Below are positions 1 through 64,000 of a DNA stretch of 64,000 nt, piece by piece. The DNA is from Candidatus Daviesbacteria bacterium GW2011_GWA1_41_61 (GTDB taxonomy: Bacteria; Patescibacteriota; Microgenomatia; Daviesbacterales; UBA10151), in NCBI GenBank assembly GCA_000997385.1, contig LCBT01000001.1, positions 243,663 to 307,662 on the forward strand, read 5' to 3'. The translations under genes and the position numbers were made by a program. Below the pieces are notes generated by a model that did not search any database, was not told where the DNA came from, and was given only the letters and a program-made list of their open reading frames with translations. How positions within the stretch are numbered: position 1 is the stretch's first letter; every line of letters starts with the position of its first letter.

Positions 1-1
1 C

Positions 2-253
2 CAGCAAGATAACCGCACCTTCCGGGATTTTGCCGAAGGGGTTATTCAAAAAAGATCTGCCCCCAAAGACAGCGAAGAATATGTCGAAGGAACCCATATC
101 TTAGTACGGCAAGTCGGATCCCCAGTGGCTTTAACATCTTCAGTAATAGACCTTAGCCAATATGAAGGGAAAAAAGTTAAAGTTTTTGGAGAAACCCAAA
201 AAGCCATTAAAGAAGGCTGGCTGATGGACGTCGGCAAAGTTGAAGTAAAGTAG
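2..253 (+). CDS. 3' end of a hypothetical protein whose start lies upstream of the window
   Basis: Open frame from the window edge to TAG at 251-253 (…GKKVKVFGETQKAIKEGWLMDVGKVEVK*). It is co-directional with the downstream ftsEX. The competing minus-strand 63-aa ORF is less plausible. Confidence 0.35.
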   Translation, partial: QQDNRTFRDFAEGVIQKRSAPKDSEEYVEGTHILVRQVGSPVALTSSVIDLSQYEGKKVKVFGETQKAIKEGWLMDVGKVEVK

Positions 254-327
254 CACCAAGTGATGGGTAATTTTGCTGTAAAAACTAGATAGCAGTAATA
301 AATATATCAGAATTACCCAAAATATAA

Positions 328-1011
328 ATGATATCTTTTAAAAATGTTGCTAAAAAGTTTGGCCCAAGTATCATTGCCCTGGAGGATATTAACCTCGAGA
401 TCCAGGAAGGGGAGTTTGTCTTTCTGGTGGGCCCTTCCGGAGCCGGCAAATCTACACTGCTTCGACTTTTATCCCGGGAATATCTGCCCACAAGCGGTAA
501 GGTCCTGGTTGCAGGGGAAGACCTGGCTAAAATTAAATCTTCTCAAATCCCTCTTTACCGGCGGAAAATAGGCTTTGTTTTTCAAGATTTTAAGCTCTTA
601 GAAGACCGGACAGTTTTTGAAAATGTGGCCTTAAGTTTACAAGTCCGCGGCATAATTGATCATGAGATAGACAAGGAGGTTGAAAAAACCCTGAAGCTTT
701 TTGAAATCTGGGAAAGGAGGAATCTTTTTCCCCGCCAACTCTCAGGAGGGGAGGCTCAAAGAACAGCCATTGCCCGGGCAGTAATTGGTAAACCCAAGGT
801 AGTTTTAGCTGATGAGCCCACCGGAGATTTGGATCCCCAAACTGCCTGGTCAGTCATTCAGCTTTTGGGGGAGATAAATTCCTGGGGAACAACCGTAGTG
901 ATGGCCACCCATAATAAAGAAATCGTGGATACCCAAAAAAGACGGGTTGTCAGTTTAAAAGAAGGCAAGATAATCAAAGATAACAAAGAGGGAAAGTACG
1001 AGATACATTAA
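328..1011 (+). CDS. ftsE: Cell-division ABC transporter ATP-binding protein FtsE
   Basis: Walker A GPSGAGKST, ABC signature LSGGEAQR, Walker B VLADEPTGDLD. Immediately followed by ftsX. Confidence 0.9.
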   Translation: MISFKNVAKKFGPSIIALEDINLEIQEGEFVFLVGPSGAGKSTLLRLLSREYLPTSGKVLVAGEDLAKIKSSQIPLYRRKIGFVFQDFKLLEDRTVFENVALSLQVRGIIDHEIDKEVEKTLKLFEIWERRNLFPRQLSGGEAQRTAIARAVIGKPKVVLADEPTGDLDPQTAWSVIQLLGEINSWGTTVVMATHNKEIVDTQKRRVVSLKEGKIIKDNKEGKYEIH

Positions 1012-1014
1012 CAG

Positions 1015-1902
1015 ATGGTTATTTTTAATTTTGTCAAGAAAAATATCAGAAGGACTCCGTACCAAGCTTTAACAGCCACAATGGCGATGTTTCTAGCTTT
1101 TTTAGCCTTTTCCAGTTTTCTGCTTTTAGCGCTGGGTTCCCAGAAGGTGCTGCGTTTTTATGAGAGTAAACCCCAAACCATTGCTTTTTTCAAAGATGGC
1201 ACTAAAAATGAAGATATCCAGGCTATTCAAGACGCTTTAAATAGCACTGGCAGGGTGACCAAATTCAAATATGTCTCCAAAGAAGAAGCCTTAGAAATCT
1301 ACCGGGAACGCAATAAAAACAATCCGATGCTTTTGGAACTGGTCACTGCCAACATTCTTCCCGCTTCTTTAGAAATCTCTGCTTTAACACCTGATGATTT
1401 AAAACCCATCGCTGAGGTTTTAAGAAAAGAGCCTGTGGTGGAAGAAGTTGTTTTCCCGGAAGATGTAGTTGCTCAGTTGGCTCAAGCAACTAAATTTATC
1501 CGTACCATCGGGGGTAGTATCGTGGGATTTCTCATTACTTTCTCCACCATTATTATTGTCATGATTATCGGTTTTAAAATCCGGCTTAAAAGAGAAGAGA
1601 TTGAAACCATGAAACTGATGGGAGCCTCAACCTGGTTTATTAGGATGCCTTTTATTATTGAAGGTATTATTTATGCCCTTATAGGAGCGATCATTGGCTG
1701 GTTGGCTAACTACTTTATGATCTGGTACTTTGAACCTATTTTAGTTGATGGTAACAACCTCTTTTACTTTGAAATTAGCCAAATCCTCCTACCAGTAAGC
1801 CCAATTTTTATGCTGGAACTGCTTATGGCTCAAGTAGTGGTGGCTATTTTAGTAGGAGGACTTGGGTCGCTGTTGGCTGTCCGCCGCTACCTCCATCTCT
1901 AA
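1015..1902 (+). CDS. ftsX: Cell-division permease FtsX
   Basis: 295 aa with an N-terminal TM helix, an extracellular domain and 3 C-terminal TM helices. Lies 4 nt after ftsE. Confidence 0.85.
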   Translation: MVIFNFVKKNIRRTPYQALTATMAMFLAFLAFSSFLLLALGSQKVLRFYESKPQTIAFFKDGTKNEDIQAIQDALNSTGRVTKFKYVSKEEALEIYRERNKNNPMLLELVTANILPASLEISALTPDDLKPIAEVLRKEPVVEEVVFPEDVVAQLAQATKFIRTIGGSIVGFLITFSTIIIVMIIGFKIRLKREEIETMKLMGASTWFIRMPFIIEGIIYALIGAIIGWLANYFMIWYFEPILVDGNNLFYFEISQILLPVSPIFMLELLMAQVVVAILVGGLGSLLAVRRYLHL

Positions 1903-1928
1903 TTTCTACCCCACCTTAGGTTGTTAAG

Positions 1929-3095
1929 ATGTTTACGAAGATATTAACTACTATCATCTTTATAGCCACACTGTTGGTCCTGGTGACTAATTTCCCAAGC
2001 ACACCTTTTTTGGCTCAATCATTAGAAGAGCAGGACCGCGAATTACGGAACATTCAAAACCAGATTGTTGAAACTGAAAAAAAGTTGGCTGAAGCCAGAG
2101 GGCAAGAAAAAACCCTTAAATCCCAACTTGATTTTATTGATACCCAAACCAAATTAACTGAGCTTAAAATGGCTCAGGCTGAAGCCCAAATTATTAAGCT
2201 GGAGAAAGAGATCACCGATCTTTCCAACCGCATTATCAAACTTTCCCAAACAGTTGATTCCATCACTGAGGTGTTACTCAGCAGAATTGTCCAAACCTAT
2301 AAATACGGTAATTACTCCACCATTGATCTCCTGTTTTCTTCTCATGGATTTTCTGATCTTTTAGCCAGAGTTAAATATATTCAGGTGGCCCAAACCAATG
2401 ATAAAAAAGTCCTCTATCAACTTCAGGCAACCAAAGAAACTTATAATGATCAAAAGACGGACCGGGAAACCAGACAAACCCAGCAAGAGAAGTTAAAAAA
2501 GGACTTGGAAAGATATCAAGTTCAACTGAATAACCAGAAAAAAGCTAAACAAGAGCTTTTGGAAAAAACCAAAAATGATGAAAGCCGTTACCAGCAATTA
2601 ATTGCCCAACTTAAAGCAGAGCAAGAATCCATTGCCCGAGCTATTTCTAATGTTGGTGCGGTGGTTGGACCGGTAGAAAAAGGTCAAACCATTGGCGCCA
2701 TGGGCAGTACGGGTTGCTCCACAGGGCCGCATCTGCACCTTGAGGTTTTTGAAAATGCCAAAGTCGAAGGGGGCAGAATTGTTGGTACCCGGGTTAATCC
2801 CAAGCCTTTTTTAGACAACGGCAGGTTAGGACCGCCGCTTAGAGGTTATCCCGATGAAACCACTATTACCACCGAATATGGAGAGGTCTACTTTTTAGGA
2901 ACTCACACCGGTTTAGATATTGCTCCGAAAAGTTATGAAGGTGTCGGCAGAGCTATTTTGGCTTCAGAAAAAGGTATAGCTTATTCCACCTCTGCCCCTT
3001 GTAAGGCAAATATACCTGGAGGCAGCTCGGTGGGTAAAGGCATTATCATTGATCACCAAAATGGCCTAGTCACCCTCTACTGGCACACTCTATAA
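1929..3095 (+). CDS. M23/LytM-family peptidase with N-terminal coiled coil (EnvC-like FtsEX partner)
   Basis: Signal/TM segment, long coiled coil, and a C-terminal M23 domain with the HLHLEV motif. Gene order is ftsE-ftsX-M23. Confidence 0.8.
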   Translation: MFTKILTTIIFIATLLVLVTNFPSTPFLAQSLEEQDRELRNIQNQIVETEKKLAEARGQEKTLKSQLDFIDTQTKLTELKMAQAEAQIIKLEKEITDLSNRIIKLSQTVDSITEVLLSRIVQTYKYGNYSTIDLLFSSHGFSDLLARVKYIQVAQTNDKKVLYQLQATKETYNDQKTDRETRQTQQEKLKKDLERYQVQLNNQKKAKQELLEKTKNDESRYQQLIAQLKAEQESIARAISNVGAVVGPVEKGQTIGAMGSTGCSTGPHLHLEVFENAKVEGGRIVGTRVNPKPFLDNGRLGPPLRGYPDETTITTEYGEVYFLGTHTGLDIAPKSYEGVGRAILASEKGIAYSTSAPCKANIPGGSSVGKGIIIDHQNGLVTLYWHTL

Positions 3096-3140
3096 GTTAT
3101 TTCGTTTGGAAAATATTGATTAACATGATATGTTAAATTC

Positions 3141-3974
3141 ATGAGAAGACTTTGGAAAACTCTCTTGTTGACCTCTCTTATTGGTGGATACTTAATCATC
3201 GCTTCAACAACTAAAGCCTCGGATATTGTCTTAAATGAAGTTATGGCCAAACCAGATGATGAAACCGAATGGGTAGAGATTTATAATCCCACTGATCAAA
3301 CTGTTGATCTTACTGGTTGGATAATCAAAGATGGTAATAGCACTTCTGATGATTTAACACTAGATGGGGAAATCTCACCTTTAAGTTTTAGGGTGTTTGA
3401 TCATTCCAAAGGGTGGTTAAACGATAGTGGAGATGGAGATACTGTCACACTTTTAAACGGTACAACCACTATCAATTCATATACCTACCAGAAGGCTTCT
3501 GCAGGGAAAACCTTTGGTCGTCAACCGGATGGCGGTTCTTGGGCGGAAAATCTAACTCCAACTAAAGGTAGTACTAATGGCGATCCTCCTACACCTACCC
3601 CTTCTCCTACCGAAACACCAACTTCTACCCCCACTCCTAGTGACACTCCTACCCCGACTAAAACTCTCACTCCTACTAAAACCCCCACCCCTTCCCCTAC
3701 TGCCAAACCCCCCACTCCAACTAAAAATCCTACAAAAACACCTACTTCTGCAAAAAGTAGCACCGACAATTCCCAGGTTAATTTACCTTCTTCTATTTTA
3801 TCCAGCAGCAGTGCTGAAGAATATTACCCCACAGTTTTGGGGGAATCTGTCTCTATTACCCCCGCCCAGGAAAATACCAACAGCCCTAAATTAAACCCCT
3901 TTTTAATCTTGGGAGGAGGCATACTTATCATTGTGGGGCTAAATATCCTTGTTTATCTGTATAAAAACCGCTAA
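3141..3974 (+). CDS. Secreted lamin-tail-domain (LTD) protein with Pro/Thr-rich linker and C-terminal TM anchor
   Basis: Signal peptide. LTD-like segment LNEVMAKPDDETEWVEIYNPTDQTVDLTGWIIKDG. A (PTPS/PTKT)n low-complexity run. C-terminal hydrophobic stretch plus KNR. Confidence 0.7.
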   Translation: MRRLWKTLLLTSLIGGYLIIASTTKASDIVLNEVMAKPDDETEWVEIYNPTDQTVDLTGWIIKDGNSTSDDLTLDGEISPLSFRVFDHSKGWLNDSGDGDTVTLLNGTTTINSYTYQKASAGKTFGRQPDGGSWAENLTPTKGSTNGDPPTPTPSPTETPTSTPTPSDTPTPTKTLTPTKTPTPSPTAKPPTPTKNPTKTPTSAKSSTDNSQVNLPSSILSSSSAEEYYPTVLGESVSITPAQENTNSPKLNPFLILGGGILIIVGLNILVYLYKNR

Positions 3975-3984
3975 TATCCAAACC

Positions 3985-4407
3985 ATGAAATTTATCACTT
4001 ACTCAGCCGGTGAGACTCAGCAAGTGGCTAAAAATTTAGCCCAACAATATCATCAGGGAGGGATTATGGCTCTTTTTGGAGAGTTAGGAACTGGTAAAAC
4101 TACCTTTACTCAAGGTTTTGCCGAAGGCTTGCAGGTTTCAGGTAAGATCATCTCCCCCACCTTTACTTTAATTAGAGAGTATCCCCTACCATCTCAACCA
4201 CAGGCTAAACTTTATCATATCGATCTTTACCGCTTAGAAAGTCCTAAGGATATTGAGCAGTTAGGGATAAGGGAAATTTTTGATAATCGTCACAATATTG
4301 TGCTTATTGAATGGGCAGACAAATTAGGTAAAATCTTACCTCCTCAAGCAGTTAGAATCTATTTAAAAAACCTGGGTCAAAACACCAGGGAGATTGAAAT
4401 AAGGTAG
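3985..4407 (+). CDS. tsaE: tRNA threonylcarbamoyladenosine biosynthesis ATPase TsaE
   Basis: P-loop ALFGELGTGKTTFTQG. Size and architecture match TsaE/YjeE. Start placed at MKFITYS (the ORF track starts at 3949 and overlaps the previous gene). Confidence 0.8.
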   Translation: MKFITYSAGETQQVAKNLAQQYHQGGIMALFGELGTGKTTFTQGFAEGLQVSGKIISPTFTLIREYPLPSQPQAKLYHIDLYRLESPKDIEQLGIREIFDNRHNIVLIEWADKLGKILPPQAVRIYLKNLGQNTREIEIR

Positions 4408-4410
4408 TAA

Positions 4411-5322
4411 CTATTGGCTTTTACGTTTTTTTAGTAGTTCTAAAGCTGAGCTACTAGTAGCAGTCGTAGTAACGGTTGCAGTGATAGTCGGTGAAACCAC
4501 TTCCATATTCACTAGATTTGGATCTGGATTAGAAACTGCCTCAGGAGTATTCCCCTCAACAGGGACAAAGATGCCAGAGGTCCCTCCACTCTCCTCTATC
4601 GGCACTTCAGATGGAGCTTGGGAGAGCGGTTTACCAATCCCTAAGATAAAATACGCTGAAGCTCCCCCCACCGCCAGCAGTACTAACACTCCAACCAAAA
4701 TAATCCACTTGGGAAATCCCATAGAACCGGATGTAATCACCTGTTTCTCCTCTGAAGAAGTAGGAATAACCATCGAAGAAGCAGTAGTAACTGCAGAAAT
4801 AGGAACCTCCAGGGGTGCTTCTTCTCCACTGCCAGTAGTTCCCACCAAATGACTTAAATCAGTCGGAGCAGCCTCATTTGAGCCAATTGGACTAACTAAA
4901 GGGTTAGTAGGGGCACCGGCATCTAAACTGCCACCGTCAGGGCTTGATCCAGTTGGAATGGAAGAAGGAGCAAAAGTCGGTGGGGGTTCAATATTACCAA
5001 AGCTTTGGGTAGTTGGGGCAGAAAAAGCTCCTAAGTCTTGAGAAGGCCAGGAAGGCTGGTAGACAGGGTTGCTATCAGGAGAAAATGTCGGTACGGGTGC
5101 CGGGGTGTTAGGATCTGCAGGAGCAGCTTCACCAAGCCCAGAGGCAGGTGGAGAGGCAGGAGATAAGCTGGGAAAATCTAAAGAAGGACCAGGAGCAGAT
5201 AAATCAGCTCCGGAGGAAGGAAAAGCAGTTGCCGCTGGAGTATTATCACCAGGATCAGAAGAAGAAATAGGAGTAGGGGGAACACCAGGGGCAGAGGGAT
5301 TGGTTGGGTTATTGGGATCCAT
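4411..5322 (-). CDS. Pro/Ser/Thr-rich low-complexity membrane protein (single TM)
   Basis: 303 aa with a disordered P/S/T/G-rich N-terminal region, one TM helix (WIILVGVLVLLAVGGASAYFILGI), and a Thr-rich C-terminal tail. Confidence 0.55.
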   Translation of the reverse strand: MDPNNPTNPSAPGVPPTPISSSDPGDNTPAATAFPSSGADLSAPGPSLDFPSLSPASPPASGLGEAAPADPNTPAPVPTFSPDSNPVYQPSWPSQDLGAFSAPTTQSFGNIEPPPTFAPSSIPTGSSPDGGSLDAGAPTNPLVSPIGSNEAAPTDLSHLVGTTGSGEEAPLEVPISAVTTASSMVIPTSSEEKQVITSGSMGFPKWIILVGVLVLLAVGGASAYFILGIGKPLSQAPSEVPIEESGGTSGIFVPVEGNTPEAVSNPDPNLVNMEVVSPTITATVTTTATSSSALELLKKRKSQ

Positions 5323-5438
5323 AGGCAGTTTTAAATACTAGAGTTAGTTTATAGAAAATTACCTTACTAGTCAATAGTTATTACTTTTGTTAAGTTTACG
5401 ATATAATAGGGTAGCTTGAAATTAGAAAGGTTTGTCTG

Positions 5439-8153
5439 ATGTTAAACATTTTTAGCAGATTTATTGATTCCAATCAAAAAGAGCTCAGCCGTTTTTCTAA
5501 AATAGTGGCTCAGATCAACGATCTGGAAAAAAAATATAAAAAGCTGACTGACCAACAGCTCAAAAAAAAGACTGAGGAATGTAAAAAGCTCTTTTCTGAG
5601 GGGGAAAGCCTTGATCAACTCCTGCCTGAAGTATACGCTGCAGCCAGAGAGGCTGGCGTTAGAACGTTAGGGCTTCGCCTCTATGATGTTCAGTTGATAG
5701 CCGCCATGGCTTTACATGAAGGAAAGATTGCGGAACAGAGAACCGGTGAAGGTAAGACTTTCACCGCTGCCCCAGCTTTATTATTAAATACTTTAACTGG
5801 TCAAGGAGTCCATCTGGTAACTGTTAATGATTATCTAGCTAGGCGTGACTGTGGTTGGATGGGACCTTTTTATGACGCTTTAGGAGCAACCTGCACCACT
5901 ATTATTCATGAACAAGCTTTTATCTTTGACCCCGCCTTTGTTGACCCAACTCATGCCGATGAGAGGCTCCGGCATCTTAGGCCTATCTCCCGCCAGGAGG
6001 CTTATGCGGCTGATATTACTTATGGCACCAATAACGAGTTTGGCTTTGATTATCTTAAGGACAATATGGTCTTTTCCTTAAAAGACAAGGCGCAACGGGG
6101 CCATCATTTTGCCATCGTTGATGAAGTAGACTCTATCTTAATAGATGAAGCCAGAACGCCGCTGATTATCTCCCGGCCGGCGCAAGAACCTACCAAAAAG
6201 TATTATGAGTTCGCTGCCTTAATGGAGAAGCTCTCCTCTTCAACTGATTATGTCATTGATGAAAAACAAAAAACAGCCAATTTAACAGAACACGGTATCG
6301 TCAAGGTAGAAAAAATGCTGGGCATCGATAACCTTTATGAAAAGGATTTCTCCACTCTCCATCACATCGAGCAGGCTTTAAAAGCCAGGGCCCTTTTTCA
6401 AAAAGACCGTGATTATGTAGTCAAAGATGGTGAGGTGATTATTGTCGATGAGTTCACCGGCAGGCTGATGCCAGGGAGAAGATATTCGGAAGGATTACAT
6501 CAAGCGATTGAAGCCAGAGAGGGGGTGGAGATTCAACAAGAGTCCCAAACTTTAGCTACTATCTCTTTCCAAAATTACTTCAGGATGTATAAAAAGCTGG
6601 CGGGAATGACCGGAACTGCTGCCACTGAAGCAGAAGAGTTCCATAAGATTTACAAATTAGAGGTCTTAGTTATTCCCACCCACATGCTAATGGTCAGAAA
6701 TGACCTCCCCGATTTGATTTACAAAACCCAAAAAGCCAAATACACCGCTGTTGCTCACTTAGTAGAAGAGCTCCATAAAAAAGGCCAGCCGGTGTTAGTT
6801 GGCACCACCTCCATAGAGAAAAACGAGTTTCTATCTGAGCTTTTAAAAAGAAAAGGTATCTCCCATGCTTTACTTAATGCTAAAAACCACGAAAAGGAAG
6901 CAGAGATTATCTCTTATGCTGGAGAAAAAGGGGCTGTGACTGTGGCTACCAATATGGCGGGGCGGGGAGTTGATATTAAACTGGGCCAAGATGTTACCAA
7001 ACTAGGCGGGTTGTGCGTTTTGGGTACGGAAAGACATGAATCCAGACGGATTGATAATCAGCTGCGAGGCCGTTCCGGACGTCAAGGCGACCCCGGAAGT
7101 TCCCGGTTTTTTGTCTCTTTGGAAGATGATCTGATGAGGATCTTTGGAGGCGAACAAGTAGCCAGGCTTATGGATTTTCTAAAAATCCCTGAAGAATCTC
7201 CTATCGAACATGGAATGGTTTCCAAGGCTTTAGAATCAGCCCAAAAGAAGGTGGAAGGCCACAACTTTGATATCAGAAAACATACTGTGGAATACGATGA
7301 CGTAATGAACCAGCAACGCCAGATTATCTATGGAGTCAGGAATAAAGTTTTAGAGGCTGCAGATGATCCTCAAATCCATGGACTCAAAGATGATGTTTTA
7401 GAAAAAATTGATAAGGCCATTGAAACTTTGGTCCAAGTTCATACTCAGGAAGGTCTGGAAACTGGTAAAATTTTTGAAGAATTTGCCGCGATCATTAATT
7501 TTGATCCCGCTTCTCAAAGTAAGCTCCAAAAACACTTGGAGGAAGCCGGTTCTTTAGAAGAGATTAACGATTTTATTATTAAAGTAGCTCATGATGCATA
7601 TGAACAAAGAGAAAAAGAAGTGGGGGAAGAGGTCGCCAGGCAGATGGAGATCTTTGTTTACTTAACGACTATTGATAATCTCTGGATTGAACATTTAGAC
7701 ACCATGGATGATTTAAGAGTAGGCATTGGACTAAGAAGTTTTGGGCAAAGGGACCCGTTAATTGAGTATAAAAAAGAGGCTTTTGAGTTGTTTAGTAAAC
7801 TTATTGCCACTATTGATTATGAGATTGTCCATAGAATCTACAAAGTAGCTGTTCAAAGGCAGCCTTTAGCATCTTCTCAGCCTATCCAGGTAGAGGAAAA
7901 ATACCCGGTGATAGAAACTGGAATTAAAGAAGAAGCAGCAGAAATCAAAGAGGTAGCCCAAGGGAAACCTTTATCTAAAGTTTTAGAGGCAGAAGGGGAG
8001 ACTACCAAAGTCACCGTTGAAAGAGACGGAGTGGTCAGTCAACAAATCTATGGATCAGGGGGACAGTTAAATAAAGCTCATGGCAAAATAGGCAGAAATG
8101 ACCCCTGCTACTGCGGTTCAGGCAAAAAATATAAAAAGTGCCACTTAAAGTAG
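5439..8153 (+). CDS. secA: Preprotein translocase ATPase SecA
   Basis: 904 aa. DEAD-like motor motifs, and a C-terminal zinc finger CYCGSGKKYKKCH. Confidence 0.95.
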   Translation: MLNIFSRFIDSNQKELSRFSKIVAQINDLEKKYKKLTDQQLKKKTEECKKLFSEGESLDQLLPEVYAAAREAGVRTLGLRLYDVQLIAAMALHEGKIAEQRTGEGKTFTAAPALLLNTLTGQGVHLVTVNDYLARRDCGWMGPFYDALGATCTTIIHEQAFIFDPAFVDPTHADERLRHLRPISRQEAYAADITYGTNNEFGFDYLKDNMVFSLKDKAQRGHHFAIVDEVDSILIDEARTPLIISRPAQEPTKKYYEFAALMEKLSSSTDYVIDEKQKTANLTEHGIVKVEKMLGIDNLYEKDFSTLHHIEQALKARALFQKDRDYVVKDGEVIIVDEFTGRLMPGRRYSEGLHQAIEAREGVEIQQESQTLATISFQNYFRMYKKLAGMTGTAATEAEEFHKIYKLEVLVIPTHMLMVRNDLPDLIYKTQKAKYTAVAHLVEELHKKGQPVLVGTTSIEKNEFLSELLKRKGISHALLNAKNHEKEAEIISYAGEKGAVTVATNMAGRGVDIKLGQDVTKLGGLCVLGTERHESRRIDNQLRGRSGRQGDPGSSRFFVSLEDDLMRIFGGEQVARLMDFLKIPEESPIEHGMVSKALESAQKKVEGHNFDIRKHTVEYDDVMNQQRQIIYGVRNKVLEAADDPQIHGLKDDVLEKIDKAIETLVQVHTQEGLETGKIFEEFAAIINFDPASQSKLQKHLEEAGSLEEINDFIIKVAHDAYEQREKEVGEEVARQMEIFVYLTTIDNLWIEHLDTMDDLRVGIGLRSFGQRDPLIEYKKEAFELFSKLIATIDYEIVHRIYKVAVQRQPLASSQPIQVEEKYPVIETGIKEEAAEIKEVAQGKPLSKVLEAEGETTKVTVERDGVVSQQIYGSGGQLNKAHGKIGRNDPCYCGSGKKYKKCHLK

Positions 8154-8172
8154 TTCATGTTAAAATACTTAC

Positions 8173-8511
8173 GTGATCATTACTAAATCCCGACCCTTTA
8201 CTAAAAAAGAAGTAGAAAAATTAAAAGAACAGTTTGATGTTTATATTAAAACAGTCATAGATGTAAAAAGGGACATTTGTTCAGCTGGTATGAACCGGCA
8301 TTTTGAAGGGGAGGAAATATTATTAGAACAGGGTTCTAAACAATCTAATATTTGGGGTGGAGGGATAGATCTGGAAACAAAAACCATTGATTTTAACTCC
8401 TTCATTAACATTAGACCTAATGATAATAACAACAGCAACGAAATCCAAAGTAAAGATATAAGAATAAAATATGAGGAGTTAACTAAATTTTTCTTTCAGG
8501 AAGTATTATGA
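8173..8511 (+). CDS. Hypothetical small protein (112 aa)
   Basis: ORF with no recognisable motif. Its stop overlaps the next start (ATGA). Confidence 0.45.
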   Translation: MIITKSRPFTKKEVEKLKEQFDVYIKTVIDVKRDICSAGMNRHFEGEEILLEQGSKQSNIWGGGIDLETKTIDFNSFINIRPNDNNNSNEIQSKDIRIKYEELTKFFFQEVL

Positions 8512-8780
8512 CACAAAAATTGATTATCGAATCATTGTCCATGGATCTTTTAAGAGTAGCCTTAGGATTACACCGGGGTTCTTTTAAAATGGCAGAACGT
8601 TTTAAACAGGAAGCTTTACAAAGGCAATCAGAACTAGAGTCTCGAAAAATAAATCCCTATCTTAAAAATCTTTTAGATAAAACCAAGACTGCCTTAATAT
8701 CCCCCAAAAAAGATAGAGATGAAGATATTTTAATGTACAGTATACTTTTCCAAAACTTTGCCAGGAAACAGAACAGATAA
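8508..8780 (+). CDS. Hypothetical small protein (90 aa)
   Basis: 4-nt overlap with the upstream ORF suggests translational coupling. Confidence 0.4.
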   Translation: MTQKLIIESLSMDLLRVALGLHRGSFKMAERFKQEALQRQSELESRKINPYLKNLLDKTKTALISPKKDRDEDILMYSILFQNFARKQNR

Positions 8781-8840
8781 CATCCTTAATCAACCTTCCC
8801 AAGCTTGACTTTGTATAAGATAAAGTTCATTATTTAGATA

Positions 8841-9320
8841 ATGAAGGATAAACCTTCTTTTCTTACGAAAATGAACCAGAAAGGTGTTATCTATCCTTTG
8901 ACCCTTTTATTACTAGCTGTGATGGGGTTACTTATCTTCCTGTTAGTAACCACTTTTTTCCCTTTTAAAAGTAGCCTTTTTAGTACTATTTATCCCAAGA
9001 CAACTTCCCAAGCAGCCTCCAATCCAGACCCTAAAGTACCTGCCGCTCCCCAGGCTGTAACTATTACCAATCCTCCGAATAACTCAGTTTTAGAGACTTC
9101 TTCTGAAGTGATGATTAATTTTTCAGTTACTGATAATATTGGAGTTGTCAAAGTGGACATTACTATCAATGGGGAACTTTTCTGTAGTGTAGACTCACCG
9201 CCTTATGAATGCAGCTGGAGAGTACCTTCTCTAAAAGACACTTCTTATATTATTAAGGCGCAAGCTTATGATAAAGAAGGTAACATCTCCTCATCGGAAG
9301 TTATAGTAAAGTCAAGGTAG
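8841..9320 (+). CDS. Membrane-anchored protein with Ig-like (beta-sandwich) extracellular domain
   Basis: N-terminal TM helix, then a roughly 100-aa beta-rich domain (…VTITNPPNNSVLETSSEVMINFSVTDNIGVVKVDITINGELF…). Confidence 0.5.
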   Translation: MKDKPSFLTKMNQKGVIYPLTLLLLAVMGLLIFLLVTTFFPFKSSLFSTIYPKTTSQAASNPDPKVPAAPQAVTITNPPNNSVLETSSEVMINFSVTDNIGVVKVDITINGELFCSVDSPPYECSWRVPSLKDTSYIIKAQAYDKEGNISSSEVIVKSR

Positions 9321-9324
9321 CTAT

Positions 9325-9705
9325 ATGAACAACCAAACAAAGAAAAAAATACTAGTAGCTGAAGATGATCAGTTTTATATTCGCCTTTATCAAAAAAGGC
9401 TGGCTGAAGAAGGTTTTGAAGTGATTGTGGCCAAAAATGGGGAAGAAGTTCTAAAAAAGCTAGCGAGTCAGTCGGTTGACTTAGTAATTTTAGATATTAT
9501 TATGCCTGTAAAAGATGGCTTTGAGACTTTAAAAGAGATGAAGGCTGATAATAAGTTAAGGGATATTCCAGTACTGGTAATTTCTAATTTGGGACAAGAA
9601 GAAGATGTTAAAATTGCTTTAGAACTGGGGGCAGTAGATTACTATGTTAAAGCCAATATACCGATTTATCAAATGGTAGATTTAGTGAAAAAATATGCCC
9701 GCTAG
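9325..9705 (+). CDS. Stand-alone response regulator receiver (CheY-like)
   Basis: KILVAEDD…LVILDIIMP…, 126 aa, REC domain only. Confidence 0.85.
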   Translation: MNNQTKKKILVAEDDQFYIRLYQKRLAEEGFEVIVAKNGEEVLKKLASQSVDLVILDIIMPVKDGFETLKEMKADNKLRDIPVLVISNLGQEEDVKIALELGAVDYYVKANIPIYQMVDLVKKYAR

Positions 9706-11186
9706 ACTGCCAGAGACAAGGAAAAGCTAAAAGTAGTCCCTTTCCCTTCAATACTGTTAACCCAAATTTTTCCTCCTAAAGCTTGAACAATTGCTTGGGA
9801 GATATAAAGTCCTAAACCTACCCCTTTGGATTCCATAATATATTCATTGGAAACTTTGTAAAATCTGTTAAAAAGATAAGGAATAGATTGAGGCGGAATG
9901 CCTTTACCGTTGTCTCTTATATGAACAATTACGCTCTGAGACTCTTTTTGTAAACTAATTATCACCCATCCCCCGCGGTGATTAAAATTAATCCCGTTAA
10001 TGATTAAATTAGTTAAAACCTCTTTGATCAAATAAGAATCTCCCTTTACTTTAGGGAAATCAGCAGGGGGGTTTTCAAAAGTAAGTTTAACTTCTTGCTG
10101 TTGGGCAATAACAGCCAAAGCAGCTATTGTTTCTTCAATAATCGGCTCAAGGGAAAGAGGTTTTGCCTCTACATTCAATCGCCCTTTTTCGATTTTCATG
10201 ACGTTAAGTAAATTCTCTACTAAAGTAGCCAACTGGTTGACTACAATCATAGCCCGGTTCAATAATTCCCTATCTTCAGTTTCTAATTTCTTGACCACTG
10301 ATTCACTCAGTACGGCAAGGTAACTGCGGATGGTAGTGATAGGAGTACGCAGTTGGTGGGCTACAGAAGACACAAAGTCTAACTTCATCTCTTCCAGCTG
10401 ATCAGCCTTAGTCACATCCCTTAAAACATAAATCTCTCCTTTAACCTGATTATTCTCATCTTTTAGAGGAAAATTCCGCACGTTTATGTGTGATATTTCC
10501 CCATCCAAGGAACGGAGATTAATTTTACCTTCCTTTAAATTACCTAAAGGGAGAACTTCTTCGATGATTTTCCCTTTGATTTTAGCTAAAGCAGTATTAA
10601 GAAGTTCCAAAGCCTTTCGGCTGGCCAAAAACACCTGACCGTTTTTGTCTGTGACCAGTACCCCATCATCAATACTGTGTAATACCTCCTCCAATTGAGC
10701 CTTTTCGGCAGACAACAATTGAAGATATTGCATTATCTCTTTTTCACTGCTTAATTTTTCTTTAGCTAACTGGAGGCTGGCAATTTTTTTCATCCTCCAG
10801 GTAACAAGATATCCTGCCAAGACAGGACTAGCTACTGCAAAGGCAGACTTAAAATAATTTGCCGCTAAAGCTTCCGTCTCCCCTTCTAATAGAAACAGGG
10901 TCAAAATAACCAAACTTTCTAAAATAGCTACTCCTAAAGGATTTATCAACCTCTGGTTGACACGAGCTAACAGCGGAACTAAATAAAGGGTAAAAAAGAA
11001 AGGGCTGTTTAAACCCCCGCTGAAAATTACCAATCCCAGGGAAAAAATAGTCCCGCCCAACGCTAAAACGGAATTGTTTTTAACAAATAACTCAAACAAA
11101 CTACTCCTGGAAGTTTTAGGGGCGACAAGTACCGATTGAGCCATTTGAGGCTGAGATGCTAAATTAGAATCCATTCTGACTATCAT
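9702..11186 (-). CDS. Sensor histidine kinase (multi-TM N-terminus, PAS, HisKA, HATPase_c)
   Basis: H-box SSVAHQLRTP, and a G-box region GVGLGLYIS. Convergent with the RR, overlapping by 4 nt. Confidence 0.85.
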   Translation of the reverse strand: MIVRMDSNLASQPQMAQSVLVAPKTSRSSLFELFVKNNSVLALGGTIFSLGLVIFSGGLNSPFFFTLYLVPLLARVNQRLINPLGVAILESLVILTLFLLEGETEALAANYFKSAFAVASPVLAGYLVTWRMKKIASLQLAKEKLSSEKEIMQYLQLLSAEKAQLEEVLHSIDDGVLVTDKNGQVFLASRKALELLNTALAKIKGKIIEEVLPLGNLKEGKINLRSLDGEISHINVRNFPLKDENNQVKGEIYVLRDVTKADQLEEMKLDFVSSVAHQLRTPITTIRSYLAVLSESVVKKLETEDRELLNRAMIVVNQLATLVENLLNVMKIEKGRLNVEAKPLSLEPIIEETIAALAVIAQQQEVKLTFENPPADFPKVKGDSYLIKEVLTNLIINGINFNHRGGWVIISLQKESQSVIVHIRDNGKGIPPQSIPYLFNRFYKVSNEYIMESKGVGLGLYISQAIVQALGGKIWVNSIEGKGTTFSFSLSLAV

Positions 11187-11243
11187 GGTACCATTACATA
11201 CTTCAACTTTACAAACTAAAGGCCGGGTATTATATTGTAGGCA

Positions 11244-12550
11244 GTGCCAAATACCTCACTTTTGCCAATTAAATGTCAACCTAAACACTTATCCGACTAT
11301 GCATCAATTGTCCCGGAAGTGGTAGACAAGATTAAACAGACAGCCAAACCTTTAAAAGGAGTCAGGATTGCCCATATGAACGCTACCTCTTTGGGGGGAG
11401 GAGTGGCGGAGATGCTGCGCTCCGTTGTTCCCCTCCAACAAGACATTGGTCTTGATTCTCGGTGGTATGTCATCCCTCCAAATGAAAAGTTTTTCAAAGT
11501 TACCAAAGAGATTCATAATTTCCTGCAAGGGAAAAAGGGAGATTTAACCAAGCAACAGAAACAAACTTATCTTGAATATAGTAAATTTCTGGCCGGACTT
11601 TTAGCTGAAATCCCAGCTGATATCTTTATTGTCCATGATCCTCAACCAGCAGCCTCATTGACTTTTTTAAATGGTCAAAAACCCAAACTCTCTATCTGGC
11701 GCGCTGCCATATTGATACCTCCCAGCCTAATAAAGCAGTCTGGGACTTTCTACTTCCCTACCTTCAATCTTATGACCATTTGGTTTTTACCATGCCCCAG
11801 TATTCTCACCAAGCTTTTCCCCAAGATAAGATCAGTATCATTACCCCAGTGATTGATCCACTGGCTTCCAAAAATCAACCGATGGATAAGGCAGAAGCCC
11901 AAAGGTACCTTTTAAGCTTAGGATTAGATATCTCTCAACCTCTTGTTACTCAAGTCTCCCGTTTTGATCCTTGGAAAGATCCCCAGGGGGTAATTGATGC
12001 TTACCGGACAGCTAAAAAAGAGGTTTCTAATCTGCAACTGGCTTTAGTAGCTCAAATGGCTACTGATGACCCAGAAGGGATAGAGGTGTATGAGCAGGTT
12101 AAAAAATATGCCGGGGATGATCCAGACATCCATCTTTTAGTCAATCTTCCCGACAATGACCTGGCAGTCAACGCTTTTCAAACTGCCTCAGATATAATCA
12201 TGCAAAAATCCATCCGTGAAGGCTTTGGTTTGGTGGTGACCGAAGCGATGTGGAAAGGAGCAGTGGTAATTGGCGGCAATGTAGGTGGAATTAAATTCCA
12301 AATCCAAGACGCAATAAATGGCTTTTTAGTCAACTCTTCCAAAGAAGCAACTGAAAAAATTATCTATATTTTAAAAAATCTTCACATTGCCCGCAGGATC
12401 TCTCAACAAGCCCACAAAACTGTCAAAAACAACTTTTTACTGCCTCACAAAGTGCTAAACTACTTAAATCTCTTGAACCAACTGTTAAAATCCCCTGTTT
12501 CCTTAGAAGAACCAGCTTTGACCTCTCCCTCTCTTGTTACTCCCTCTTAA
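11244..12550 (+). pseudogene. GT4 glycosyltransferase (trehalose-synthase/TreT-like) interrupted by a +1 frameshift near 11700-11704
   Basis: The N-terminal half (HMNATSLGGGVAEML…IFIVHDPQP) is in frame 0. The C-terminal GT1 domain (…IWRCHIDTSQP… REGFGLVVTEAMWKG) is in frame +2. Deleting one base from tggcgcGCtgccat restores WRCHID. Confidence 0.75.
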
Positions 12551-12723
12551 GATCGTAGATGGTGCTATATTTATTGTTGATATAGTCAATAAAATATTGA
12601 GGGTATAATTGTTTTATTAGAGATCGGCATATCTTGTAGAGATTATACTCCCGGGCTCGAACAAAAAGAAAGTTAGAAATCCCACCCTTTGGATAGTACC
12701 TAAAAATTAAAAAATCGTCAAGG

Positions 12724-12752
12724 TTGACATTCAATATAGCTTTAAATATTAT
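12724..12752 (+). promoter_or_regulatory. Candidate sigma70-type promoter for ugd (TTGACA-17 nt-TATTAT)
   Basis: TTGACA at 12724-12729, a 17-nt spacer, and TATTAT at 12747-12752. The ATG at 12760 would give a near-leaderless transcript. Confidence 0.35.
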
Positions 12753-12759
12753 TCTATGG

Positions 12760-14049
12760 ATGATCATCTCCATCGTCGGTACAGGGTACGTCGGTCTGGT
12801 AACAGGAGCTATCTTTGCTGATTTAGGACATAAAGTTTTCTGCATTGATATTGACCGGCAAAAAATTAAGGCCTTATCACAAGGGGATTTGCCCTTTTTT
12901 GAGCCGGGGCTGGAAGAGTTAGTCAAACGCAATATTATCCAAAAAAGGCTTTTTTTTACTAACGACTACTCTTTATCTGTCCCCAAATCAAAAGTAGTCT
13001 TTATCTGCGTCGGAACTCCAGCCAACTTGGATGGAGAAGCAGATCTGTCTTATCTTTTTTCCGCCGTCACCCAAGCAGCTAACCACCTTAAGGGTTATAC
13101 CTTGATTGCTATCAAAAGTACTGTGCCTATCGGAGTTGAGAAAGAGTTGGAAAAACTGATCAGCCAGAAAGCTTCAACCAGGTATGAGTTTGCCTCCTGC
13201 CCCGAATTTTTAAGGGAGGGCTCAGCGGTGGAAGATGCTCAAAATCCAGACCGGATTGTTATCGGAACCAAAAGCAAAAAGGCGGCCGATTTACTGTTAG
13301 ATCTTTACAAGCACATGAATGGACAAAGAATTATTTGCGACCTTCGGTCTGCCCAGATGATCAAATATGCTGCTAACTCTTTTTTGGCTACTAAAATCTC
13401 TTTTGCTAATGCCGTAGCTAATCTTTGTGAGGCAACTCAAGCTGATGCAGAGGTAGTACTACAGGGAGTAGGCTCGGATAAAAGAATCGGCCGGGCTTTT
13501 CTTTACCCGGGAGTAGGATATGGAGGCTCTTGCTTTCCCAAAGACATTTCAGCTTTCATCTCTTTAGGAAAACGTTACAATTATAACTTTGACTTACTTA
13601 AAGCAGTCAATTCCATCAATTCACAACAAATTGATTTTTTTGTAGAAAAAGTGGAAAAGGCCTTGGGTAATTTAAAAGGTAAACAGCTGGCTGTTTTAGG
13701 CATTTCTTTTAAACCAAATACTGATGATATTAGGGAAGCTCCCTCTATCAAAATTATCCACTCTCTTTTAGAAAAAGGAGCTGAAATTAAAGCTTATGAT
13801 CCAGTCTCTGTCAACAATGCCAGGAGAGTCCTGCCTAAAGAAGTAATTTTTGACCATGATCCTTATACTGCTTTAACTGACTGTCAGGCTCTACTTTTAA
13901 TTACTGAATGGAATGAATTTAAAGAACTGGATTTAGAAAAGGTTAAAAGGTTGATGAAAAAGCCGGTGATTATTGACGGCAGAAATATTTATGATCCAGC
14001 CAAAGTTAAACAACTAGGGTTTATTTATCAGGGCATCGGCAGAAGTTAG
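12760..14049 (+). CDS. ugd: UDP-glucose 6-dehydrogenase
   Basis: N-terminal Rossmann motif MIISIVGTGYVGLVTG, active-site GGSCFPKD. The ORF track starts at TTG 12724, but ATG 12760 fits the family N-terminus. Confidence 0.85.
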   Translation: MIISIVGTGYVGLVTGAIFADLGHKVFCIDIDRQKIKALSQGDLPFFEPGLEELVKRNIIQKRLFFTNDYSLSVPKSKVVFICVGTPANLDGEADLSYLFSAVTQAANHLKGYTLIAIKSTVPIGVEKELEKLISQKASTRYEFASCPEFLREGSAVEDAQNPDRIVIGTKSKKAADLLLDLYKHMNGQRIICDLRSAQMIKYAANSFLATKISFANAVANLCEATQADAEVVLQGVGSDKRIGRAFLYPGVGYGGSCFPKDISAFISLGKRYNYNFDLLKAVNSINSQQIDFFVEKVEKALGNLKGKQLAVLGISFKPNTDDIREAPSIKIIHSLLEKGAEIKAYDPVSVNNARRVLPKEVIFDHDPYTALTDCQALLLITEWNEFKELDLEKVKRLMKKPVIIDGRNIYDPAKVKQLGFIYQGIGRS

Positions 14050-14699
14050 GCTTGAGCTACATTCAGTATCTTCCCTACAAACCAACCAAAAACAAAGCCC
14101 CCCACATGGGCAAAGTAGGCAATACCGCCCATATCAGAGGTAGCAACAGAAATAGCTGCCGCTCCACTAAAAAGCTGCAAGATCAACCAATAAAAAAGCA
14201 TTAAAGAAGATGGGATTTCAATAACCGTAATAAAAAGAAAAAGGAAAACCAGAGTTTTAACTTTATTACCAGGGAAAAGGGCCAAATATGCTCCCAAAAC
14301 TCCAGCAATAGCCCCGGAAGCCCCCAGTGTGGGAACTATAGAATCAGAAACAAAGATATACTGTAGGGCTCCTCCTGCCAGACCAGATAATAGATAAAAG
14401 ACAGGGAAAAAAAGAAAGCCTAATTTATATTCCACATTATCTCCAAAGATCCATAAAAACCACATATTAGAGATAATATGTAAAAATCCTCCATGTAAAA
14501 ACATACTGGTCACAAAAGGGATTAGGCTGGAGATATCCAGAGGATCTACTAAAGCTGGAATTAAAGCAAATTGAGTAATAAAAGCATCAGGACTCGGAGA
14601 AGTCAGTTCCAAATAAAAAACATAAATATTTAATAAAATTAAAACAACCACCCAAAAAGGGAATTTGCCAGCAGGCCCACTGTCACCAATAGGAAACAT
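14046..14699 (-). CDS. Rhomboid-family intramembrane serine protease
   Basis: Multi-TM protein. GASGAIAGVLGAY (catalytic Ser) and a histidine in a later TM helix (AHVGGFVFG). Confidence 0.75.
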   Translation of the reverse strand: MFPIGDSGPAGKFPFWVVVLILLNIYVFYLELTSPSPDAFITQFALIPALVDPLDISSLIPFVTSMFLHGGFLHIISNMWFLWIFGDNVEYKLGFLFFPVFYLLSGLAGGALQYIFVSDSIVPTLGASGAIAGVLGAYLALFPGNKVKTLVFLFLFITVIEIPSSLMLFYWLILQLFSGAAAISVATSDMGGIAYFAHVGGFVFGWFVGKILNVAQA

Positions 14700-14764
14700 A
14701 TGATATCAGTTTATACTTTCACTTCAAGCATTAATTCTAAAAAGGGTAAGAATATAGCAAGAGG

Positions 14765-16054
14765 TCAATCTTTTGGTTTAATTTCTGAAAAACCAGTAAA
14801 GGGTCTCAAAACTTCAGGAATAATTACTGAACCATCTGCCTGTTGAAAGTTCTCTAAGATCGCAACAATAATCCTCCCTAAGGCAAAAGCTGTGGCATCA
14901 TTCATATGGACCAACTCAATTTTTCCATCTTTTCTTTTGACTCGCGTTTTTAAACGTCGTGCTTGATAATCGGTTATCAAATCCGAAGTATGAGTCTCTC
15001 GGTATTTGCCTTGACCTGGCATCCAGGTTTCAATATCAAGTTGCCTAGCATCAGGTCCTCCCATATCTCCTGTACAAATCATTACTACTTGGTAGGGAAG
15101 ATTTAAAGATTGTAGCAAATATTCTTGAATAGCCACAATAAAATTCTGTTCTTTTACAGAGTGTTCAGGAAGAGTAAAGCTCTCTATTTCAATCTTGTCA
15201 AATTGGTGTACTCTTATAATGCCTTTGGTGTCTCTACCATAAGAGCCCGCTTCTCTTCTAAAACTAGTTGAGTAGCCAACATAACGCAGTGGTAAATTTT
15301 TCTCCTCAATAATTTGGTCCATATGAATAGGACCCAATGTATGTTCAGCACTTCCTATCAGATAAAGGTCATCACTGGCCAGATAATATCTTTCTTCTGC
15401 CTGGAAAGGATCAAGTCTAGCCATCTTAGTATAGACATCAGGACGAACCATATCAGGGGGCAATACTGGGACAAAAGGTTTAGGATTATAACCCGGTTCA
15501 ATCTTTTCAGCAATATCTTTAAGGATTGGTTCCTTGGCAAGAATCTGAAAAGTATATTGAATAATGGCAAATTGCAGTAAAACTACTTCATTCTTTAAAT
15601 ATGCAAACCTTGTACCAGCTACCTTAGACGCAGTATCAATATCAATAACATCCAATATTTTCCCCAACTCAATATGATCTTTAGGTGTAAAAGTAAAGGA
15701 CTTAGGTTCTCCCCATTTTCTAATCACTTGGTTCCCACTCTCATCCACCCCCTCAGGAACATCTTCCATAATGACATTGGGGACTAAAATCATTTGCTCA
15801 TCAAATTTCGTTTCTACCTCTTTAAGTTGGACTTCCAGGCCTTCAAGTTTACCCTTAATCCCCTTACCTTTTTCAATATCTTTATTTGAAGCAGCAACAT
15901 TTCTTTGTTGCCTTAAATCTTCGATAGTTTTAATCAGCTCTCTTCTTTGATTATCCAAAGTCAACAACTTCTCAAAATCAACTTTTGCTTTTTTCTGCTC
16001 AATAGCTTTTCTAACCTTATTTTGATTTTCTCTGATAAAATTAATATCTAACAT
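14765..16054 (-). CDS. serS: Seryl-tRNA synthetase
   Basis: 429 aa. N-terminal coiled-coil arm followed by the class II catalytic core. Confidence 0.9.
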   Translation of the reverse strand: MLDINFIRENQNKVRKAIEQKKAKVDFEKLLTLDNQRRELIKTIEDLRQQRNVAASNKDIEKGKGIKGKLEGLEVQLKEVETKFDEQMILVPNVIMEDVPEGVDESGNQVIRKWGEPKSFTFTPKDHIELGKILDVIDIDTASKVAGTRFAYLKNEVVLLQFAIIQYTFQILAKEPILKDIAEKIEPGYNPKPFVPVLPPDMVRPDVYTKMARLDPFQAEERYYLASDDLYLIGSAEHTLGPIHMDQIIEEKNLPLRYVGYSTSFRREAGSYGRDTKGIIRVHQFDKIEIESFTLPEHSVKEQNFIVAIQEYLLQSLNLPYQVVMICTGDMGGPDARQLDIETWMPGQGKYRETHTSDLITDYQARRLKTRVKRKDGKIELVHMNDATAFALGRIIVAILENFQQADGSVIIPEVLRPFTGFSEIKPKD

Positions 16055-16055
16055 A

Positions 16056-16661
16056 TTAAAGCCCTAACTTTGGGGCAATTCCCTGCATAGCCTCCAATGA
16101 TATTTTAACAAATTCAGGAAAGGGAATCTCTAGTTCTGTTTCACAAAGCAAAATCTGTTCCCTTTTGGCTCCTGCAGCAAAAGCTTTTTCTTTAAATCTT
16201 TTCAGCACTGAGTCCGTAGTTAGACCAGCCAGTTTTTTATCAGGTCTGACTAAAGCAGCGGCGGTGATTAATCCTGAGAGTTCATCACAGGCAAAGACTG
16301 CCTTTTCCAGATAATTTTCCCTCTTAGACTTAATAGTATCTGAGTGGGCTTTAATCCCATTAATAACCTTCTCTGAAGCACCCAAAGATTTAATCCTCTC
16401 TTCAGTAACCAATGTATGCTTTGTTAAATCTTTACCGGTAATTTCATAATCAGCATCATGAAGTAATCCCACTATCCCCCACTCTTCTTCATTAAATTCC
16501 TCCCCAGAAAGTTCAGGATGTTTCTTCTTAAGCTCCTTCGCCAAAGCCCTCATAATAGCTTCAACAGCTAAATTATGCTTCTGCAGATTCTTATTCTGCA
16601 GCATCTGGGTCATTAAGGTATAAGCTTGATCTCTATTCATCTCATTTGATTTTAGCCTCAA
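16056..16661 (-). CDS. HD-domain phosphohydrolase
   Basis: His…HD (LLHDADYE) metal-binding motifs, 201 aa. Confidence 0.65.
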   Translation of the reverse strand: MRLKSNEMNRDQAYTLMTQMLQNKNLQKHNLAVEAIMRALAKELKKKHPELSGEEFNEEEWGIVGLLHDADYEITGKDLTKHTLVTEERIKSLGASEKVINGIKAHSDTIKSKRENYLEKAVFACDELSGLITAAALVRPDKKLAGLTTDSVLKRFKEKAFAAGAKREQILLCETELEIPFPEFVKISLEAMQGIAPKLGL

Positions 16662-16687
16662 AAGGCCTGGTCTTTAAGGGTGTCCCT

Positions 16688-18154
16688 TTATCTAGCTTTG
16701 TTTTTCTTACTTTCAGGTTTTAATGTTGGGAACAAAATGACATCTTTTACTGTGTGTTGTCCAGTTAAAACTGCTGTTAATCTATCAATACCCAAACCAA
16801 AACCTGCTGTTGGTGGCATTCCATATTCTAATGCCCGGATATAATCCTCATCCAAAACTTGATGCTCTTCTAAACCCTTCTTTGCCAAATTCATCTCCTC
16901 TCTCCATCTTGTTTCTTGTTCTTGGGGATCATTCAATTCACTATAGGCATTAACTAACTCATAGCCCATTACAAGGAGTTGAAAACTTGCTGACTTGCGG
17001 GAATCGCCTTCTTTTCTCTTACTCAAGGGTTTCATTTCGTAGGGATAATCTATCAAGAAAATCGGCTGTTGCACCGTAGGACGAGCTACTTTTTTATAAA
17101 GCTCATCAATAAGCGGTCCCATACCCACTACCCCTTTTAGATCCAATTTAATCCCCTTCCCTTTAATGTCTTTTAATAATTCTTCCTCGGAACTTACTTT
17201 TTCCAAATCTATCCCGCTATGGGTTTTTATCAATTCATTAAAACCGATTCTTTTAAAAGGAGCTGCAAAGTTAAGCTCCATCCCTTCATATTTAAATTTA
17301 TAGCTTCCATGAATTTCCTTTACTAATTTAGAGATCATCTCCTCACCCAATCTCATTAAATCTTCGTAATCAGCATAGGCCCAATAAAATTCCATTTGAG
17401 TAAACTCCGGGCTATGCTGGCGGTCTATTCCCTCATTGCGAAAATCTTTGCCTATTTCAAAAACTTTCTCATAGCCTCCAACTATCAATCTTTTAAGATA
17501 TAATTCGTCACTTATTCTTACATACAAGTTAGTATCTAAAGCATTATGTTTGGTGATAAAAGGTTTAGCTGTTGCTCCCCCGTAAATAGGTTGCAAGATA
17601 GGAGTTTCTACCTCTACAAATCCTTTATCTTCTAGAAAACTTCTTATAAACCGTACTATTTTATGTCTCGTGTCCATAACCTTCTTTACTTCCGGATTAA
17701 TAATCAAGTCAACATATCTCTGACGATATCTTTCTTCCACATCTTCTAATCCGTACCAAACAGAAGGGAGTGGCCTTAAAGATTTAGCCAAAAGCTGGTA
17801 ATTTTTGACTCTGACTGTTTTTTCTCCAGCCTGGGTTTGAAAAACCTCTCCCTCTGCTTGTAAGAAATCTCCCAGGTCTAAATTAGCTAAAAAATCATAT
17901 TTATCAGGAAGTTCTGTTTGAGAAAAGAAAAGCTGGATTCTGCCTGATTCATCTTCTACATCAGCAAAGGTGATTTTACCATGAAGTCGGAGGGATCTGA
18001 TCCTGCCTGTCACAGCTGCATCTTTGCCCAACGTCTCTCTGGCTTGAGCAATAACTTGGTTTCTTTTAGTAGTAGCGGGGTAAGGATCTACCCCTAAGTT
18101 TTTAATATTTTCCAGCTTTTTCAGCCGTTCCTTTTTAAGATCATCTAAAGCCAT
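16688..18154 (-). CDS. lysS: Lysyl-tRNA synthetase (class II)
   Basis: 488 aa. OB-fold N-terminus and class II motifs (…GGYEKVFEIGKDFRNEG…, GLGIDRL). Confidence 0.9.
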   Translation of the reverse strand: MALDDLKKERLKKLENIKNLGVDPYPATTKRNQVIAQARETLGKDAAVTGRIRSLRLHGKITFADVEDESGRIQLFFSQTELPDKYDFLANLDLGDFLQAEGEVFQTQAGEKTVRVKNYQLLAKSLRPLPSVWYGLEDVEERYRQRYVDLIINPEVKKVMDTRHKIVRFIRSFLEDKGFVEVETPILQPIYGGATAKPFITKHNALDTNLYVRISDELYLKRLIVGGYEKVFEIGKDFRNEGIDRQHSPEFTQMEFYWAYADYEDLMRLGEEMISKLVKEIHGSYKFKYEGMELNFAAPFKRIGFNELIKTHSGIDLEKVSSEEELLKDIKGKGIKLDLKGVVGMGPLIDELYKKVARPTVQQPIFLIDYPYEMKPLSKRKEGDSRKSASFQLLVMGYELVNAYSELNDPQEQETRWREEMNLAKKGLEEHQVLDEDYIRALEYGMPPTAGFGLGIDRLTAVLTGQHTVKDVILFPTLKPESKKNKAR

Positions 18155-18214
18155 ACTTGAAGTATACTCAAGGAGAATCAGGAAGACAATATCTTCTAAC
18201 TTTCAAGTTTTTAC

Positions 18215-19624
18215 CTAAGAAGCTTGAGCGAGACAGTTATCTGGATCACCCGTATATTGGCGAACGAAATCCCTCACTGTGTTAGTTTTTGTCTTCTCTA
18301 AATTTACCGCCCTCTTCAATCCCTCAACAAACTCTCTGGCCGAGGAACTTATGTCATCCAAATCACCCACCTCAATAGTGCCGTTATCGGCGTTAACCCT
18401 AATATTTCCTCCTTTTAAATAGAGACCTTCTACAAAACGATAAGCCCGGGCATATGCTTCATTAGGTTTTTTTCTTGATTCATTGGTTTCTGCCAAGTAA
18501 TTCTCATAATCAGCTCTCAACCAAGCTAAGGAAACGCTAATCAATATCTTCTTTACTTCGGGATCAACCAGCTTAGCAGGTAACCCCAGCGCTGCCATAT
18601 GAGTTAGAATCTCACTGGCAAACTCTTTAATAGAAACATAATCTCCCTGTAAAGCATCACTCATGGTCTCATCAAAGGGAACCTGAGAATGCCCATATCC
18701 CTCATGGAGAATAAGATCGATAATGGCAGCTTTCCTAGCCTTATATTCCCATTTGTTAAACTGAGTTACTTCTGGGATATATTTGAGCAAGTTGGGTTTA
18801 ATCAGGTTCTCAAATTTTTGTATTAAAACATTATAAAAAACATAACTCGTTGATCCGATCTCTCTTCTTAGATTATCCTCTGAAGGTAAAGTGTTCCCCG
18901 ACCAACCACCTCTCCTCACTGGCAAACCGCTAAAAGCTGCAGCTTCCCCCACTACCACCCGATGTTTTTCTTCTTCGCGTGTACCTTTTAATGATGTCTT
19001 TAAAATCAGATTATAATAGCCTGTTAAGGCATCATCCCTGTTTAAAACCCATCCCTGACTGGCGTATTTTATTCCCCAGGGATCTATATACCGATCGAAC
19101 AAAGATGCCAAAAGTACAGGATTTGACAGATTGCGCATGTTGATATGTTCAAACATCGCTTTCTCAAATTGTCCTGTTTCCCAAGCATAAATTTGAGGTT
19201 TGATAGTATGCTCAATCAATCTTGCTCCTAGTAAACGTTCTCTATTTGCGTATTCGATGGCGTCTCCCATTCTCTCCACCATCGACTCAACAATTTTCCT
19301 TGTTGCCGAATCTTCAAAATAATCTACACCCTGTAATTTTTCCCCAGGAAAAGGCCACCCCACTCTTCTCCATCTTACTAGTGTATATGGTGACAATAAT
19401 TTTCCATCTTTCTGTCCAGCCTTATTTAAAGACTCATGGCTCAAATTTAGAGGGTAAAAACCTAGGCCTTCCTGAATCCTAAAAAGCTCATGACTAAGGC
19501 CAAGTACCCTCAAATACCTATCTATTAGCAATTGAGGGTGCTGAAAGGGAGCAGCACTTTTCGCTGCAAGTTTATCTAAAACTTCCGGATATTCTAATAT
19601 TTTATCTTTTGATTCAATAGCCAT
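18215..19624 (-). CDS. Hypothetical protein with HExxGH motif (possible M49/DPP-III-like zinc hydrolase)
   Basis: LILHEGYGHS…EFASE resembles the HExxGH…E arrangement. Paralogous to the next gene (shared FYP and LLSP(F/Y)T motifs). Confidence 0.4.
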   Translation of the reverse strand: MAIESKDKILEYPEVLDKLAAKSAAPFQHPQLLIDRYLRVLGLSHELFRIQEGLGFYPLNLSHESLNKAGQKDGKLLSPYTLVRWRRVGWPFPGEKLQGVDYFEDSATRKIVESMVERMGDAIEYANRERLLGARLIEHTIKPQIYAWETGQFEKAMFEHINMRNLSNPVLLASLFDRYIDPWGIKYASQGWVLNRDDALTGYYNLILKTSLKGTREEEKHRVVVGEAAAFSGLPVRRGGWSGNTLPSEDNLRREIGSTSYVFYNVLIQKFENLIKPNLLKYIPEVTQFNKWEYKARKAAIIDLILHEGYGHSQVPFDETMSDALQGDYVSIKEFASEILTHMAALGLPAKLVDPEVKKILISVSLAWLRADYENYLAETNESRKKPNEAYARAYRFVEGLYLKGGNIRVNADNGTIEVGDLDDISSSAREFVEGLKRAVNLEKTKTNTVRDFVRQYTGDPDNCLAQAS

Positions 19625-19675
19625 CGTTTAAATCGAATACTCAAGTGGTTAATTATAGCAAAACTAAAGGAGTTT

Positions 19676-21028
19676 TTAAAGAGTAAGTTTGATATTTTTA
19701 AGATTTTTTGCCAACCTTTCAAAGTTATCTAGTTGGGCATTTTTCTCCACAAATTCCTTTGCTTCCTGATAACTTCCCTTCTCTAGTAACCCCACTAATA
19801 TCTCAGCTAATGCTTCAATCTCAAAGAAGATTTTAGAAAAATTAGGCCAGGAAATTCCTCTTTGTTCTTTTAGGGCTCCGCTAACTAAATAATAATGCAA
19901 ATCTATGGCATTTCCGTAAACATAACTTTCCATCGCTTTACCATTTTTATAGAGCAACCAATCAGCAAACATCCAAACAATATGAATAATAATAATCGCC
20001 TCTAATTCATCCTGAGAAATTAGGCCCTTGACTACTAAATTTTTAGCATGTTGAATTCCCGAAGCAAAACCATTTGCCTCATCAATCGGTCCATAAAACT
20101 CACTTAGTCTCTCTCTCGCTCCAATAAACTTATGCAGCTGCCTACCAAGCTCATAAAGTAGAACATTCCAAGCAGTAGCTTTGAATAACAGCTCTTTGGA
20201 GTATTTTGAGGCAAACCGTTTCTCGAAAATTGATTTAAAAATTGGGTAATGAACCCTCTCAAACTTTTCTTTTAACTGTGGCTCATAAATTAAAATTTTT
20301 GACCCATATTGCTGCATAATCTCCAAATCAGAAGGAAAGTGTTCCCCGGAAAATAAAACGTCAGCCATGTAGCCTGAAGTGGAGGGAGTTTCCTCTACAA
20401 ATACATTTACTCCTTTTCGGGGAATATTTGTGGAGTGGTGTTTATTATGGCTGATTTTAGCAGAAATAAACAAAGTCTCTTTAATCTGATTGGCCTTTTC
20501 TGTTAATTCTTGATCGACAACCCCAACATGAGCTTGGAAAATGCGCTTACGAAAAAATAATTTATCTAGGTATCTTTCAAAAGGGCCTACACTAAAATCA
20601 ATAGCTGAATTTCTAACACTAAACCAGACAATATCGGCAGTTTTATAATCGCCACTAATCAAAGATTTTGCTCGAGCCCTAAGGTAATTTCTAAAAGAAT
20701 GGTTGCTAGATATCTTTGCTGCTGTTTCTATTTTTTGAGCAATAGGTTGTAAATACGAAGCATATTTTTGATGAAAAGGGACTGCTTTTAACTCTTTATT
20801 TTCCAGGGAAACATAAGTAAAAGGAGAAAGTAGCGTAGCATTTTTCCTACTAGATTTTTCAATTTGATCCCTTGAAACACCCGAAGGATAGAAACCATCA
20901 CTTAATTGTTGTTCATAGAGTTGAGCTACATCCTTAACTACATCCTCTAAAATTTTCAGGATTCTCTTATCTTCCCCAGATAATCTCAAAATAACAGCTT
21001 TACTCAATTTAAATTTGCGATAAATCAT
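19676..21028 (-). CDS. Hypothetical protein, paralog of 18215-19624 with a degenerate metal-binding motif
   Basis: The HExxGH position reads YELGRQLH. 4-nt overlap with greA. Confidence 0.4.
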   Translation of the reverse strand: MIYRKFKLSKAVILRLSGEDKRILKILEDVVKDVAQLYEQQLSDGFYPSGVSRDQIEKSSRKNATLLSPFTYVSLENKELKAVPFHQKYASYLQPIAQKIETAAKISSNHSFRNYLRARAKSLISGDYKTADIVWFSVRNSAIDFSVGPFERYLDKLFFRKRIFQAHVGVVDQELTEKANQIKETLFISAKISHNKHHSTNIPRKGVNVFVEETPSTSGYMADVLFSGEHFPSDLEIMQQYGSKILIYEPQLKEKFERVHYPIFKSIFEKRFASKYSKELLFKATAWNVLLYELGRQLHKFIGARERLSEFYGPIDEANGFASGIQHAKNLVVKGLISQDELEAIIIIHIVWMFADWLLYKNGKAMESYVYGNAIDLHYYLVSGALKEQRGISWPNFSKIFFEIEALAEILVGLLEKGSYQEAKEFVEKNAQLDNFERLAKNLKNIKLTL

Positions 21029-21513
21029 TTTATTTTCAAAACCTTACATTTATATTTCACAATCGGGGTAGATACCTCTACCACTTCACCTACTCTGGCC
21101 CCTAAAAGGGTTGCCCCTAAAGGAGACTCATTGGAAATCCTCTTTTTGGCAGGATTGGCTTCCATCTTTCCTACTATAGTAAATTCATCAATCTCCCCAT
21201 CCATCTCCACAGCGACTGTAGAACCAATAACCACAAAATCACTCTTCGGTTCCTCGGTAATTAACTTAGCATTTCTTAGGACTTCTTCCAGGTAAGCAAT
21301 CCTGTTTTCTATCAGAGCTTGTTCATCTAAAGCAGCATCATACTCAGCGTTTTCGGAGATATCACCAAATTCCCGGGCTTTCTGGATTCTATCTGTCACT
21401 TGGGCTCTTTTAGTACTTTTTAAGAAAAGCAACTCTTCTTGAGCTTCCTCAAGACCTTTTTGGGTAAAATAAACTTTTTTTTCTAAAGCCCCTGCTCTAA
21501 CTGCTTTGGTCAT
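21025..21513 (-). CDS. greA: Transcription elongation factor GreA
   Basis: 162 aa. N-terminal coiled coil and a C-terminal FKBP-like domain. Confidence 0.85.
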   Translation of the reverse strand: MTKAVRAGALEKKVYFTQKGLEEAQEELLFLKSTKRAQVTDRIQKAREFGDISENAEYDAALDEQALIENRIAYLEEVLRNAKLITEEPKSDFVVIGSTVAVEMDGEIDEFTIVGKMEANPAKKRISNESPLGATLLGARVGEVVEVSTPIVKYKCKVLKIK

Positions 21514-21661
21514 CTAATTAACCATACTAAACGTGCTAATTCTATTAAAGCTAATAAGATATGTCAATGAATATCCTTACACCATCTCAAGGGGAAGTGT
21601 TGGACTTAAAGTGGGTATTTTGTTAAAATTTACCTTACTCTGATCTAATCAGAGCTTGCTT

Positions 21662-21738
21662 GCCGCCATCGTCTAGTGGCCTAGGACATCGGATTCTCAT
21701 TCCGAAAACCGCGGGTTCAAATCCCGCTGGCGGTGCCA
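21662..21738 (+). tRNA. tRNA-Glu (anticodon CTC) with encoded CCA
   Basis: Cloverleaf folded by hand. 7-bp acceptor stem (GCCGCCA/TGGCGGT), 4-bp D stem, anticodon stem TCGGA/TCCGA, anticodon loop TTCTCAT, T stem GCGGG/CCCGC, and T loop TTCAAAT. Confidence 0.85.
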
Positions 21739-21790
21739 AAAAACAGCAGTAAATTGACAGTCCCCTATCTTCATTGGTACGATTATTCTA

Positions 21791-23305
21791 ATGAACCAGA
21801 TGGCCACTCCTCTGCCAAGCTCCGTTAGATCTTTTTCCTTTAAAAAAAGCTTGCGCCTTAAAATAGTTTTAGTTTTATTTTTGACAATCCTCTTTTCTGT
21901 TATTACTGATACTTTATTAAACTATCATTTACAAACCTTTCTCTGGGGGGTTATTATCCATCTTCCCATAGCTTTAATTGGTTCATTAATTATCTTAAAG
22001 TTTTTAAAACCTTTGGAGCAGATTTATCAAGGATCACAGGTATTGGCTAAAGGAGAATTAAAGCACCGTTTTAATATCCACACCGGAGATGAAATTCAAT
22101 CAATTGCTGAAACTATTAACGAAATGGCTCATAACTTGGATCAGACCTTACAAGGTGTATCCCAAAATAAAGATTATGTCTTTTCCGAGAAAAACAGATT
22201 AAATGCTGTCATTGCCTCTATTACTGATGGGGTGATTGTCTTGGACTTACACCGAAATGTCGTGCTGGCAAATAAAGCAGCCGAAAAAACCACCGGTTAC
22301 TCTATGGATGAGATGGTAGGCAAACCGACTGAAGCCCTTTTTGTCTTCAAAGATAAAAGCGGAGCGATCATCTCTTTAAAAGAGAACTTTCCGGTTCACT
22401 TAATGGATGAAAAAAGTGAGGGAGGAGCATCAAATATTGTCCGTTTAACCAGAAAAGATGGCTATGAAGTAGAAGTTGAACTGACTCTGTCACCTATCAT
22501 CGACAGCATCCAATCGGATTTAGGGGGAATCTTAATACTACGGGATGTTACCCAAAAGAAGGTTTTTGAACAGATGCAGATAGATTTTGTTTCCATGGCT
22601 TCACATGAAATCCGTACCCCTTTGACGAGCATTGTCAACTACCTCTCGGTTTTAGAAGAAGAAACCGGTAAAAAACTGGAAGCAGAACATAAAGATTTCT
22701 TAGACCGGGCTCTAGTTAGCGCTCAACAACTGGTTACCTTGGTGGGGAATTTACTCAACGTCTCTAAGATCGAGCGGGGATCGTTTGCCGTTTCTTTACA
22801 ATCTATTGATTGGAAGAAAAATTTGACTGAAGTAGTAGAGAACAATGTGACCTCAGCTCTCCAGAAAAACATTAAAATCAACCTCAATTTAACCCCTGGA
22901 CCCTTACCTAAAGTTATGGTGGACCCAATCAGAATCAATGAGGTGATCAATAATTTAATCAGTAACGCTTTAAATTACACTAAAGAAGGAGGAAAAATTG
23001 CGGTTTCCGTCAAAGTAGTCAAAGATGAGCTTGTCACCAGTATTGCTGATACGGGAGTGGGTATTCCGCCTGAAGCCATCGCCAACCTTTTTACCAAATT
23101 TTTCCGGGTCACCGGAGCGCTGCAGCAAGACAGTAAAGGTACCGGCTTGGGCCTTTATATCTCTAAATCAATTATTGATATGCATCATGGCAAAATCTGG
23201 GTAGAGTCTCAGGTAGGGAAAGGTTCTACTTTCTACTTCAGTCTGCCACTAGCCAATCCAAGTCTGGCTACCCCAACTATTACTAAACTCAATGCCTCAA
23301 CTTAG
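21791..23305 (+). CDS. Sensor histidine kinase (2 TM, HAMP, PAS, HisKA, HATPase_c)
   Basis: H-box MASHEIRTPLTS, and a G-box region GTGLGLYISK. Confidence 0.85.
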   Translation: MNQMATPLPSSVRSFSFKKSLRLKIVLVLFLTILFSVITDTLLNYHLQTFLWGVIIHLPIALIGSLIILKFLKPLEQIYQGSQVLAKGELKHRFNIHTGDEIQSIAETINEMAHNLDQTLQGVSQNKDYVFSEKNRLNAVIASITDGVIVLDLHRNVVLANKAAEKTTGYSMDEMVGKPTEALFVFKDKSGAIISLKENFPVHLMDEKSEGGASNIVRLTRKDGYEVEVELTLSPIIDSIQSDLGGILILRDVTQKKVFEQMQIDFVSMASHEIRTPLTSIVNYLSVLEEETGKKLEAEHKDFLDRALVSAQQLVTLVGNLLNVSKIERGSFAVSLQSIDWKKNLTEVVENNVTSALQKNIKINLNLTPGPLPKVMVDPIRINEVINNLISNALNYTKEGGKIAVSVKVVKDELVTSIADTGVGIPPEAIANLFTKFFRVTGALQQDSKGTGLGLYISKSIIDMHHGKIWVESQVGKGSTFYFSLPLANPSLATPTITKLNAST

Positions 23306-23366
23306 TTTAGCTTAACTTAGCTTCCACTAACTTGACAAGTAACTGAAAAATCCATAACATAAAGAC

Positions 23367-23786
23367 ATGAAAGACATAGCTGATAACCAAAAAAAGATTC
23401 TTCTAATTGAAGATGAAAACTTTATAGCTGATATCTACGCCAGAGAGCTAACCAAAGCAGGTTTTGATGTTAAAATAGAAAGAGATGGGATAGCCGGTGC
23501 TAAAGCCTTAGAAGAAGGCACTTTTGATCTGCTGCTTTTAGATATCATGCTCCCTGGGATGCATGGACTGGAGTTACTCAGGCAATGGAAGGTCAAGCAC
23601 CCCGATAACCAGATGCCAGTGTTACTTTTAACCAACCTGGGACAAGATGAAGTTATTAAAGAAGCTTTTACCCTAGGAGCCAGAGGATACCTTATTAAAG
23701 CTTCTTACACCCCTAAACAAATTGTGGAAGAGATCATCAACACCATTGCCAATAAACAATCTGGCACTCAACCCCCTACAGCTTAA
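23367..23786 (+). CDS. Response regulator receiver protein
   Basis: KILLIEDE…LLLLDIMLPG. REC domain only, downstream of the HK. Confidence 0.8.
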   Translation: MKDIADNQKKILLIEDENFIADIYARELTKAGFDVKIERDGIAGAKALEEGTFDLLLLDIMLPGMHGLELLRQWKVKHPDNQMPVLLLTNLGQDEVIKEAFTLGARGYLIKASYTPKQIVEEIINTIANKQSGTQPPTA

Positions 23787-23878
23787 AAGTATCCTTGAGG
23801 AATCTTTTTTAAAAAGGGATGGTATTTTCTGGGATTTTCTTAAAAAATTTAAAGCCCTTTAGCCACTGAAATGAAATC

Positions 23879-25885
23879 CTATCTTAAGAAAGGTACTAAC
23901 AATAATGCCACAATGTTAGCTACCTTAATCATTGGGTTAATAGCAGGTCCGGCAGTATCTTTGTATGGATCACCAACGGTATCACCGGTCACTGCTGCCT
24001 GATGAGCTGGGGATTTTTTACCGCCTAAATTACCGGCTTCAATATATTTTTTAGCATTGTCCCAAGCTGCCCCACCGGTAGTCATGGAAATAGCCACAAA
24101 AATACCAGTGACAATAATCCCCACTAACATTCCCCCTAAAGCTGCCGGACCTAGGACTAAGCCTACAATTACCGGAGCCAAAACTGGAATAACAGCTGGC
24201 AAGATCATTTCTTTTTGAGCAGCCTCGGTAACAATAGCTACAGCTTTACCATAATCCGGCTTGGCTTTACCCTCCATAATACCTTTGATCTGCCTAAACT
24301 GACGCCTCACCTCATTAACTACTGCATAAGCAGCCTTACCTACTGCTTCCATGGCTAAAGCTGCAAAAAAGTATGGCAAAGCCCCTCCTAAAAACAATCC
24401 AATTAAAACATTGGGGTCAGAGAGGGAAAAAGTAAGTCCTCTGCCTACAGCCACCAGTTCCTCAGCATATGAGGCAAACAGCACTAAAGCTGCCAGGGCA
24501 GCTGAAGCAATAGCGTAACCTTTAGTAACAGCTTTAGTAGTGTTACCCACAGCATCTAAAGGATCGGTCACCGCGCGGACAGAATCTGGAAGCTCGGCCA
24601 TCTCGGCAATTCCTCCCGCATTATCTGTAATGGGACCATAGGCATCAATGGCCACAATAATCCCGGTCATGGAAAGCATAGCCATAGCAGCCACAGCAAT
24701 TCCATAAAGTCCAGCTAAAGCATAAGCTACCAAAATAGCTCCGGAAATTAAAATAATAGGGAGCAGGGTTGATTTCATAGATACTGCCAGCCCGGCGATA
24801 ACATTGGTTCCATGTCCAGTAGTGGAAGCCTGAGCAATAGTTTTAACTGGATTATATTTAGTAGAGGTAAAGTATTCGGTAATCACTACCATACCTACAG
24901 TTACCACCAAACCTAAAAGTGAGGCCCAATAAAGGTTGATCGCCTCAAATTGTCCGTTCCCGCTCATTAACCAAATAGTTATGGGATAAAAAGCAATAGC
25001 TGCCAAAACTGCCGAGACAGCTAAACCTTTATACATGGCCATCATGATATTTTTACCATTACCCAGGCTGACAAAAAATGTGCCAATGATAGAAGCCAGT
25101 ATCGAAACTGCTCCTAAGGCTAGGGGGTAAATCACAGCATTGGGGAAATTAGCCAAAACCAAGCTTCCCAATAAAATTGTGGCTACTGCGGTAACAGCGT
25201 AAGTTTCAAAAAGATCAGCAGCCATACCTGCACAATCCCCAACATTATCCCCAACATTGTCAGCGATGACCCCCGGATTCCGGGGGTCATCTTCCGGGAT
25301 TCCCGCCTCAATTTTCCCTACCATATCAGTCCCTACATCAGCTCCTTTAGTAAAGATGCCTCCACCCAACCTGGCAAAAACCGAGATTAAGCTTCCTCCA
25401 AAACCCAAACCTATTAGGGCTCTAATATCACTGGCTAAAAAATAAAAACCAGCTACAGACAAAAGACCTAAACCTACTACCATCAGCCCGGTGACAGCCC
25501 CTCCTTTGAAGGAAACATTCAAAGCTTTTTCCAAACCGCCTCTGGCAGCTTCAGTGGTTCTGACATTAGCCCTCACTGCCACATTCATGCCAATGAAACC
25601 TGCTAAAGCTGAGGCCACTGCCCCTACCAAAAAACCTAAAGCAGTGTTGGTACCCAGGAAAACCCACAATACTATAAAAAGAGGAATGGCTACTAAGGCA
25701 ATTGAACGGTACTGTTTATTAAGGTAAGCCCCAGCTCCTTCTTGAATAGCTTGAGCAATCTCCTGCATTTTTTTATTACCGGCAGGTAGCTTTAAAATCC
25801 AAGAGATTAAAGCTCCACCATAAGCTAAAGCAGCTACAGCAGAAGCTAAAATTAAGAAGTTTAAATTAGATACAACAAATTCCAT
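23879..25885 (-). CDS. hppA: Membrane-bound K+/Na+/H+-translocating pyrophosphatase
   Basis: 668 aa polytopic protein. [30 protein letters not shown] and [13 protein letters not shown] motifs. Confidence 0.9.
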
Positions 25886-25988
25886 GGCCCTAATTTACTA
25901 TGAGTTTACACTATCGTCAAGATAGTATTTGCAAAGTAGTTCCTACAAATACATTAGCTTAAATCAGCCATTTGAGTCAATGATAATC

Positions 25989-28412
25989 TTAGGCAATAGC
26001 GTGGATGAGACGAGAAGGAGTATGGCGGGGAGAGGCAGGAGTAGGAGGCCTGGTTAAGGCTACCTCTAAAACATCATCCATATGTTTGACAAAAACAAAC
26101 TCTAAATCTTTTTGTACATAATCAGGAATATCCTCTAAATCTTTACGATTATTTTCAGGAGCAATAACAGTTTTTACTCCTGCCCGGTGGGCTGCCAAAA
26201 CCTTATCCTTTAAACCACCAATTTCTAAAACCCTTCCCCGTAAAGTTACCTCCCCGGTCATGGCCACCTCTTTACGGACCGGAATTTTGGTAAAGGCCGA
26301 AACAATGGCAGTTGTTAAAGCAATTCCTGCTGAGGGGCCGTCTTTAGGCACTGCCCCCTCTGGAACATGGACATGAATATCTACTTTATGATAAAAATTC
26401 TCCGGTAAACCTAACTGCTTCCAGTGGGATCTGACATAAGATACTGCCGCTGTGGCAGATTCTTTCATCACATCTCCAAGCTGTCCAGTCAAAATCAATT
26501 GTCCTTTTCCTGGCATCAGTGTCACCTCGTTAAATAAGATATCTCCACCGGCTTCAGTAACTGCCATGCCAGTAGAAGTGCCGATACTATCCTCCACTTC
26601 AGCCAGTTGAGGGGTAAACTTGGCAGGTCCTAAAAGTTTAGTTACTTCTTGGGGAATAATAGTAAAGCCGGCGGATTTTTCTCCCTCAGCAATCTTACGG
26701 GCAATCTTACGGATAACGGCGGAGAGCTCTCTTTCTAAATTCCTCACTCCGGCCTCACGGGTATATTTTTCAATAATATGATAAATCGCCTCGGATTCAA
26801 AGCGTAATTGTTTCTCTTTCAAGCCATGAGTAGTAATCTGTTTAGGAAGAAGGAAATTTTGGGCAATATGGAATTTTTCATCCTCAGTATAACCGGCATA
26901 TCTGATCACCTCTAACCTATCCCTCAAAGCCGGAGGGATCGTATCTAAGATGTTAGCCGTGGTGATAAACATACAATTAGACAGATCATAAGGAACCTCC
27001 AAATAATGATCAGAGAAGACATTGTTTTGCTCTGGGTCTAAAGCCTCAAGGAGGGCGGCTGAGGGGTCACCCCGGTAATCCATACCAATTTTATCAATCT
27101 CATCCAGCATAAAGACTGGATTAATACTTCCAGCCTGCTTAATCCCTTGAATGATCCGTCCGGGCATAGAACCAACATAAGTTCGGCGATGTCCGCGGAT
27201 CTCAGCCTCATCGCGGATTCCTCCTAAAGAAACTTTAACAAATTTCCTGCCTAAAGCCCGGGCGATAGATTTACCAATTGAAGTTTTACCTGTTCCTGGT
27301 GGCCCCACAAAACAGAGGATCGGACCTTTGACCTTACCGGAGAGTTTATGGACCGCCAAATATTCCAGTATTCTTTCCTTGACTTTATTTAAACCGTAGT
27401 GATCTTCATCCAAAATCGTCTGGGCCTTTTTTAGGTCAACCCGGGTCTTATCTTTGGTTTTCCAAGGCAGATCGGTTAGCCATTCCAAGTAATTTCTTTT
27501 ATAAGAAGCCTCGGGGTTATATTGAGACATTTTAGCCAGTCCAGCCAACTCTTTTAAGGCCTTTTCTCTGACCTCTTTAGGCATACCAGAGCGTTTAATC
27601 TTATTTTCAAACTCCCTAACTTCCTGGTTTTGCCCATCGCCATCACCTAACTCTTCCTCAATAGAACGCATCTGTTCCCGCAGGATAGCTTCTTTAGTCA
27701 TCTTGGAAACTCTCTCTTGAGTTTTGGTGGAGATGTTTTGGGAGATCTCCAGAATTTTGATCTCTTTAGCCAATAACTCCGAGAGTCTTTGCAGTCTTTC
27801 CACAGCTAAAACCATCTCTAAAATCTGTTGTTTATCAATAGTTTTAAGGTCTACCGCCTGAGCAATAGAATTGACAAGAAGGTTGGGGTCATCGTTTTGA
27901 GAAACTACAGTCCAACTAGCAGCCCAGTTAGATAAAGCACTGGGGTCAAAGAGAGGATTTCCTCCCAGTTCAATAAAACGCCTAAATTGATCGCGGATAG
28001 TCCTCATTAAAGCTTCCGTCTCTTCAGTTTTCTCAAAAAGTTCGGGGATTTCTTCTACTGCTGCTTCAAGATAAGGTTCGTTTTGAGTATAGCTTTTAAT
28101 GAAAACCCGGGTTAACCCTTCGGCAGACACGGTGTACTCTCCATCCGGATTGCGGATCATCCGTTTTAAAAGGCAGACTGTGCCCACCTGATAGAGGTCT
28201 TTACCATCTGGATCTTCGATACGGCTGTTTTTTTGGGTGACGAAAACTATTTGTCGGTTAGTAGACCAAGCCTGGTCTAAAGCAGATTTAGATTTTACTC
28301 TGCCTGAAACAATGGGCAAAGATGTTCCGGGAAACATCACTGTGTCACGTAACGGGCCAACTGGCAGTTTTTCCGGTAGTTTTAGTGGTTGGGAAGTATA
28401 ATCCGTTATCAT
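25989..28412 (-). CDS. lon: ATP-dependent Lon protease
   Basis: LON N-terminal domain, AAA+ GPPGTGKTS, and the protease Ser-Lys dyad region PKDGPSAGIA. Confidence 0.95.
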   Translation of the reverse strand: MITDYTSQPLKLPEKLPVGPLRDTVMFPGTSLPIVSGRVKSKSALDQAWSTNRQIVFVTQKNSRIEDPDGKDLYQVGTVCLLKRMIRNPDGEYTVSAEGLTRVFIKSYTQNEPYLEAAVEEIPELFEKTEETEALMRTIRDQFRRFIELGGNPLFDPSALSNWAASWTVVSQNDDPNLLVNSIAQAVDLKTIDKQQILEMVLAVERLQRLSELLAKEIKILEISQNISTKTQERVSKMTKEAILREQMRSIEEELGDGDGQNQEVREFENKIKRSGMPKEVREKALKELAGLAKMSQYNPEASYKRNYLEWLTDLPWKTKDKTRVDLKKAQTILDEDHYGLNKVKERILEYLAVHKLSGKVKGPILCFVGPPGTGKTSIGKSIARALGRKFVKVSLGGIRDEAEIRGHRRTYVGSMPGRIIQGIKQAGSINPVFMLDEIDKIGMDYRGDPSAALLEALDPEQNNVFSDHYLEVPYDLSNCMFITTANILDTIPPALRDRLEVIRYAGYTEDEKFHIAQNFLLPKQITTHGLKEKQLRFESEAIYHIIEKYTREAGVRNLERELSAVIRKIARKIAEGEKSAGFTIIPQEVTKLLGPAKFTPQLAEVEDSIGTSTGMAVTEAGGDILFNEVTLMPGKGQLILTGQLGDVMKESATAAVSYVRSHWKQLGLPENFYHKVDIHVHVPEGAVPKDGPSAGIALTTAIVSAFTKIPVRKEVAMTGEVTLRGRVLEIGGLKDKVLAAHRAGVKTVIAPENNRKDLEDIPDYVQKDLEFVFVKHMDDVLEVALTRPPTPASPRHTPSRLIHAIA

Positions 28413-28529
28413 GACTTTAAATTAGCCTCCAAACTAGCAGAATCATAACACGAGTGCTAAATATTGGCAAGCCCCAAATTAATTGACTATTCATCCTTGT
28501 TAACAATCTACCATAAATTATTAATTAAT

Positions 28530-29141
28530 TCAGTAATCTATCCCTACTTTTGCTAAAAATCCTTTTTCAAAAGGATGCTTGATAGCTTGCATTTCAGTCA
28601 CCAGATCTGCTTTCTCTATTATCTTTAGGGAGGCGTGATGGCCTGTCAAAACTAAATCCAGCTTCTTCGGTTTATGGTTGATTAATTTAAGTATATCAGA
28701 AATTTTAAGAAGTTTACCGGCCACCGCCCCAATAATTTCATCGGCTATCACTACATCCCACTTACCAGAAGTTGTTTCTTTATACAGCATACCAAAAGTT
28801 TCCTGGGCCACTTTTTGATGCTGAGATAAGGGCAGTTTATCGTTTAAAATTTTGACAAATCCTTTTCCTCCCTGGATTAACTTAACATAAGGGGATAACT
28901 TTTTAATACCCTCAAGCTCACCAGTAAACCAAGCTTTACCGAATTGAACAATCAAAACTTTTTTCTTATATCCTGCAGCCCTTAAAGCCAACCCCAAAGC
29001 AGCAGTAGTCTTCCCCTTCCCTTCCCCGGTATAAACAATCACCAAACCTTTTGTCTGCTCTTGGAATTTCATAATAGGAATTTTGATGGTAGATGATAGG
29101 GGTAAAAGTACTACCTTCCATCTTCCATTATCTATCGTCAA
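28530..29141 (-). CDS. Cob(I)alamin adenosyltransferase (CobO/BtuR-type)
   Basis: P-loop VYTGEGKGKTTAALG. The true start is probably the internal Met (MKFQEQTKG…, about 29072). Confidence 0.75.
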   Translation of the reverse strand: MTIDNGRWKVVLLPLSSTIKIPIMKFQEQTKGLVIVYTGEGKGKTTAALGLALRAAGYKKKVLIVQFGKAWFTGELEGIKKLSPYVKLIQGGKGFVKILNDKLPLSQHQKVAQETFGMLYKETTSGKWDVVIADEIIGAVAGKLLKISDILKLINHKPKKLDLVLTGHHASLKIIEKADLVTEMQAIKHPFEKGFLAKVGIDY

Positions 29142-29144
29142 ACT

Positions 29145-31913
29145 CTAACACATTGAATAACCACAGCTGTGGCACTTTTTGCACCCCTCCTCAAAGACAA
29201 AGGTGGCTTGGCCGCAGTCCGGACAAAGGTCAGCTATCTGTTTTATAGGCTTAGATAAACCCTCCCCCAACTCAACTGAAAAAGGCAAGCTCTGTGGTTG
29301 AATATCAGCCTGTCCGTCAGAGACCAAATCAAGAGGCAGGGTTTCTGGTCTCTCTTCCTCTCCTCTTGTCTGCAAATGAGCTAACTCTTCAGCTAAGGCT
29401 TTAGCGATAGCATCAGCCAAACTCATCACCCTCTCCTTACCAAAACCTATCTGAGACGCTCCACCAATCCCCCGCAGTTGACTGACAATTTTTTGAGCAA
29501 TCGTCCGGGAGTTAGGGCGGGAAACCCGCAACGCCAAAGAAATCATCCTTCCTAAGGCTTCAGCATCTGCCGAAGTATGCATTCCTGCCTTACCAATGGT
29601 CACAAAAACTTCAAAAGGGTGGTCTTTGTCATCTCTGTTGATAGTCACAAAAGCTTCACCTACCGGAGTATTTATCTTATAAGTCCTGCCCCGTAAAATC
29701 ATCGGCCTCTGGCTTATTGTACCCTGTGTTTCTAGTGCTGGTGTTTCTACCGATAACTCAGACAATTTAACACCGCCTCCCCCCGATAACTGATCGTAGT
29801 AAGATTTATCTTTTTTGACCTCAAGAATCTGCTTTTTCCTTGAACCGTCCCGGTAGATGGTTATTCCCTTACAACCCGTTTCATAAACCATCATATAAGC
29901 GTTTCTTACGTCATCTATCGTCGCCTCATGGGCAAAGTTGATGGTTTTGGAGATAGCGTTATCCACATGCTTTTGAAAAGCCGCCTGAACTTTAATATGC
30001 CACTGGGGGGCAATATCATGCGCTACCACAAAAACTTGCTGCCACTTTAAAGGCACCTCTGTCAAACCTTGAACAGACCCATGATTCTGTTCAATCTTTT
30101 CTAACAATTCTTCTGAGTAAAAACCCTCTTCCTGAGCTACTTTTAGAAAGAAAAGATTAGTATTAAATAGCCTTTTACCTTCAATGGTATTTTTGGCATA
30201 AGAGATACCAAAGTAGGGTTCAATACCCGAGGAGCAATCAGCCAACATAGCAGTAGTCCCGGTTGGAGCAATGGTGGTGATGGCGCCATTTCTTAACCTT
30301 AAGGCTTCTCCCCGAAAATAGGGACTATGAGGATCATAAATAGACCCCTCCCAAGAGAGGAAAACACCCCTTGTTTTAGCAAGCTCCTGACTAGCTATTT
30401 TAGCTTGTTGTTGAATATACTCCATCACACTATCTGCTATTTTTAACCCTTCTTCTGTGTTATAACCAATTTGCAGTTGGACCAACATATCTGCCCAACC
30501 CATCACTCCCAAACCGATCCTCCTGATTTTTCTTGTCATCTCATTGATAGCGGAAATGGGATATCTGTTCATATCCAAAACGTTGTCTAAAAAATGAGTA
30601 ACGGCTTGAACCGTCTCCCCAAGCCCTTCCCAATCAATCACTCCTTCACGCACAAATTTACCCACATTGACTGCCCCCAAAGTACAAGCATCATAGGGTA
30701 AAAGCGGCTGTTCCCCGCAAGGATTGGTCGCCTCAATCATCCCCAAGCCAGGAGTAGGATTGGCATTAGAGTTATTAATTCTATCAATAATAATCATCCC
30801 TGGATCACCGTAATGCCAAGCCAACTGAGTGATGAGCAGAAAAACTTTTTTAGCGTTTAGACGGTCGGTTACCTTTCCAGTTCGAGGGTTAATCAACTCA
30901 TAACCCTCATCTTCCTCTGTCGCTCTCACTAAGTCGTACAACATCTTCACACCGTCTTCGACTTTTTTTAATTTTAAGTCAACATCACGGATCGCTTGAG
31001 CTGCCTTTATCTGGTCAATAACCTCTTCCCAAGCAGGTTCTGTTTCGACATACGCACTATCTTTTTTAATTTGCTTCATCCAGTCTTCGGTCACCGACAC
31101 AGAAATATTAAAGTTAGTCAGGGAAAATTCATCAACTTTCATCACCGCAAAGCGCAAGATGTCAGGATGGGTAATATGAATTATCCCCATATTGGCCCCA
31201 CGCCGTACTCCTCCTTGCTTCACCTGTGAAGTTACATCGTTATATGCTTGCAAAAAGGAAATTGGACCCACGGTAGTACCGCCGGAAGAGTTGATGATAT
31301 CACCATATGGACGGAGTCTGGAAAAAGAAAATCCGGTACCACCCCCCGATTTATGAATCATCACCATATCCACCAGAGTTTGAGCTATTGATCTCATATC
31401 ATCTTCTATAGGTAAAACAAAACAAGCCGAGAGTTGCTGCATTAATTTACCAGCATTTAACATGGTAGGAGTATTGGGGATAAACTTCTGCAAGGCCATG
31501 ATGTGGTAAAACTGCTTGGCATAGGAGATCATCTGCTCCTTGTTGGGATTAAACTGCAAGTCGGCAGCAGCAATATTGTAAGCTACCCGCCAAAACATCT
31601 CTTTAGCAGATTCAATCGGCTCGCTTTGATCATTTCTTCTGGCATACCTAGTCTTGCCAATATAAAGAGCAGTTTCCGAAAGCTGAGGCTCAGGAAGATC
31701 CTCTAAAACAGCGGGAATATCTTTTCCTATTTCCCAAACTTGTTCCCGGCTATAAAGGGCTGGTTTAGAATGAAGACCGTTGTGTTTAACACCGTTACCC
31801 TTTCCGTCACCTCGAATTTTAGCAGATCCTTGGGTACTTGGGGATATTTGTAAATTAGTACTGGTATTTTGCTGAACTTTTTTAGTAGATGTTCTCATAT
31901 ACAAACCTTTCAA
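29145..31913 (-). CDS. nrdJ: Class II (adenosylcobalamin-dependent) ribonucleoside-triphosphate/diphosphate reductase
   Basis: 922 aa. RNR catalytic core (…NPCGEQPL…), and a C-terminal Cys4 zinc ribbon CPDCGQATFVFEEGCKKCHSCGYSMC. Confidence 0.85.
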   Translation of the reverse strand: MKGLYMRTSTKKVQQNTSTNLQISPSTQGSAKIRGDGKGNGVKHNGLHSKPALYSREQVWEIGKDIPAVLEDLPEPQLSETALYIGKTRYARRNDQSEPIESAKEMFWRVAYNIAAADLQFNPNKEQMISYAKQFYHIMALQKFIPNTPTMLNAGKLMQQLSACFVLPIEDDMRSIAQTLVDMVMIHKSGGGTGFSFSRLRPYGDIINSSGGTTVGPISFLQAYNDVTSQVKQGGVRRGANMGIIHITHPDILRFAVMKVDEFSLTNFNISVSVTEDWMKQIKKDSAYVETEPAWEEVIDQIKAAQAIRDVDLKLKKVEDGVKMLYDLVRATEEDEGYELINPRTGKVTDRLNAKKVFLLITQLAWHYGDPGMIIIDRINNSNANPTPGLGMIEATNPCGEQPLLPYDACTLGAVNVGKFVREGVIDWEGLGETVQAVTHFLDNVLDMNRYPISAINEMTRKIRRIGLGVMGWADMLVQLQIGYNTEEGLKIADSVMEYIQQQAKIASQELAKTRGVFLSWEGSIYDPHSPYFRGEALRLRNGAITTIAPTGTTAMLADCSSGIEPYFGISYAKNTIEGKRLFNTNLFFLKVAQEEGFYSEELLEKIEQNHGSVQGLTEVPLKWQQVFVVAHDIAPQWHIKVQAAFQKHVDNAISKTINFAHEATIDDVRNAYMMVYETGCKGITIYRDGSRKKQILEVKKDKSYYDQLSGGGGVKLSELSVETPALETQGTISQRPMILRGRTYKINTPVGEAFVTINRDDKDHPFEVFVTIGKAGMHTSADAEALGRMISLALRVSRPNSRTIAQKIVSQLRGIGGASQIGFGKERVMSLADAIAKALAEELAHLQTRGEEERPETLPLDLVSDGQADIQPQSLPFSVELGEGLSKPIKQIADLCPDCGQATFVFEEGCKKCHSCGYSMC

Positions 31914-32356
31914 CTTACCAAAGACCTAACCTCTTTGGTAAAATCTTCTGGTTGTTCAAATTGGCGGTAGACGCTGGCAAAACGCAGATAAGCCACCATA
32001 TCCAGCTTCTTAAGCTCTGAAAGCACCATCCGTCCAATACTTTTAGTTGTCACTTCCTGGCCTCTTTTGGCCCTAATCTTTCTTTCTATTTTATTGGTTA
32101 AATCATCAACCAAACTCAAACTTGGCCTTTTCTCTAAAGCCTTAGCCAGTCCGGCCCTAATTTTTTCTTTATTGAAAGGTTCTCTTCTCCCATCCTTTTT
32201 AATGACTAAAAACTCTAAATTGCCTATCCTTTCATAAGTAGTAAAACGCCGGCTGCACTTTAAACATTCACGCCTTCGCCTGATCTCACCTAAGCCTTTA
32301 ACGGCTCTTTTATCCACTACTTTATTTAAGGGGCTATCACAAAAAGGACACCTCAT
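31910..32356 (-). CDS. nrdR: Transcriptional repressor NrdR
   Basis: N-terminal zinc ribbon CPFC…CLKC plus an ATP-cone. 4-nt overlap with nrdJ. Confidence 0.9.
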   Translation of the reverse strand: MRCPFCDSPLNKVVDKRAVKGLGEIRRRRECLKCSRRFTTYERIGNLEFLVIKKDGRREPFNKEKIRAGLAKALEKRPSLSLVDDLTNKIERKIRAKRGQEVTTKSIGRMVLSELKKLDMVAYLRFASVYRQFEQPEDFTKEVRSLVS

Positions 32357-32442
32357 CTCCTATCATATACAATCTCTTGTATGATGCTCACTCAGTTAAA
32401 CAACATACATAGCTTAACATGTTTCATAGGTGAGTCGTCAAG

Positions 32443-32458
32443 ACACTATATATTGGAT
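32443..32458. promoter_or_regulatory. Candidate NrdR box upstream of nrdR-nrdJ
   Basis: ACACTATATATTGGAT against the consensus acaCwAtATaTwGtgt (partial palindrome), about 90 nt upstream of the nrdR start. Confidence 0.25.
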
Positions 32459-33189
32459 AAACTGCCAATACTTACTTTCCTCATTACATCCCCAACCTCA
32501 ATTTTTTCCACCACCTCCATACCGGAAATAACCTTACCAAAAATGGTGTATTGAGGAGGCAGAGGCTTGTCTTCCAACATAATAAAAAACTGCGAGCCAT
32601 TGGTGTTGGGTCCAGCATTAGCCATGGCTACTATACCTTTGGAGTACGGCTTAGTTACCGGTTCATCCTCAAACCTATATCCTGGTCCCCCTGTCCCATT
32701 TCCCAAAGGATCCCCTCCTTGAATAACAAATCTCGGTTCCACCCGGTGAAAGGTCAAGCCGTTATAAAAACCGTCTTCAATCAAAAAAATAAAGTTGGAG
32801 GCAGCTTTGGGAGAGTCAGTAAAGATTTCAAACTCAATCATTCCCTTGTCAGTTTCAATAACAGCCTTTTTATTGTTTAGCCTCTCCAAAGATAAAACCC
32901 CGGGAAATTGTTGATATTGCTTAATCATCTTTCTAGTTGGCGATAAATCCTCAGCTGGTATTGGCTGATTGTCAGCCGCGTTTCTTCCTGGGTTAAATTG
33001 TTTCTCTCCTCCTTTTATACGTAAATCTTCTTGAGCAGGAGTAGGTGAAGGATCCATTTTGACGCTTTCTTTAAAAGCGCTTACTCCCGCCCATCCTAAA
33101 CCCGCTATAATTATACCCACAAAGATAACTATGAAGGGCCTTTGGTTCATCAGTCTTAATATATACCACATAAATAAAACACACTGCAA
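32446..33189 (-). CDS. Cyclophilin-type peptidyl-prolyl cis-trans isomerase (membrane-anchored/secreted)
   Basis: Cyclophilin signature FHRVEPRFVIQGGDP. N-terminal TM helix. Confidence 0.85.
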   Translation of the reverse strand: MQCVLFMWYILRLMNQRPFIVIFVGIIIAGLGWAGVSAFKESVKMDPSPTPAQEDLRIKGGEKQFNPGRNAADNQPIPAEDLSPTRKMIKQYQQFPGVLSLERLNNKKAVIETDKGMIEFEIFTDSPKAASNFIFLIEDGFYNGLTFHRVEPRFVIQGGDPLGNGTGGPGYRFEDEPVTKPYSKGIVAMANAGPNTNGSQFFIMLEDKPLPPQYTIFGKVISGMEVVEKIEVGDVMRKVSIGSLSNI

Positions 33190-33269
33190 CCTCTTGCCAA
33201 TTTCTTACCGTCTTTTCACTGTTATTTGAGCTCGGATAGTTACTATAAACCTTCAAAGGGGGTGAGAAT

Positions 33270-33398
33270 ATGGCAAGAAAAGGTCGGAGTGGAAGCCGTG
33301 ATAAAAAACAGCAGAGGGAAAGGTCTACTAAAGAAAAAAGTAGAGATAAATCCGGGAAGATAAACCAAACTCTCAAGGATTGGATGGACCTTGGGTAA
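33270..33398 (+). CDS. Unannotated 42-aa Lys/Arg-rich small protein
   Basis: Strong SD AAAGGGGGTGA located 7 nt upstream of ATG 33270. Sequence MARKGRSGSRDKKQQRERSTKEKSRDKSGKINQTLKDWMDLG. Confidence 0.35.
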   Translation: MARKGRSGSRDKKQQRERSTKEKSRDKSGKINQTLKDWMDLG

Positions 33399-33403
33399 AC
33401 AAT

Positions 33404-34369
33404 CTAGTTACCAGCTCCCAGTTTAGCAAAGGAATAGTCCAAAAGAAGTTTAGCTTCGGCTCTTCTGTCCTGAGAATTTAACAGCACACCTAAAATTTGC
33501 TGTCCCTGCCTTCTTGCTAAAGTTACCAGGGTTAGACCAGCCAAGGGTGTATAGCCTGTTTTAAGACCCAGCACACCGGGATAAGTAGTCAGTAAGTTAA
33601 TCCCGGAGTAAAGATCATAATCTTGATGGGTGGAAGTTTTAGGGATATAGCGGTGGTAAGTGCTGGAGATCTCCACTAAAGAGGGAAATTGCTTGATGGC
33701 ATAGCGGCTCATCAAGGCCACATCAAAAGCTGTGGAATACTGCTCTTTGTCATCTTCCTCAAGACCGGAAGGATTTATAAAAAGCGTGTCTTTCATCCCC
33801 AGCTGAAGAGTTTTTTTATTCATAGCCGGGATAAATTCATCCCGGTTACCCAAAACACCTTCAGCCAAAGCTTCAGATGCATCATTCCCGGAAACTAAAA
33901 ACATCCCATACAATAGCTCTTCCACTGCCAATATCTCTCCCTGCCGAAGATCCATTCTATCCGGCTCCATCCCGGCTGCATAAGGGCTGACTGTTATCTC
34001 CTCATCAAAGGAAGTATTTTCCAAGGCAACAATGGCTGTCATAATCTTTACCAGCGAGGCAATGGGGAGTTTCTGATGGGAATTTTTTTGATAAAGCACC
34101 TCCCCGTTTTCCGTATCGACAAAATAGGCCGCTTGAGCAGTAATCTCAGGGAGATCATCTTCTTGAGAGGTAGCTGAAGCTTTAGGAAACCATAAATTTA
34201 AGGCCATCCGGGGAGTAAAAGAGAGCGGAGAAACTAAACTGCCGCTAGGCTGCAAAACAAACGGTAGGTGGATCATTAAAACCATGAATCCCACAACAGA
34301 AACAGTTAAAAGAATCTTTTTAAACATAACTTTAAACATAACCAGGATGAGTTGGTAAAAATATAGCAT
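33404..34369 (-). CDS. D-alanyl-D-alanine carboxypeptidase (serine-type, PBP5-like)
   Basis: SxxK (ASLVK), SxN (SGND) and KTG (KTGYT) motifs. N-terminal TM helix. Confidence 0.8.
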   Translation of the reverse strand: MLYFYQLILVMFKVMFKKILLTVSVVGFMVLMIHLPFVLQPSGSLVSPLSFTPRMALNLWFPKASATSQEDDLPEITAQAAYFVDTENGEVLYQKNSHQKLPIASLVKIMTAIVALENTSFDEEITVSPYAAGMEPDRMDLRQGEILAVEELLYGMFLVSGNDASEALAEGVLGNRDEFIPAMNKKTLQLGMKDTLFINPSGLEEDDKEQYSTAFDVALMSRYAIKQFPSLVEISSTYHRYIPKTSTHQDYDLYSGINLLTTYPGVLGLKTGYTPLAGLTLVTLARRQGQQILGVLLNSQDRRAEAKLLLDYSFAKLGAGN

Positions 34370-34414
34370 AATCCTGCCGTCTTGACTAACTAAAGCAATA
34401 ACTCCACAATTTAG

Positions 34415-35125
34415 GTGATGCCCAAGCTTCTGCCCGTTCTTTTAGCTATAGCAGTATTTTTAACTGCGGTTTACTTTTCTCTACCGTTTAGCCGAGAGAT
34501 TGTCTACAAGCTGGGTATAGACAACGACCCAACTACTTCCTGTTGTCAGGAAGAAGAAATTTTACAAGCCAGCGGGGAGTTTGATGAAGAGGCTAATTTA
34601 GCCATCTTTAATAATCAGATTATAGATTATCCTAAAACTTCTTTAGCCCAAAGCCTGCTTATCCCTTCTTATGCTAAAACAGATGTTTTAGGGACCAAAA
34701 ATGAGGCAGGGGAAGACAAATGGATCGAGGTTTCTTTAAGAGAACAGAAACTGCGGGCTTGGGAAGGGAGTAGAATAGTCAGGGAATTTCTTATCTCCTC
34801 CGGGAAATGGGCTCCTACCCCAGAAGGGGATTATGCTATTTGGTATAAAACCAGAAACCAAACTATGAAAGGGGGGTCAAAGGAGTTAGGCACTTATTAT
34901 TACCTGCCCAATGTTCCCTACAATATGTTTTTCTATAAAGGTTATGCTGTCCATGGGGCTTACTGGCACAACAACTTTGGGCAACCGATGAGTCATGGGT
35001 GTGTTAACTCCCCCATCTCAGAGGTAGCCTGGGTCTTTGATTGGTCAGGCCCGGTAGTTCCTCCAGGGAAAAATTATGTTAAAGCCTCAGCAGAAAACCC
35101 CGGCACCAGGGTTTTTATCCACTAA
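34415..35125 (+). CDS. L,D-transpeptidase (YkuD domain)
   Basis: Catalytic SHGCVN motif, and a TM anchor. Confidence 0.8.
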   Translation: MMPKLLPVLLAIAVFLTAVYFSLPFSREIVYKLGIDNDPTTSCCQEEEILQASGEFDEEANLAIFNNQIIDYPKTSLAQSLLIPSYAKTDVLGTKNEAGEDKWIEVSLREQKLRAWEGSRIVREFLISSGKWAPTPEGDYAIWYKTRNQTMKGGSKELGTYYYLPNVPYNMFFYKGYAVHGAYWHNNFGQPMSHGCVNSPISEVAWVFDWSGPVVPPGKNYVKASAENPGTRVFIH

Positions 35126-35127
35126 AC

Positions 35128-35784
35128 TTACTCCTCTAACTGGGCGTCGAGTTTGGATTTGAAATCATCATAGGGTAAAACCCCGGGGTATCTTTGATCA
35201 TTGATAAAAAAAGTGGGGGTAGAGTTAACTTGTAAGGTTAGCCCATCCTGTCTGTCTCTTTCAATCTTAGTATTATACTTACCACTTTCTATATCAGCTT
35301 TAAATTTGTCTGTATCTAACCCTAAATCTTTGGCATATCCTACAAACAACTCTGGGGCATTATCTTTACCGCTCCACTCCTCTTGAGTAGTAAAAAGCCT
35401 ATCCTGCATCTCCCAAAATTTCCCCTGTTCCCCGGCTGCTTCAGCTGCCTTAATAGCAATTAAAGCTTTAGTGTGTTGAGGAAGTGGGAAATGACGATAG
35501 ACAAACCTGATCCTGCCTTTGTACTCCTCCAAAATCTTTTTGGTAATAGGATGGGCAGCGGCACAAGCTGGACACTCCAAATCGGAAAACTCTACCACTG
35601 TGACTTTGGCCGAGTCAGAGGAAATTTGATAGCTGTCATCTTTATTTAAAGCTCCTAAAACATTACTATCGACCTGGGTTTTAGTAGCCGGGGAAGAGGA
35701 TTTGCCCAAAAAGAAAATACCGCCCACAGTCAAGATAGCAGTGACTCCAAAAATAACTAAAAGGATCTTGATTTCTTGTGTCAT
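35128..35784 (-). CDS. DsbA-family thiol:disulfide oxidoreductase
   Basis: Thioredoxin fold with CPAC active site. N-terminal TM helix. Confidence 0.8.
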   Translation of the reverse strand: MTQEIKILLVIFGVTAILTVGGIFFLGKSSSPATKTQVDSNVLGALNKDDSYQISSDSAKVTVVEFSDLECPACAAAHPITKKILEEYKGRIRFVYRHFPLPQHTKALIAIKAAEAAGEQGKFWEMQDRLFTTQEEWSGKDNAPELFVGYAKDLGLDTDKFKADIESGKYNTKIERDRQDGLTLQVNSTPTFFINDQRYPGVLPYDDFKSKLDAQLEE

Positions 35785-36206
35785 CTTTTTGAATTTAGCC
35801 TAGTATATAATATCACAAAACCTATAATAAATGCAAATGACAGGAGGGACAAAAAGGGAAAATCAATAAACCCTAGTAAATTCAAATACCGAGTAGTACA
35901 AGAAACTCCAAAAGTACAAGGAGTAGCGCTTTCAGGAATAAAACCTGCCTGAAGTAAGACCTGATAAAAAGCTACCAAAGCTCCGAAGATAGCTAAAGGA
36001 AAAACATACAAAGGTAAATTTTTGTCTTTCTTTAAGATGCCTACGATAAGTATAGGGATTAAAGGATACATGGCTACTCTTTGATACCAACACAAAACAC
36101 AAGGGGCAAACTTTAACACCTCGCTGGCATAAAGGCTGCCTAAAGTTGCCATTAAAGCCTGGATCAATGCCAGATAAAGGAGATTTTGCCTCAGCCACTT
36201 TTTCAT
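35781..36206 (-). CDS. Disulfide bond formation protein DsbB/BdbC
   Basis: 4 TM helices with a CVLCWYQR cysteine pair. 4-nt overlap with the DsbA-like gene. Confidence 0.75.
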   Translation of the reverse strand: MKKWLRQNLLYLALIQALMATLGSLYASEVLKFAPCVLCWYQRVAMYPLIPILIVGILKKDKNLPLYVFPLAIFGALVAFYQVLLQAGFIPESATPCTFGVSCTTRYLNLLGFIDFPFLSLLSFAFIIGFVILYTRLNSKR

Positions 36207-36209
36207 AGA

Positions 36210-37184
36210 TCAAAGGATAATTGTCGCAACTGTAAAGTAAATCGTCAAGCTGACTAAATATTGGATAGCGGTAGTAAAAGGTCCGCTGCCAACCGCCGGA
36301 TCTTTACCTAACCTATTTAAAACAGTTGGAATGACACAGGCTAAGGTGGTAGCAAAGCTGATGGAGAGAAACAATGACAGTCCTACCACTAAAGCCACAG
36401 AAGATGACTGAGACAGAAGATAGGCAAAAACAGCGCTTAACAACCCTATGATAGAGCCAATCACCCCACCTACAAAAAGTTCTCGAAACAAATAGTTTAA
36501 AATTTTAAATCTGAGTAAAGTAAGTGAACGGATAAAAATTGTCTCCGTTTGAGTACCTACCGCATCAGAAATATACCCAATAATAGGAATAAAGAATACC
36601 AGGGCAATGTTTTCCCTTAAAGATACCTCAAAAAGGCTGATTACAAAACTGGCAGTCAGACCAATCGCCAGTCCTACCACCAGCCAGGGTATTCTCACTT
36701 TAACCAAATTCCAAATCCCTAAATTCATCAAATTAGCTAGGGAAAAACCTTTTCCTCTGATACCGGAAAAACGCAGGAAATCTTCCAGGTGTTCTGAGTG
36801 TAAAACATCAATAATTTTTTGGGCAGTAATCACTCCATAAAAATGATGATGTTTGTCAACCACCGGAATAGACTGAAGATCATTTTTAACAGCTTCGGCC
36901 GCTACCCGCTCTTGATCAACCTCAGGGTCAACTATTGCCTTAGGTCTCTCCATCAGCAAGCTCAAAATCTGATGTCCTCTAGCTGACAGCAGCTTAGATA
37001 AAGGAATTATCCCCAGAAGGTGGCCCTCCTCAGACAGAACATAAATAATATGAACTTCATCCCAATCCTTTTGAGCCAGATGTTTTAATACTTCAGCAAC
37101 ATGGGAATCACCTCTGGCTATAGGAATATTGGTAGTAACCAGTAAGCCAGCTGTTTCTTTTGCAAAGTTAATCAATTTATCCAT
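36210..37184 (-). CDS. mgtE: Magnesium transporter MgtE (CBS pair plus TM domain)
   Basis: CBS domains followed by the MgtE TM region (…GIAIGLTASFVISLFE…). Confidence 0.75.
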   Translation of the reverse strand: MDKLINFAKETAGLLVTTNIPIARGDSHVAEVLKHLAQKDWDEVHIIYVLSEEGHLLGIIPLSKLLSARGHQILSLLMERPKAIVDPEVDQERVAAEAVKNDLQSIPVVDKHHHFYGVITAQKIIDVLHSEHLEDFLRFSGIRGKGFSLANLMNLGIWNLVKVRIPWLVVGLAIGLTASFVISLFEVSLRENIALVFFIPIIGYISDAVGTQTETIFIRSLTLLRFKILNYLFRELFVGGVIGSIIGLLSAVFAYLLSQSSSVALVVGLSLFLSISFATTLACVIPTVLNRLGKDPAVGSGPFTTAIQYLVSLTIYFTVATIIL

Positions 37185-37187
37185 ACA

Positions 37188-38051
37188 TTAAATTTTGTTC
37201 ACTGAGCCAAAAACCTCTATCTTATGTTCGACAACTTTTTGCACCTCTGCTACTACCGGGCCCTCCAGCTTATATATTGCATATTCAGAAGGATTATTCT
37301 TTAAAACCTCTTCTAATTTATGACGGAAAGCCTGACGGATTTCAGTATTAACATTGACTTTAATAACTCCCCGCGCTATAGCATCTTTCACCTGTTCATC
37401 AGGGATTCCTGAACCTCCATGAAGAGAGAAAAAGGTTTTGGGTAAAATACCGGCTAAACTTTCTAAAACAGCCAGATGTAAGTTTTCTCCTCCCTCTTCA
37501 AAGACCCCATGGACATTACCAAAAAAGGCTGCCAAAACATCCGCTCCTGTCAGCTCAATAAACTCTCTGGCTTTCCCGGGATCAGTAAATTTACTGCCTT
37601 TCATCTCTTCTTGTGCAGAACCACTATGGACCTCGGAAGAACCAACTATATGATCCATTTCTACCTCTACTACCAGACCTTTTTGATGAGCCAGCTCCGT
37701 TATCTTTTGAGCCAGTTGTAAATTTTCTTCATAGGGAAGATTGGAGCCGTCAAAATGAATCAAATCAAAACCTAAATCTATAGCCTGTTGGCAATCTACA
37801 AAACTCTCAGCATGATCTAAATTAACCAGAATTGGTATCTCATACATTAAAGAAAAGTTGTGGGCTAAATCGACTACATTTTTCATCCCCAGCCAGGAAG
37901 TTTCCCCGGGGGAAACTTCAATAATCACCGGGGATCTTTTTTTTGAGGCAGCCTGGGCAATAGCTTTAAAGGTTTCAATACTGCCTACATTAAAGGCCCC
38001 TAAAGCCCACTTCTCCTCTTTGGCTTTTTGCAACCACTCCCAGGCAGTCAT
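37188..38051 (-). CDS. fba: Class II fructose/tagatose-bisphosphate aldolase
   Basis: …VNLDHAESF…, HFDGS…, EMDHIVG…, LHGGSG motifs. Confidence 0.85.
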   Translation of the reverse strand: MTAWEWLQKAKEEKWALGAFNVGSIETFKAIAQAASKKRSPVIIEVSPGETSWLGMKNVVDLAHNFSLMYEIPILVNLDHAESFVDCQQAIDLGFDLIHFDGSNLPYEENLQLAQKITELAHQKGLVVEVEMDHIVGSSEVHSGSAQEEMKGSKFTDPGKAREFIELTGADVLAAFFGNVHGVFEEGGENLHLAVLESLAGILPKTFFSLHGGSGIPDEQVKDAIARGVIKVNVNTEIRQAFRHKLEEVLKNNPSEYAIYKLEGPVVAEVQKVVEHKIEVFGSVNKI

Positions 38052-38054
38052 AAA

Positions 38055-39035
38055 TTACTTCAGCTCCCTTGGTGTAATTTTGGAGTTTTCTTTTAATTTC
38101 TTCTGCAGTATATCGTAAGTCAAAAGTCCTGTCTGAGGACCAATTTGTTCCACAACTGATGCCCCGTTAGCTGCTCCCCACCTCATCGCTTCCTTTAGAT
38201 CCTTACCATAAAAAAGCCCTGCCAGAACTCCGGTAGCGAAAGAGTCGCCCGCTCCTGTCATATCCACAAGCTTGGCCGGAAAAATTTCCAATTTATAGTA
38301 CTCTTCCCCATCATACCCATAAGATCCTTCTACTCCATCAGTTACAACTAACATTTTAGGTCCCAGTTCCAATAAGGATTTAAGTAATTTTTTCATTTCC
38401 ACCCGCTTTCCGCTTTCTATCTTTAAAATCAACTCTGCCTCTTCTTTGTTAACAATTAAAAGTTTTGTCAAAGACAGTAGCCGAGGGAATTTTTTAATTC
38501 CATGCTGAAGTTCAAAAGTTCCCGGATTAAACATCAAAGCAGCTCCTGTTCTTTCCAAATAATTTTCTACCTGGGGAAAAAAGTTACTCTCCGATGCAGA
38601 CCTTCCCATAGAACTCAGATAAATCCAGCGGGATTTATCTAAATCCGGCAACTGATATTTAAAATCCTGATGGTAAGTTAATATTGTCCTTTCTCCGCGA
38701 AAACTGATTAAGGCTGAAACATTTGAATCCACACCTTCATTGACTACCACATATCTACTATCTACACCTTCTTCTTTTAACTCAGCCAAAATAAATTTGC
38801 CAGCCAAATCTGACCCAATATTTAAATAAATTGCAACTTTCAAGCCCAACCTCTTGGCTCCTACGGCATTATTGGAATTGTTGCCTCCCAAAATCTGGCG
38901 GTACTGCTCAACCGGCAGTTTATCCCCAAACTTAAGGCATAACTGCTCTCCGCTCTTCTCTTGCTCTAAATGGGCGTCACGGATTTTAAAGAAATGGTCA
39001 ACTGCAGCATCACCAATGGAGATTAAATCAAACAT
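38055..39035 (-). CDS. PfkB-family carbohydrate kinase
   Basis: N-terminal GG motif region and the C-terminal DMTGAGDSF ATP-binding signature. Confidence 0.8.
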   Translation of the reverse strand: MFDLISIGDAAVDHFFKIRDAHLEQEKSGEQLCLKFGDKLPVEQYRQILGGNNSNNAVGAKRLGLKVAIYLNIGSDLAGKFILAELKEEGVDSRYVVVNEGVDSNVSALISFRGERTILTYHQDFKYQLPDLDKSRWIYLSSMGRSASESNFFPQVENYLERTGAALMFNPGTFELQHGIKKFPRLLSLTKLLIVNKEEAELILKIESGKRVEMKKLLKSLLELGPKMLVVTDGVEGSYGYDGEEYYKLEIFPAKLVDMTGAGDSFATGVLAGLFYGKDLKEAMRWGAANGASVVEQIGPQTGLLTYDILQKKLKENSKITPRELK

Positions 39036-39040
39036 TAAAC

Positions 39041-39283
39041 TTAGTGTACAACAACTGAGGGCTTATAACCAAGGTTTTTGATAATTTCCAGCATTTTTTC
39101 TAACTCAACCTTCTCTTCATCAAACTCTACCTCAGCTATTTGTTTGGCATAGGAGGTTTTGGAAGATATAACTCCTTCTAAATCTTCCAGATCCATATCA
39201 ATAGACATTGCACAGGAAGTGCAGTGCATACCTTCAATTTTAATTGTTTTCTTAGTGATTTTAGCCATTTTAAAAGTTATCAA
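39041..39283 (-). CDS. copZ: Copper chaperone CopZ (HMA domain)
   Basis: GMHCTSC metal-binding motif, 80 aa. Confidence 0.85.
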   Translation of the reverse strand: MITFKMAKITKKTIKIEGMHCTSCAMSIDMDLEDLEGVISSKTSYAKQIAEVEFDEEKVELEKMLEIIKNLGYKPSVVVH

Positions 39284-39303
39284 TGTTACCTTACCCCTAC
39301 ACC

Positions 39304-40341
39304 CTAATTAACTACCTCTATCACTCCACTGTACATGCCCATAGAACAGGAAAAGACAATCTTCCCCTCTTTTTGAGGAGTAAACTCCACTGATTTCTTC
39401 TCTCCTGGTAAAACATTTTTTCTAATTCCTAAAGAAGGAATGGTAAAACCAGCAGCACAACTGTAACCTTCATTGTTAATAACATCAAGTTTAACAGGAA
39501 TCCCTGCTTTGACCCTGAAAGAATTAGGGTTATAACCATTTCTTAAAACCTCAGTTGCTATCTCCTGTTTACCGTTAACCAATCTGGCTGCTACCCCACC
39601 CTCATCCTCTTCCCCTCCTAAATTTATCTGAATAGGAACAGCGTCGGCAATAGTTTGAGCAGTGATGAAAGACCCGGCTAAAACCAAAGATCCATTCACT
39701 GAGTTTAGGCCCAGATAAACGAGCAATATTGCAGCCAGTTTTAAAAATTTAGCCCTGAAGGTATCCCCCAAGGCAGTGGTAGCATATCCCAAAAGGAAAA
39801 AGAGGGGAGTGGTACCTAGAGTAAAGACTCCCATGATAGCTGCTCCAGATAAAGGGTTACCGGAGGAGATAGCTAAAGCCTCCATAGCCAAGGTAGTGCC
39901 GCAGGGTATAAAGACAGTCATCGCTCCCAAAAAAGCCGGCGCAAACAGCTCTTTGCTTTTAGACTGGTTTTTAATCCTCTTAAACAAAAATCTGGGAGGT
40001 CGGATAATAACATAACGGAAAATGGGGTGAACATTTAAAAGATTTAAAGCTACTGCTAACATGTAGATTCCCACAACAAACTGCATTAGAACCTGTACTT
40101 TATCGGAAATCTGTAAAGCCTCCCCAAAGACTCCTAAAGCCAAACCTACCAAAATATAAGCAAAAAGCTTGGTGGTTAAAAAAGCGGCTACCGGCCAGGC
40201 AGTATGTTTTTTCTGGCTTCCTTCTTTAATATCCTCACCTTCCCTGGCAGTAATCGTCGAAGCCAAAAGACCGCCCTGAACTGCCATACAGGAGATACCG
40301 CCTACAGTTAAACCAGTTAAAAAAATAACCCACAGATCCAT
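39304..40341 (-). CDS. Membrane protein (TauE/SafE-like or CcdA-like multi-TM) fused to a C-terminal cupredoxin-like domain
   Basis: About 8 TM helices. The C-terminal domain …YSCAAGFTIP…FSCSMGMYSGVIEV is homologous to the stand-alone 42611-42973 protein. Confidence 0.6.
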   Translation of the reverse strand: MDLWVIFLTGLTVGGISCMAVQGGLLASTITAREGEDIKEGSQKKHTAWPVAAFLTTKLFAYILVGLALGVFGEALQISDKVQVLMQFVVGIYMLAVALNLLNVHPIFRYVIIRPPRFLFKRIKNQSKSKELFAPAFLGAMTVFIPCGTTLAMEALAISSGNPLSGAAIMGVFTLGTTPLFFLLGYATTALGDTFRAKFLKLAAILLVYLGLNSVNGSLVLAGSFITAQTIADAVPIQINLGGEEDEGGVAARLVNGKQEIATEVLRNGYNPNSFRVKAGIPVKLDVINNEGYSCAAGFTIPSLGIRKNVLPGEKKSVEFTPQKEGKIVFSCSMGMYSGVIEVVN

Positions 40342-40380
40342 AGCACAGTAAATTGTAACATGAAGGGGAAATCCTACAAA

Positions 40381-42609
40381 TTAAATCTTTACCCTCTTGA
40401 GCAGTAAGGAATTAGAAACTACTGAAACTGAGCTTAAAGCCATAGCTGCTGAGGCAAAGATGGGGGAGAGCAGCAGACCAAAGAAAGGATATAAAACCCC
40501 CATGGCTACCGGAATTAAGACAACATTATAACCAAAAGCCCACACTAAATTCAGCTTGATTGTCCTCATGGTCTTCTTAGAAAGAGTTATTGCTGCTGCG
40601 ACAGACCTTAAATCCTTATTAATTAAAGTAATATCTGCTGCTTCAATGGCCACATCTGTCCCTGTACCCATAGCTATCCCCACATCGGCTGCAGCTAAAG
40701 CTGGGGCATCGTTGATCCCGTCCCCCACCATCGCTACCATCTTACCTTCATTTTGTAACTTTCTGACCTCTGCCTCTTTTTGATCAGGCAAAACTTCTGC
40801 CAAAATCCTGTCTATTCCCAATTGTCCACCAATAGCCTTAGCCGTTCTTTGGTTATCTCCGGTAATCATTACCACTTCTATCTTCATTTTTCTTAAAGCC
40901 TCTATTCCCTCTTTGGCGCTCTCCTTTAAAGTATCCATCACCGCGATTAAACCCACTAACTTTCCATCCACAGCGAGGATCATCACTGTCTTCCCTTCTT
41001 CCTCTAGACTCACCAGACCAGGTCTGGCGTGCGTAATATCAATTTTTTCTCTTTCCATCAGTCTCTGGTTTCCTAAAACCACTCTTTTTTTATCAATAAA
41101 TCCTTCCACTCCATGTCCAGGAATAGCTTTAAACTTATCTACCTTTTCTAATTTCACTTTTTCCTCATCAGCCTTGCTTACAATGGCCTCAGCCAAAGAA
41201 TGTTCAGATCCCTTCTCCAAAGACGCCGCTATTTGTAAGATATTCTCCCCCCTTCCCCCTTCCCCCTTCACGCTTACCACGTCAGTAACCACCGGCTTCC
41301 CTACCGTCAGTGTCCCTGTTTTATCAAAGACCACCACTTTTACTTTGTGGGCTGTTTCTAAGCTCTCGGCATCCTTGATTAAAATCCCATGTTCTGCTCC
41401 CTTACCGGTTCCCACCATAATGGCAGTAGGGGTAGCCAGCCCCATGGCACAGGGACAGGCAATAATGAGTACTGCTACAGCATTAAGCAGGGCAAACAAA
41501 AAAGCCGGAACAGGCCCAAAGTCAAACCAAATGACAAAGGTTAAAATAGCTAATATAATAACAATGGGTACAAAGTAAGCTGAGATTAAATCTGCCAGTC
41601 TTTGGATAGGGGCTTTGCTTCCCTGGGCTTCCTGGACTAATTTAATAATTTGAGCCAGCATAGTTTCTGATCCGACCTTGGTAGCTTTATAAGTAAAGGT
41701 TCCGGTTTTATTAATAGTGCTGCCGATCACCGTATCCCCGGAAGTTTTATCCCCCGGAATACTCTCTCCTGTAACCATAGATTCATCAACAGAAGAATCC
41801 CCTTCTAAAATCTCCCCGTCAACGGGAATCTTTTCTCCGGGTCTCACCCTGATCATATCGCCGATCACCACCTGATCAATAGGTAAATCTATCTCCTTAC
41901 CATCCCTTACCACTCTGGCAGTTTTGGCCTGCAGTCCGATCAATTTTTTAATCGCCTCAGAAGTTCCGGCTTTTGCCCTAGCTTCAAAGTAGCGCCCCAA
42001 TAAAATTAGACCGATAACTAAGGCCGAAACATCAAAATAAGGCATGGGGGCAATTCCCACACTTTCAACTATCTGGGGAAAAACAGTGACCAAAACCGAA
42101 TAACCATAGGCTGCCGTAGTGCCTATGGCAATCAAAGTGTCCATATTGGCAGTGCGGTGGCGAAAAGCCGGGATAGTGGCTTTATAAAAAGGCAGACCTG
42201 CCCAAAATTGTACCGGAGTAGCCAAAATCAACTGGACCCAAATATTTTTCAAAAACCCCGGAGCCAGGTTTTCTAACCCGGGGAAACTTCCTAAAATAAT
42301 CAAAGCAGCTAAAGAAAGGCTAAAGACAACTCTTCTTTTTAAATCCGCTAAGTTCTTTTTCTTTTCAGCTTCTTCGGCATCTTCGGAAACTGCCTGCTCT
42401 TTTACATAAGCCTGATAACCGACATTTGCCACAGAGGAAAAGAGTTTTTCATCACTGACTGTTTTGGGGTCAAAAGTCACGGTAGCCGTCTCAGTAGCCA
42501 AATTCACATTAGCCTCACTTACTCCGGGGGTATTTTTTAAGGCATTCTCAATGACCCTCACACAAGAGGCACAATGCATCCCTTTAATTTGAAAAATCTT
42601 TTTTTCCAT
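40381..42609 (-). CDS. copA: Copper-translocating P1B-type ATPase
   Basis: N-terminal HMA GMHCASC, CPC in TM6, DKTGTLT phosphorylation site, and [10 protein letters not shown]. Confidence 0.95.
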
Positions 42610-42610
42610 G

Positions 42611-42973
42611 TCACCTAACCACTATCTTTCCGTGATACATTCCCATGCCACAGGAATAGGGAAACTCCCCTCTTCTTTGAGGAGTTACCTCCACAGTTAC
42701 CTTTTGATTCAAAGGCAGCTCTTTTCTGATTTTAAAATCCCCTAAAACTACCTCTGACAAACAATCAGTTGGATCAGTCCTGAAAAAATTTATTTTGGTA
42801 GTTTTACCCTGAGGAATAGAGATTACCTCCGGTGAATAACCGCCGTTTACCGTAATATCTACAGAATCAGACACTGCCACCTCCCTACCCCGTTTCATCA
42901 AAAAAAACCAATAGGTTAGTACTATGGCTAAAGCCCCAAAGGCTGTAACTATAACTTTGTCTAAATTTTCCAT
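42611..42973 (-). CDS. Cupredoxin-like domain protein (membrane-anchored)
   Basis: TM helix plus …[16 protein letters not shown]. 1-nt gap to copA. Confidence 0.65.
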
Positions 42974-42979
42974 TTGTCC

Positions 42980-43132
42980 TTACTTTTTCTGGATCTGCTT
43001 CCAGAGCCAAATTCCTAAAAGAATCAGGTCAATCAACAAAACCAACCAAAAAATTAAGCCTAACCCGAATAAGGCTCCTCCTCCACCCCAGCCCATCATC
43101 CCTCCGTTACCATATCCCCATGGCCCCATCAT
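42980..43132 (-). CDS. Unannotated 50-aa Gly-rich small membrane protein
   Basis: Perfect SD (AGGAGGTG) 7 nt upstream of ATG. Sequence MMGPWGYGNGGMMGWGGGGALFGLGLIFWLVLLIDLILLGIWLWKQIQKK. Resembles the Gly-rich-plus-TM N-terminal module of SHOCT/PLDc_N-type small proteins. Confidence 0.6.
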   Translation of the reverse strand: MMGPWGYGNGGMMGWGGGGALFGLGLIFWLVLLIDLILLGIWLWKQIQKK

Positions 43133-43156
43133 ATCTCTCACCTCCTATACTAAATC

Positions 43157-43990
43157 TTACACCTTTTTGGACAACCAATAAATAAACCCGATCACACCTA
43201 AAGCAAAAACTACATTTAAAGTAAGATTACCTCCCACATAACCGTTAACGAAACTGCCGGTGTTTTGAATCATCTTGGTAAAACCTTCTACACTGCTCAT
43301 CTTCAGTCTGCCGCTTAAAGTCAGCGCTAAAATAAGCCAACCGGTGACAAAAAAGATGAAAGAAGCGATCAAGTTACTGGTCAAGATGTGAAACTGTTTA
43401 CCTAAAATATTTATGGTAGCTAAATTTTTCCGCAGTAATGCCACTGCCGGCATTTTCCCTGCTAAAAAGATGGAGATTAAAAGTAAGGGGGTAACCATCC
43501 CCAAAACATACATTGACCCAATAGTTAAAGCTCCAAAGTAGTTAGGTGACAAAAATGTCAGAGTTAAAATCCCAATTAACACCGGGGCACAGCAAGCACT
43601 GGTTATCCCGGAGACAACTCCTAAAGTAAAGATTGATAAAACATCAGTTTTCTGAGGGTTAGTGCCGGGAAGCTTGGGCATAGGCAGTTTAATTCCTAAA
43701 AGGGTTACAACTGCCGCAGACAGCATTACCAAAGCTCCAACTATATAAATGGGGTCATGATATTTAAATAAAGCCTGAGACAAAGCGGAGATACCTAAAA
43801 CTGCCGGCAGTAAAACAATAAAAATCCCCGCCCCAAAGACTAAGGTCATCAAAAGCACCTTTTCTTTTTCTTTAAAAACATTAGCCAAATACGCCGGGAG
43901 TAAAAAAGTGATGCAGCAGGGAGCAAACAGGGCCACCATACCGGCCACAAAAGCCGCTATGAGTGATGTTTGAAATAAAATAGGTTCCAT
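43157..43990 (-). CDS. CcdA/DsbD-like cytochrome c biogenesis-type thiol-disulfide transporter
   Basis: Polytopic protein with paired Cys motifs FAPCC and SACCAP in TM helices. Confidence 0.65.
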   Translation of the reverse strand: MEPILFQTSLIAAFVAGMVALFAPCCITFLLPAYLANVFKEKEKVLLMTLVFGAGIFIVLLPAVLGISALSQALFKYHDPIYIVGALVMLSAAVVTLLGIKLPMPKLPGTNPQKTDVLSIFTLGVVSGITSACCAPVLIGILTLTFLSPNYFGALTIGSMYVLGMVTPLLLISIFLAGKMPAVALLRKNLATINILGKQFHILTSNLIASFIFFVTGWLILALTLSGRLKMSSVEGFTKMIQNTGSFVNGYVGGNLTLNVVFALGVIGFIYWLSKKV

Positions 43991-44938
43991 TTATGCGCCA
44001 CAGCCGCCTCCTTGGCTTTGTATACCGGGTACTCCTTGAACTGCTTGTTTAATTCTTTGTGCTCCCTGGGCTGAGGCATAATCAACTGACAGCGCAAGTT
44101 TTGGATCCACCTCTTTCCATTTAGTGCCTTGTTTTGCAAAATAGACTGCCATCTCCACGTAATTTTGGGGAAACCAGAAAGAGTTAAAAGCCAAAAGATC
44201 TTTATAAATTTGCCCCTCAGACAAACCATTGTACACTGCCCACTCGATATAACCTAAAGCAGCCATGCCGTGGTTGCAATCGGGAAAAGCCGTACTGTTA
44301 CCACAGCAGGATCTAAAAACTCCTTCGGCAATCTTTTTTACCAAATCCTGTTGCTGGGCAGTTAAGAGAATGATCTCTTGGGAGGAATAAAGCTCCATCG
44401 CTCCTTTACTGCCTAAAGTCCACCCGCCGGTGGAGGCAAAATTGCCCGCCTCAGCCCTGCCTCTTTGCATCATCGGGCCTTCATCTAAAACCTTGCTTTT
44501 TTGCACTAACCCCAAAGCCCACAAGGTATTGACCATAAAGCGGGAGTTGCTTTCATTGATCGCCATATAATCATCTGACTCCCCTTCCAGGTGTTTCATC
44601 TCCTCCTTCCCGTTTCCTTCAGAAGTGAAAATAGCCTCATATTTTTGTTTATCAATGGCCCCAGCTTCCACCAGCTGTTTACCTAAACTTTTCCACTTTA
44701 GAGGCGTGATATACCCTTTCGCCGACAAGACTTCCTGTTTTAAAATGTTTACTAACTCTTCCGGACTTTTGGTGGTTTGAGCCAGCTTGGATAAATTTTT
44801 ATTAAACTCCTTTTTCATCAGGTAATATTCACCCAAAGCAAAAGCCATGGAAGAATTTAAGGTAATTAACACCACCATCCAAAGCGGTGTGGATTTGGTC
44901 AAGAATTTAGTCAATTTACTTTTCTTTTTTCCCATCAT
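43991..44938 (-). CDS. Hypothetical membrane-anchored protein (Cys-rich region CCGNSTAFPDCNHG)
   Basis: N-terminal TM helix. No recognised family. Overlaps the CcdA-like gene stop by 1 nt. Confidence 0.5.
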   Translation of the reverse strand: MMGKKKSKLTKFLTKSTPLWMVVLITLNSSMAFALGEYYLMKKEFNKNLSKLAQTTKSPEELVNILKQEVLSAKGYITPLKWKSLGKQLVEAGAIDKQKYEAIFTSEGNGKEEMKHLEGESDDYMAINESNSRFMVNTLWALGLVQKSKVLDEGPMMQRGRAEAGNFASTGGWTLGSKGAMELYSSQEIILLTAQQQDLVKKIAEGVFRSCCGNSTAFPDCNHGMAALGYIEWAVYNGLSEGQIYKDLLAFNSFWFPQNYVEMAVYFAKQGTKWKEVDPKLALSVDYASAQGAQRIKQAVQGVPGIQSQGGGCGA

Positions 44939-44946
44939 ATTATTCC

Positions 44947-45444
44947 CTATTCTTTCACCACCGTTCCGGCAACGGAAAAGTCTAAAGTTTTATTATTAGG
45001 GTCGTTAGTCTCTACAGAAACAAAGCGGTTAATTGGCCCTACCCCTTGTGGTCCATGGTAAGCCGGGTCAAAAATTACATCCAGCTGAGCTTCCCTACCC
45101 GGGACCACTTCACCTATCCAAGAAGAAACGGTGCTCATACCAAAGAAAGGACTGCTTTGCCCGTCAATTTTTACCTGGGCCTGGGTACAATGGCAGGAAG
45201 TTCTAATGTTGATCAGTTTTAAAGTATCTGTTCCGGAGTTTTTAATGGTAAAGGTTTTGGTAACATTTCCTTTATACATAGGAATATTTCCCCAATCAAA
45301 GGTTTTTTCAGCTGCTTCCGCTTTAACATTTTGGGATATTTCCACCTGGCCGGCAGTGGATGATTTGGTCAAAAGAAATATTCCTCCCGCTAAAACCAAA
45401 GCAGTTACCACAACAAAACCGATAATAACTTTTTTCTCAGACAT
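44947..45444 (-). CDS. DUF1573-domain protein
   Basis: TM anchor. The segment FDWGNIPMYKGNVTKTFTIKNSGTDTLKLINIRTSCHCT matches the DUF1573 pattern. Confidence 0.6.
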   Translation of the reverse strand: MSEKKVIIGFVVVTALVLAGGIFLLTKSSTAGQVEISQNVKAEAAEKTFDWGNIPMYKGNVTKTFTIKNSGTDTLKLINIRTSCHCTQAQVKIDGQSSPFFGMSTVSSWIGEVVPGREAQLDVIFDPAYHGPQGVGPINRFVSVETNDPNNKTLDFSVAGTVVKE

Positions 45445-45447
45445 AAA

Positions 45448-45750
45448 TCAGTTTCCGTTTTTAAGAACTTTCATAATCTCTTCAATAGAATGATCAACTT
45501 TTCCGGCCTTGATATGATCCACTACACAGGTCTTTAAGTGGTTTTCTAAAGTTAAAGAGTCAACTTCTTTTAAGGCACTTTGAACTGCTTTAGATTGGGT
45601 AATGACATCAATACAATACTCCCCCTCCTCCACCATCTTAATAACCTTTCTAAGATGTCCCTGGGCAATTTTTAACCTGTGAAGTATTCTTTCTTGAGTA
45701 TCTTTAGGTCTAAACACGATAATCCCCCTATAGGGGATATAATAAAACAA
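45448..45750 (-). CDS. CsoR/RcnR-family metal-sensing transcriptional repressor
   Basis: 100 aa. …RLKIAQGHLRKVIKMVEEGEYCIDVITQS…HL… 4-helix-bundle DUF156 pattern with a Cys/His ligand set. Confidence 0.75.
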   Translation of the reverse strand: MFYYIPYRGIIVFRPKDTQERILHRLKIAQGHLRKVIKMVEEGEYCIDVITQSKAVQSALKEVDSLTLENHLKTCVVDHIKAGKVDHSIEEIMKVLKNGN

Positions 45751-45791
45751 AAAAATTCTTCTGTCTAGTAGGGGAAAACATCTTTGGGGTT

Positions 45792-46448
45792 TTAAACACT
45801 GGAAGGTGAATCAACTACTTCAGCCACTTCTTCCATCATATCCTCAAAAACCATCCGGTAATAAACCTTCCGGGTCAGTTCAACATCTTTGAGGCAATAT
45901 TTGCAAATTTCCTTTAATTTTCCCTGTTGATAATAGGGCCAAACCATCGAGCCATCCATTTCATCCTTAGATGTTGGTAATCCTAAAACTTTAGCCAAAG
46001 TATCCAGTTTTTGGGCCCCATTTGACCACAATTCCCAAACTTTCATGGTGTCAAAAATAGGCTGGTTTCTATATCTGGCAAAGGTAATATCTAAACGGGG
46101 TTTGACTCCTAAAATAATTGATCTTTTATATATAAAAGGGAAATCAAATTCCCAGATGTTATGACCCACAAATAACTCCACATCTTGGACAATTTCCCAA
46201 AACTTCTGTAAGATTTCTTTTTCCTCACCACATAAAACGTCTTTAGTAACTTTTCCATTTTCCTTAATATAACCAATACAGCAGATCCGTCCAAAAGTTC
46301 CTTCAAAGGAAGTGCTAAGATACAACGCATCATCAGATACCGGTACAACCTCCTTCTTCCGGCTTTTCTTTTTCAAAATAGGCAAATACTCCTGCCTTTT
46401 ACAGTCATCACAAGGCAGAGTTTCAATATCAAAAAACAGTTTAATCAT
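45792..46448 (-). CDS. Stand-alone PolB-type 3'-5' exonuclease (RNase H-like, DEDDy)
   Basis: Exo I FFDIETLP, Exo II VGHNIWEFDFPF, Exo III YCLKDVELT. Confidence 0.7.
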   Translation of the reverse strand: MIKLFFDIETLPCDDCKRQEYLPILKKKSRKKEVVPVSDDALYLSTSFEGTFGRICCIGYIKENGKVTKDVLCGEEKEILQKFWEIVQDVELFVGHNIWEFDFPFIYKRSIILGVKPRLDITFARYRNQPIFDTMKVWELWSNGAQKLDTLAKVLGLPTSKDEMDGSMVWPYYQQGKLKEICKYCLKDVELTRKVYYRMVFEDMMEEVAEVVDSPSSV

Positions 46449-46543
46449 AGTTTTAATAAGATAGTGTTATCTAGATTAAACCCAATATTCCCCAAAGTCA
46501 AGATAAAAAATATGAGTATAACTCTCAAAAAATTCCTCCAAGA

Positions 46544-47083
46544 CTAATCTTCCGTAAACTCTGGGGGTAGTATTACTCCTGCTCCTTCTTTAGCCACTCT
46601 CTCTATTACCTCTTCCGGAGTTATCCTTATCCTTTGAGAATATGTCACTACCGCCCGGGATATATTTAATGCCTGAGGAGTTCTCTGAAACCTCATTGCC
46701 AGCGGTAAATCTACTAAATCAACACCGCCTTCTATCATAGATTGGGTAGTTGCTAACCATTCACCAATAGATCGTCGAATCTCTGATGCTTTATCGGAAC
46801 GCTCTATAGCTGCAGCAAAACTTCCGGCAATCTTCTCACCATCTTTTTCCACTATCTCTTCAATACATGATATACAGGCAGTTGTTTCATCTTCAAAACC
46901 TAAATGAGGCCTCTGGTGTTTTTGGCAATACATCCCACTTTCAATAGAACAACTTTCGCAAGCTAAAGTATCCAGTCTTCCATCAGACTGTCTTTTAGGA
47001 AGTAAAATTATTAAATCAGGATCACTGCCACATATTTCACAATTCATGCCCCAAATTTTACTACTAAAGCTAGGTAAATACAA
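46544..47083 (-). CDS. Hypothetical zinc-ribbon protein
   Basis: N-terminal CEICGS…CESCS…CISC cysteine pairs. Confidence 0.45.
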   Translation of the reverse strand: MYLPSFSSKIWGMNCEICGSDPDLIILLPKRQSDGRLDTLACESCSIESGMYCQKHQRPHLGFEDETTACISCIEEIVEKDGEKIAGSFAAAIERSDKASEIRRSIGEWLATTQSMIEGGVDLVDLPLAMRFQRTPQALNISRAVVTYSQRIRITPEEVIERVAKEGAGVILPPEFTED

Positions 47084-47121
47084 AAATCCAAAACAGAATC
47101 AAAAAGTTTTCTAGATTGTAA

Positions 47122-47364
47122 TCAAAGTTTTCCTTGAAATGCTTGATGTAAAACTGACTGCTGCAAAGCTTCTAATTCTTGTAATTGTTCTCGCTGAAGT
47201 TTTTTCGCTTCTCCAATTTTTTCTGAACTGTGGCCTGCAGAAGTAATCAGCAAATCTCCAATTTGAACCCTTTTTAAACCTTTTAACGAATCTTGTTTGA
47301 CAAAACCCTTATCACTCTTACCCCAATTAATGCCATTTTTCAAATGCATTTTTTGTTTGTTCAT
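47122..47364 (-). pseudogene. Type I restriction S-subunit (HsdS)-like remnant
   Basis: The C-terminus …KKLQREQLQELEALQQSVLHQAFQGKL matches the conserved HsdS C-terminal helix (L..L..SLL..AF.G.L). The N-terminus VQIGDLLITSAG resembles a TRD start. The ORF is only 80 aa. Confidence 0.4.
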
Positions 47365-50039
47365 CTAAAAAGTTTAACTAAATTAGAGAACGTTTGAAGT
47401 TTATGTTCCTTAAACTTCTCCTCGGTTACATAAAGACAATCTACAGTTATTTTTGACCGGGCTTGATTAACATCTTTACACCATTGTTTTAGCCTTTCCA
47501 ACTTTAATAGGTCATCCAAGTCTTCTCTTCCTTTAGTTTCTACAACCCAAATTTCCTGATTATTTACTTTTACAAAAAAATCAGGATAGTAATACGAGAT
47601 TGACCCCTCAGAATTTTTATAATCTATCTTAAAATGTATATCAAAATAATTCTTGGCAAATGATAAAATATCATCACATTTTTCGAGAAAATCAGCAAAT
47701 TGGAGTTCAAAATTACTATCACCTACAATTTTATTAAATATACTTTTCTTAGGTAATAAATATGTATTGTCATTTACTACGAAAGGTTTGCACTTACTAA
47801 TCTTTATATAGTTTTTTATTTCTGCATTACCTTTATCCTCAATAGTAAGATCATTAATTTCCTTTTTGAAAGTTTCAGTTATGGTTTTTGTAACTTCCAG
47901 CTCTGATAAATTACGTAGTATATTCAAATCCTCTAAGTTAACGTGATCTACAAACAAATAATCACTAATGAATTCTTTTACCTGACCAAATAAAATATCG
48001 TAACAGCCAAATAGACGCAGTTCCCTCATGATTGTTTGAGCAAAAAAACCGATGGCGCTTTGATATCTTGGCTCAATATTGGTATCTAAAACTGTTGTGT
48101 GGTGAATTTTATCAGCCACAACCTCTTTAAAAATTATTTCCTTCTTTTCTTTGTCGCTAAACTGTTTAATTGGCATTTTTTTGTGTTTGAATTTAGAAAC
48201 ATCTAGATTTGAAAGATTTTTATATTCTCTCTGAATACGGGGGGTAAGAATAGGCAGTTCTATATCAAGCTTTTCAATATCCTTTTTAACATTTTCACTA
48301 TCCACCTCAACAACAACTGGTGTAATCGGCTTTGCTCCTATATCCATTGCCCTTTTTTCGAGTATCACACCTTCTATGTTGATAGATTCAACGAAATCCA
48401 TAAATGCCGGAGTACCAATAATACTAACGTATTCCTCTATATCATCTCTGCCAAAAAACATCCTTCTTAGACCTCTACCTAAGGTTTGTTCGGGTAAAAT
48501 ATTTGCAGTTGATGAATATGCCCGTAGCCCAACGATAGTAGTTACATTTTTTACATCCCATCCTTCCTTAAGCATGAGTACTGATACAATAGCTTTAAAA
48601 GGACTCTCGTTGCTATCTATAGTATTTGCCTGTTCTCTTAACTTAATCAATTCCTTCTCGTCCTTACCTTGAATAGCTTCTGATATCTCCCCACTTTTAT
48701 TAGTGTGAATCGTTAAAACTGCATTTTTAAATTCAGGGTATGTTTTTTCTATGTACTCTGCTACTTCATCACAATTTTTTGTATCGTCAGTCATTATAAA
48801 AAGTATCGATTTTTTACCAGTCTTTTGAAGTTCTTTATAAGTTTTTCTCCATTCAATAACACCGAGATTTATATAATCCTCGTACTTCTCAGTAAATAGA
48901 GAGCTTTGATTTTCCTTAAGTTTTGCCCTACTGGCCTGATCTGGTAATACAGGATTTTTAACAACTCTTTGATGAATTGCTTCAACTAGTGGGTAATCAG
49001 AGATAACCTGGACAAAAATATTTCCATTATTATGTTTTGGAGTTGCAGTTACATCTATCTGTAGCGCTAACTCACCACCCTTTAGTTTAAGCTTATTATG
49101 AATATCTTGAATTGATTTAAACCAGGCTAATTTTTCATCATGGATATGATGCGCTTCATCGTTAATAACTATCAACTCATTGATCTCGCGGACTATTTCA
49201 CTTAAATTTACTTTTGAGTCGTTAGTTTTACCTACTGGTTTTGGTCCCAAAAAATAGTTCATGCTGTCTTCATCTTCGGCACTCAATCCATTAATATTTC
49301 CCTCAAAAACGCGGTGAATATTTGTTAAAAAAATGTTTCCGGTCGTGGATATTAGACCTACCTCATCTTGTAAATGAAGCGTTACTTGAAAGTCATCTTG
49401 CCAATTCTGCCCTCCATACCCATTATCTGGAAGTATTGGATCAACGTGGAAGATTTTCAAACCCGCAAAATCATTTTTAATTCTTTCAAGCACAATAATA
49501 TTCGGAGTAATTAGTAAAAAGTTTCGTGCCAGTTTAGAGTCCGGTTCATAAAGCTTATGAAAATATGCCCAAGCTAAAATTAAACTCATTACCTTTGTTT
49601 TTCCGCTGCCTGTTGCCATTTTAATGACAAACCTGAGCCAATCCTCATCAAACATATTAGGACTTACCCTACCCAATGAATCAAACTTTATTAAGTCATA
49701 CTTACTTTTAACTTTTGCAACTTCGTATAGCCATACGACTGTTTCAACTGCTTCTCTTTGGGAAAAATAATATCTAAAAGGGGTAGATACACCATTCTGG
49801 TCAAATATTGTATGTTCCTCTTTAAACCACCAATTCAAGAGAGCTTTTGAAGTTTCAGAAGCATCTGCATAATTACTGTTACGCCACTCCTTTACTTTTT
49901 TACGTAACTCCGAAATAAAAGGAGGTAGTAGTCTTTCATAACCACCTTTTTCTCTTAAATCCTCAACAGCGGGGAACCATCTTATATCTGGATCTAAAAT
50001 AACGTATGGGTCTTTTGGAAAATCTTTATGTAGTGCCAT
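47361..50039 (-). CDS. res: Type III restriction enzyme Res-like subunit (SF2 helicase plus C-terminal PD-(D/E)xK nuclease)
   Basis: Walker A KMATGSGKTKV, DEAH box VINDEAHH, and the C-terminal YYPDFFV…VVETKG nuclease motif. Confidence 0.8.
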   Translation of the reverse strand: MALHKDFPKDPYVILDPDIRWFPAVEDLREKGGYERLLPPFISELRKKVKEWRNSNYADASETSKALLNWWFKEEHTIFDQNGVSTPFRYYFSQREAVETVVWLYEVAKVKSKYDLIKFDSLGRVSPNMFDEDWLRFVIKMATGSGKTKVMSLILAWAYFHKLYEPDSKLARNFLLITPNIIVLERIKNDFAGLKIFHVDPILPDNGYGGQNWQDDFQVTLHLQDEVGLISTTGNIFLTNIHRVFEGNINGLSAEDEDSMNYFLGPKPVGKTNDSKVNLSEIVREINELIVINDEAHHIHDEKLAWFKSIQDIHNKLKLKGGELALQIDVTATPKHNNGNIFVQVISDYPLVEAIHQRVVKNPVLPDQASRAKLKENQSSLFTEKYEDYINLGVIEWRKTYKELQKTGKKSILFIMTDDTKNCDEVAEYIEKTYPEFKNAVLTIHTNKSGEISEAIQGKDEKELIKLREQANTIDSNESPFKAIVSVLMLKEGWDVKNVTTIVGLRAYSSTANILPEQTLGRGLRRMFFGRDDIEEYVSIIGTPAFMDFVESINIEGVILEKRAMDIGAKPITPVVVEVDSENVKKDIEKLDIELPILTPRIQREYKNLSNLDVSKFKHKKMPIKQFSDKEKKEIIFKEVVADKIHHTTVLDTNIEPRYQSAIGFFAQTIMRELRLFGCYDILFGQVKEFISDYLFVDHVNLEDLNILRNLSELEVTKTITETFKKEINDLTIEDKGNAEIKNYIKISKCKPFVVNDNTYLLPKKSIFNKIVGDSNFELQFADFLEKCDDILSFAKNYFDIHFKIDYKNSEGSISYYYPDFFVKVNNQEIWVVETKGREDLDDLLKLERLKQWCKDVNQARSKITVDCLYVTEEKFKEHKLQTFSNLVKLFR

Positions 50040-50104
50040 ATATCATTATCAAAGCCATCTGAAAATGGAAAATGAGTCCTTTAGCCTCAAAAATTCAGAT
50101 TGTT

Positions 50105-51475
50105 TTACCTATTTTCAACCCCCTTTGAAAACAGACTAAGTTGTTGCATATTCTCTTTAGTTTTTTGCTGGATTGTTTTTTTTGCTTTAAGAATAAACTT
50201 AATTGGCAGATAATCCTGTGTTAATCCCCAATATTTCAGTTTTCCTTCCTGTTTTTTCACCTCTATTACCCCAGCATCTCTTAATGGATTAAAATAATAA
50301 CCAGATATATTTGAGGGAGCTTTTTTTAATTGTATGGCTAAATCTTTTTGAGTTACATAGTTACTTGATGTTGCTAAAAATATTAGTAGTTCTTCTTGTT
50401 CTTTTGTTAACTCGCTTTTTTTAATCACCTCCCAGCGTTCTTTACCAAGTAACAGCATTGCTTCATCAACACCCAAAGGCTCCAGTACTGTTTCAGGTAC
50501 CTGACTGAGAATATCCTTTAATCCATTCATAATCGAACGGGCATCTCCCTCGTATAAATCATATAAACTGAAAATTGCCTCATTTGAGAATGGTGCTATA
50601 TATTTAACGACATCAGGAGATTTTAATAGCTCCATTCTTTCTTCAAACGCTTTAATTATTTCTAATTTACTAAGTGGATTAACCACTAACGGTGATAAGT
50701 GAAATACACTTTTTAAACGTTTCTCTACAGATATAATATCTCTGAAGAAATGCTTTGGCCCTAAAAATAAATAATAAACATCTCTTGTTTGAAGAATATC
50801 CCGTATTTCCTGAAAAAATCCTATAACACCCTTTTTTTCTTTTGAGTCGGATAGCACAATATCAAAATTATTGATATGAACAATAAGACCACCAAACTTT
50901 TTCCCTGCTATTTCATGAGTCTTTATAAACTCCACAAGATTAGAAAAATAGTTTTCGAGCATGGTATTTGATATACTTGGGGGATATTCTGTTGTTCCTG
51001 TTTTACCGAACTCTCCACCAAACCCCGCAATACTAATTCCTGCGGAAATATCTAAACTTTGAGTAATATCAACAAGTTTTTCTAGTTTTTGAAGTAATTC
51101 TTCTTTTTTGATAAGATCAGGGTCAAGAAGTCTGATCTCCCTAAGGGTAGATCCGATAACCTCTGTTAAGAAACTTTTTTTGTTTAAAAGATTTTTTGAT
51201 GCTTCTATTTCCCTTCGGAACGAAAAAAGAGGTTTCTTTTTCTCTTCATATTTAAATAGAAACTTATGGAAATTAGCCAAGCTTGTTTTGCCTACACCGA
51301 CATTTCCAAGAATTGTCAAACAGGCTCTTGAATCAGAAAGAAAGATATCCTTCAGGCTTTGAAGCTCGACAGTTCTTCCTACAAATGCTTTGTGGATAGG
51401 TAATTCCCCACCCTCTATAAGAGGGAGAGTATCATAAGGGTTGCTTCGTAATCCAAATTGCTGCCAGTTAATCAT
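50105..51475 (-). CDS. P-loop NTPase (AAA_16/STAND-like) with C-terminal winged-helix domain, embedded between mod and res
   Basis: FVGRTVELQSL…ILGNVGVGKTSLANF Walker A. C-terminal wHTH-like region …TQKDLAIQLKK…GVIEV…. Confidence 0.6.
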   Translation of the reverse strand: MINWQQFGLRSNPYDTLPLIEGGELPIHKAFVGRTVELQSLKDIFLSDSRACLTILGNVGVGKTSLANFHKFLFKYEEKKKPLFSFRREIEASKNLLNKKSFLTEVIGSTLREIRLLDPDLIKKEELLQKLEKLVDITQSLDISAGISIAGFGGEFGKTGTTEYPPSISNTMLENYFSNLVEFIKTHEIAGKKFGGLIVHINNFDIVLSDSKEKKGVIGFFQEIRDILQTRDVYYLFLGPKHFFRDIISVEKRLKSVFHLSPLVVNPLSKLEIIKAFEERMELLKSPDVVKYIAPFSNEAIFSLYDLYEGDARSIMNGLKDILSQVPETVLEPLGVDEAMLLLGKERWEVIKKSELTKEQEELLIFLATSSNYVTQKDLAIQLKKAPSNISGYYFNPLRDAGVIEVKKQEGKLKYWGLTQDYLPIKFILKAKKTIQQKTKENMQQLSLFSKGVENR

Positions 51476-51592
51476 ATGTATTTTCTATATATATAGTTAT
51501 TTATACAAATCTCTATATATTAAATTTGCTTTATAATCAAGTAGCCACACTTAATAGTATTCATGCAATTAATTTATTCCTCTTTTATATAA

Positions 51593-53767
51593 CTATATAT
51601 TTACCTCAATAACTTTTGTTGTGTCGTTGCCAAAAATATCTACAACTTTTACTGCAAGTTTGCGTGATCCCTTTGAGACTTCTTTAGCTGCCGAAATTAA
51701 TTCTAAACTTCGATCTTTTTTGGTACGGAATGATTGCCATTCATTTTCAAAAATATAGTTTCCCGTCCAGGCATCTTCTTCATCTTCATTTTTTTGATTC
51801 CTTATTCTTATGAATTCCTTTTTACTTTCAAAGTTAAAATCTACCGCCCAATAATCAACCCAATCTGTCCATTTCGTTGTTAAAACCTCACGGTTAATAA
51901 CCTCTGAATCCTTGCCTTTACTAAGTCTTATAACTTGACCATTTTCAATCACAACCTTACTGCCTCCAGATTTTAACTTTTCTTCAACCTCTCCTGTATC
52001 ATCTTGGTTATAAAAAACACTAAAATCACTTAATTCAATAGCTACAGTATTCTTTTTGACAATTGGTTTAACCTCTATAAATGCCACCTCGTAGAATTTT
52101 ACTTGTCCCTTTTCAACAGCTTTTTTATCAAATACCTCTCGTGGTATTACTCTAAGTTGCAGATCAACTCCTTGATTTTTAAACTGATCTACTTCAAGTC
52201 CCATCTCCCAATCAAACCCAAGTACGTCTACTTTGGTAATGTTTTTCTCTACACATTCAACTACTACTTGATGTAAAAAGTCTCCGGAAACAGGAAAGTT
52301 TATTGGACCGATAGCCACAAGGCGGTCTCTTTTTTTACCGACCATAGTTAAAAATGAATCCACAGGTTCCGCTTTGTATGCTGACAATATCAATTTAATA
52401 AATTCTTTTTCTTTTATGTCTTGTTGTAATTGTCTTTCTTCTTCTCTTAAATCTGGGTTTACTTGGATAAACAAATCCCGTTCGTATGTTCCTATATTCA
52501 AAATTTCAAAGGCTCTAAAATTCTTACCCACTTTTTTCAGTTCTCTTTGAACTCCAATCATTCTTTTACGAGTAGTATGAATAGCAAATCTTCCCAAATC
52601 AGAACCAATCCATTTTCTACCCAACTTCTCGGCAACTGCTAATGTAGTTCCAGAACCCACAAAAAAATCTGCAACGATATCACCTTCATCAGAAGAAGCA
52701 GTGATTATACGTCTAAGTAGGAATTCAGGTTTTTGTGTAGGATAATCAAGCAATTCCTTTGAGGAAGTTGCAACCCCAAATCCTGGAATGTCTGTCCAGA
52801 TAGAATCCTGGGGAATTGTGTATTCATCTAAATAGTATTTTTTATATTTTTGCCCACTTGAAGAAACATAAATTAACCCTCTTTCTTCAAAATCTTTTAT
52901 CGATATTGGTGAATAATCGCCAAGAGTAGTTCTTTTGAATTTTCTACCATCAGGATCTTGATATCTAAATTCATTGAGTTGCTTATCGACAAGAGTGCCA
53001 CTTTGAGGGTGAAATATATGTGAGTCTGATTTTGAGTAACAAAAAATTATATCAAACGTTTTTGGCCAATGTTTTGCTACTGCTTTTGCACCTTTACCTA
53101 CAGCATCTTTTTTCCAAATAATTTCTCCACGGTAATTAGCACTACCAAACAATTCATTTAGAATCATCCTTAGATAGCTGTTAAGTCGCCAATCGCAATG
53201 GACATATATACTTCCTTTATCTGCTAGTAAATCAGCCATTAATTTTAATCGCTCATAAATCATTGCAATAAAACTGTCAGCTCCTTTACCCCAAGTGTCC
53301 CGATAAGCAACTTCTTCTATAATTGAGGGTTTCTTAGTAAATTCTTCATCACCTATCTGTACATTCATGGAAAAATCAGCACCTACATCAAATGGTGGGT
53401 CAATATAAATGAGTTTTATACCACCTTGAGCTTCAATTTCTTTACGGAGGGGACCGTTTTTAAGGGAGGACAGAATTAATTTATTGTCGCCCCAGATAAG
53501 TTTGTTTGTCCAGCCTTGGATTTGATGACCGGAAGTGTCAAAAAGAGTTTGTTGCATTTTTATCTCCGCTTCACTTCTTGGCTCATCAATATGCTCAATT
53601 GTTTGAAAAGGGAGAACAATATTACTAACCTCATTTGTCTTCCCATTCCACACCAACTCAACCTCCCGTTCATCATCAAAAAGAAGAAACCTGTACTTAT
53701 CGGGTAATGGCTTACCTGATTCAAGGTATTTTATAACATCACGTTTTTCATTGTCAGATAGTTTCAT
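51593..53767 (-). CDS. mod: Type III Mod-like beta-class N6-adenine (or N4-cytosine) DNA methyltransferase with roughly 300-aa C-terminal extension
   Basis: Motif IV IDPPFD precedes motif I FFVGSGTT (beta-class order). Total 724 aa. Confidence 0.8.
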   Translation of the reverse strand: MKLSDNEKRDVIKYLESGKPLPDKYRFLLFDDEREVELVWNGKTNEVSNIVLPFQTIEHIDEPRSEAEIKMQQTLFDTSGHQIQGWTNKLIWGDNKLILSSLKNGPLRKEIEAQGGIKLIYIDPPFDVGADFSMNVQIGDEEFTKKPSIIEEVAYRDTWGKGADSFIAMIYERLKLMADLLADKGSIYVHCDWRLNSYLRMILNELFGSANYRGEIIWKKDAVGKGAKAVAKHWPKTFDIIFCYSKSDSHIFHPQSGTLVDKQLNEFRYQDPDGRKFKRTTLGDYSPISIKDFEERGLIYVSSSGQKYKKYYLDEYTIPQDSIWTDIPGFGVATSSKELLDYPTQKPEFLLRRIITASSDEGDIVADFFVGSGTTLAVAEKLGRKWIGSDLGRFAIHTTRKRMIGVQRELKKVGKNFRAFEILNIGTYERDLFIQVNPDLREEERQLQQDIKEKEFIKLILSAYKAEPVDSFLTMVGKKRDRLVAIGPINFPVSGDFLHQVVVECVEKNITKVDVLGFDWEMGLEVDQFKNQGVDLQLRVIPREVFDKKAVEKGQVKFYEVAFIEVKPIVKKNTVAIELSDFSVFYNQDDTGEVEEKLKSGGSKVVIENGQVIRLSKGKDSEVINREVLTTKWTDWVDYWAVDFNFESKKEFIRIRNQKNEDEEDAWTGNYIFENEWQSFRTKKDRSLELISAAKEVSKGSRKLAVKVVDIFGNDTTKVIEVNI

Positions 53768-53879
53768 ATTTTCATGCCTATATTAAAGCACAAATCTTGT
53801 CCTGCCTGCTATTTTAGTACTTAACCTGGGTGAAAACAATGTAAAGAGGTCTTATCTTGTAAAAAGGTTTTGAAGTACT

Positions 53880-55172
53880 ATGATTATCCTAAGAAGTGAA
53901 GGGGTGATTATGAAAAATCTGTTAAAAAAAGTCAGGAAGTTGGTGGAAAAATTGTTGCTTCGGCTGAAGCTGTATTTTAAAAAACTACTGTTTCCCTTAT
54001 ACCTTTTTCCTTTAAAGATTGCTACTTATTCCCTGTATTACTTGATTTTATTTATCATTAAGCTAATCCTGGCTTTATTGGGGCTTCTTTTTGATGCCCT
54101 AAAATACCCTTTTAAATCCATGAAACATTTTTTAAAATTTGCCCTGCTTCTGTCAGCATCTTTATACCTTGTGGCATCACTATTTGTGATTGCCGACTAT
54201 TTGCGCATCCAATACGGTTTTTATGGCAAATTTTTCTGTGCTTACGGTACCAAAGAAAAATTATTAAGCTCAGTTGTCCGGATAGTGGGTGGTTATTCTG
54301 AAGGTTCGGGCTTCTTCATCTCTGAAACCTCGGTATTAACCAATTTCCATGTTATTGCCGATGAACCAAGTCCAAAGATTATTTTTCCTGACGGCAAATT
54401 TATTACCCCTATTAAAATCCTGGGCGATAAAAATGCCGATTTAGCAGTTTTAATTACCGATAAAAAGTATCCTGAAAAAGTATTATCCATCCCTAGTCAA
54501 GTAGAGTTTAAAGCAGATGAGCCACTGATCTCTGCAGGTTATCCGCTGGGAACAAATCTGACCGGAAACGCTACTGTAGTGAGGGGTAATTTTATCGATT
54601 TCCGCCATTCCAAGAACAACCCGGTTTATTACATCCAAACCAACATCAGCTTAGTAGAAGGCATGAGTGGAGGACCGCTAACAGATCAGTGTGGAAAGGT
54701 TATGGGTGTAAATACCATGAGTTTGGCAGGATTATCCCTGTTTATCGGAGCTGACCAGGTAAAGTCTATGGTTTCCAGTTTTTCAGACCAGGGGATAACC
54801 AAGATCGAGGTTGATCCATCCGCTTCCCCGGAGGATTCAGTCAAAGCTTTTTACACTTATCTTAAAGCCAGGAGGATGGAAGATGGCTTTAAACTGTTAA
54901 GCCAGGAATATCTTAAGAAAACGAATTTTCAGGAATGGACCAGCAGGTTTAAGGATATTTTGGATGTCAACATAATTAAATCAGAAAAGCTTGAAAATTC
55001 GCCAGATTCGGCTTTTATTAAGTTTTCAACAAAAAACTGGATAGATAATGAGGCGGAGGTGCATTTTTACGAAGGGACCTGGCAAACAGTTAAGGAAGAT
55101 AGGGTGTATAAAATGCTTAAAAGTAATATTAAGGAGATCTACAACCCCGGCTATTTATGGTTTTATGAATAA
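53880..55172 (+). CDS. Membrane-anchored trypsin-like (S1) serine protease
   Basis: Multi-TM N-terminus. Catalytic triad His (TNFHVIAD), Asp (NADLAVL), Ser (GMSGGPL). A roughly 100-aa C-terminal domain of unknown function. Confidence 0.75.
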   Translation: MIILRSEGVIMKNLLKKVRKLVEKLLLRLKLYFKKLLFPLYLFPLKIATYSLYYLILFIIKLILALLGLLFDALKYPFKSMKHFLKFALLLSASLYLVASLFVIADYLRIQYGFYGKFFCAYGTKEKLLSSVVRIVGGYSEGSGFFISETSVLTNFHVIADEPSPKIIFPDGKFITPIKILGDKNADLAVLITDKKYPEKVLSIPSQVEFKADEPLISAGYPLGTNLTGNATVVRGNFIDFRHSKNNPVYYIQTNISLVEGMSGGPLTDQCGKVMGVNTMSLAGLSLFIGADQVKSMVSSFSDQGITKIEVDPSASPEDSVKAFYTYLKARRMEDGFKLLSQEYLKKTNFQEWTSRFKDILDVNIIKSEKLENSPDSAFIKFSTKNWIDNEAEVHFYEGTWQTVKEDRVYKMLKSNIKEIYNPGYLWFYE

Positions 55173-55249
55173 AATTATGTTTTCCAACCCCAAGGGTTGT
55201 TTGGCTTCTAACCTCGGGTACTATGATCTAAAGCATTATAAAAAAGTTA

Positions 55250-55279
55250 CGCCAGATTTTGCGCGTGATTTGCGCAAGA
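55250..55279. repeat. 30-bp perfect direct repeat, copy 1 (CGCCAGATTTTGCGCGTGATTTGCGCAAGA)
   Basis: Identical to 56437-56466. The two copies flank the Fic gene. Confidence 0.9.
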
Positions 55280-55281
55280 TG

Positions 55282-55308
55282 TGATATAATTATCCGAAAG
55301 GATAATTA
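55282..55308 (+). promoter_or_regulatory. Extended -10 element (TGaTATAAT) overlapping a 9-bp-stem hairpin with GAAA loop, upstream of fic
   Basis: TGATATAAT at 55282-55290. Hairpin arms TAATTATCC (55287-55295) and GGATAATTA (55300-55308) around a GAAA loop. Confidence 0.4.
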
Positions 55309-55374
55309 ACAGGTTCTGCAAGCAAGCTGTAAAATTTCTCTACAGCGAGCGAAGCAAGTCCTTATAATATACCT

Positions 55375-56433
55375 ATGTTTAAGCCAAATTACACCATTAC
55401 ACCCCTCATTCTCTCCCGAATAGCCGAAACTGCAGAAATCAAAGCTGCCGTGGAAAGATCCAGAGTTTTACCCCTTAATGAAGCCCAGTTAAAAAGACAG
55501 GCAATCCTCCGAATGGCCCATACCTCTACTTCTATTGAAGGTAACAAATTGGCTCAATTTGAAGTTGGCAAAGTGCAGGAGGGTAAAACAGTCAGAGCTC
55601 CCCAAAAAGATATTTTGGAAGTAGAAAATTACTTAAATGCCTTAAAACTTTTAGATAATTTATCTAAAACAAAAAATCATCTTACCATCCAGGAGATCCT
55701 GACTATGCATAAAACAGTGATAGACGGGCTGGTGGATGAGGAAAAGTCGGGTAAATTTCGCCCGGCAGATGTTTATGTCATCGATGATTTAGGAGGAGGT
55801 AAGGAAATGCTAAGATTTAAAGCTCCTCCGGCAAGCAAAGTTGCTGGGTTAATTGACGACTTACTCCGCTGGATTAGATCCGCCAAAGAAGCTGGAACCC
55901 ATCCGATTGTGGTAGCAGGGATCTTCCATATGGAATTTGTTTCCATCCATCCTTTTACTGATGGAAATGGCAGGGCAGCCAGGCTTTTAACCCAACTTTT
56001 GCTCTACAGGATGAACTGGGACTTTCGAAAAATTATCGTTTTGGAAGACTATTACAATAGGGATCGTTTAGCCTATTACAATGCCGAGCACTATGATGAG
56101 GGAAAGGAGTACCAACAAGGCAGAGATTTCACCCATTGGTTAGAGTATTTTTCCACGGGTTTTTTAGTCGAAGCCAGAAAAGCGCTGGAACAGATCCAAC
56201 TAATAGGCTACGGACAGGTTAGTAAAAAATCAGAGACTGTTTATTTAGATAGAGACGAACTGCAAATAATGGATTTTTTAACAACAGTGGGGAGGATTAC
56301 TTCCGAGGACATTGTGGATATTTTAAAGGTTTCAAAACGCACAGCTCAACTCAAGCTTAAGAAATTACTGGATTATGGCTTGATAAAGCGTCACGGCAGC
56401 ACCACGGCTACTCAGTACACTCTGAAAAAATGA
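55375..56433 (+). CDS. Class II Fic-domain AMP-transferase with N-terminal inhibitory helix and C-terminal wHTH
   Basis: Fic motif HPFTDGNGRAAR. The upstream STSIEGN matches the (S/T)xxxE(G/N) autoinhibition motif. C-terminal HTH-like …SKRTAQLKLKKLLDYGLI…. Confidence 0.85.
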   Translation: MFKPNYTITPLILSRIAETAEIKAAVERSRVLPLNEAQLKRQAILRMAHTSTSIEGNKLAQFEVGKVQEGKTVRAPQKDILEVENYLNALKLLDNLSKTKNHLTIQEILTMHKTVIDGLVDEEKSGKFRPADVYVIDDLGGGKEMLRFKAPPASKVAGLIDDLLRWIRSAKEAGTHPIVVAGIFHMEFVSIHPFTDGNGRAARLLTQLLLYRMNWDFRKIIVLEDYYNRDRLAYYNAEHYDEGKEYQQGRDFTHWLEYFSTGFLVEARKALEQIQLIGYGQVSKKSETVYLDRDELQIMDFLTTVGRITSEDIVDILKVSKRTAQLKLKKLLDYGLIKRHGSTTATQYTLKK

Positions 56434-56436
56434 TTT

Positions 56437-56466
56437 CGCCAGATTTTGCGCGTGATTTGCGCAAGA
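56437..56466. repeat. 30-bp perfect direct repeat, copy 2
   Basis: Identical to 55250-55279. Begins 4 nt after the fic stop codon. Confidence 0.9.
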
Positions 56467-56493
56467 ACTTTCAACTTAACCCATCAGCAGCCA

Positions 56494-57489
56494 TTATCCA
56501 TTAAAGTGCTTACCTTTCATCCTCAAAACAGTTAAGATTCCTTTTATAATCTCTTTACCAGTTAAACCATACTTTTCTAAAAGTTCTGCCCCTTCCCCTG
56601 ACTGGCCAAACTTATCCTCTACCCCGATAATCTTAACAGGTATAGGGTACTGTCCGGATAAAAATTCTGCAACTGCTGACCCTAATCCCCCAGCTGCTTG
56701 ATGTTCCTCCACAGTGACTATACCTCCCGTTTCCTCTGCTGCCTTAAGGATTGCCTTTTTATCCAGAGGTTTGATGGTGGAACAATTTATTACCCGAACA
56801 CTAATATTACTCTCTTGTAACTGCCTGGCTGCCAAAAGCGCTTGGTACACCATCTGGCCGCAAGCTATCACCGTTACATCTTGGCCTTCCTGAAAAACCT
56901 CTGCCTGACCTATCTTAAAAGGAGTATCTTTGGTAGTCATAACCACTGTTTTATCTCGCAGTAACCTTAAATAACAAGGCCTTTTAAGTTTGGCTATCTC
57001 TAAAGTAGCCTTTTTAGCTTCTAAACTATCACAGGGGGAAATTACCACCATATTTGGCAAGACCCTCATTAAGGCAACATCTTCTAAAGCTTGATGGGTA
57101 GCTCCATCAGCCCCCACATTTAAACCGGCATGGGAACCGATAATTTTAACCGATTGGTTGTTGTAACAGATAGTTGTTCTGATTTGTTCCCAATTCCTGC
57201 CAGGGGAAAAAACAGCATAAGAGGTCATAAAAGGTATTTTCCCTACTGCTGCTAAACCTGAAGCCACTGCTGCCAAGTTTTGTTCTGCTACCCCCACCTC
57301 CACAAACCTTTGGGGGAACTTTTGGGCAAAAGCTTCTACTTTAGTAGACTCTTCCAAATCTGCAGTTAACACCACCACCTGAGGATTTTCCTCACCAGCC
57401 ATTACCAACCCTTCCCCAAACCCCTCCCTCATGGAAACCATTTCCATATCTTCATCAAACAACTTGGGGTTTAATTTTGTATTAATCAT
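56494..57489 (-). CDS. Transketolase, C-terminal subunit (pyrimidine-binding plus C-terminal domains)
   Basis: 331 aa. …EQNLAAVASGLA…, and a Tkt C-terminal domain. Overlaps the N-terminal subunit gene. Confidence 0.85.
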   Translation of the reverse strand: MINTKLNPKLFDEDMEMVSMREGFGEGLVMAGEENPQVVVLTADLEESTKVEAFAQKFPQRFVEVGVAEQNLAAVASGLAAVGKIPFMTSYAVFSPGRNWEQIRTTICYNNQSVKIIGSHAGLNVGADGATHQALEDVALMRVLPNMVVISPCDSLEAKKATLEIAKLKRPCYLRLLRDKTVVMTTKDTPFKIGQAEVFQEGQDVTVIACGQMVYQALLAARQLQESNISVRVINCSTIKPLDKKAILKAAEETGGIVTVEEHQAAGGLGSAVAEFLSGQYPIPVKIIGVEDKFGQSGEGAELLEKYGLTGKEIIKGILTVLRMKGKHFNG

Positions 57490-58342
57490 GATGTCCTGGC
57501 TGGATCTTTCCTTGCAAACTTCTTAACTCTTTTAAGGCTTTTCTGGCTTCTTCTTTATCAGGCGGCTTACCGTGCCATTGAAAGTCATTTTCCATAAAGT
57601 CCACCCCTTTTCCAGGGATAGTGTGGGCGATAATCAAAGTAGGTTTTTCAAAGATTGCTTTAGCTTCTTCAAAAGAACCAATAATAGCCTCAAAGTTATG
57701 TCCGTCAATCTCCAGCACATGCCAACCAAAAGCCTCATATTTTTCTTTTAAGGGCTCCAGGGGCATAACATCTTCCGTAAAGCCGTCTATTTGAATATTA
57801 TTACGGTCTATTAAAGCCGTGAGGTTGTGCAGTTTATATTTACCGGCAAAAAGTACCGCTTCCCAGACATTGCCGCAGTCCTGTTCAGCATCAGACATTA
57901 AACAGACCACCCTCCATTTAGCCTCATCCCTCAGCCCCGCTAAGGCCATACCTGAGGATTGAGAAAGCCCTAATCCCAAAGGACCGGAAGTAGTCTCCAG
58001 TCCCAACAAAGAGCCGCGGTGAGGATGGCCTTGCAGTCTGGAACCTAACTTCCGAAGAGTCAAAAGCTCATGGTGAGGAAAATACCCGGCATGAGCTAAA
58101 GTAGCATATAAAACCGGACAGATATGGCCATTGGATAAAACCAGTCTATCCCTATCCTGCCACTGAGGATTTTTACAGTTATGCCTTAAGATATGGAAAT
58201 AAAGGGCGGTGAAAATATCAGCCATACCCAGCGGTCCGGCACTATGGCCTGAACCAGCTTGATAGAGCATGGTGATAATATCCTCACGGATGAAGGTGGC
58301 TTTTGCTTCTAACTCCGCTATCTTTTGGGCAGAGAGACTCAT
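57482..58342 (-). CDS. Transketolase, N-terminal subunit (TPP-binding)
   Basis: 286 aa. GHSAGPLGMAD, and a GDG-like TPP motif region …LMSDAEQDCGNVWEA…. Confidence 0.85.
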   Translation of the reverse strand: MSLSAQKIAELEAKATFIREDIITMLYQAGSGHSAGPLGMADIFTALYFHILRHNCKNPQWQDRDRLVLSNGHICPVLYATLAHAGYFPHHELLTLRKLGSRLQGHPHRGSLLGLETTSGPLGLGLSQSSGMALAGLRDEAKWRVVCLMSDAEQDCGNVWEAVLFAGKYKLHNLTALIDRNNIQIDGFTEDVMPLEPLKEKYEAFGWHVLEIDGHNFEAIIGSFEEAKAIFEKPTLIIAHTIPGKGVDFMENDFQWHGKPPDKEEARKALKELRSLQGKIQPGHHD

Positions 58343-58350
58343 ATTAAAAA

Positions 58351-59022
58351 CTATTGAATGGCAAAACCGTCTTCACTGCTTACCTTCATTGCCTTGTGCC
58401 TGTCTGCTTCAACTTCATCCTCAAATTCGGTAATCGCCTTCAACACCTGATAGGGGGTAGTGGCAATCTTAAAAACTTCTAACTCCTCCGGACGAAGCAA
58501 GAGGTTAGCTTTTAAAGTTCTCATAATCTTCTGCCAAAAATCTCCATATAAAATTAGCGGTTTATGATGACCAAAATAAATCCTGGCCAGCCCCCAGGCC
58601 ATCCCGAACTCAGACATTGTTCCTGAAGCTCCGTTAAAGACGATATAAACCTGTCCTTCTTTTAATAAAGTCAAGGTTCTTTCTATATAGGTGGTAGTTT
58701 TAATCTCTTCGTCAATGGGATTACTAACATCCCGACCTTCAAAGTGGTCGGCATCTTTAGGATAAAAAGTGACACCGATAACTTTCCCCCCTCCGGCCTT
58801 AGCACCCAAGGTAGCTGCTTCCATCACCCCCGGACCTCCGCCATCAACAACTGTATAACCGGCCTCAGCTAAAGATTGACAGACCTTATAGGCATCCTTG
58901 TAAACCTTATCGGCGGGCTTGGCATCGGCAAAGCCAAAGACTGTGACTTTTTCAATAGCCCGGGCTTTAGGCGGAGGTTGCGGCTTGCCTAATTTTTTCC
59001 AAATTCTGAGCAATGTTTCCAT
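58351..59022 (-). CDS. LOG-family protein (TIGR00730; cytokinin riboside 5'-monophosphate phosphoribohydrolase-like)
   Basis: GGGPGVMEA and NGASGTMSE motifs. The annotated start overlaps rpe by 56 nt, so the true start may lie downstream or use a non-ATG codon. Confidence 0.7.
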   Translation of the reverse strand: METLLRIWKKLGKPQPPPKARAIEKVTVFGFADAKPADKVYKDAYKVCQSLAEAGYTVVDGGGPGVMEAATLGAKAGGGKVIGVTFYPKDADHFEGRDVSNPIDEEIKTTTYIERTLTLLKEGQVYIVFNGASGTMSEFGMAWGLARIYFGHHKPLILYGDFWQKIMRTLKANLLLRPEELEVFKIATTPYQVLKAITEFEDEVEADRHKAMKVSSEDGFAIQ

Positions 59023-59683
59023 CAGTTAAATATTGTCCTATGATTAGATTATCAGCTCCCGCCTCTACTATTAGTTTAGCATTTTTCTCAGTAATGCCAC
59101 CATCCACCTCTATTTTAAAGTTTAACTTATTTTGACGTCTAATATCAGCAGCCTTTTTGACTCTTTCTATAGCCCGCATATCAAATTGCTGCCCCCCAAA
59201 ACCAGGATTAACACTCATTATAAGTAAAACATTAATGTCATAAAGATAAGGATTAAGTTCTTCCATCGGAGTATCTAAGTTAATAGCTAAACCACTTTCA
59301 ATACCTTCATCCTTAATATGCAAGCCATGATCTTCAATATAATCTAGATTACTACGAACATAATCCTCCCAACGTTCACTTCCTGGTGATCTGGGGTCAG
59401 ATTCAAGGTGAATAATAATTCTTTCAAATTCTTGTTCTATCAGCTCTTTTATCCACTCAATCGGGTGAAACACCATTAGGTGAGCCTCTCTTTTTAACTT
59501 AGTAGGATAACGGGCAACTATGTCCAAACTAATACTTATGTTTTGAACAAATGTATTATCCATGAGGTCTATTTGTACCCATCCTCCCTCAAACTCCTGA
59601 CAAGAGTGGATCTTCTCCAGCTTTTGACGGTACTGTTTCTCAGTGGTGGCTAAAATAGCCGGAATAATTTGAATTTTAGTCAT
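58967..59683 (-). CDS. rpe: Ribulose-phosphate 3-epimerase
   Basis: …IDLMDNTFVQN…HLMV… TIM-barrel Rpe motifs. 238 aa. Confidence 0.8.
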   Translation of the reverse strand: MTKIQIIPAILATTEKQYRQKLEKIHSCQEFEGGWVQIDLMDNTFVQNISISLDIVARYPTKLKREAHLMVFHPIEWIKELIEQEFERIIIHLESDPRSPGSERWEDYVRSNLDYIEDHGLHIKDEGIESGLAINLDTPMEELNPYLYDINVLLIMSVNPGFGGQQFDMRAIERVKKAADIRRQNKLNFKIEVDGGITEKNAKLIVEAGADNLIIGQYLTDGNIAQNLEKIRQAATSA

Positions 59684-60125
59684 ACTGCTTCTCTACTTCT
59701 TCAATCTTTCCTAAACGGCGAATATGACGGGGATCTTGAGAAAAAGGAGTTTGCAGAAATGTTTGGACAACTGCCCAAGCCATCTGCTCCTTTAAAACAT
59801 CAGCCGGTAAAGAAATAACATTAGCGTCTTCATCTTCCCTGGCCTGTTTAGCCCGGGCGGTATCAAAAACTAAAGCTGATCTTATCCCGGGGACTTTATT
59901 GGCCACCATATCCACTCCAGCCCCCGAGCCACAAAAAAGAATTCCTTTGTTCTCTTCAGATGTTACAGTAGCTTCAGCTACTTTTAAAGCATAATCAACA
60001 TAATCATCAGCAGGGTTCAAGCGGTCATTTCCTAAATCAGTTACCTCAAACCCTTCATCAATCAGCCTTTTCTTGATTCTTTCTTTCAACTGGAAACCTC
60101 TGTGATCTGCACCAATGTAAACCAT
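59676..60125 (-). CDS. rpiB: Ribose-5-phosphate isomerase B
   Basis: MVYIGADHRGF…LFCGSGAG. RpiB/LacAB family. 149 aa. Confidence 0.85.
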   Translation of the reverse strand: MVYIGADHRGFQLKERIKKRLIDEGFEVTDLGNDRLNPADDYVDYALKVAEATVTSEENKGILFCGSGAGVDMVANKVPGIRSALVFDTARAKQAREDEDANVISLPADVLKEQMAWAVVQTFLQTPFSQDPRHIRRLGKIEEVEKQYD

Positions 60126-60128
60126 AAC

Positions 60129-60698
60129 TTAATTTAACTCAAACAGCCGCTTAAATACAAGGTAGGTAGCCTTGGCGTCATCCAAAGCCTGATGGCTTTC
60201 TCCTCTCTCTAATTTTAAATATTTACAAATTTGTCCTAAACTAAATCTTTTAAGAACTCTTTTGTTAAATAACTTGAGATAAACCATCGGCATCACATCC
60301 AGCCGGTGGTAATAAAAAGGATCTTGCCTTCCTAAAGCAAAATATGCTTTATCTAACAACGCCCAATCATAAGTTACATTATAGCCAACCAACACTCCGC
60401 CCTGGGCAAATTGATCCAATTTCTCCAAAGCTTCTTTCAAGGTTAAAGCATCTTTCCAAGCCTCTTTAGAGTACCCTACCATCTTCAACGCTACTTTGTC
60501 AGCCGCTGGCAAATTATCAGGTTTAACCTTAATAGAGAATTTATCTAAGATTTTAAATGGTCTTTTAGAGTTGACTTTGACTGCCCCGATCTCAATGATT
60601 TCATGTTTTTGAACCTCCAAACCAGTTCCTTCAAGATCTAAAAAGATTAGAGGACGATCCCGCATCACCGTTTTATGAGCATCAGTCTTAATATCCAT
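60129..60698 (-). CDS. DEDDh 3'-5' exonuclease (DnaQ-like)
   Basis: Exo I FLDLEGTG, Exo II GYNVTYDWALL, Exo III HQALDDAKAT. Confidence 0.75.
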   Translation of the reverse strand: MDIKTDAHKTVMRDRPLIFLDLEGTGLEVQKHEIIEIGAVKVNSKRPFKILDKFSIKVKPDNLPAADKVALKMVGYSKEAWKDALTLKEALEKLDQFAQGGVLVGYNVTYDWALLDKAYFALGRQDPFYYHRLDVMPMVYLKLFNKRVLKRFSLGQICKYLKLERGESHQALDDAKATYLVFKRLFELN

Positions 60699-60793
60699 AA
60701 ATCCTGTTTGATATATTACGACAGAGTTGACCAGTTTTGCTAGGGGTGATATAAAATTATCACCTGATAATATTCCTTATTGAGTAATTTGAC

Positions 60794-61447
60794 TCAAACA
60801 AAAGTTTCCGGTAGTTGGGCTTTTAACTCTTCAACAGTTGTATCTCCTCCATGACCAGGATAAACCATAGTCCTTCCTGCCAGTTTCAAAATTTTCTTGA
60901 CAGATTTTGCCAGCTGGGAAAAAGAAGCATACCGAAGATCAGTTCTTCCCACTATCCCCCCAGCAAAAAGCAGATCCCCGCAAACTAACAGATGATCTTT
61001 TTTACTGTAAAGACAGACTCCTCCTGGGGTATGTCCGGGTGTTTCTATCACCTCCAGCTTCTCTTCTCCTAAAGAAAGGGTTTTTTCTTCCGGAAAAGGG
61101 AATGGTTCCACAAGCAATGGATCTGCTTTAACAGCGGTAAAATGTTCAGCACTATTTTTGGCCTGTTTTAATAAAAAGAGGTCTTTAGGATGAATATAAA
61201 AAGGAATTTTACAAGTTAAAGCTATTTCACTCACAGCTAAAACATGGTCAAAATGCCCATGGGTGGCTGCCACCCAAAAAGGTTTTAAGTTTAATTTGGC
61301 AATCTGATCAATAATATATTCCCCATCATCCCCGGGATCAATAATCCCGACATTACCTGAAGCTTCCACCAGATAACAATTAGTTTTAAGTTGTCCAACA
61401 ATTAAAGGAATAATTTTCATAAAAAATATCATACCATGAAGCATCAA
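60794..61447 (-). CDS. MBL-fold metallo-hydrolase
   Basis: HxHxDH motif ATHGHFDHV. 217 aa. Confidence 0.8.
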   Translation of the reverse strand: MMLHGMIFFMKIIPLIVGQLKTNCYLVEASGNVGIIDPGDDGEYIIDQIAKLNLKPFWVAATHGHFDHVLAVSEIALTCKIPFYIHPKDLFLLKQAKNSAEHFTAVKADPLLVEPFPFPEEKTLSLGEEKLEVIETPGHTPGGVCLYSKKDHLLVCGDLLFAGGIVGRTDLRYASFSQLAKSVKKILKLAGRTMVYPGHGGDTTVEELKAQLPETFV

Positions 61448-61583
61448 ACCTCAATCAAGCTTCCATCCAAGATCATTTGATGCTAAAATGAGCAAAGCTC
61501 TTACTTCATAATAGGCTAAATATTTGGGGGTCATCTAATGGTAGGATAATAGGCTCTGAACCTATCAATCATGGTCCGAATCC

Positions 61584-62102
61584 ATGCCCCCAAGCACTTC
61601 GAGTACAATTAGAACCGCTTTTGGTATACTTATTTTTGTGAAAAATCTTTATCAAAATTCTCAACTATTAACCCAAAAAGATTTTAAAAAATTAGAAAAA
61701 GCTTTTGAATATGCATGGTCAAAAGAAACAACTAGTCCGATTATAGAAGACGAATGGTCAGAAGATAATAAAGCATACGGACAATGTGCCATTACAGCTT
61801 TAATCATTTGTGATTTATATGGAGGTAGAATAATTTATGATAAAGGTAACTTACACGTTTGGAATGAATTACCCGATGGAACACAACAAGATTTTAGTAG
61901 AAAACAATATAAAGAAGATCTAATTTTTACGATTTACAAATATAAAACTAAAGGAGATTTGTTATCTGACAATTATGGTCGAAAAACGCAAATTACCCCA
62001 AGATACCAATTACTAAAACAAAGACTAGAAGCAAAACTCAAAAGATTAAAATTCAATGTTAATTCATTAGTAATTTTACTTCCCCTCAATCGATTAAGAT
62101 AA
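61584..62102 (+). CDS. Hypothetical protein (A+T-rich gene)
   Basis: 172-aa ORF with no clear motif. Its start may be an internal GTG (VKNLYQ…). Convergent with the small peptide ORF. Confidence 0.45.
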   Translation: MPPSTSSTIRTAFGILIFVKNLYQNSQLLTQKDFKKLEKAFEYAWSKETTSPIIEDEWSEDNKAYGQCAITALIICDLYGGRIIYDKGNLHVWNELPDGTQQDFSRKQYKEDLIFTIYKYKTKGDLLSDNYGRKTQITPRYQLLKQRLEAKLKRLKFNVNSLVILLPLNRLR

Positions 62103-62198
62103 TTAGATTTTCTTTAAAGTTTTTGTTTGTTTTGAAGTTTTTTTTACTTTGATACTTTTTACAGCTTCAAAATCTAGGACTGCCTTACATTTTCCCAT
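62103..62198 (-). CDS. Unannotated 31-aa Lys-rich peptide ORF immediately downstream of tandem radical SAM genes (candidate precursor or small protein)
   Basis: Canonical SD AAGGAGGT located 9 nt upstream of ATG 62198. Sequence MGKCKAVLDFEAVKSIKVKKTSKQTKTLKKI. Lies 58 nt after the rSAM stop. Confidence 0.4.
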   Translation of the reverse strand: MGKCKAVLDFEAVKSIKVKKTSKQTKTLKKI

Positions 62199-62255
62199 TT
62201 TTAAATACCTCCTTTCTTGGTTTAAATTCAGATTTATAACTATGAGTATAACATA

Positions 62256-63224
62256 TCAATCAAAAAAATGAGCTACGATATTATCGTAGTCGATAATATT
62301 TCTCATATTACTACGGCTTACATATGCCTGAGAATTTTCCATTATTTCTTTGAAAGCTGATATTTTAGCATCTAACACTTGTTTCTTTAAATTAGAAAAT
62401 GTTTCAGTAGGATATTTGCAAAGTGCCAATTTGAGAGGAAAGCCATACCACGGTAAAACATATCCATTTGGTAATATATGTAAAGAAGGTATTGTAAAAA
62501 GAACCTTATTTTTTTGTAATTCAGTCTTCTTTACAAGATTTGAAGTCAAATAAATATTATATTTCTCTTTCAGACGTTTAAGCGTACTATTAAGTGAAAT
62601 CAAGTGTTTTTCATCACAACCAATTGTTTGTTTGTGTTTTATTGCTCTCCCATAAAAATCAACGTGAGAAAAACGAATTGCCCGAACTCCTTTATCGATA
62701 CATATATTAACTACATCTTCCATATAAGGAAGCGTCTGAGGAGTTACCATAGATTGCACAAAGACAGGAATTTTTTCGACCTGTAATAGGCTAAGGGCAT
62801 CAATAGCTGCAACATAACTACTATCTTGCCTTCGTAACCAATCATGAGTTCTTTTACATCCATCGATACTTATTCCTACACCGTCTACATACTTCTTAAA
62901 TCTGTGCAGGTTCGTTCTATTAAGCAAAATGCCATTTGTAAAAATGTAGACTTTTATTTGGCTATTGAGTTGCTTTATGTATTTTACCAGAGGAACAATT
63001 TTCTTTAACACCAAGAGAGGTTCACCCCCAGAAATCGTAAATGCGTTAAAACCATTATCTATTAAATCTTTAAGTACTAATTTCCAATCATCCAATTCCA
63101 ATTCCTCAGCTAAAGAATGTCCTGCTTCCGTAAAACAATGTAAACATTGTAAGTTGCATTGTTTGGTAATTTCTAAGAGAACATGACGGTGAAAATTATA
63201 ATTTTTGACTAAAATATTATTCAT
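62256..63224 (-). CDS. Radical SAM enzyme (core domain only)
   Basis: CNLQCLHC (Cx3Cx2C) at residues 23-30, and a GGEPLL motif. Its start overlaps the upstream gene stop (TAATG). Confidence 0.8.
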   Translation of the reverse strand: MNNILVKNYNFHRHVLLEITKQCNLQCLHCFTEAGHSLAEELELDDWKLVLKDLIDNGFNAFTISGGEPLLVLKKIVPLVKYIKQLNSQIKVYIFTNGILLNRTNLHRFKKYVDGVGISIDGCKRTHDWLRRQDSSYVAAIDALSLLQVEKIPVFVQSMVTPQTLPYMEDVVNICIDKGVRAIRFSHVDFYGRAIKHKQTIGCDEKHLISLNSTLKRLKEKYNIYLTSNLVKKTELQKNKVLFTIPSLHILPNGYVLPWYGFPLKLALCKYPTETFSNLKKQVLDAKISAFKEIMENSQAYVSRSNMRNIIDYDNIVAHFFD

Positions 63225-64000
63225 TATCTTGTTTTTGCTAATTTCATATAATTACGAAGTGTTTTTGGACAACCACCACGATTCAGGCAAGCAGAAAAGT
63301 GAGTTGAAGATAAATAACTATAACCACAATAGTCTCTATCTTGTATTTGTTGATGAAAGTTAACATTGGTCTTCAATAAATCCTTAATATTATCTGTCAC
63401 AAGATTACCTATCTTGTATTCATCAGAGAGGTATGACAATTCAACGCAAGGGTACAAGTCCCCTTTATAAGAAATAAACAAGTCACTGTTACTACATTCA
63501 CAACGGAATTGATAATTTTTTAATATTTTTTCGTGGTAGATACTCTTAATAATATTTATTAAGTATCTTTGATCTTCGATTAATGGTCTTTTTAGCTTTA
63601 AAATTACCTCATTATCGTTGGCTCGACCATTGAAGACAAAATCATTAATTTTAATTTCATTTATTCCTGTATCTTTTGCAAATAATACAAGCTCTTCAAG
63701 ATCGTTAATAGTAATATTTGATACGGTAGCACTAATAACAACTGAAATACCTAATTTTTGAATTTTTTTAATATTATTCATAATAATTAACACTTTATCT
63801 CTTTTTAAAATCTTATTATGCTCGTCCACTAAAGAATCAAGACTAAAAGCTACAATCGAAATATATTTTTTAAAATTTACTAAAAGTTTGTTAGTAATTA
63901 AACTCCCATTAGTAAATATTGAAACTAGCATTTCTTTTTGGTGTGCGTATTTAACTAAATTCCAAAAATAATCTTTTATTAGTGGCTCACCTCCAGTAAA
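63224..64000 (-). CDS. Radical SAM/SPASM-domain enzyme, N-terminally truncated by the window edge
   Basis: The frame stays open to the window end, translating …FTGGEPLIKDYFWNLV… (GGE motif). C-terminal Cys-rich SPASM-like region CECS…YPCV…CGYSYLSSTHFSACLNRGGCP. Confidence 0.75.
   Translation of the reverse strand, partial: FTGGEPLIKDYFWNLVKYAHQKEMLVSIFTNGSLITNKLLVNFKKYISIVAFSLDSLVDEHNKILKRDKVLIIMNNIKKIQKLGISVVISATVSNITINDLEELVLFAKDTGINEIKINDFVFNGRANDNEVILKLKRPLIEDQRYLINIIKSIYHEKILKNYQFRCECSNSDLFISYKGDLYPCVELSYLSDEYKIGNLVTDNIKDLLKTNVNFHQQIQDRDYCGYSYLSSTHFSACLNRGGCPKTLRNYMKLAKTR

Follow-up and report, generated by a model that had tools for sequence, protein, structure and literature searches.

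The block of interest occupies positions 47105..53794, on the minus strand, of the 64 kb stretch of DNA analysed here (hereafter the window), which belongs to an ultra-small CPR bacterium. It contains mod (51593..53767, 724 aa), the gene of a P-loop/winged-helix ATPase (50105..51475, 456 aa), res (47361..50039, 892 aa) and a remnant of hsdS. The first three lie head to tail on the minus strand with short gaps, as described in the initial annotation. The GC content is 0.33-0.35 in the block and 0.416 in its flanks, and the sequence from 53794 to 47105 recurs at 99.97 % identity in another locus (L116). The homology ends 27 nt before the start codon of mod, and beyond this point L116 has a START-domain gene and the window a protease gene; the right-hand limit of the match is only the end of the L116 sequence compared. 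Horizontal acquisition of this A+T-rich block, as suggested initially, is therefore supported by its low GC and by the near-identical block with another left flank. A scan of positions 46900-54100 for sigma-70 promoters and terminators gave nothing above shuffled sequences, and no terminator-like sites were predicted between mod, the ATPase gene and res. The hsdS remnant (47122..47364, minus strand) encodes 80 aa from the C-terminus of a Type I specificity subunit (HsdS; PADLOC Specificity_I, best 5.3e-05), overlaps the res stop and is also present in the identical blocks L115-L117.

The Mod/Res pair

Mod is a Type III-like DNA methyltransferase (PF01555, 2e-39; PADLOC MTase_III, 2.9e-110), matching the Mod structure 6k0w (3.6e-14) and EcoP15I Mod (4zcf, 7e-13). 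Its motif IV (DPPF, aa 123-126) precedes motif I (FVGSG, aa 369-373), which confirms the beta class assigned initially. Between the two motifs, a central segment (aa ~205-340; 52748..53155, minus strand) shows 17-26 % identity across 56 homologues, compared with 60-90 % elsewhere in Mod. Such a central hypervariable region is a known pattern of Type III mod genes, as described in PMC1557822, and on sequence grounds this segment is presumed to be the target-recognition domain that sets the specificity of Mod. The additional C-terminal region pointed out in the initial annotation does exist (aa 405-724; 51596..52555, minus strand), but it is a conserved, family-wide domain (3,644 matches) rather than a peculiarity of this protein. 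It was discarded as a specificity or novel catalytic module because it is conserved, unlike the variable central segment, and its fold matches generic beta-sandwiches only.

Res combines an SF2 helicase with a C-terminal PD-(D/E)xK nuclease (PF04851, 1.7e-16; PADLOC REase_III, 7.9e-22), the GSGKT, DEAH and PD..ETK motifs being present. Its match to RE_endonuc is just below threshold (6.8e-05; 23.1 bits, cutoff 23.4), with TnsA-like_N also near threshold, and no sequence match was detectable among solved structures. The NCBIfam model NF046055 (BPTD_3080-family restriction endonuclease) matches aa 40-384 only, with 291.6 bits for a cutoff of 800; Res is related to that family and not a member of it. 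Relatives of Res number at least 581, and its conservation is uniform (60-86 %) except for the last ~50 aa.

[quoted passage not shown] Like EcoP15I and EcoP1I, the locus presents the order mod then res, a beta-class Mod with a hypervariable central target-recognition domain, and a Res with an SF2 DEAH helicase and a C-terminal PD-ExK nuclease; the translational coupling of mod and res is shared by the relatives of the window family whose junction is empty. In contrast to those systems, the conserved beta-sandwich region at the C-terminus of Mod is longer here, at ~310 aa. The locus thus appears to be a Type III R-M operon, and its family is widespread in CPR/Patescibacteria. By homology to EcoP15I, Mod would read an asymmetric site via its central variable domain and methylate it, and Res, as an SF2 ATPase and PD-ExK nuclease, would act with Mod to cut unmodified DNA.

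Guests at the mod/res junction

The junction was surveyed in the best 80 of at least 581 Res loci, a small and biased sample in which 65 loci had enough upstream sequence; the counts in this paragraph and the next refer to it. In this sample, Mod and Res occur at full length as a conserved Type III pair, full-length Mod homologues adjoining res in the great majority of loci. The junction is empty in 29 of 70 cases, the mod stop and the res ATG overlapping or lying at most 8 nt apart. The other 41 (59 %), a proportion that sets this family apart from the classical Type III systems, hold inserts of 0.3-3.6 kb tiled by same-strand ORFs. In the window, a 1.5 kb ATPase cassette separates mod from res. 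The nearest relatives of its Res, L037 (94 %) and L036 (86 %), have no ATPase and their mod and res are 6-8 nt apart, while L035 (Res 91 %) carries a DUF3800 guest, again without the ATPase, which was found in only one of the 65 related Mod/Res loci (L057). Therefore, the distinct three-gene Mod-ATPase-Res system proposed in the initial annotation is not borne out, its nearest relatives having either abutting genes or other guests.

The 79 guest ORFs fall into 47 clusters, that is, at least 47 guest families. They include NYN, KTSC (also as NYN+KTSC), DUF3800, SLFN_AlbA_2, Bro-N, SIR2_2+HerA and GmrSD_N+HEPN, as well as Fic, trypsin, AAA_15/21, PDC-M04B, PDC-S05 and Old/AriA/GajA-like proteins. 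The co-guests of the ATPase are overwhelmingly of defence type, and about 13 of 30 guest representatives have no Pfam match, several of these also lacking a PADLOC match. The junction is one precise slot, at which start and stop codons often overlap as ATGA. Inside the inserts of L046, L048 and L057 lie remnants of the 3' end of mod or the 5' end of res (1/2150 in shuffles), which points to recombination at the conserved gene ends. Overall, the junction is a hotspot for the embedding of unrelated, co-directional guests.

Embedded genes are known in Type I R-M, BREX, DISARM and Hma systems, where this 'guilt-by-embedding' has yielded validated new defence systems, and independent defence genes embedded in R-M and BREX operons share the orientation of the operon in 96.7 % of cases (Payne et al. 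2024, bioRxiv 10.1101/2024.01.29.577857). The ATPase gene corresponds to this description: it is nested between two core genes on the same strand, the host occurs without it in 64 of 65 loci (from the best 80 of at least 581), and it occurs outside the host. As in that study, the guests at the junction are co-directional, diverse, mostly of defence type and also found non-embedded elsewhere, and some match its PDC families (PDC-M04B, PDC-S05). In contrast, the present case concerns a Type III host operon of two genes in CPR bacteria, and that study analysed neither such hosts nor such organisms; moreover, a single precise junction is used and the ATPase guest has its own operator-like element. 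The case is therefore one of gene embedding, a known phenomenon, here in a CPR Type III family. In the literature searched we found no prior description of genes between mod and res of Type III systems, which is absence of evidence only.

The ATPase and its cassette

The ATPase consists of an AAA+ base and lid followed by a winged-helix DNA-binding domain, the architecture of the Orc1/Cdc6 clade, although at the sequence level it matches none of the Cdc6/Orc models of Pfam and NCBIfam. Its Pfam matches are sub-threshold (AAA_16, 20.2 bits, cutoff 32.6; ATPase_2, 19.1 bits, cutoff 33.2) and its only PADLOC match is a CARF-associated wHTH (7.4e-05). It belongs to no curated family in Pfam, NCBIfam, PADLOC or PHROG, so that one outcome named initially as refuting, a well-known annotated component of Type III operons, did not arise. 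Members of its family share an invariant WQQFGL..NPY..L motif at the N-terminus and a Walker B of unusual sequence, VH(V/I)NNFD. The fold is shared with archaeal Orc1/Cdc6 initiators (PDB 2qby, 1w5s, 1fnn) at an identity of only 13-17 %; in contrast to these, the ATPase is a bacterial protein with a sparse, horizontally scattered distribution, and is known here from its sequence and fold. It is also unlike the STAND NTPases (Avs/NLR-like sensors): it has no sensor repeats or effector, nSTAND3 scores 16.8 bits (cutoff 27.2), and Orc1/Cdc6 scores are clearly higher. ATPases of the ORC/Cdc6 clade do occur in methylation-based defence, as BrxC, BrxD and DUF499 of BREX-related systems (PMC12839542), and the ATPase has in common with them the AAA+ clade followed by a wHTH and the adjacency of a methylase and a helicase/nuclease. 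Nevertheless, BrxC and DUF499 have 1000-1300 aa and extra domains and are obligate, whereas the ATPase has 456 aa and is optional, and it matches no HmaC, BrxC or DUF499 model in Pfam or PADLOC.

A scan of genome contigs, again a small and biased sample, gave at least 23 ATPase loci, of which about 14 are solo, with dnaB/aspS or murD as neighbours or lying within the spc ribosomal operon. Homologues do lie between or beside mod and res in L007, L008-12, L013 and L057, so the other outcome envisaged initially, that they never co-occur with these genes, did not arise either; in L007, L013 and L057 the same-strand order mod-ATPase-res is kept. Nevertheless, across the loci listed the triad is not conserved, the ATPase being optional and mostly solo. 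The embedded ATPases form two separate clades with solo sisters and sit in two different Mod/Res families. Between L013 and the window, identity is 56 % for the ATPase and 73 % for Mod/Res. The window's own clade (window, L007, L008) is R-M-associated in three of three cases. Of ~20 lineages sampled, 5 have the ATPase next to Type III-like genes, and two Mod/Res families are involved. This is more often than for a random gene, and the excess could reflect a real functional link rather than mobility alone. Judged by distribution, the R-M pair is dispensable for the ATPase, and the ATPase for the R-M pair.

The gene and its 5' regulatory region form a discrete, transferable block of ~1.5 kb (50105..51610, minus strand) with sharp edges relative to L007 and L008. 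The identity to L007 is 84 % at the nucleotide level, over a span that begins exactly 17 nt short of the mod stop and ends at the stop of the ATPase gene; the two ATPases are 86 % identical, but Mod (35 %) and Res (25 %) are different. The left edge is identical in L008, where rplL, not mod, sits upstream, and the 65-nt spacer between the ATPase gene and res (50040..50104, minus strand) is not common to L007. Upstream of the ATPase start lies an operator-like palindrome, ATATAG-N16-CTATAT (51491..51518, unstranded), found once in the 64 kb window for an expectation of 0.03. In 15 of 114 loci it immediately precedes the ATPase gene, whether solo or embedded; it occurs once elsewhere and in none of the 79 Res loci without the ATPase. 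Whatever the context, this element is specific to the ATPase gene, and the ATPase brings its own regulatory DNA wherever it is located. The position and symmetry of the element suggest autoregulation. The guest of the window accordingly comprises the palindromic operator-like element, a presumed promoter region and the Orc1/Cdc6-like AAA+/winged-helix ATPase.

Standing of the ATPase relative to its host operon

Taken together, we consider it probable that the locus is a conventional Type III R-M operon carrying an independent ATPase passenger at a guest hotspot, the ATPase being a candidate module with its own switch. It is read as an optional passenger, not a third subunit, because related operons carry dozens of other guests or none. 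The ATPase would most likely act as a solo ATP-dependent DNA-binding switch, repressing its own promoter via the palindrome, and embedding may give this candidate module linkage, co-transfer and read-through expression. As the tight translational coupling of mod to res at empty sites is interrupted here by the insertion, expression of res probably depends on read-through from the promoter of mod or of the ATPase gene. The ATPase is therefore best described as an uncharacterised candidate defence or regulatory module, a defence role being suggested solely by guilt by embedding.

Another embedded gene product, PrrC, is kept in check by EcoprrI. By analogy, the ATPase could serve the R-M system as an optional but cooperative accessory: a gate, a timer of res expression, or a back-up effector or sensor responding to R-M inhibition. 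We regard this as rather unlikely, given that most homologues among the at least 23 listed are solo with the same operator-like element, that the closest Mod/Res relatives (among the best 80 of at least 581) do without the ATPase, and that the histories of the ATPase and of Mod/Res are discordant. Furthermore, the 456 aa show no recognisable effector domain and no sensor repeats, and the predicted model has no extra domains.

Several features would instead suit a DNA-binding protein without a role in defence, for example a regulator linked to the chromosome or to replication, present in the operon only through tolerance of insertions (a 'genomic sink'). Besides the initiator fold and the lack of PADLOC defence matches beyond the CARF-associated wHTH, the ATPase is highly conserved (52-60 % identity across CPR lineages), and among the matches listed its solo copies neighbour dnaB or lie inside the spc ribosomal operon. 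A DnaA-box consensus (TGTGGATAA) is located 87-141 nt upstream of the ATPase gene in four lineages, with one-mismatch variants in others, although there is no exact box at the window copy. The genes around solo and distant homologues have no clear link to defence, those around the distant ones (25-31 % identity) being unrelated housekeeping or unknown genes that give no functional clue. However, the family is sparse (62 clusters at E < 1e-30 among 1.84 billion representatives) and without conserved synteny among the loci listed, so that a universal CPR core gene was rejected. Moreover, in 12 of 13 loci the ATPase gene is lower in GC than the remainder of the locus, and its co-guests at the junction are overwhelmingly of defence type. 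A non-defence role thus seems improbable to us.

Far less credible is an obligate, distinct three-component defence system, in spite of the short gaps and common direction of the three genes, their order in L007, L013 and L057 and a loose likeness to helicase-methylase-ATPase systems such as Hma and DUF499/DUF1156. It is largely refuted by distribution, both the Res-centred survey, with its single ATPase and its empty junctions, and the ATPase-centred survey, with its solo loci, leading to its rejection; the self-contained cassette and the lack of a PADLOC Hma/BREX match also argue against it. Finally, a phage, plasmid or transposon gene (a replication initiator or a TnsC/MuB-like target selector) marking the insertion of a mobile element is scarcely conceivable and unsupported, there being no ATPase relative in 2.9 million viral contigs, nothing beyond a weak HTH in PHROG, no integrase, transposase or partner genes travelling with the ATPase in the loci listed, and no flanking repeats at either edge of the cassette on visual inspection of the junction and upstream sequences.

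Returning to the independent passenger, its possible significance lies in the CPR defence repertoire, which is poorly known. CRISPR is rare in CPR/Patescibacteria, which are believed to depend on R-M systems (PMC6509639). The very abundant Type III family described here offers a single, easily recognised slot with dozens of guests, and therefore a simple way to mine for CPR-specific defence candidates, one of which is the Orc1/Cdc6-like ATPase with its private operator-like element. More tentatively, and with some doubt on our part, the junction may be a dedicated cassette slot and the ATPase a new single-gene, self-regulated CPR defence or control module, which would sense invading DNA or R-M inhibition, or set the level and timing of res expression via its own operator. 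The ATPase is, in addition, one of the rare bacterial representatives of the initiator-clade fold, and its presumed DNA target can be put to the test. In other loci, TTATCCACA boxes sit upstream of ATPase genes and of res.

The mod–res pair and the C-terminal domain of Mod

Three intact ORFs lie head to tail on the minus strand: mod (51593–53767, 724 aa), a P-loop ATPase gene (50105–51475, 456 aa) and res (47361–50039, 892 aa), with spacers of 117 nt (mod–ATPase) and 65 nt (ATPase–res). All the motifs named in the initial annotation were found, namely FVGSG preceded by DPPF in Mod, GNVGVGKT and VHINNFD in the ATPase, and GSGKT, DEAH and PD...ETK in Res. The block is also A+T-richer, as described, with a GC of 0.33–0.35 in the three genes versus about 0.416 in the flanks. 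In family searches (Pfam, NCBIfam and PADLOC), Mod matched PF01555 and PADLOC MTase_III (2.9e-110), while Res matched PF04851, PADLOC REase_III (7.9e-22) and, near threshold, a C-terminal nuclease domain; Res is also related to the NCBIfam BPTD_3080 restriction-endonuclease family, with a score under the cutoff. A PDB sequence search retrieved solved Type III Mod chains, including EcoP15I Mod, for Mod and no match for Res. Mod and Res are a Type III-like pair from an abundant CPR family, and would act as in EcoP15I. The middle protein showed only sub-threshold matches to AAA_16, ATPase_2 and nSTAND and, among the PADLOC defence models, no match except a wHTH.

The C-terminal region of Mod, previously regarded as a peculiar extension, is a family-standard structural domain and no anomaly: its 310 aa are conserved across 57 homologues (55–82 % identity), and it has 3,644 database matches, with PF01555 in every match having a recorded Pfam domain. 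Structure prediction (pLDDT 73.9) did yield a fold match, although only to generic FN3/Ig-like beta-sandwiches. In the same homologues, residues 205–340, between motifs IV and I, are hypervariable (17–26 % identity); a hypervariable centre together with a conserved Res is a pattern already known from Type III systems (PMC1557822). Three homologous proteins of ~320–350 aa (P0307, P0346 and P0381), on contigs of 0.25–3.75 Mb, consist of the C-terminal domain alone; they may represent mod genes that are split or frameshifted (possibly phase-variable), or gene calls made from an internal start.

The mod–res junction is a hotspot for guest genes

A metagenome scan with Res retrieved at least 581 relatives, and the best 80 (65–94 % identity) were fetched. 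Among these 80, Res is accompanied by a full-length Mod, C-terminal region included, wherever the contig allows, and the ATPase is present in only one (L057) of the 65 loci with enough contig. The closest of these relatives, L037 (94 %) and L036 (86 %), lack the ATPase and have mod and res 6–8 nt apart, while L035 (Res 91 %) carries a DUF3800 gene where the window has the ATPase. Of the 70 loci showing both the end of Mod and the start of Res, 29 have no insert, the two genes overlapping or lying at most 8 nt apart, and the other 41 (59 %) contain inserts of 0.3–3.6 kb tiled with ORFs on the mod/res strand. The three-gene arrangement was correctly observed in the initial annotation, and its interpretation is supported in part; this distribution of the ATPase relative to Mod/Res essentially excludes the distinct, obligate Mod–ATPase–Res system proposed there.

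The 79 guest ORFs form 47 clusters, whose representatives match NYN, KTSC, DUF3800 (three clusters), Schlafen/AlbA_2, Bro-N, SIR2_2 and HerA, NYN-PLD, GmrSD_N and RiboL-PSP-HEPN, Fic, trypsin, AAA_15/AAA_21 (Old/AriA/GajA-like), and the PADLOC models PDC-M04B, PDC-S05 and an REase-TIR model. Pfam searches gave no match for about 13 of the 30 representatives. Many guests start in an ATGA overlap with the mod stop codon. Short remnants of the res 5'-end or mod 3'-end were found within the multi-gene inserts of L046 (~6828), L048 (~4640) and L057 (2331–2360), that is, in 3 of 43 occupied loci versus 1 of 2150 shuffles, which suggests that guests are acquired or stacked by recombination at conserved gene ends. 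The junction is a hotspot for diverse co-directional guests. Complete two-gene defence modules also occur: SIR2_2 and a HerA-like ATPase in L038, and GmrSD_N (DUF262) and RiboL-PSP-HEPN, with a Bro-N protein, in L062.

Embedded genes are already known for Hma, BREX, DISARM and Type I R-M, where 96.7 % are co-oriented and PrrC/EcoprrI provides a functional precedent; the study describing them (Payne et al., 2024, 10.1101/2024.01.29.577857) did not cover Type III systems or CPR. The co-directional guests of the CPR junction match this phenomenon. What is new here is that the host is a Type III operon and that the embedded gene encodes an uncharacterised Orc1/Cdc6-like ATPase. The slot offers an entry point for finding defence genes in CPR bacteria.

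The ATPase is an optional cassette with its own palindrome

Among the sampled loci, the ATPase homologues are mostly solo genes in unrelated surroundings, for instance between dnaB and aspS, in that order, in a complete genome of Peregrinibacteria, or before murD, and no Mod-like or Res-like sequence was found in the flanks of solo copies. On the co-occurrence question raised in the initial annotation, the ATPase does recur beside or between mod/res in L007, L008–L012, L013 and L057. In L007, an 86 %-identical ATPase lies between a Mod and a Res unlike those of the window (35 % and 25 % identity, respectively), and L013 shows 73 % identity for Mod and Res and only 56 % for the ATPase. In L008–L012 (Candidatus Roizmanbacteria PFSC01000132.1 and relatives, whose contigs stop within or just past res), the ATPase (70 %) precedes Res (73 %), and the genes upstream are rplL and gyrB, with no mod. 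Since a Type III Res is expected to need Mod for activity, these loci may be decaying or have mod located elsewhere. In the neighbour-joining tree, the embedded ATPases fall into two distinct clades, and both have solo lineages as sisters; the history of the ATPase is discordant with that of its Mod/Res neighbours.

Two side observations concern these settings. The homologue P0009 (65 % identity) lies between cmk and map in an otherwise canonical spc/alpha ribosomal operon (JGI 3300056388), an unusual site for an accessory gene. In L007 (6757–8139), the res of the alternative pair is seemingly split (689 + 123 aa) and followed by a Type_ISP_C fragment, then by a KTSC and NYN pair, the commonest guest in the junctions of the main family.

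The DNA common to the window and L007 is exactly window 51610–50105 (84 % identity): it starts 17 nt ahead of the mod stop codon and ends with that of the ATPase gene, and the flanking genes differ. Essentially the same left edge is seen in L008, where homology starts 6 nt before the window's mod stop position and rplL takes the place of mod. Unlike most guests, the ATPase retains 117–150 nt of upstream non-coding DNA, conserved in both embedded and solo copies. An inverted repeat, ACATATAG-N13-16-CTATAT(A/G)TATAG, directly precedes the ATPase start codon, often with a second copy upstream. The 64-kb window contains a single ATATAG-N12-18-CTATAT pattern (51491–51518; 0.03 expected). In a set of 114 loci, 15 have it immediately in front of an ATPase gene and it turns up one further time elsewhere; none of the 79 Res loci that lack the ATPase has it. 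Outside the window, 12 of 13 loci also show a lower GC in the ATPase gene than in the remainder of the locus. It is an optional, discrete cassette.

The exact DnaA-box consensus (TTATCCACA/TGTGGATAA) lies 87–141 nt upstream of the ATPase start in L004, L011, L013 and L057, as the sole copy in each. It is also found 21–36 nt upstream of res in L046, L050, L079, L082, L095, L107 and L108, and on the opposite strand in L078; in all, 1.39 Mb of sequence contain 37 matches where about 16 would be expected. Other ATPase genes have versions with one mismatch upstream, and the ATPase gene of the window has only a version with two mismatches.

The ATPase family is tight (~450 aa, 52–60 % identity across many CPR/Patescibacteria lineages); its N-terminal WQQFGL..NPY motif is invariant, and its Walker B lacks the usual DE pair. 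It is also sparse, with 62 clusters at E < 1e-30 among 1.84 billion representatives, no relatives in 2.9 million viral contigs and no PHROG family. BREX and BREX-related methylase/helicase systems count among their core components ORC/Cdc6-clade ATPases that continue into a wHTH (PMC12839542); however, those are obligate proteins of 1000–1300 aa, whereas this one is optional and has 456 aa, and no Pfam or PADLOC model ties it to them.

We infer that the ATPase is an ATP-dependent DNA-binding switch, autoregulated through its palindrome, with an independent role that probably lies in defence or control. In the window, res would depend on read-through transcription. Two main rivals compete with this reading: a cooperative accessory of the R-M pair (gate or back-up) and a non-defence DNA-binding passenger. 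The ATPase and its operator form a testable module.

Mobility of the block and its surroundings

The exact ATPase protein is found on at least 24 contigs. In L116, a locus from one metagenome, the stretch beginning 27 nt upstream of the mod start codon and running through res and an hsdS remnant is 99.97 % identical to the window; beyond this breakpoint the left flank of L116 (1–700, a START-domain gene) is unrelated to window 53795–54475 (a protease gene). Both this match and the low GC support the horizontal acquisition suggested earlier, the block having probably been transferred or rearranged recently as a unit. The remnant, an 80-aa minus-strand ORF overlapping the res stop (47122–47364; best PADLOC Specificity_I match, 5.3e-05), is the C-terminal HsdS fragment of another, decayed (Type I) R-M system; it lies within the same mobile block, and is also present in L115–L117.

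Immediately upstream of mod, on the opposite strand (53880–56433, plus), are genes for a trypsin-like protease with a membrane anchor (430 aa; PADLOC RT-Protease/LmuA-like matches) and a Fic-wHTH protein (PADLOC SoFic, 1.8e-50), which with the R-M block resemble a small defence island; elsewhere, mod–res junctions hold Fic and trypsin guests (L081 and L101). Downstream of res (45792–47083, minus) are a 179-aa Cys-rich ORF, without match in family searches, and a 218-aa PolB-type 3'-5' exonuclease (PF10108; PADLOC DEDDh; PHROG DNA polymerase exonuclease subunit). Other low-GC stretches, at 61000–64000 (0.28–0.35, adjoining tRNA-Gln at 61524–61595) and 8000–10000 (0.33–0.37), may be further acquired segments.

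Follow-up and report, generated by a model that had tools for sequence, protein, structure and literature searches.

Matched repeat arrays flanking a solitary SoFic-type fic gene of Candidatus Daviesbacteria are probable operators of a self-contained module

Candidatus Daviesbacteria GW2011_GWA1_41_61 is a groundwater CPR bacterium. In the 64-kb stretch of its genome that was analysed here (the window), an exact 30-mer, CGCCAGATTTTGCGCGTGATTTGCGCAAGA, occurs on the + strand at positions 55250-55279 and again at 56437-56466, and a single fic gene lies between the two copies. The question raised by this locus is whether the repeat records the insertion of a one-gene cassette, as was originally predicted, or whether it belongs to the gene that it brackets. 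An exact-match search confirmed both copies of the repeat and the presence of one gene between them. The 30-mer is the longest direct repeat of the window, in which a search tolerating up to three mismatches found no further matches; 100 dinucleotide-preserving shuffles yielded none either. Similarity between the two sites stretches to 36 of 40 nt (55240-55279 versus 56427-56466). The extra 10 nt on the left side of the repeat match at six of ten positions, are A-rich and were dismissed as not meaningful.

The fic gene (55375..56433, + strand) is the sole ORF between the repeat copies and encodes a protein of 352 aa. Its translation contains a Fic motif, HPFTDGNGRAAR, at residues 192-203 (nt 55948-55983, + strand) that fits HxFx(D/E)GNGRxxR. 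N-terminal to the Fic motif in the same chain is the inhibitory motif STSIEG (residues 51-56, nt 55525-55542, + strand; residues 51-57 as STSIEG(N)), which is invariant among 22 aligned homologs and lies in a segment modelled by AlphaFold at low confidence. Pfam recognized the Fic domain at 8.7e-19 (cut-off 24 bits); Fic_N and the winged-helix families stayed below their cut-offs, the winged-helix ones just under. In the AlphaFold model (pLDDT 76), the C-terminus folds as a helix-helix-helix-strand-strand winged helix at residues 293-350 (nt 56251-56424, + strand), with SKRTAQLKLKKL as the recognition helix. When the full-length model was searched using Foldseek, the best matches were the winged-helix Fic proteins 4rgl, 8cil (CbFic2), 7xux (CccR) and 3eqx (SoFic), with 3zcn also among the matches; 4rgl and 7xux were matched in the PDB at the sequence level as well. 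The PADLOC SoFic model PDLC03963 aligned to residues 27-340 at 1.8e-50, covering 300 of its 361 profile positions. The score against the NCBIfam SoFic equivalog was 49 bits versus a cut-off of 550, which indicates a member of the SoFic family and not an ortholog. [quoted passage not shown] Its gene is solitary and adjoins a type III restriction-modification system, a neighbor that is suggestive of a defence-island context and of a putative anti-phage role.

The repeat is better described as two 34-nt arrays, each composed of three tandem 11-12-nt units of the type TTGCGCnnGAT. The upstream array (55247..55280, + strand) includes repeat copy 1 and is made up of units TTACGCCAGAT at 55247, TTGCGCGTGAT at 55259 and TTGCGCAAGAT at 55270, with a spacing of 12 and 11 nt. 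The downstream array (56434..56467, + strand) includes copy 2, has the same orientation and the same 12+11 spacing, and is made up of units TTTCGCCAGAT at 56434, TTGCGCGTGAT at 56446 and TTGCGCAAGAA at 56457. Successive units are separated by approximately one helical turn, and the arrays themselves lie ~1.19 kb apart. Directly past the upstream array is an extended -10 element, TGATATAAT (55282..55290, + strand). The first base of the downstream array is the first base past the fic stop codon, and the array occupies most of the 60-nt gap before a convergent transketolase gene (stop codon 56494-56496). No other arrays of these units were found on either strand of the window. The possibility of a genome-wide, REP- or MITE-like intergenic repeat was also considered and rejected, since a search of the 64 kb for the 30-mer returned just these two copies, and arrays were confined to fic flanks across ~600 kb of related loci. 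An intrinsic terminator inside the repeat was likewise rejected, as the TTGCGC...GCGCAA hairpin is not followed by a T-tract. The sole terminator-like site near copy 1 lies past the protease gene (55185-55199), and no terminator-like hairpin was found in the 60-nt gap between fic and the transketolase gene. Rfam scans of the window at gathering thresholds returned two tRNAs only, and a permissive scan of 55100-56600 returned chance-level matches only.

In order to place these arrays in a family context, fic loci encoding proteins 25-91% identical to the Daviesbacteria protein were gathered from genome and metagenome collections and through exact-protein look-ups; a single-protein scan of the genome collection gave 14 loci. 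Arrays were scored in the 120 nt upstream of fic at 43 complete loci and in 384 control windows. At most of the 43 loci, a three-unit tandem direct repeat with 11-12-nt spacing is present upstream of fic, with scores of 22-30; the control windows peaked at 22 and had their 99th percentile at 21. The sequence TGnTAnnnT occurs no more than 22 nt past the last unit in 25 of the 29 TTGCGC-type homolog loci, which bears out the earlier suggestion that copy 1 is tied to a promoter, and in most of those loci the ATG follows the end of the -10 box by 6 nt, a leaderless layout. Throughout ~600 kb of related loci, the pattern of three phased units is confined to fic flanks and always has the orientation of the gene, the sole exception being one probable chance match. 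The unit sequence differs among subfamilies, and its changes go together with those in the recognition helix that the Fic winged helix carries: KRTAQLKLK is paired with TTGCGCGAT, KRAAQLKLK with TTCGCGATAA, RAKATRxLDF with AATCGTCTA, and RTARxxCxQW with TTAATGGCA. Among plasmid homologs of cultured bacteria, several are located within type I restriction-modification operons and have no promoter of their own; those that stand alone (Thiothrix, Mycetohabitans) have upstream direct repeats and no downstream array.

Based on these comparisons of sequence, we propose that the two 30-mers are probably matched operator arrays of a self-contained, autorepressed SoFic-type module in a putative Daviesbacteria defence island. 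The protein most likely to bind the array units is Fic itself, through its C-terminal winged helix. The upstream array is taken to be the autorepression operator because of the precedents set by CccR, SoFic and CbFic2, together with the covariation of unit and recognition helix. Since this array abuts the extended -10 element, Fic bound to it would occlude the promoter and, by analogy to CccR and SoFic, would repress its own potentially toxic gene.

SoFic is a single-gene anti-phage defence protein (Shewanella oneidensis SO_4266 type), and as a dimer it is reported to bind, in a specific manner, the 100 bp that immediately precede the start codon of its own gene (bioRxiv 10.64898/2026.07.09.737422). 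The Daviesbacteria protein is like SoFic in its PADLOC match and its fold (3eqx/3zcn), although the two are only ~15% identical at the level of the structural alignment. For SoFic, no operator has been defined and no downstream site described, whereas two operator arrays are predicted for the fic gene studied here. CccR of Yersinia pseudotuberculosis (PDB 7XUX) represses its own promoter, with its HTH domain needed for both binding and repression, and its operator consists of two inverted 10-bp boxes that are 26 bp apart and near the -35 and -10 elements (PMC9755527). CccR has the same domain order as the Daviesbacteria protein and matches it in sequence across residues 28-338 (E = 6e-10). The CccR operator overlaps the core promoter, and the upstream Daviesbacteria array abuts the -10 box. 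In place of two inverted repeats with a 26-bp spacer, each fic array has three direct repeats that follow one another at a 12+11-nt spacing, or one helical turn, and the 3' end of the gene carries a second such array at a distance of 1.19 kb. CccR is also a T6SS-secreted effector, whereas nothing suggests secretion of the Daviesbacteria Fic. The third precedent, CbFic2 of Coxiella burnetii (PDB 8CIL), is a winged-helix/HTH class II Fic as well and was the second-best full-length fold match. On binding DNA via its HTH, CbFic2, which AMPylates as a monomer, becomes a dimer that deAMPylates (PMC10628234), a switch that suggests how cognate DNA sites could control toxicity in the present case. In contrast to the system proposed here, CbFic2 binds random DNA with little sequence specificity, has host histone H3 as its target, and has no known cognate repeats.

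By analogy to the CbFic2 switch, the arrays might even constitute a DNA-encoded antidote and docking platform, in which Fic dimers that bridge the matched arrays on the two sides of their gene would be held, as long as they stay bound, in the harmless deAMPylating state. Loss, damage or occupation of the arrays, as through phage attack or deletion of the locus, would then release AMPylating Fic. If this were true, a single gene would unite toxin, antitoxin and regulator in one module, with part of the antitoxin role falling to the DNA on either side of it. Such an antidote would plausibly fit ultra-small CPR cells, where a handful of sites could titrate a handful of molecules. We regard the antidote as a speculative and unlikely possibility.

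Under the operator reading that we favor, the role of the downstream array is less certain than that of the upstream array, and it is probably an auxiliary operator. A second array past the stop codon is present at ~15 of the 17 loci with proteins at least 54% identical, and additionally at L065 and L054. The more distant TTGCGC-type loci do not have it, nor do any of the sampled members that are no more than 46% identical. Because it is missing from many family members, the downstream array would be dispensable for the basic circuit. Where present, it is found 0-110 nt from the stop codon, in the same orientation and with the same 12+11 spacing as the upstream array, and unit matches in the 130 nt past the stop codon occur at 5.2 per kb versus a background of 0.11 per kb. 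The downstream neighbor is convergent at 15 of 16 loci with a downstream array versus two of eight loci without one (Fisher p = 0.0013, based on simple ORF calls for phylogenetically non-independent loci and uncorrected for shared ancestry). At six of the eight loci without the array, a co-directional gene lies close behind fic. Two modes of action are envisioned for the auxiliary operator. Fic dimers could bridge both arrays and loop out the gene, or else protein on the downstream array could act as a roadblock to transcription from or into the convergent operon, thereby insulating fic. The CccR dimer, whose two DNA-binding domains point apart, has a feature that may be invoked for such bridging. 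A similar layout occurs in the plasmid P1 repA system, in which incC iterons are located at the promoter and incA iterons downstream, and the arrays are bridged by protein (looping or handcuffing). The likeness to P1 repA is one of layout only, namely a direct-repeat array at the promoter, a gene for the winged-helix protein that binds the repeats (or, in the present case, would bind them) and a second array; unlike in P1, there is no replication function, the two proteins share nothing beyond a winged helix, and the units measure 11-12 bp as opposed to 19 bp.

The likeness of the two arrays in sequence raises the alternative that the downstream array is functionless, being left over from a tandem duplication, of either operator or module, and kept similar by occasional gene conversion. 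Upstream and downstream arrays from the same locus agree at 26.5 of 32 positions as compared to 22.0 of 32 for arrays of different loci (permutation p < 1e-5). Same-locus similarity ranges from 23/32 to 31/32, the latter being the value for this genome, and the perfect identity of the repeat copies is, among the loci compared, the extreme of a family-wide same-locus resemblance. Unit-by-unit identity of 31/32 exceeds what binding would constrain and hints at a recent gene conversion or duplication. In keeping with a relic, arrays of one locus also share unit quirks, such as a CGCC unit in the window and a GCGCGCTTT unit in L049, and perfect or near-perfect identity recurs in other members. A Logan contig encoding an 85%-identical homolog (L127) has both of its ends inside arrays, which implies an exact 33-nt repeat and, in turn, that identical arrays are not unique to this genome. 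The arrays of each locus also match the best array found at some other locus about equally well, so that co-inheritance is inseparable from gene conversion, with the window and L049 as possible exceptions. Many subfamilies without any downstream array likewise agree with a relic. However, among the 17 loci sampled from the clade, whose proteins are 54-100% identical, ~15 have kept the array. It always lies 0-110 nt past the stop, its orientation and its 12+11 spacing are constant, and its presence correlates with convergent neighbors. Such persistence and fixed geometry imply selection, and we consider a functionless relic to be unlikely.

Several comparisons do favor a one-gene mobile cassette, in which the 30-bp repeats would be a target-site duplication or attL/attR, possibly with duplication of the 3' end of an ORF. 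The repeat that brackets fic is perfect. In L027, a fic copy 91% identical to that of the window is found near a syntenic transketolase/pentose-phosphate operon, at the corresponding end; the proteins of this operon are only 49-82% identical, and HigBA-like and DoxX-like genes separate fic from it. When the window is aligned with L027, nucleotide similarity begins at the upstream array and stops at the downstream array, exactly at the outer array edges. L121, L122 and L125, which are closer to the window by transketolase (76-85% identical), have other genes at the fic position and neither fic nor arrays beside the operon. The contexts of fic vary by lineage, with the gene mostly antiparallel to both neighbors, and some Logan contigs begin and end within arrays. 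Judging from these comparisons, fic has clearly moved between contexts over evolutionary time as a conserved module that ends at the arrays. Nevertheless, an origin of the repeat as an insertion scar is not supported, and nothing in the sequences compared points to target-site duplication, att sites or active excision. Fic genes are preceded by a three-unit array in each of the contexts compared, even in homologs that do not have the downstream copy, and units with lineage-specific sequences flank fic in unrelated contexts, which indicates that they belong to the fic module and not to a target site. The L027 arrays have diverged to 26/32, so the arrangement is old rather than a fresh scar, and 30-34 bp is far beyond the target-site duplications that transposases are known to make. 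As had been noted from the sequence alone, no recombinase is nearby: no Pfam family of integrases or transposases was found among genes 49375-62433, ~6 kb to either side, and the element would consist of one gene. A single-copy empty site was sought in relatives and in more than 24 same-species contigs from several samples, and none was found. Looking up the exact fic, protease and transketolase-subunit proteins brought back the occupied arrangement only, and no orphan single array is present in the fic-lacking relatives (L121-L125). L017, which appeared to have a deviant arrangement, was rejected as a low-coverage chimera. Carriage of a close fic gene by phages was rejected as well, as viral contigs hold only distant homologs that are no more than 27% identical over their full length. 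The proposal of a duplicated 3' end of an older ORF is not supported either. One frame across the repeat does translate to PDFARDLRK, as was stated, but this frame is unconserved, being closed in L027, and no small ORF is conserved across the arrays. Finally, the original prediction had named two observations that would count against a cassette, namely a repeat common to the whole genome and relatives with the same arrangement but no empty-site variant. The outcome was mixed: as far as the window and the related loci show, the repeat is not genome-wide, but L027 does have fic with both arrays, in diverged form, by the transketolase operon. A mobile cassette is an explanation to which we assign little probability. 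Less probable again, to the point of being very doubtful, is that the arrays serve something other than Fic, either a host regulator or a Xer-like recombinase that binds them as in dif/pdif, or an AS1-like antitoxin peptide encoded by the downstream copy. The unit TTGCGCGATAA does resemble the XerC arm of dif, which is GGTGCGCATAA. A site of the Xer/dif type is 28 bp in length, with two 11-bp inverted arms around a 6-8-bp center, and flanking pdif sites lie in opposite orientation. The arrays of fic differ in having three direct units each, as opposed to inverted 11-6-11 arms, and in sharing one orientation. They also occur beside fic only and have a sequence that tracks the Fic recognition helix, which argues against any non-Fic factor. 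With respect to a small peptide, a 24-codon ORF with its ATG at 56430 overlaps the fic stop codon and crosses copy 2, and a gene for a 47-aa anti-Sofic peptide is located downstream of E. coli Sofic (PMC12249575). However, L027 has this frame closed, peptide, start and length vary from locus to locus, and the identical upstream copy lies outside of any credible gene.

Winged-helix Fic enzymes (SoFic, CccR and CbFic2) are being actively studied in the fields of phage defence and toxin biology, and DNA targets are known for only one of these proteins. Autoregulation by such proteins is already known. What appears to be new, relative to the searchable literature, is an operator of three helically phased direct repeats in place of a widely spaced palindrome, the correspondence of recognition helix to motif across subfamilies, and the addition, in a CPR-centered clade, of a matched array past the 3' end of the gene. 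An operator is thereby predicted for a large uncultured branch of Fic proteins, consisting of three phased direct repeats set against an extended -10 promoter that is usually leaderless, with a helix-to-motif correspondence that covers four subfamilies. These predictions bear on how a potentially lethal single-gene system that moves between genomes may be silenced and insulated, and they are directly testable using short oligonucleotides and purified protein. The analysis also removes a false lead, in that the repeat is not supported as an insertion scar, and the outcome is a clean regulatory prediction as opposed to a new class of element.

The promoter region of this particular fic gene has a peculiarity of its own. 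A 72-nt species-specific insertion containing two hairpins (55291..55362, + strand), visible as an alignment gap relative to L027 and absent from other homologs, separates the array-linked -10 element from the start codon and is bordered by TATAAT at both ends. The insert was considered as a repeated element and rejected, with no second copy in the window or in the collected loci. The second TATAAT (55363..55368, + strand) was paired by a promoter scan with TCTACA across an 18-nt spacer. Given the insertion and this ATG-proximal TATAAT, the operator may no longer govern the active promoter in this genome. The second TATAAT lies 6 nt ahead of the ATG, which is the spacing seen in the leaderless layout of most homologs.

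The fic gene of the window (55375-56433, plus strand) is found in a defence-island context, with the genes in question at positions 47361-55172 upstream of it. On the minus strand, a type III restriction-modification set of lower GC content (0.31-0.37) comprises Res (47361-50039), an ATPase of unknown type (50105-51475) and Mod (51593-53767). Next to this set, on the plus strand, is a gene for a trypsin-like protease with a membrane anchor (53880-55172); its protease domain matches the PADLOC models LmuA and RT-Protease_XI. A low-coverage SPAdes contig, L017, matches window positions 51474-55675 and changes to unrelated sequence within fic and at the 5' end of the contig (contig positions 1-152 and 4355-4596). 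L017 is most likely an assembly chimera rather than a variant locus.

Most homologs of fic display a leaderless layout in which the -10 box lies exactly 6 nt 5' of the fic ATG. In the window, a hairpin-rich insertion of 72 nt (55291-55362), unique to this species and flanked by a duplicated TATAAT (55285-55290 and 55363-55368), separates the fic start codon from the array-linked extended -10 box, and it may have uncoupled the predicted operator from the active fic promoter. Among the homologs, three loci (L031, L041 and L051) carry short palindromic insertions of ~32-80 nt that part the -10 box from the upstream operator array, which suggests that small hairpin elements recurrently disrupt the operator-promoter junction of fic loci. 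The locus of the closest homolog, L027 (positions 1-5700), carries a HigB/HigA-like pair and a gene for a DoxX-like membrane protein between fic and the transketolase operon, with an IS-type transposase upstream. The 3' end of the transketolase operon is thus a variable region in this lineage.

Three short Logan contigs, L126 (1144 nt), L127 (1136 nt) and L128 (1131 nt), contain fic as their only gene and have both ends inside the arrays. The two ends are identical over 27 nt in L127 and over 21 nt in L128, implying exact flanking repeats of more than 30 nt in those genomes; the repeat inferred for L128 would take in the last codons of fic.

Within more distant TTGCGC-type subfamilies, four loci (L050, L056, L058 and L062) have no array downstream of fic, and a co-directional gene of 118-347 aa starts 2-43 nt after it. 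The two genes may form an operon, which could be linked to the antitoxin idea reported for AS1, the peptide encoded downstream of E. coli Sofic. In a distant homolog (L068, 36% identical) with an upstream motif of the AATCGTCTA type, the stop codon is directly followed by three AATCGCATAT-like units spaced 10 nt apart (1529-1570), and these may represent an independent case of a downstream array.

Some plasmid homologs of Fic are located within type I restriction-modification operons. Others, from cultured Proteobacteria, stand alone: on Thiothrix unzii plasmid pTunz2 (L212, 1383-1482), four copies of ATTGGCTAA occur as direct repeats just 5' of the start, and on a Mycetohabitans plasmid (L210), three AATGGGTG-like direct repeats occupy the same position. 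These two genes provide culturable systems for testing the operator model.

Follow-up and report, generated by a model that had tools for sequence, protein, structure and literature searches.

Several described systems resemble the locus studied here. The mycofactocin cassette combines, as our locus does, a peptide of ~30 aa with an invariant short motif, a radical SAM (rSAM)/SPASM maturase and a creatininase-family (PF02633) hydrolase; both are patchily distributed and are found without an exporter. In the PQQ pathway, the cofactor is likewise derived from a short peptide that has invariant residues. The SkfA peptide carries a single-Cys thioether (Cys4-Met12), the simplest chemistry for a one-Cys peptide such as ours, and PapB and QhpD are known to form thioethers between Cys and Asp/Glu. 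Finally, the multi-rSAM cassettes of Haft (HxsB/HxsC, ScmE/ScmF and the GDL-motif 'rad_SAM_trio') likewise unite tandem paralogous rSAM/SPASM enzymes with a short peptide, and were defined, as here, through comparative genomics alone.

We analyzed a 64,000-nt stretch of the Candidatus Daviesbacteria GW2011_GWA1_41_61 genome (the window), one end of which encodes two rSAM enzymes and a 31-aa peptide, and compared it with related loci (L numbers below) in CPR bacteria and DPANN archaea. Judging by these sequence comparisons, the genes most likely belong to a previously undescribed peptide-modification pathway of CPR bacteria with DPANN relatives.

Organization of the cassette

The original prediction described two overlapping rSAM genes, the first of which runs past the window end, followed by a ribosome-binding site and a 31-aa ORF (Table 1). 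The two rSAM genes indeed share 1 nt at position 63224 on the minus strand (AGA-TAA/ATG, forming TAATG). The predicted GGE motif and SPASM-like C-terminus of the first enzyme are likewise present, as its fragment begins with FTGGEPL and matches PF13186 at 28.7 bits (cut-off 21.5 bits) and PF04055 at 44.7 bits. The ORF and the preceding AAGGAGGT site were also found as described, whereas the gap between the stop codon of the second rSAM gene and the ORF is 57 nt and not 58 nt. The block is A+T-rich, as had been noted, with a G+C content of 0.295 (62103-64000) vs 0.399 in the remainder of the window. The peptide had been considered unannotated; an exact look-up corrected this, as it is present in GenBank as the hypothetical protein KKR93102.1 / KKS15646.1 of Candidatus Daviesbacteria.

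Table 1. Positions of the cassette genes and the ribosome-binding site in the window
Feature	Position	Strand	Remarks
313-type radical SAM/SPASM-like gene, 3' part	63224..64000	minus	in-frame 258 codons and stop
322-type radical SAM gene, 322 aa	62256..63224	minus	PF04055 68.2 bits
Shine-Dalgarno site AAGGAGGT	62207..62214	minus	8 nt before peptide ATG
31-aa putative precursor-peptide gene, MGKCKAVLDFEAVKSIKVKKTSKQTKTLKKI	62103..62198	minus	conserved across related loci

The Daviesbacteria contig L001 is 100% identical to the window over 6 kb and reaches further. On this contig the complete 313-type gene occupies positions 9060-10001, and the 55 residues missing from the window carry the CX3CX2C motif (C15/C19/C22); the full 313-aa enzyme matches PF04055 at 84.7 bits. 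Following the contig upstream, we found the rSAM pair at the end of a cassette of six to seven genes that includes a creatininase-family hydrolase. The pair is the tail of this larger cassette, of which the window holds only the last three genes. The type-1 gene order in Candidatus Daviesbacteria is: creatininase-family metallohydrolase, RNHCP zinc-ribbon protein, B12-binding rSAM (B12-rSAM), 440-aa rSAM/SPASM enzyme, 313-aa enzyme, 322-aa enzyme and peptide, with the creatininase-family and RNHCP genes being divergent.

The full cassette is present on L001 and in four more listed assemblies (L002-L005), and the same cassette surrounds distant homologues with 39-50% identity. In locus L087, the creatininase and RNHCP genes are fused into one. 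Divergent variants in GC-rich loci contain no B12-rSAM and their enzymes are only 32-37% identical, with the peptide still present. Because the B12-rSAM gene carries a frameshift in Candidatus Daviesbacteria and L006 has a split 322-type gene, some copies of the cassette may be decaying. The type-2 cassette combines 440-type and 313-type enzymes, a ~190-aa CxxCxxCC-like protein and a peptide of the MSKC form; it occurs in further CPR bacteria as well as in Woesearchaeota and Pacearchaeota.

Of the cassette enzymes, the 440-type shows the highest conservation and alone is present in every locus examined; all loci except the plasmid-borne L100/L101 also have the 313-type. The 322-type enzyme is confined to the type-1 cassette. 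The archaeal loci have no 322-type enzyme, creatininase or RNHCP, and the two enzymes of the window are therefore not equally tied to the peptide. The enzyme families are equal in size (~21-22 orthologue clusters each, below which similarity falls off sharply).

No classical leader-peptidase-type protease or exporter is conserved across the loci. A class-I methyltransferase is an optional member of the cassette. Among the neighboring genes are MFS transporters near some loci, polyamine genes (BpsA_C, spermine synthase, AdoMet decarboxylase) adjoining the cassette in L090 and L098, aminotransferases within the L090 and L011 operons, and an MBL-fold protein with other tailoring enzymes in the L090 variant operon. 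Two creatininase homologues that rank immediately under the orthologues (P0148, P0149) are located in sugar-metabolism operons and were set aside as unrelated.

The short peptide gene

The size of the ORF alone does not exclude chance, as 62 ORFs with a length of 25 aa or more overlap the same 6 kb; we judged it to be real because it is conserved in related loci. In all type-1 loci with readable DNA, namely L001-6, L086-90 and L093 (the contig of homologue P0017 was left out), the peptide ORF directly follows the 322-type gene. In the divergent locus L096 it also comes directly after the enzyme, and in L094 it lies 3.4 kb from the enzymes. Residues 1-11 (MGKCKAVLDFE) are invariant in type-1 loci while the enzymes drop to 32-50% identity. 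Next come a semi-conserved stretch (residues 12-20, x-x-K-x-[IL]-x-[VAIT]-K-K) and a variable tail. The divergent GC-rich variants start with MGKCKAVLDFE... or MGKCTAVLDLE.... In other CPR bacteria, Woesearchaeota and Pacearchaeota, the 440-/313-type homologues are accompanied by a sister form of the peptide, MSKC[KT]A[VI][LM]D. Cys4 and Asp9 are retained in all variants that have the motif M-[GS]-K-C-[KT]-A-[VI]-[LM]-D. The N-terminal 11 codons show only synonymous changes (GGA/GGT/GGG, CTA/TTG/TTA, GAT/GAC and others), and Shine-Dalgarno sites of the form AGGAGGT/GGGAGGT precede the peptide gene in every type-1 locus as well as in most type-2 loci of bacteria (L011 excepted). By these comparative measures, the 31-codon ORF is a real and very strongly conserved gene, its product is under strong purifying selection, and across CPR bacteria peptide and enzymes are inherited together, with a sister form in DPANN archaea.

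A degenerate DNA scan of metagenome contigs for the peptide gave only three matches, two of them in full cassette context and the third on a 1.3-kb contig where the peptide is followed by a cassette-type methyltransferase. When 1.84 billion proteins were searched exhaustively with a profile, only nine were recovered, all of them short MGKC... proteins. The search of viral contigs gave no match, so a viral origin is not supported. A dedicated promoter of the peptide gene was not apparent either, with 14 promoter-like sites found vs 15.2 expected from shuffled sequence.

The locus could also be read as a known housekeeping rSAM pair (sulfatase maturase or an enzyme of heme, molybdenum-cofactor or PQQ synthesis) accompanied by a chance ORF or an RNA element, given that chance ORFs of this length are plentiful in A+T-rich DNA and that a hairpin followed by a T-run is found at 62273-62289. 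We consider this extremely improbable. Synonymous-only variation in 11 codons and the retained Shine-Dalgarno site contradict a conserved RNA element in place of the peptide. The hairpin was rejected as a regulatory element, as it sits in codons for DYDNIVA, and it is not conserved: the four to six of its six pairs kept in other loci are explained by complementarity of Tyr, Ile and Val codons. Family-specific scores complete the argument. None of the cassette proteins reached an equivalog or subfamily cut-off in NCBIfam, including anaerobic sulfatase maturase (TIGR03942, 36.9 and 64.8 bits vs 349, with no sulfatase gene in any locus), NirJ (103.8 bits vs 515), AhbD (69.7-94 vs 500) and MoaA (62-76 vs 284). 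Thus, the NCBIfam scores, the codon variation and the hairpin comparison effectively refute this reading. The resemblance to a RiPP or cofactor maturation cassette proposed in the original prediction was borne out on both points that could have overturned it: the peptide ORF accompanies homologous rSAM pairs in every related locus with readable DNA, and neither rSAM is an ortholog of a housekeeping family.

The division of the peptide into a conserved and a variable part is open to another interpretation, in which the locus encodes a secreted RiPP, the conserved N-terminus being the leader or recognition sequence and the Lys-rich C-terminus the core of a cationic bioactive peptide. Conserved N-terminal and hypervariable C-terminal parts do correspond to leader and core in most RiPP classes, the tails are cationic as in antimicrobial peptides, and MFS transporters lie near some loci. 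However, the tails range from ~6 to ~28 residues and share no modifiable residue, and their Lys-richness is lost in GC-rich hosts, so that the Lys bias partly follows base composition. Moreover, the exporter and leader peptidase expected for such a product are not conserved, and the only Cys of the peptide, as well as the residues conserved across both domains (Cys4, Asp9), are N-terminal. We therefore regard a secreted RiPP as improbable.

The enzymes

The 322-aa and 313-aa enzymes both belong to the radical SAM superfamily (PF04055). In the 322-type enzyme, the predicted Cx3Cx2C motif is present as CNLQCLHC, together with SGGEP, and C23/C27/C30 are its sole invariant Cys residues (alignment A1). 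This enzyme has no SPASM match, no conserved auxiliary-cluster Cys and no N-terminal RRE. One of its segments, 'SLHILPNGxVLPWYG', resembles a SPASM hairpin with Trp in place of Cys. The AF2 model of the enzyme has a pLDDT of 94, and its nearest folds are the RiPP maturases SkfB, SuiB and CteB. The 313-type enzyme possesses six invariant extra Cys residues (family alignment A3) without the canonical CX2CX5CX3C pattern.

The original prediction suggested a check of the rSAM enzymes against the SPASM model TIGR04085. This generic model is passed by one cassette protein only, the 440-type enzyme encoded outside the window (44.8 bits vs cut-off 27), which has the canonical SPASM Cys pattern. Its C-terminus is predicted to form a winged-helix domain, with no match to PqqD/RRE models at the sequence level. 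The creatininase homologue (PF02633, 178 bits) aligns with creatininase 1q3k at E-x-H, D, GH and H..ET, and thus keeps the metal-ligand and catalytic residues. It is neither a creatininase equivalog (113 bits vs 235) nor MftE (98.7 vs 172), MftE being its second-best NCBIfam match.

It might be speculated that the peptide is not a substrate at all but a Lys-rich mini-protein with a nucleic-acid-binding, ribosome-associated or regulatory role, the rSAM enzymes acting on a cofactor, a lipid or a polyamine. The peptide is basic, polyamine and aminotransferase genes adjoin or enter the operons noted above, and the best NCBIfam matches of the enzymes include heme-d1, AhbD and MoaA-type models, all far below cut-off. 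On the other hand, strict co-inheritance of peptide and enzymes from ~90% down to ~30% identity and in two domains is typical of a substrate and its enzymes, the nearest folds are peptide-modifying maturases, and the invariant segment of the peptide differs from its basic part. These observations make a non-substrate role very unlikely.

Distribution and origin

The original prediction regarded the block as acquired accessory DNA. This question concerns the origin of the cassette and not its function, and the available data are divided. The G+C content of the cassette is 0.31 vs 0.37-0.39 in the flanks of the Daviesbacteria locus; it is lower than in one or more flanks in all six loci compared and lower than in both flanks in four of them. 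The type-1 loci are patchy, at least two (L006, L029) being found among 185,579 GTDB species representatives in a scan by generic rSAM motifs, for which the type-2 locus count is a lower bound. The contig of L029 ends inside the 322-type gene. The flanking genes differ between all lineages, and an integrase and a resolvase are located near L087. At 52-59% identity, the type-2 enzymes found in CPR bacteria are closer to their archaeal counterparts than to type-1 enzymes (38-40%), which indicates inter-domain transfer at some time.

However, no mobility genes, repeats or tRNA were found flanking the Daviesbacteria cassette, the neighboring YunG gene is just as A+T-rich, and amino-acid composition may account for the low G+C content. 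The 40-50% divergence of the enzymes among CPR lineages fits long vertical residence. Acquisition, as predicted, is only suggested by the A+T-richness in most loci and the patchy spread. Recent acquisition is plausible but unproven, and we regard it as a tentative possibility.

Proposed pathway and significance

We consider it likely that the 31-aa ORF encodes the ribosomal substrate peptide of a multi-enzyme rSAM maturation cassette. On the comparative data, the locus is best read as a maturation system of the RiPP or cofactor type that targets the invariant N-terminal segment with Cys4 and Asp9, although its chemistry and product are deduced from sequence. In the proposed scheme, the modification site would be the segment M-[GS]-K-C-[KT]-A-[VI]-[LM]-D. 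The 440-type enzyme would probably bind the peptide and make the first modification, for which a cross-link centered on Cys4 is most plausible, for instance a thioether from Cys4 to Asp9 or a neighboring residue. The peptide has one Cys only, so that sacti- or ranthipeptide-like chemistry could form just one thioether. Further radical-mediated changes could then come from the 313-type and 322-type enzymes, with the B12-rSAM (C-methylation) and the class-I methyltransferase as optional tailoring enzymes. The MftE-like creatininase-family hydrolase may trim the modified peptide, and the variable Lys-rich tail would be a dispensable follower. A more specific version, in which three rSAM enzymes convert the Cys4...Asp9 residues into a novel cofactor or small metabolite comparable to PQQ and mycofactocin, with release by the creatininase-family enzyme and sharing between CPR and DPANN by inter-domain transfer, is conceivable but on present data rather unlikely.

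The genomes of CPR bacteria and DPANN archaea are minimal, and their biosynthetic capacity is very small. The retention in such genomes of a pathway of five to seven genes, built around a peptide N-terminus of nine to eleven residues that is nearly unchanged in both domains, therefore suggests that the product matters physiologically. Candidate products are a cofactor, a molecule for redox or metal handling, or a host-interaction factor. The system may also offer new chemistry, as its core would start from Met1 at the N-terminus and be acted on by up to four rSAM enzymes. One of these, the 322-type, is apparently a SPASM-fold protein whose auxiliary clusters were lost, and the putative partners are creatininase-RNHCP or CxxCxxCC proteins. 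With the putative substrate and enzymes now defined, the system lends itself to direct testing by heterologous co-expression.

Comparison with known systems

In literature searches on RNHCP, on creatininase with rSAM, on the peptide string and on CPR/DPANN rSAM/SPASM peptides, we found no description of this family. Mycofactocin offers several parallels, and the highest NCBIfam scores of the cassette proteins include those to MftC and MftE. However, MftC (TIGR03962) scores 73-89 bits vs 265 and MftE (TIGR03964) remains below its cut-off as given above. The conserved motif of our peptide is N-terminal (MGKCKAVLDFE), whereas MftA has a C-terminal GVY (IDGxCGVY). Where mycofactocin has one rSAM enzyme, the cassette contains three to four; no locus carries MftB, MftD or MftF, and an RNHCP zinc-ribbon partner is present.

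The sactipeptide and ranthipeptide maturases resemble the cassette enzymes, SkfB being the best match of the 322-aa enzyme in both sequence and fold. Given this real similarity in fold, the cassette enzymes may work like these maturases, though they are not members of these families: SkfB scores 83.9 bits vs 300, PapB 65-70 vs 340 and AlbA 65.7 vs 850, and the 322-aa enzyme is without the auxiliary-cluster Cys residues and the RRE of such maturases. The peptide has a single Cys in place of a Cys-rich precursor, its Cys-X4-Asp spacing differs from the CX3D of PapA, and the cassette has no cyclase, protease or ABC genes.

With the PQQ system, the cassette shares PqqE as the best solved-structure sequence match of the 440-aa enzyme, and the MBL-fold and tailoring proteins of the L090 operon are a further point of likeness. 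At the same time, PqqE scores 52.8 and 73.1 bits vs 381, the peptide contains no Glu-X3-Tyr, and orthologs of PqqB, PqqC and PqqF are absent. The models of the multi-rSAM cassettes of Haft score 62-76 bits vs 268-592, and our cassette differs from them in its motif, its partners (creatininase, RNHCP or CxxCxxCC protein) and its range (CPR and DPANN). What it has in common with RiPP cassettes in general is a short putative precursor gene that is both co-localized and co-inherited with the modifying enzymes.

The coupled radical SAM genes and the peptide ORF

The end of the window carries two coupled radical SAM (rSAM) genes, named by product length, and a 31-aa ORF. The stop codon of the 313-type gene and the start codon of the 322-type gene share one base (TAATG, minus strand), and the upstream product exceeds the Pfam cut-offs for both PF04055 (Radical_SAM) and PF13186 (SPASM). 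L001, a contig that matches the last 6 kb of the window at 100% identity, continues this gene past the window end. Sequence inspection had anticipated this coupling, the GGE motif and SPASM-like C-terminus of the upstream enzyme and its continuation, as well as the Cx3Cx2C motif of the second enzyme and the A+T-richness of the block (29.5% G+C vs 39.9% in the remainder of the window). The predicted ribosome-binding site and ORF are present, with a spacing of 57 rather than 58 nt, and the peptide, thought to be unannotated, is already a hypothetical protein in GenBank. A lone 31-codon ORF in such A+T-rich DNA is uninformative, because 62 ORFs 25 aa or longer lie wholly or partly in the 6 kb; given this abundance of chance ORFs, a comparison of related loci was needed to decide whether the peptide is real.

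A convergent YunG-family gene leaves zero intergenic room for a terminator, as its stop abuts that of the peptide gene, and the convergent transcripts must therefore overlap.

Positions of cassette genes and other features in the window and in related loci (L numbers denote fetched loci)
Locus	Feature	Position	Strand	Remarks
Window	313-type rSAM/SPASM, 3' part	63224..64000	minus	258 residues in frame; FTGGEPL start, Cys-rich tail
Window	322-aa rSAM	62256..63224	minus	CNLQCLHC; matches Radical_SAM and Fer4_12
Window	Shine-Dalgarno AAGGAGGT	62207-62214	minus	peptide ORF starts 8 nt after
Window	31-aa peptide ORF MGKCKAVLDFEAVKSIKVKKTSKQTKTLKKI	62198..62103	minus	57 nt downstream of 322-type gene
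Window	YunG-family gene	61584..62102	plus	abutting stops (TAA/TTA) at 62100-62105
Window	Second A+T-rich island	47361-53767	minus	G+C 0.30-0.35
L001	T run GATATATTTTTTTTGATGAC in B12-rSAM	7106-7113		about 2.1 kb past window position 64000
L006	Broken 322-type rSAM	9977-10961		overlapping 173- and 175-aa ORFs
L088	Methyltransferase locus	11083-13194
L086	Methyltransferase locus	6316-7092
L091	Methyltransferase locus	214-948
L094	Methyltransferase locus	4423-5217
L031	Methyltransferase locus	6162-6926
L090	Inserted enzymes	5084-7748		MBL-fold hydrolase, class-III aminotransferase, flavin reductase
L011	Inserted enzyme	5429-6601		class-I/II aminotransferase
L090	Polyamine genes	605-1825		bacterial
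L098	Polyamine genes	5972-8233		archaeal
L100/L101	440-type relative	8093-11038		345 aa

Extent of the cassette

Extending the contig upstream along L001 (window position = 73225 - L001 position), a check suggested with the original prediction, revealed a 440-aa rSAM/SPASM gene and a B12-binding rSAM gene broken into two ORFs, and divergent genes for a creatininase-family hydrolase (PF02633) and an RNHCP zinc-ribbon protein (PF12647). The cassette therefore has six to seven genes, of which the window shows only those at the 3' end. The source organism belongs to the CPR Microgenomates, and the exact 322-aa protein sequence is encoded on at least 24 public contigs.

The B12-rSAM frameshift lies in a run of eight T, shared by five listed assemblies (L001-L005), and yields 287-aa and 194-aa ORFs; L006, L086, L087, L088, L090 and the contig of the homolog P0017 carry an unbroken gene (462-485 aa). 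The frameshift could reflect real decay or be rescued by transcriptional slippage. Either misassembly or pseudogene formation explains the broken 322-type gene of L006, a Patescibacteria MAG (JBDRHU010000033.1); the peptide start codon there is GTG.

Conservation of the peptide

Orthologs of the 322-type enzyme form about 20 clusters with 43-89% identity, after which identity falls abruptly to generic rSAM proteins (30% or less). Reading the DNA around seven distant homologs gave the same cassette in every case, with an ORF starting MGKCKAVLDFE directly 3' of the 322-type gene in 7/7 loci (type 1). Third codon positions of the invariant residues vary (Gly GGA/GGT/GGG, Leu CTA/TTG/TTA, Asp GAT/GAC, Ala GCA/GCT/GCC, and others), the compared copies show no replacement changes in these residues, and each copy retains AGGAGGT or GGGAGGT 6-9 nt upstream of the start. 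Judged from sequence, synonymous-only change with a kept Shine-Dalgarno site marks the ORF as translated and held by purifying selection; the same two features rule out an RNA element in place of the peptide.

In L086 the gene caller merged the peptide with the enzyme because the two share a reading frame, and in L087 creatininase and RNHCP are fused. The GC-rich loci L094 and L096, which lack the B12-rSAM and whose enzymes are just 32-49% identical, retain peptides MGKCKAVLDFEIKKNLGIKKS... and MGKCTAVLDLERKKTLAIKKS..., whose tails are longer and poorer in Lys. Scanning metagenome contigs with a degenerate DNA pattern for GKCKAVLDFE gave only three matching contigs, two in full cassette context and one (1.3 kb) with a cassette-type methyltransferase directly downstream of the peptide; the viral contigs scanned gave no match. 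Among 1.84 billion representative proteins, a profile search returned only nine matches, all short and all starting MGKC[KT]AV[LM]D[FL]E. From the related loci and these reverse searches, it is thus clear that the peptide accompanies homologous rSAM pairs, its absence there having been the main objection foreseen to the original prediction. The family combines a translated, strongly constrained short peptide gene with two to four co-inherited rSAM enzymes of the peptide-maturase fold.

A second cassette type and archaeal members

The 440-aa enzyme is the best conserved (48-60% identity within type 1). More distant full-length relatives share 36-46% identity with it; one of them is encoded in a Pacearchaeota genome, with a 34-aa ORF (MSKCKAILDVKKIERISLQKK...) directly upstream. 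A loose motif scan of all loci fetched earlier found MSKCKAVLDS[KQ]K... in several CPR bacteria (Moraniibacteriota, other Patescibacteria) and MSKCTAIMDSEK... on a Woesearchaeota contig. This type 2 consists of the 440-type and 313-type enzymes, an approximately 190-aa protein and the peptide, which is last in bacteria and first in archaea. Two of three scanned copies of the 190-aa protein weakly match CxxCxxCC (PF03692), one of them over the Pfam cut-off. Because bacterial type-2 440-type enzymes are closer to the archaeal ones (52-59% identity) than to the type-1 enzyme (38-40%), their sequences point to an exchange across the CPR bacterial and DPANN archaeal lineages. Common to the whole family are the peptide start M-[GS]-K-C-[KT]-A-[VI]-[LM]-D and enzymes of the 440 and 313 types; only type 1 has the 322-type rSAM, creatininase and RNHCP, and the B12-rSAM and class-I methyltransferase are optional.

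A type-2 contig labelled Methanoregula sp. (L023, JALOBP010000042.1; G+C 0.35) has a bacterial Shine-Dalgarno site before a peptide, MSKCKAVLDSQKVTKITVKKK..., near-identical to those of the Moraniibacteriota loci, and probably belongs to a CPR bacterium, its placement in a methanogen MAG being a binning error. The 440-type relative of L100/L101 is shorter, 37-38% identical and without the C-terminal extension, and its contig resembles a conjugative plasmid (VirB4, TrbL, Rep3). Ahead of it are genes for a methyltransferase and a PhyH dioxygenase, and a 71-aa ORF that likewise starts MSKC (MSKCRPKATEKMAS...KMLDVSE...).

Additional genes in variant operons

Many loci carry a class-I SAM methyltransferase (about 250 aa, 30-35% identical between types) beside the cassette, absent from the window's organism. 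L088 has downstream a fifth rSAM/SPASM (404 aa), Peptidase_S51 and flavodoxin. The enzymes inserted inside the L090 and L011 operons hint at small-molecule-like tailoring of the product. The polyamine genes adjoining the cassette in L090 and L098 both include a BpsA_C aminopropyltransferase (33% identical), accompanied in the L098 archaeon by spermine synthase and AdoMet decarboxylase; they may be coincidental or may link the Lys-rich peptide to aminopropylation.

Identity of the enzymes

None of the cassette proteins reached a family-specific (equivalog or subfamily) NCBIfam cut-off; the only one passed was that of the generic SPASM model TIGR04085, by the 440-aa enzyme. Since the top matches (NirJ, SkfB, MftC, PqqE, PapB, anSME, viperin, MoaA) score 3-10 times under threshold, the enzymes are, by profile comparison, orthologous to no curated family, whether of housekeeping enzymes or of RiPP maturases. 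The alternative of a known housekeeping pair such as a sulfatase maturase accordingly fails, with anSME, NirJ, PqqE and MoaA all under their cut-offs.

The 313-type enzyme has six invariant extra Cys and passes the Pfam SPASM cut-off without the canonical CX2CX5CX3C. In the 322-type enzyme only the CX3CX2C cysteines are conserved; the closest superpositions of its high-confidence model (pLDDT 94) are with SkfB, SuiB and CteB, and the SLHILPNGxVLPWYG segment of the enzyme is likened to the SPASM hairpin with Trp in place of Cys. We infer a SPASM/twitch-lineage enzyme that lost its auxiliary clusters. A winged-helix layout, similar to a RiPP recognition element, is predicted for the C-terminal extension of the 440-type enzyme; sequence methods gave no confirmation of such an element in it. 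The creatininase homolog retains the metal ligands and catalytic His of creatininase, and the mycofactocin peptidase MftE ranks second among its NCBIfam matches.

Origin of the block

The original prediction of acquired accessory DNA is plausible. In its favor, each of the six loci examined has at least one flank that is less A+T-rich than the cassette, and in four both flanks are; the distribution of the cassette is patchy (type-1 loci L006 and L029 among the matches listed in a scan of GTDB species representatives) and its flanks vary between lineages. Against it, no mobility genes or repeats were found flanking the cassette in the window's organism, and the adjacent YunG gene is equally A+T-rich.

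Genes resembling a type III restriction-modification set occupy the second A+T-rich island of the window. They encode an 892-aa ResIII helicase whose C-terminal domain is an endonuclease, a 724-aa N6/N4 DNA methylase and a 456-aa protein with a weak, sub-threshold AAA ATPase match.

Proposed mechanism and product

The peptide is most likely the substrate of the rSAM enzymes. Its invariant N-terminal segment, in which Cys4 and Asp9 are kept in every variant sharing the motif, would bear the modification sites, residues 12-20 (x-x-K-x-[IL]-x-[VAIT]-K-K) may form a docking helix, and the variable tail would be dispensable. Peptide binding and the founding reaction are probably the task of the 440-type enzyme; for this reaction one thioether would be the simplest precedent, given the single Cys. 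The SkfB thioether joins Cys4 and Met12, and PapB and QhpD make Cys-to-Asp/Glu links. A Cys4-X4-Asp9 thioether is our preferred guess, held with low confidence and rather unlikely. The 313- and 322-type enzymes would carry out further radical chemistry, the B12-rSAM and methyltransferase methylation, and the creatininase-family hydrolase peptide trimming, by analogy with MftE.

We tend to favor a product that is retained and cofactor-like over a diversifying antimicrobial, because there is no conserved exporter or leader peptidase, the core is near-invariant across two domains of life, and some variant operons contain aminotransferase, flavin-reductase and MBL genes. A new peptide-derived cofactor common to CPR and DPANN is a tentative possibility.

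Comparison with known systems

Cassettes of rSAM/SPASM enzymes with short peptides are a well-known kind. Full-text literature searches found no description of this family, and by the NCBIfam family-specific cut-offs it matches no curated one. Its distinctive features are an invariant core starting at the initiator Met, three to four rSAMs, one a cluster-less SPASM-fold paralog, creatininase-RNHCP or CxxCxxCC partners, and hosts among both CPR bacteria and DPANN archaea.
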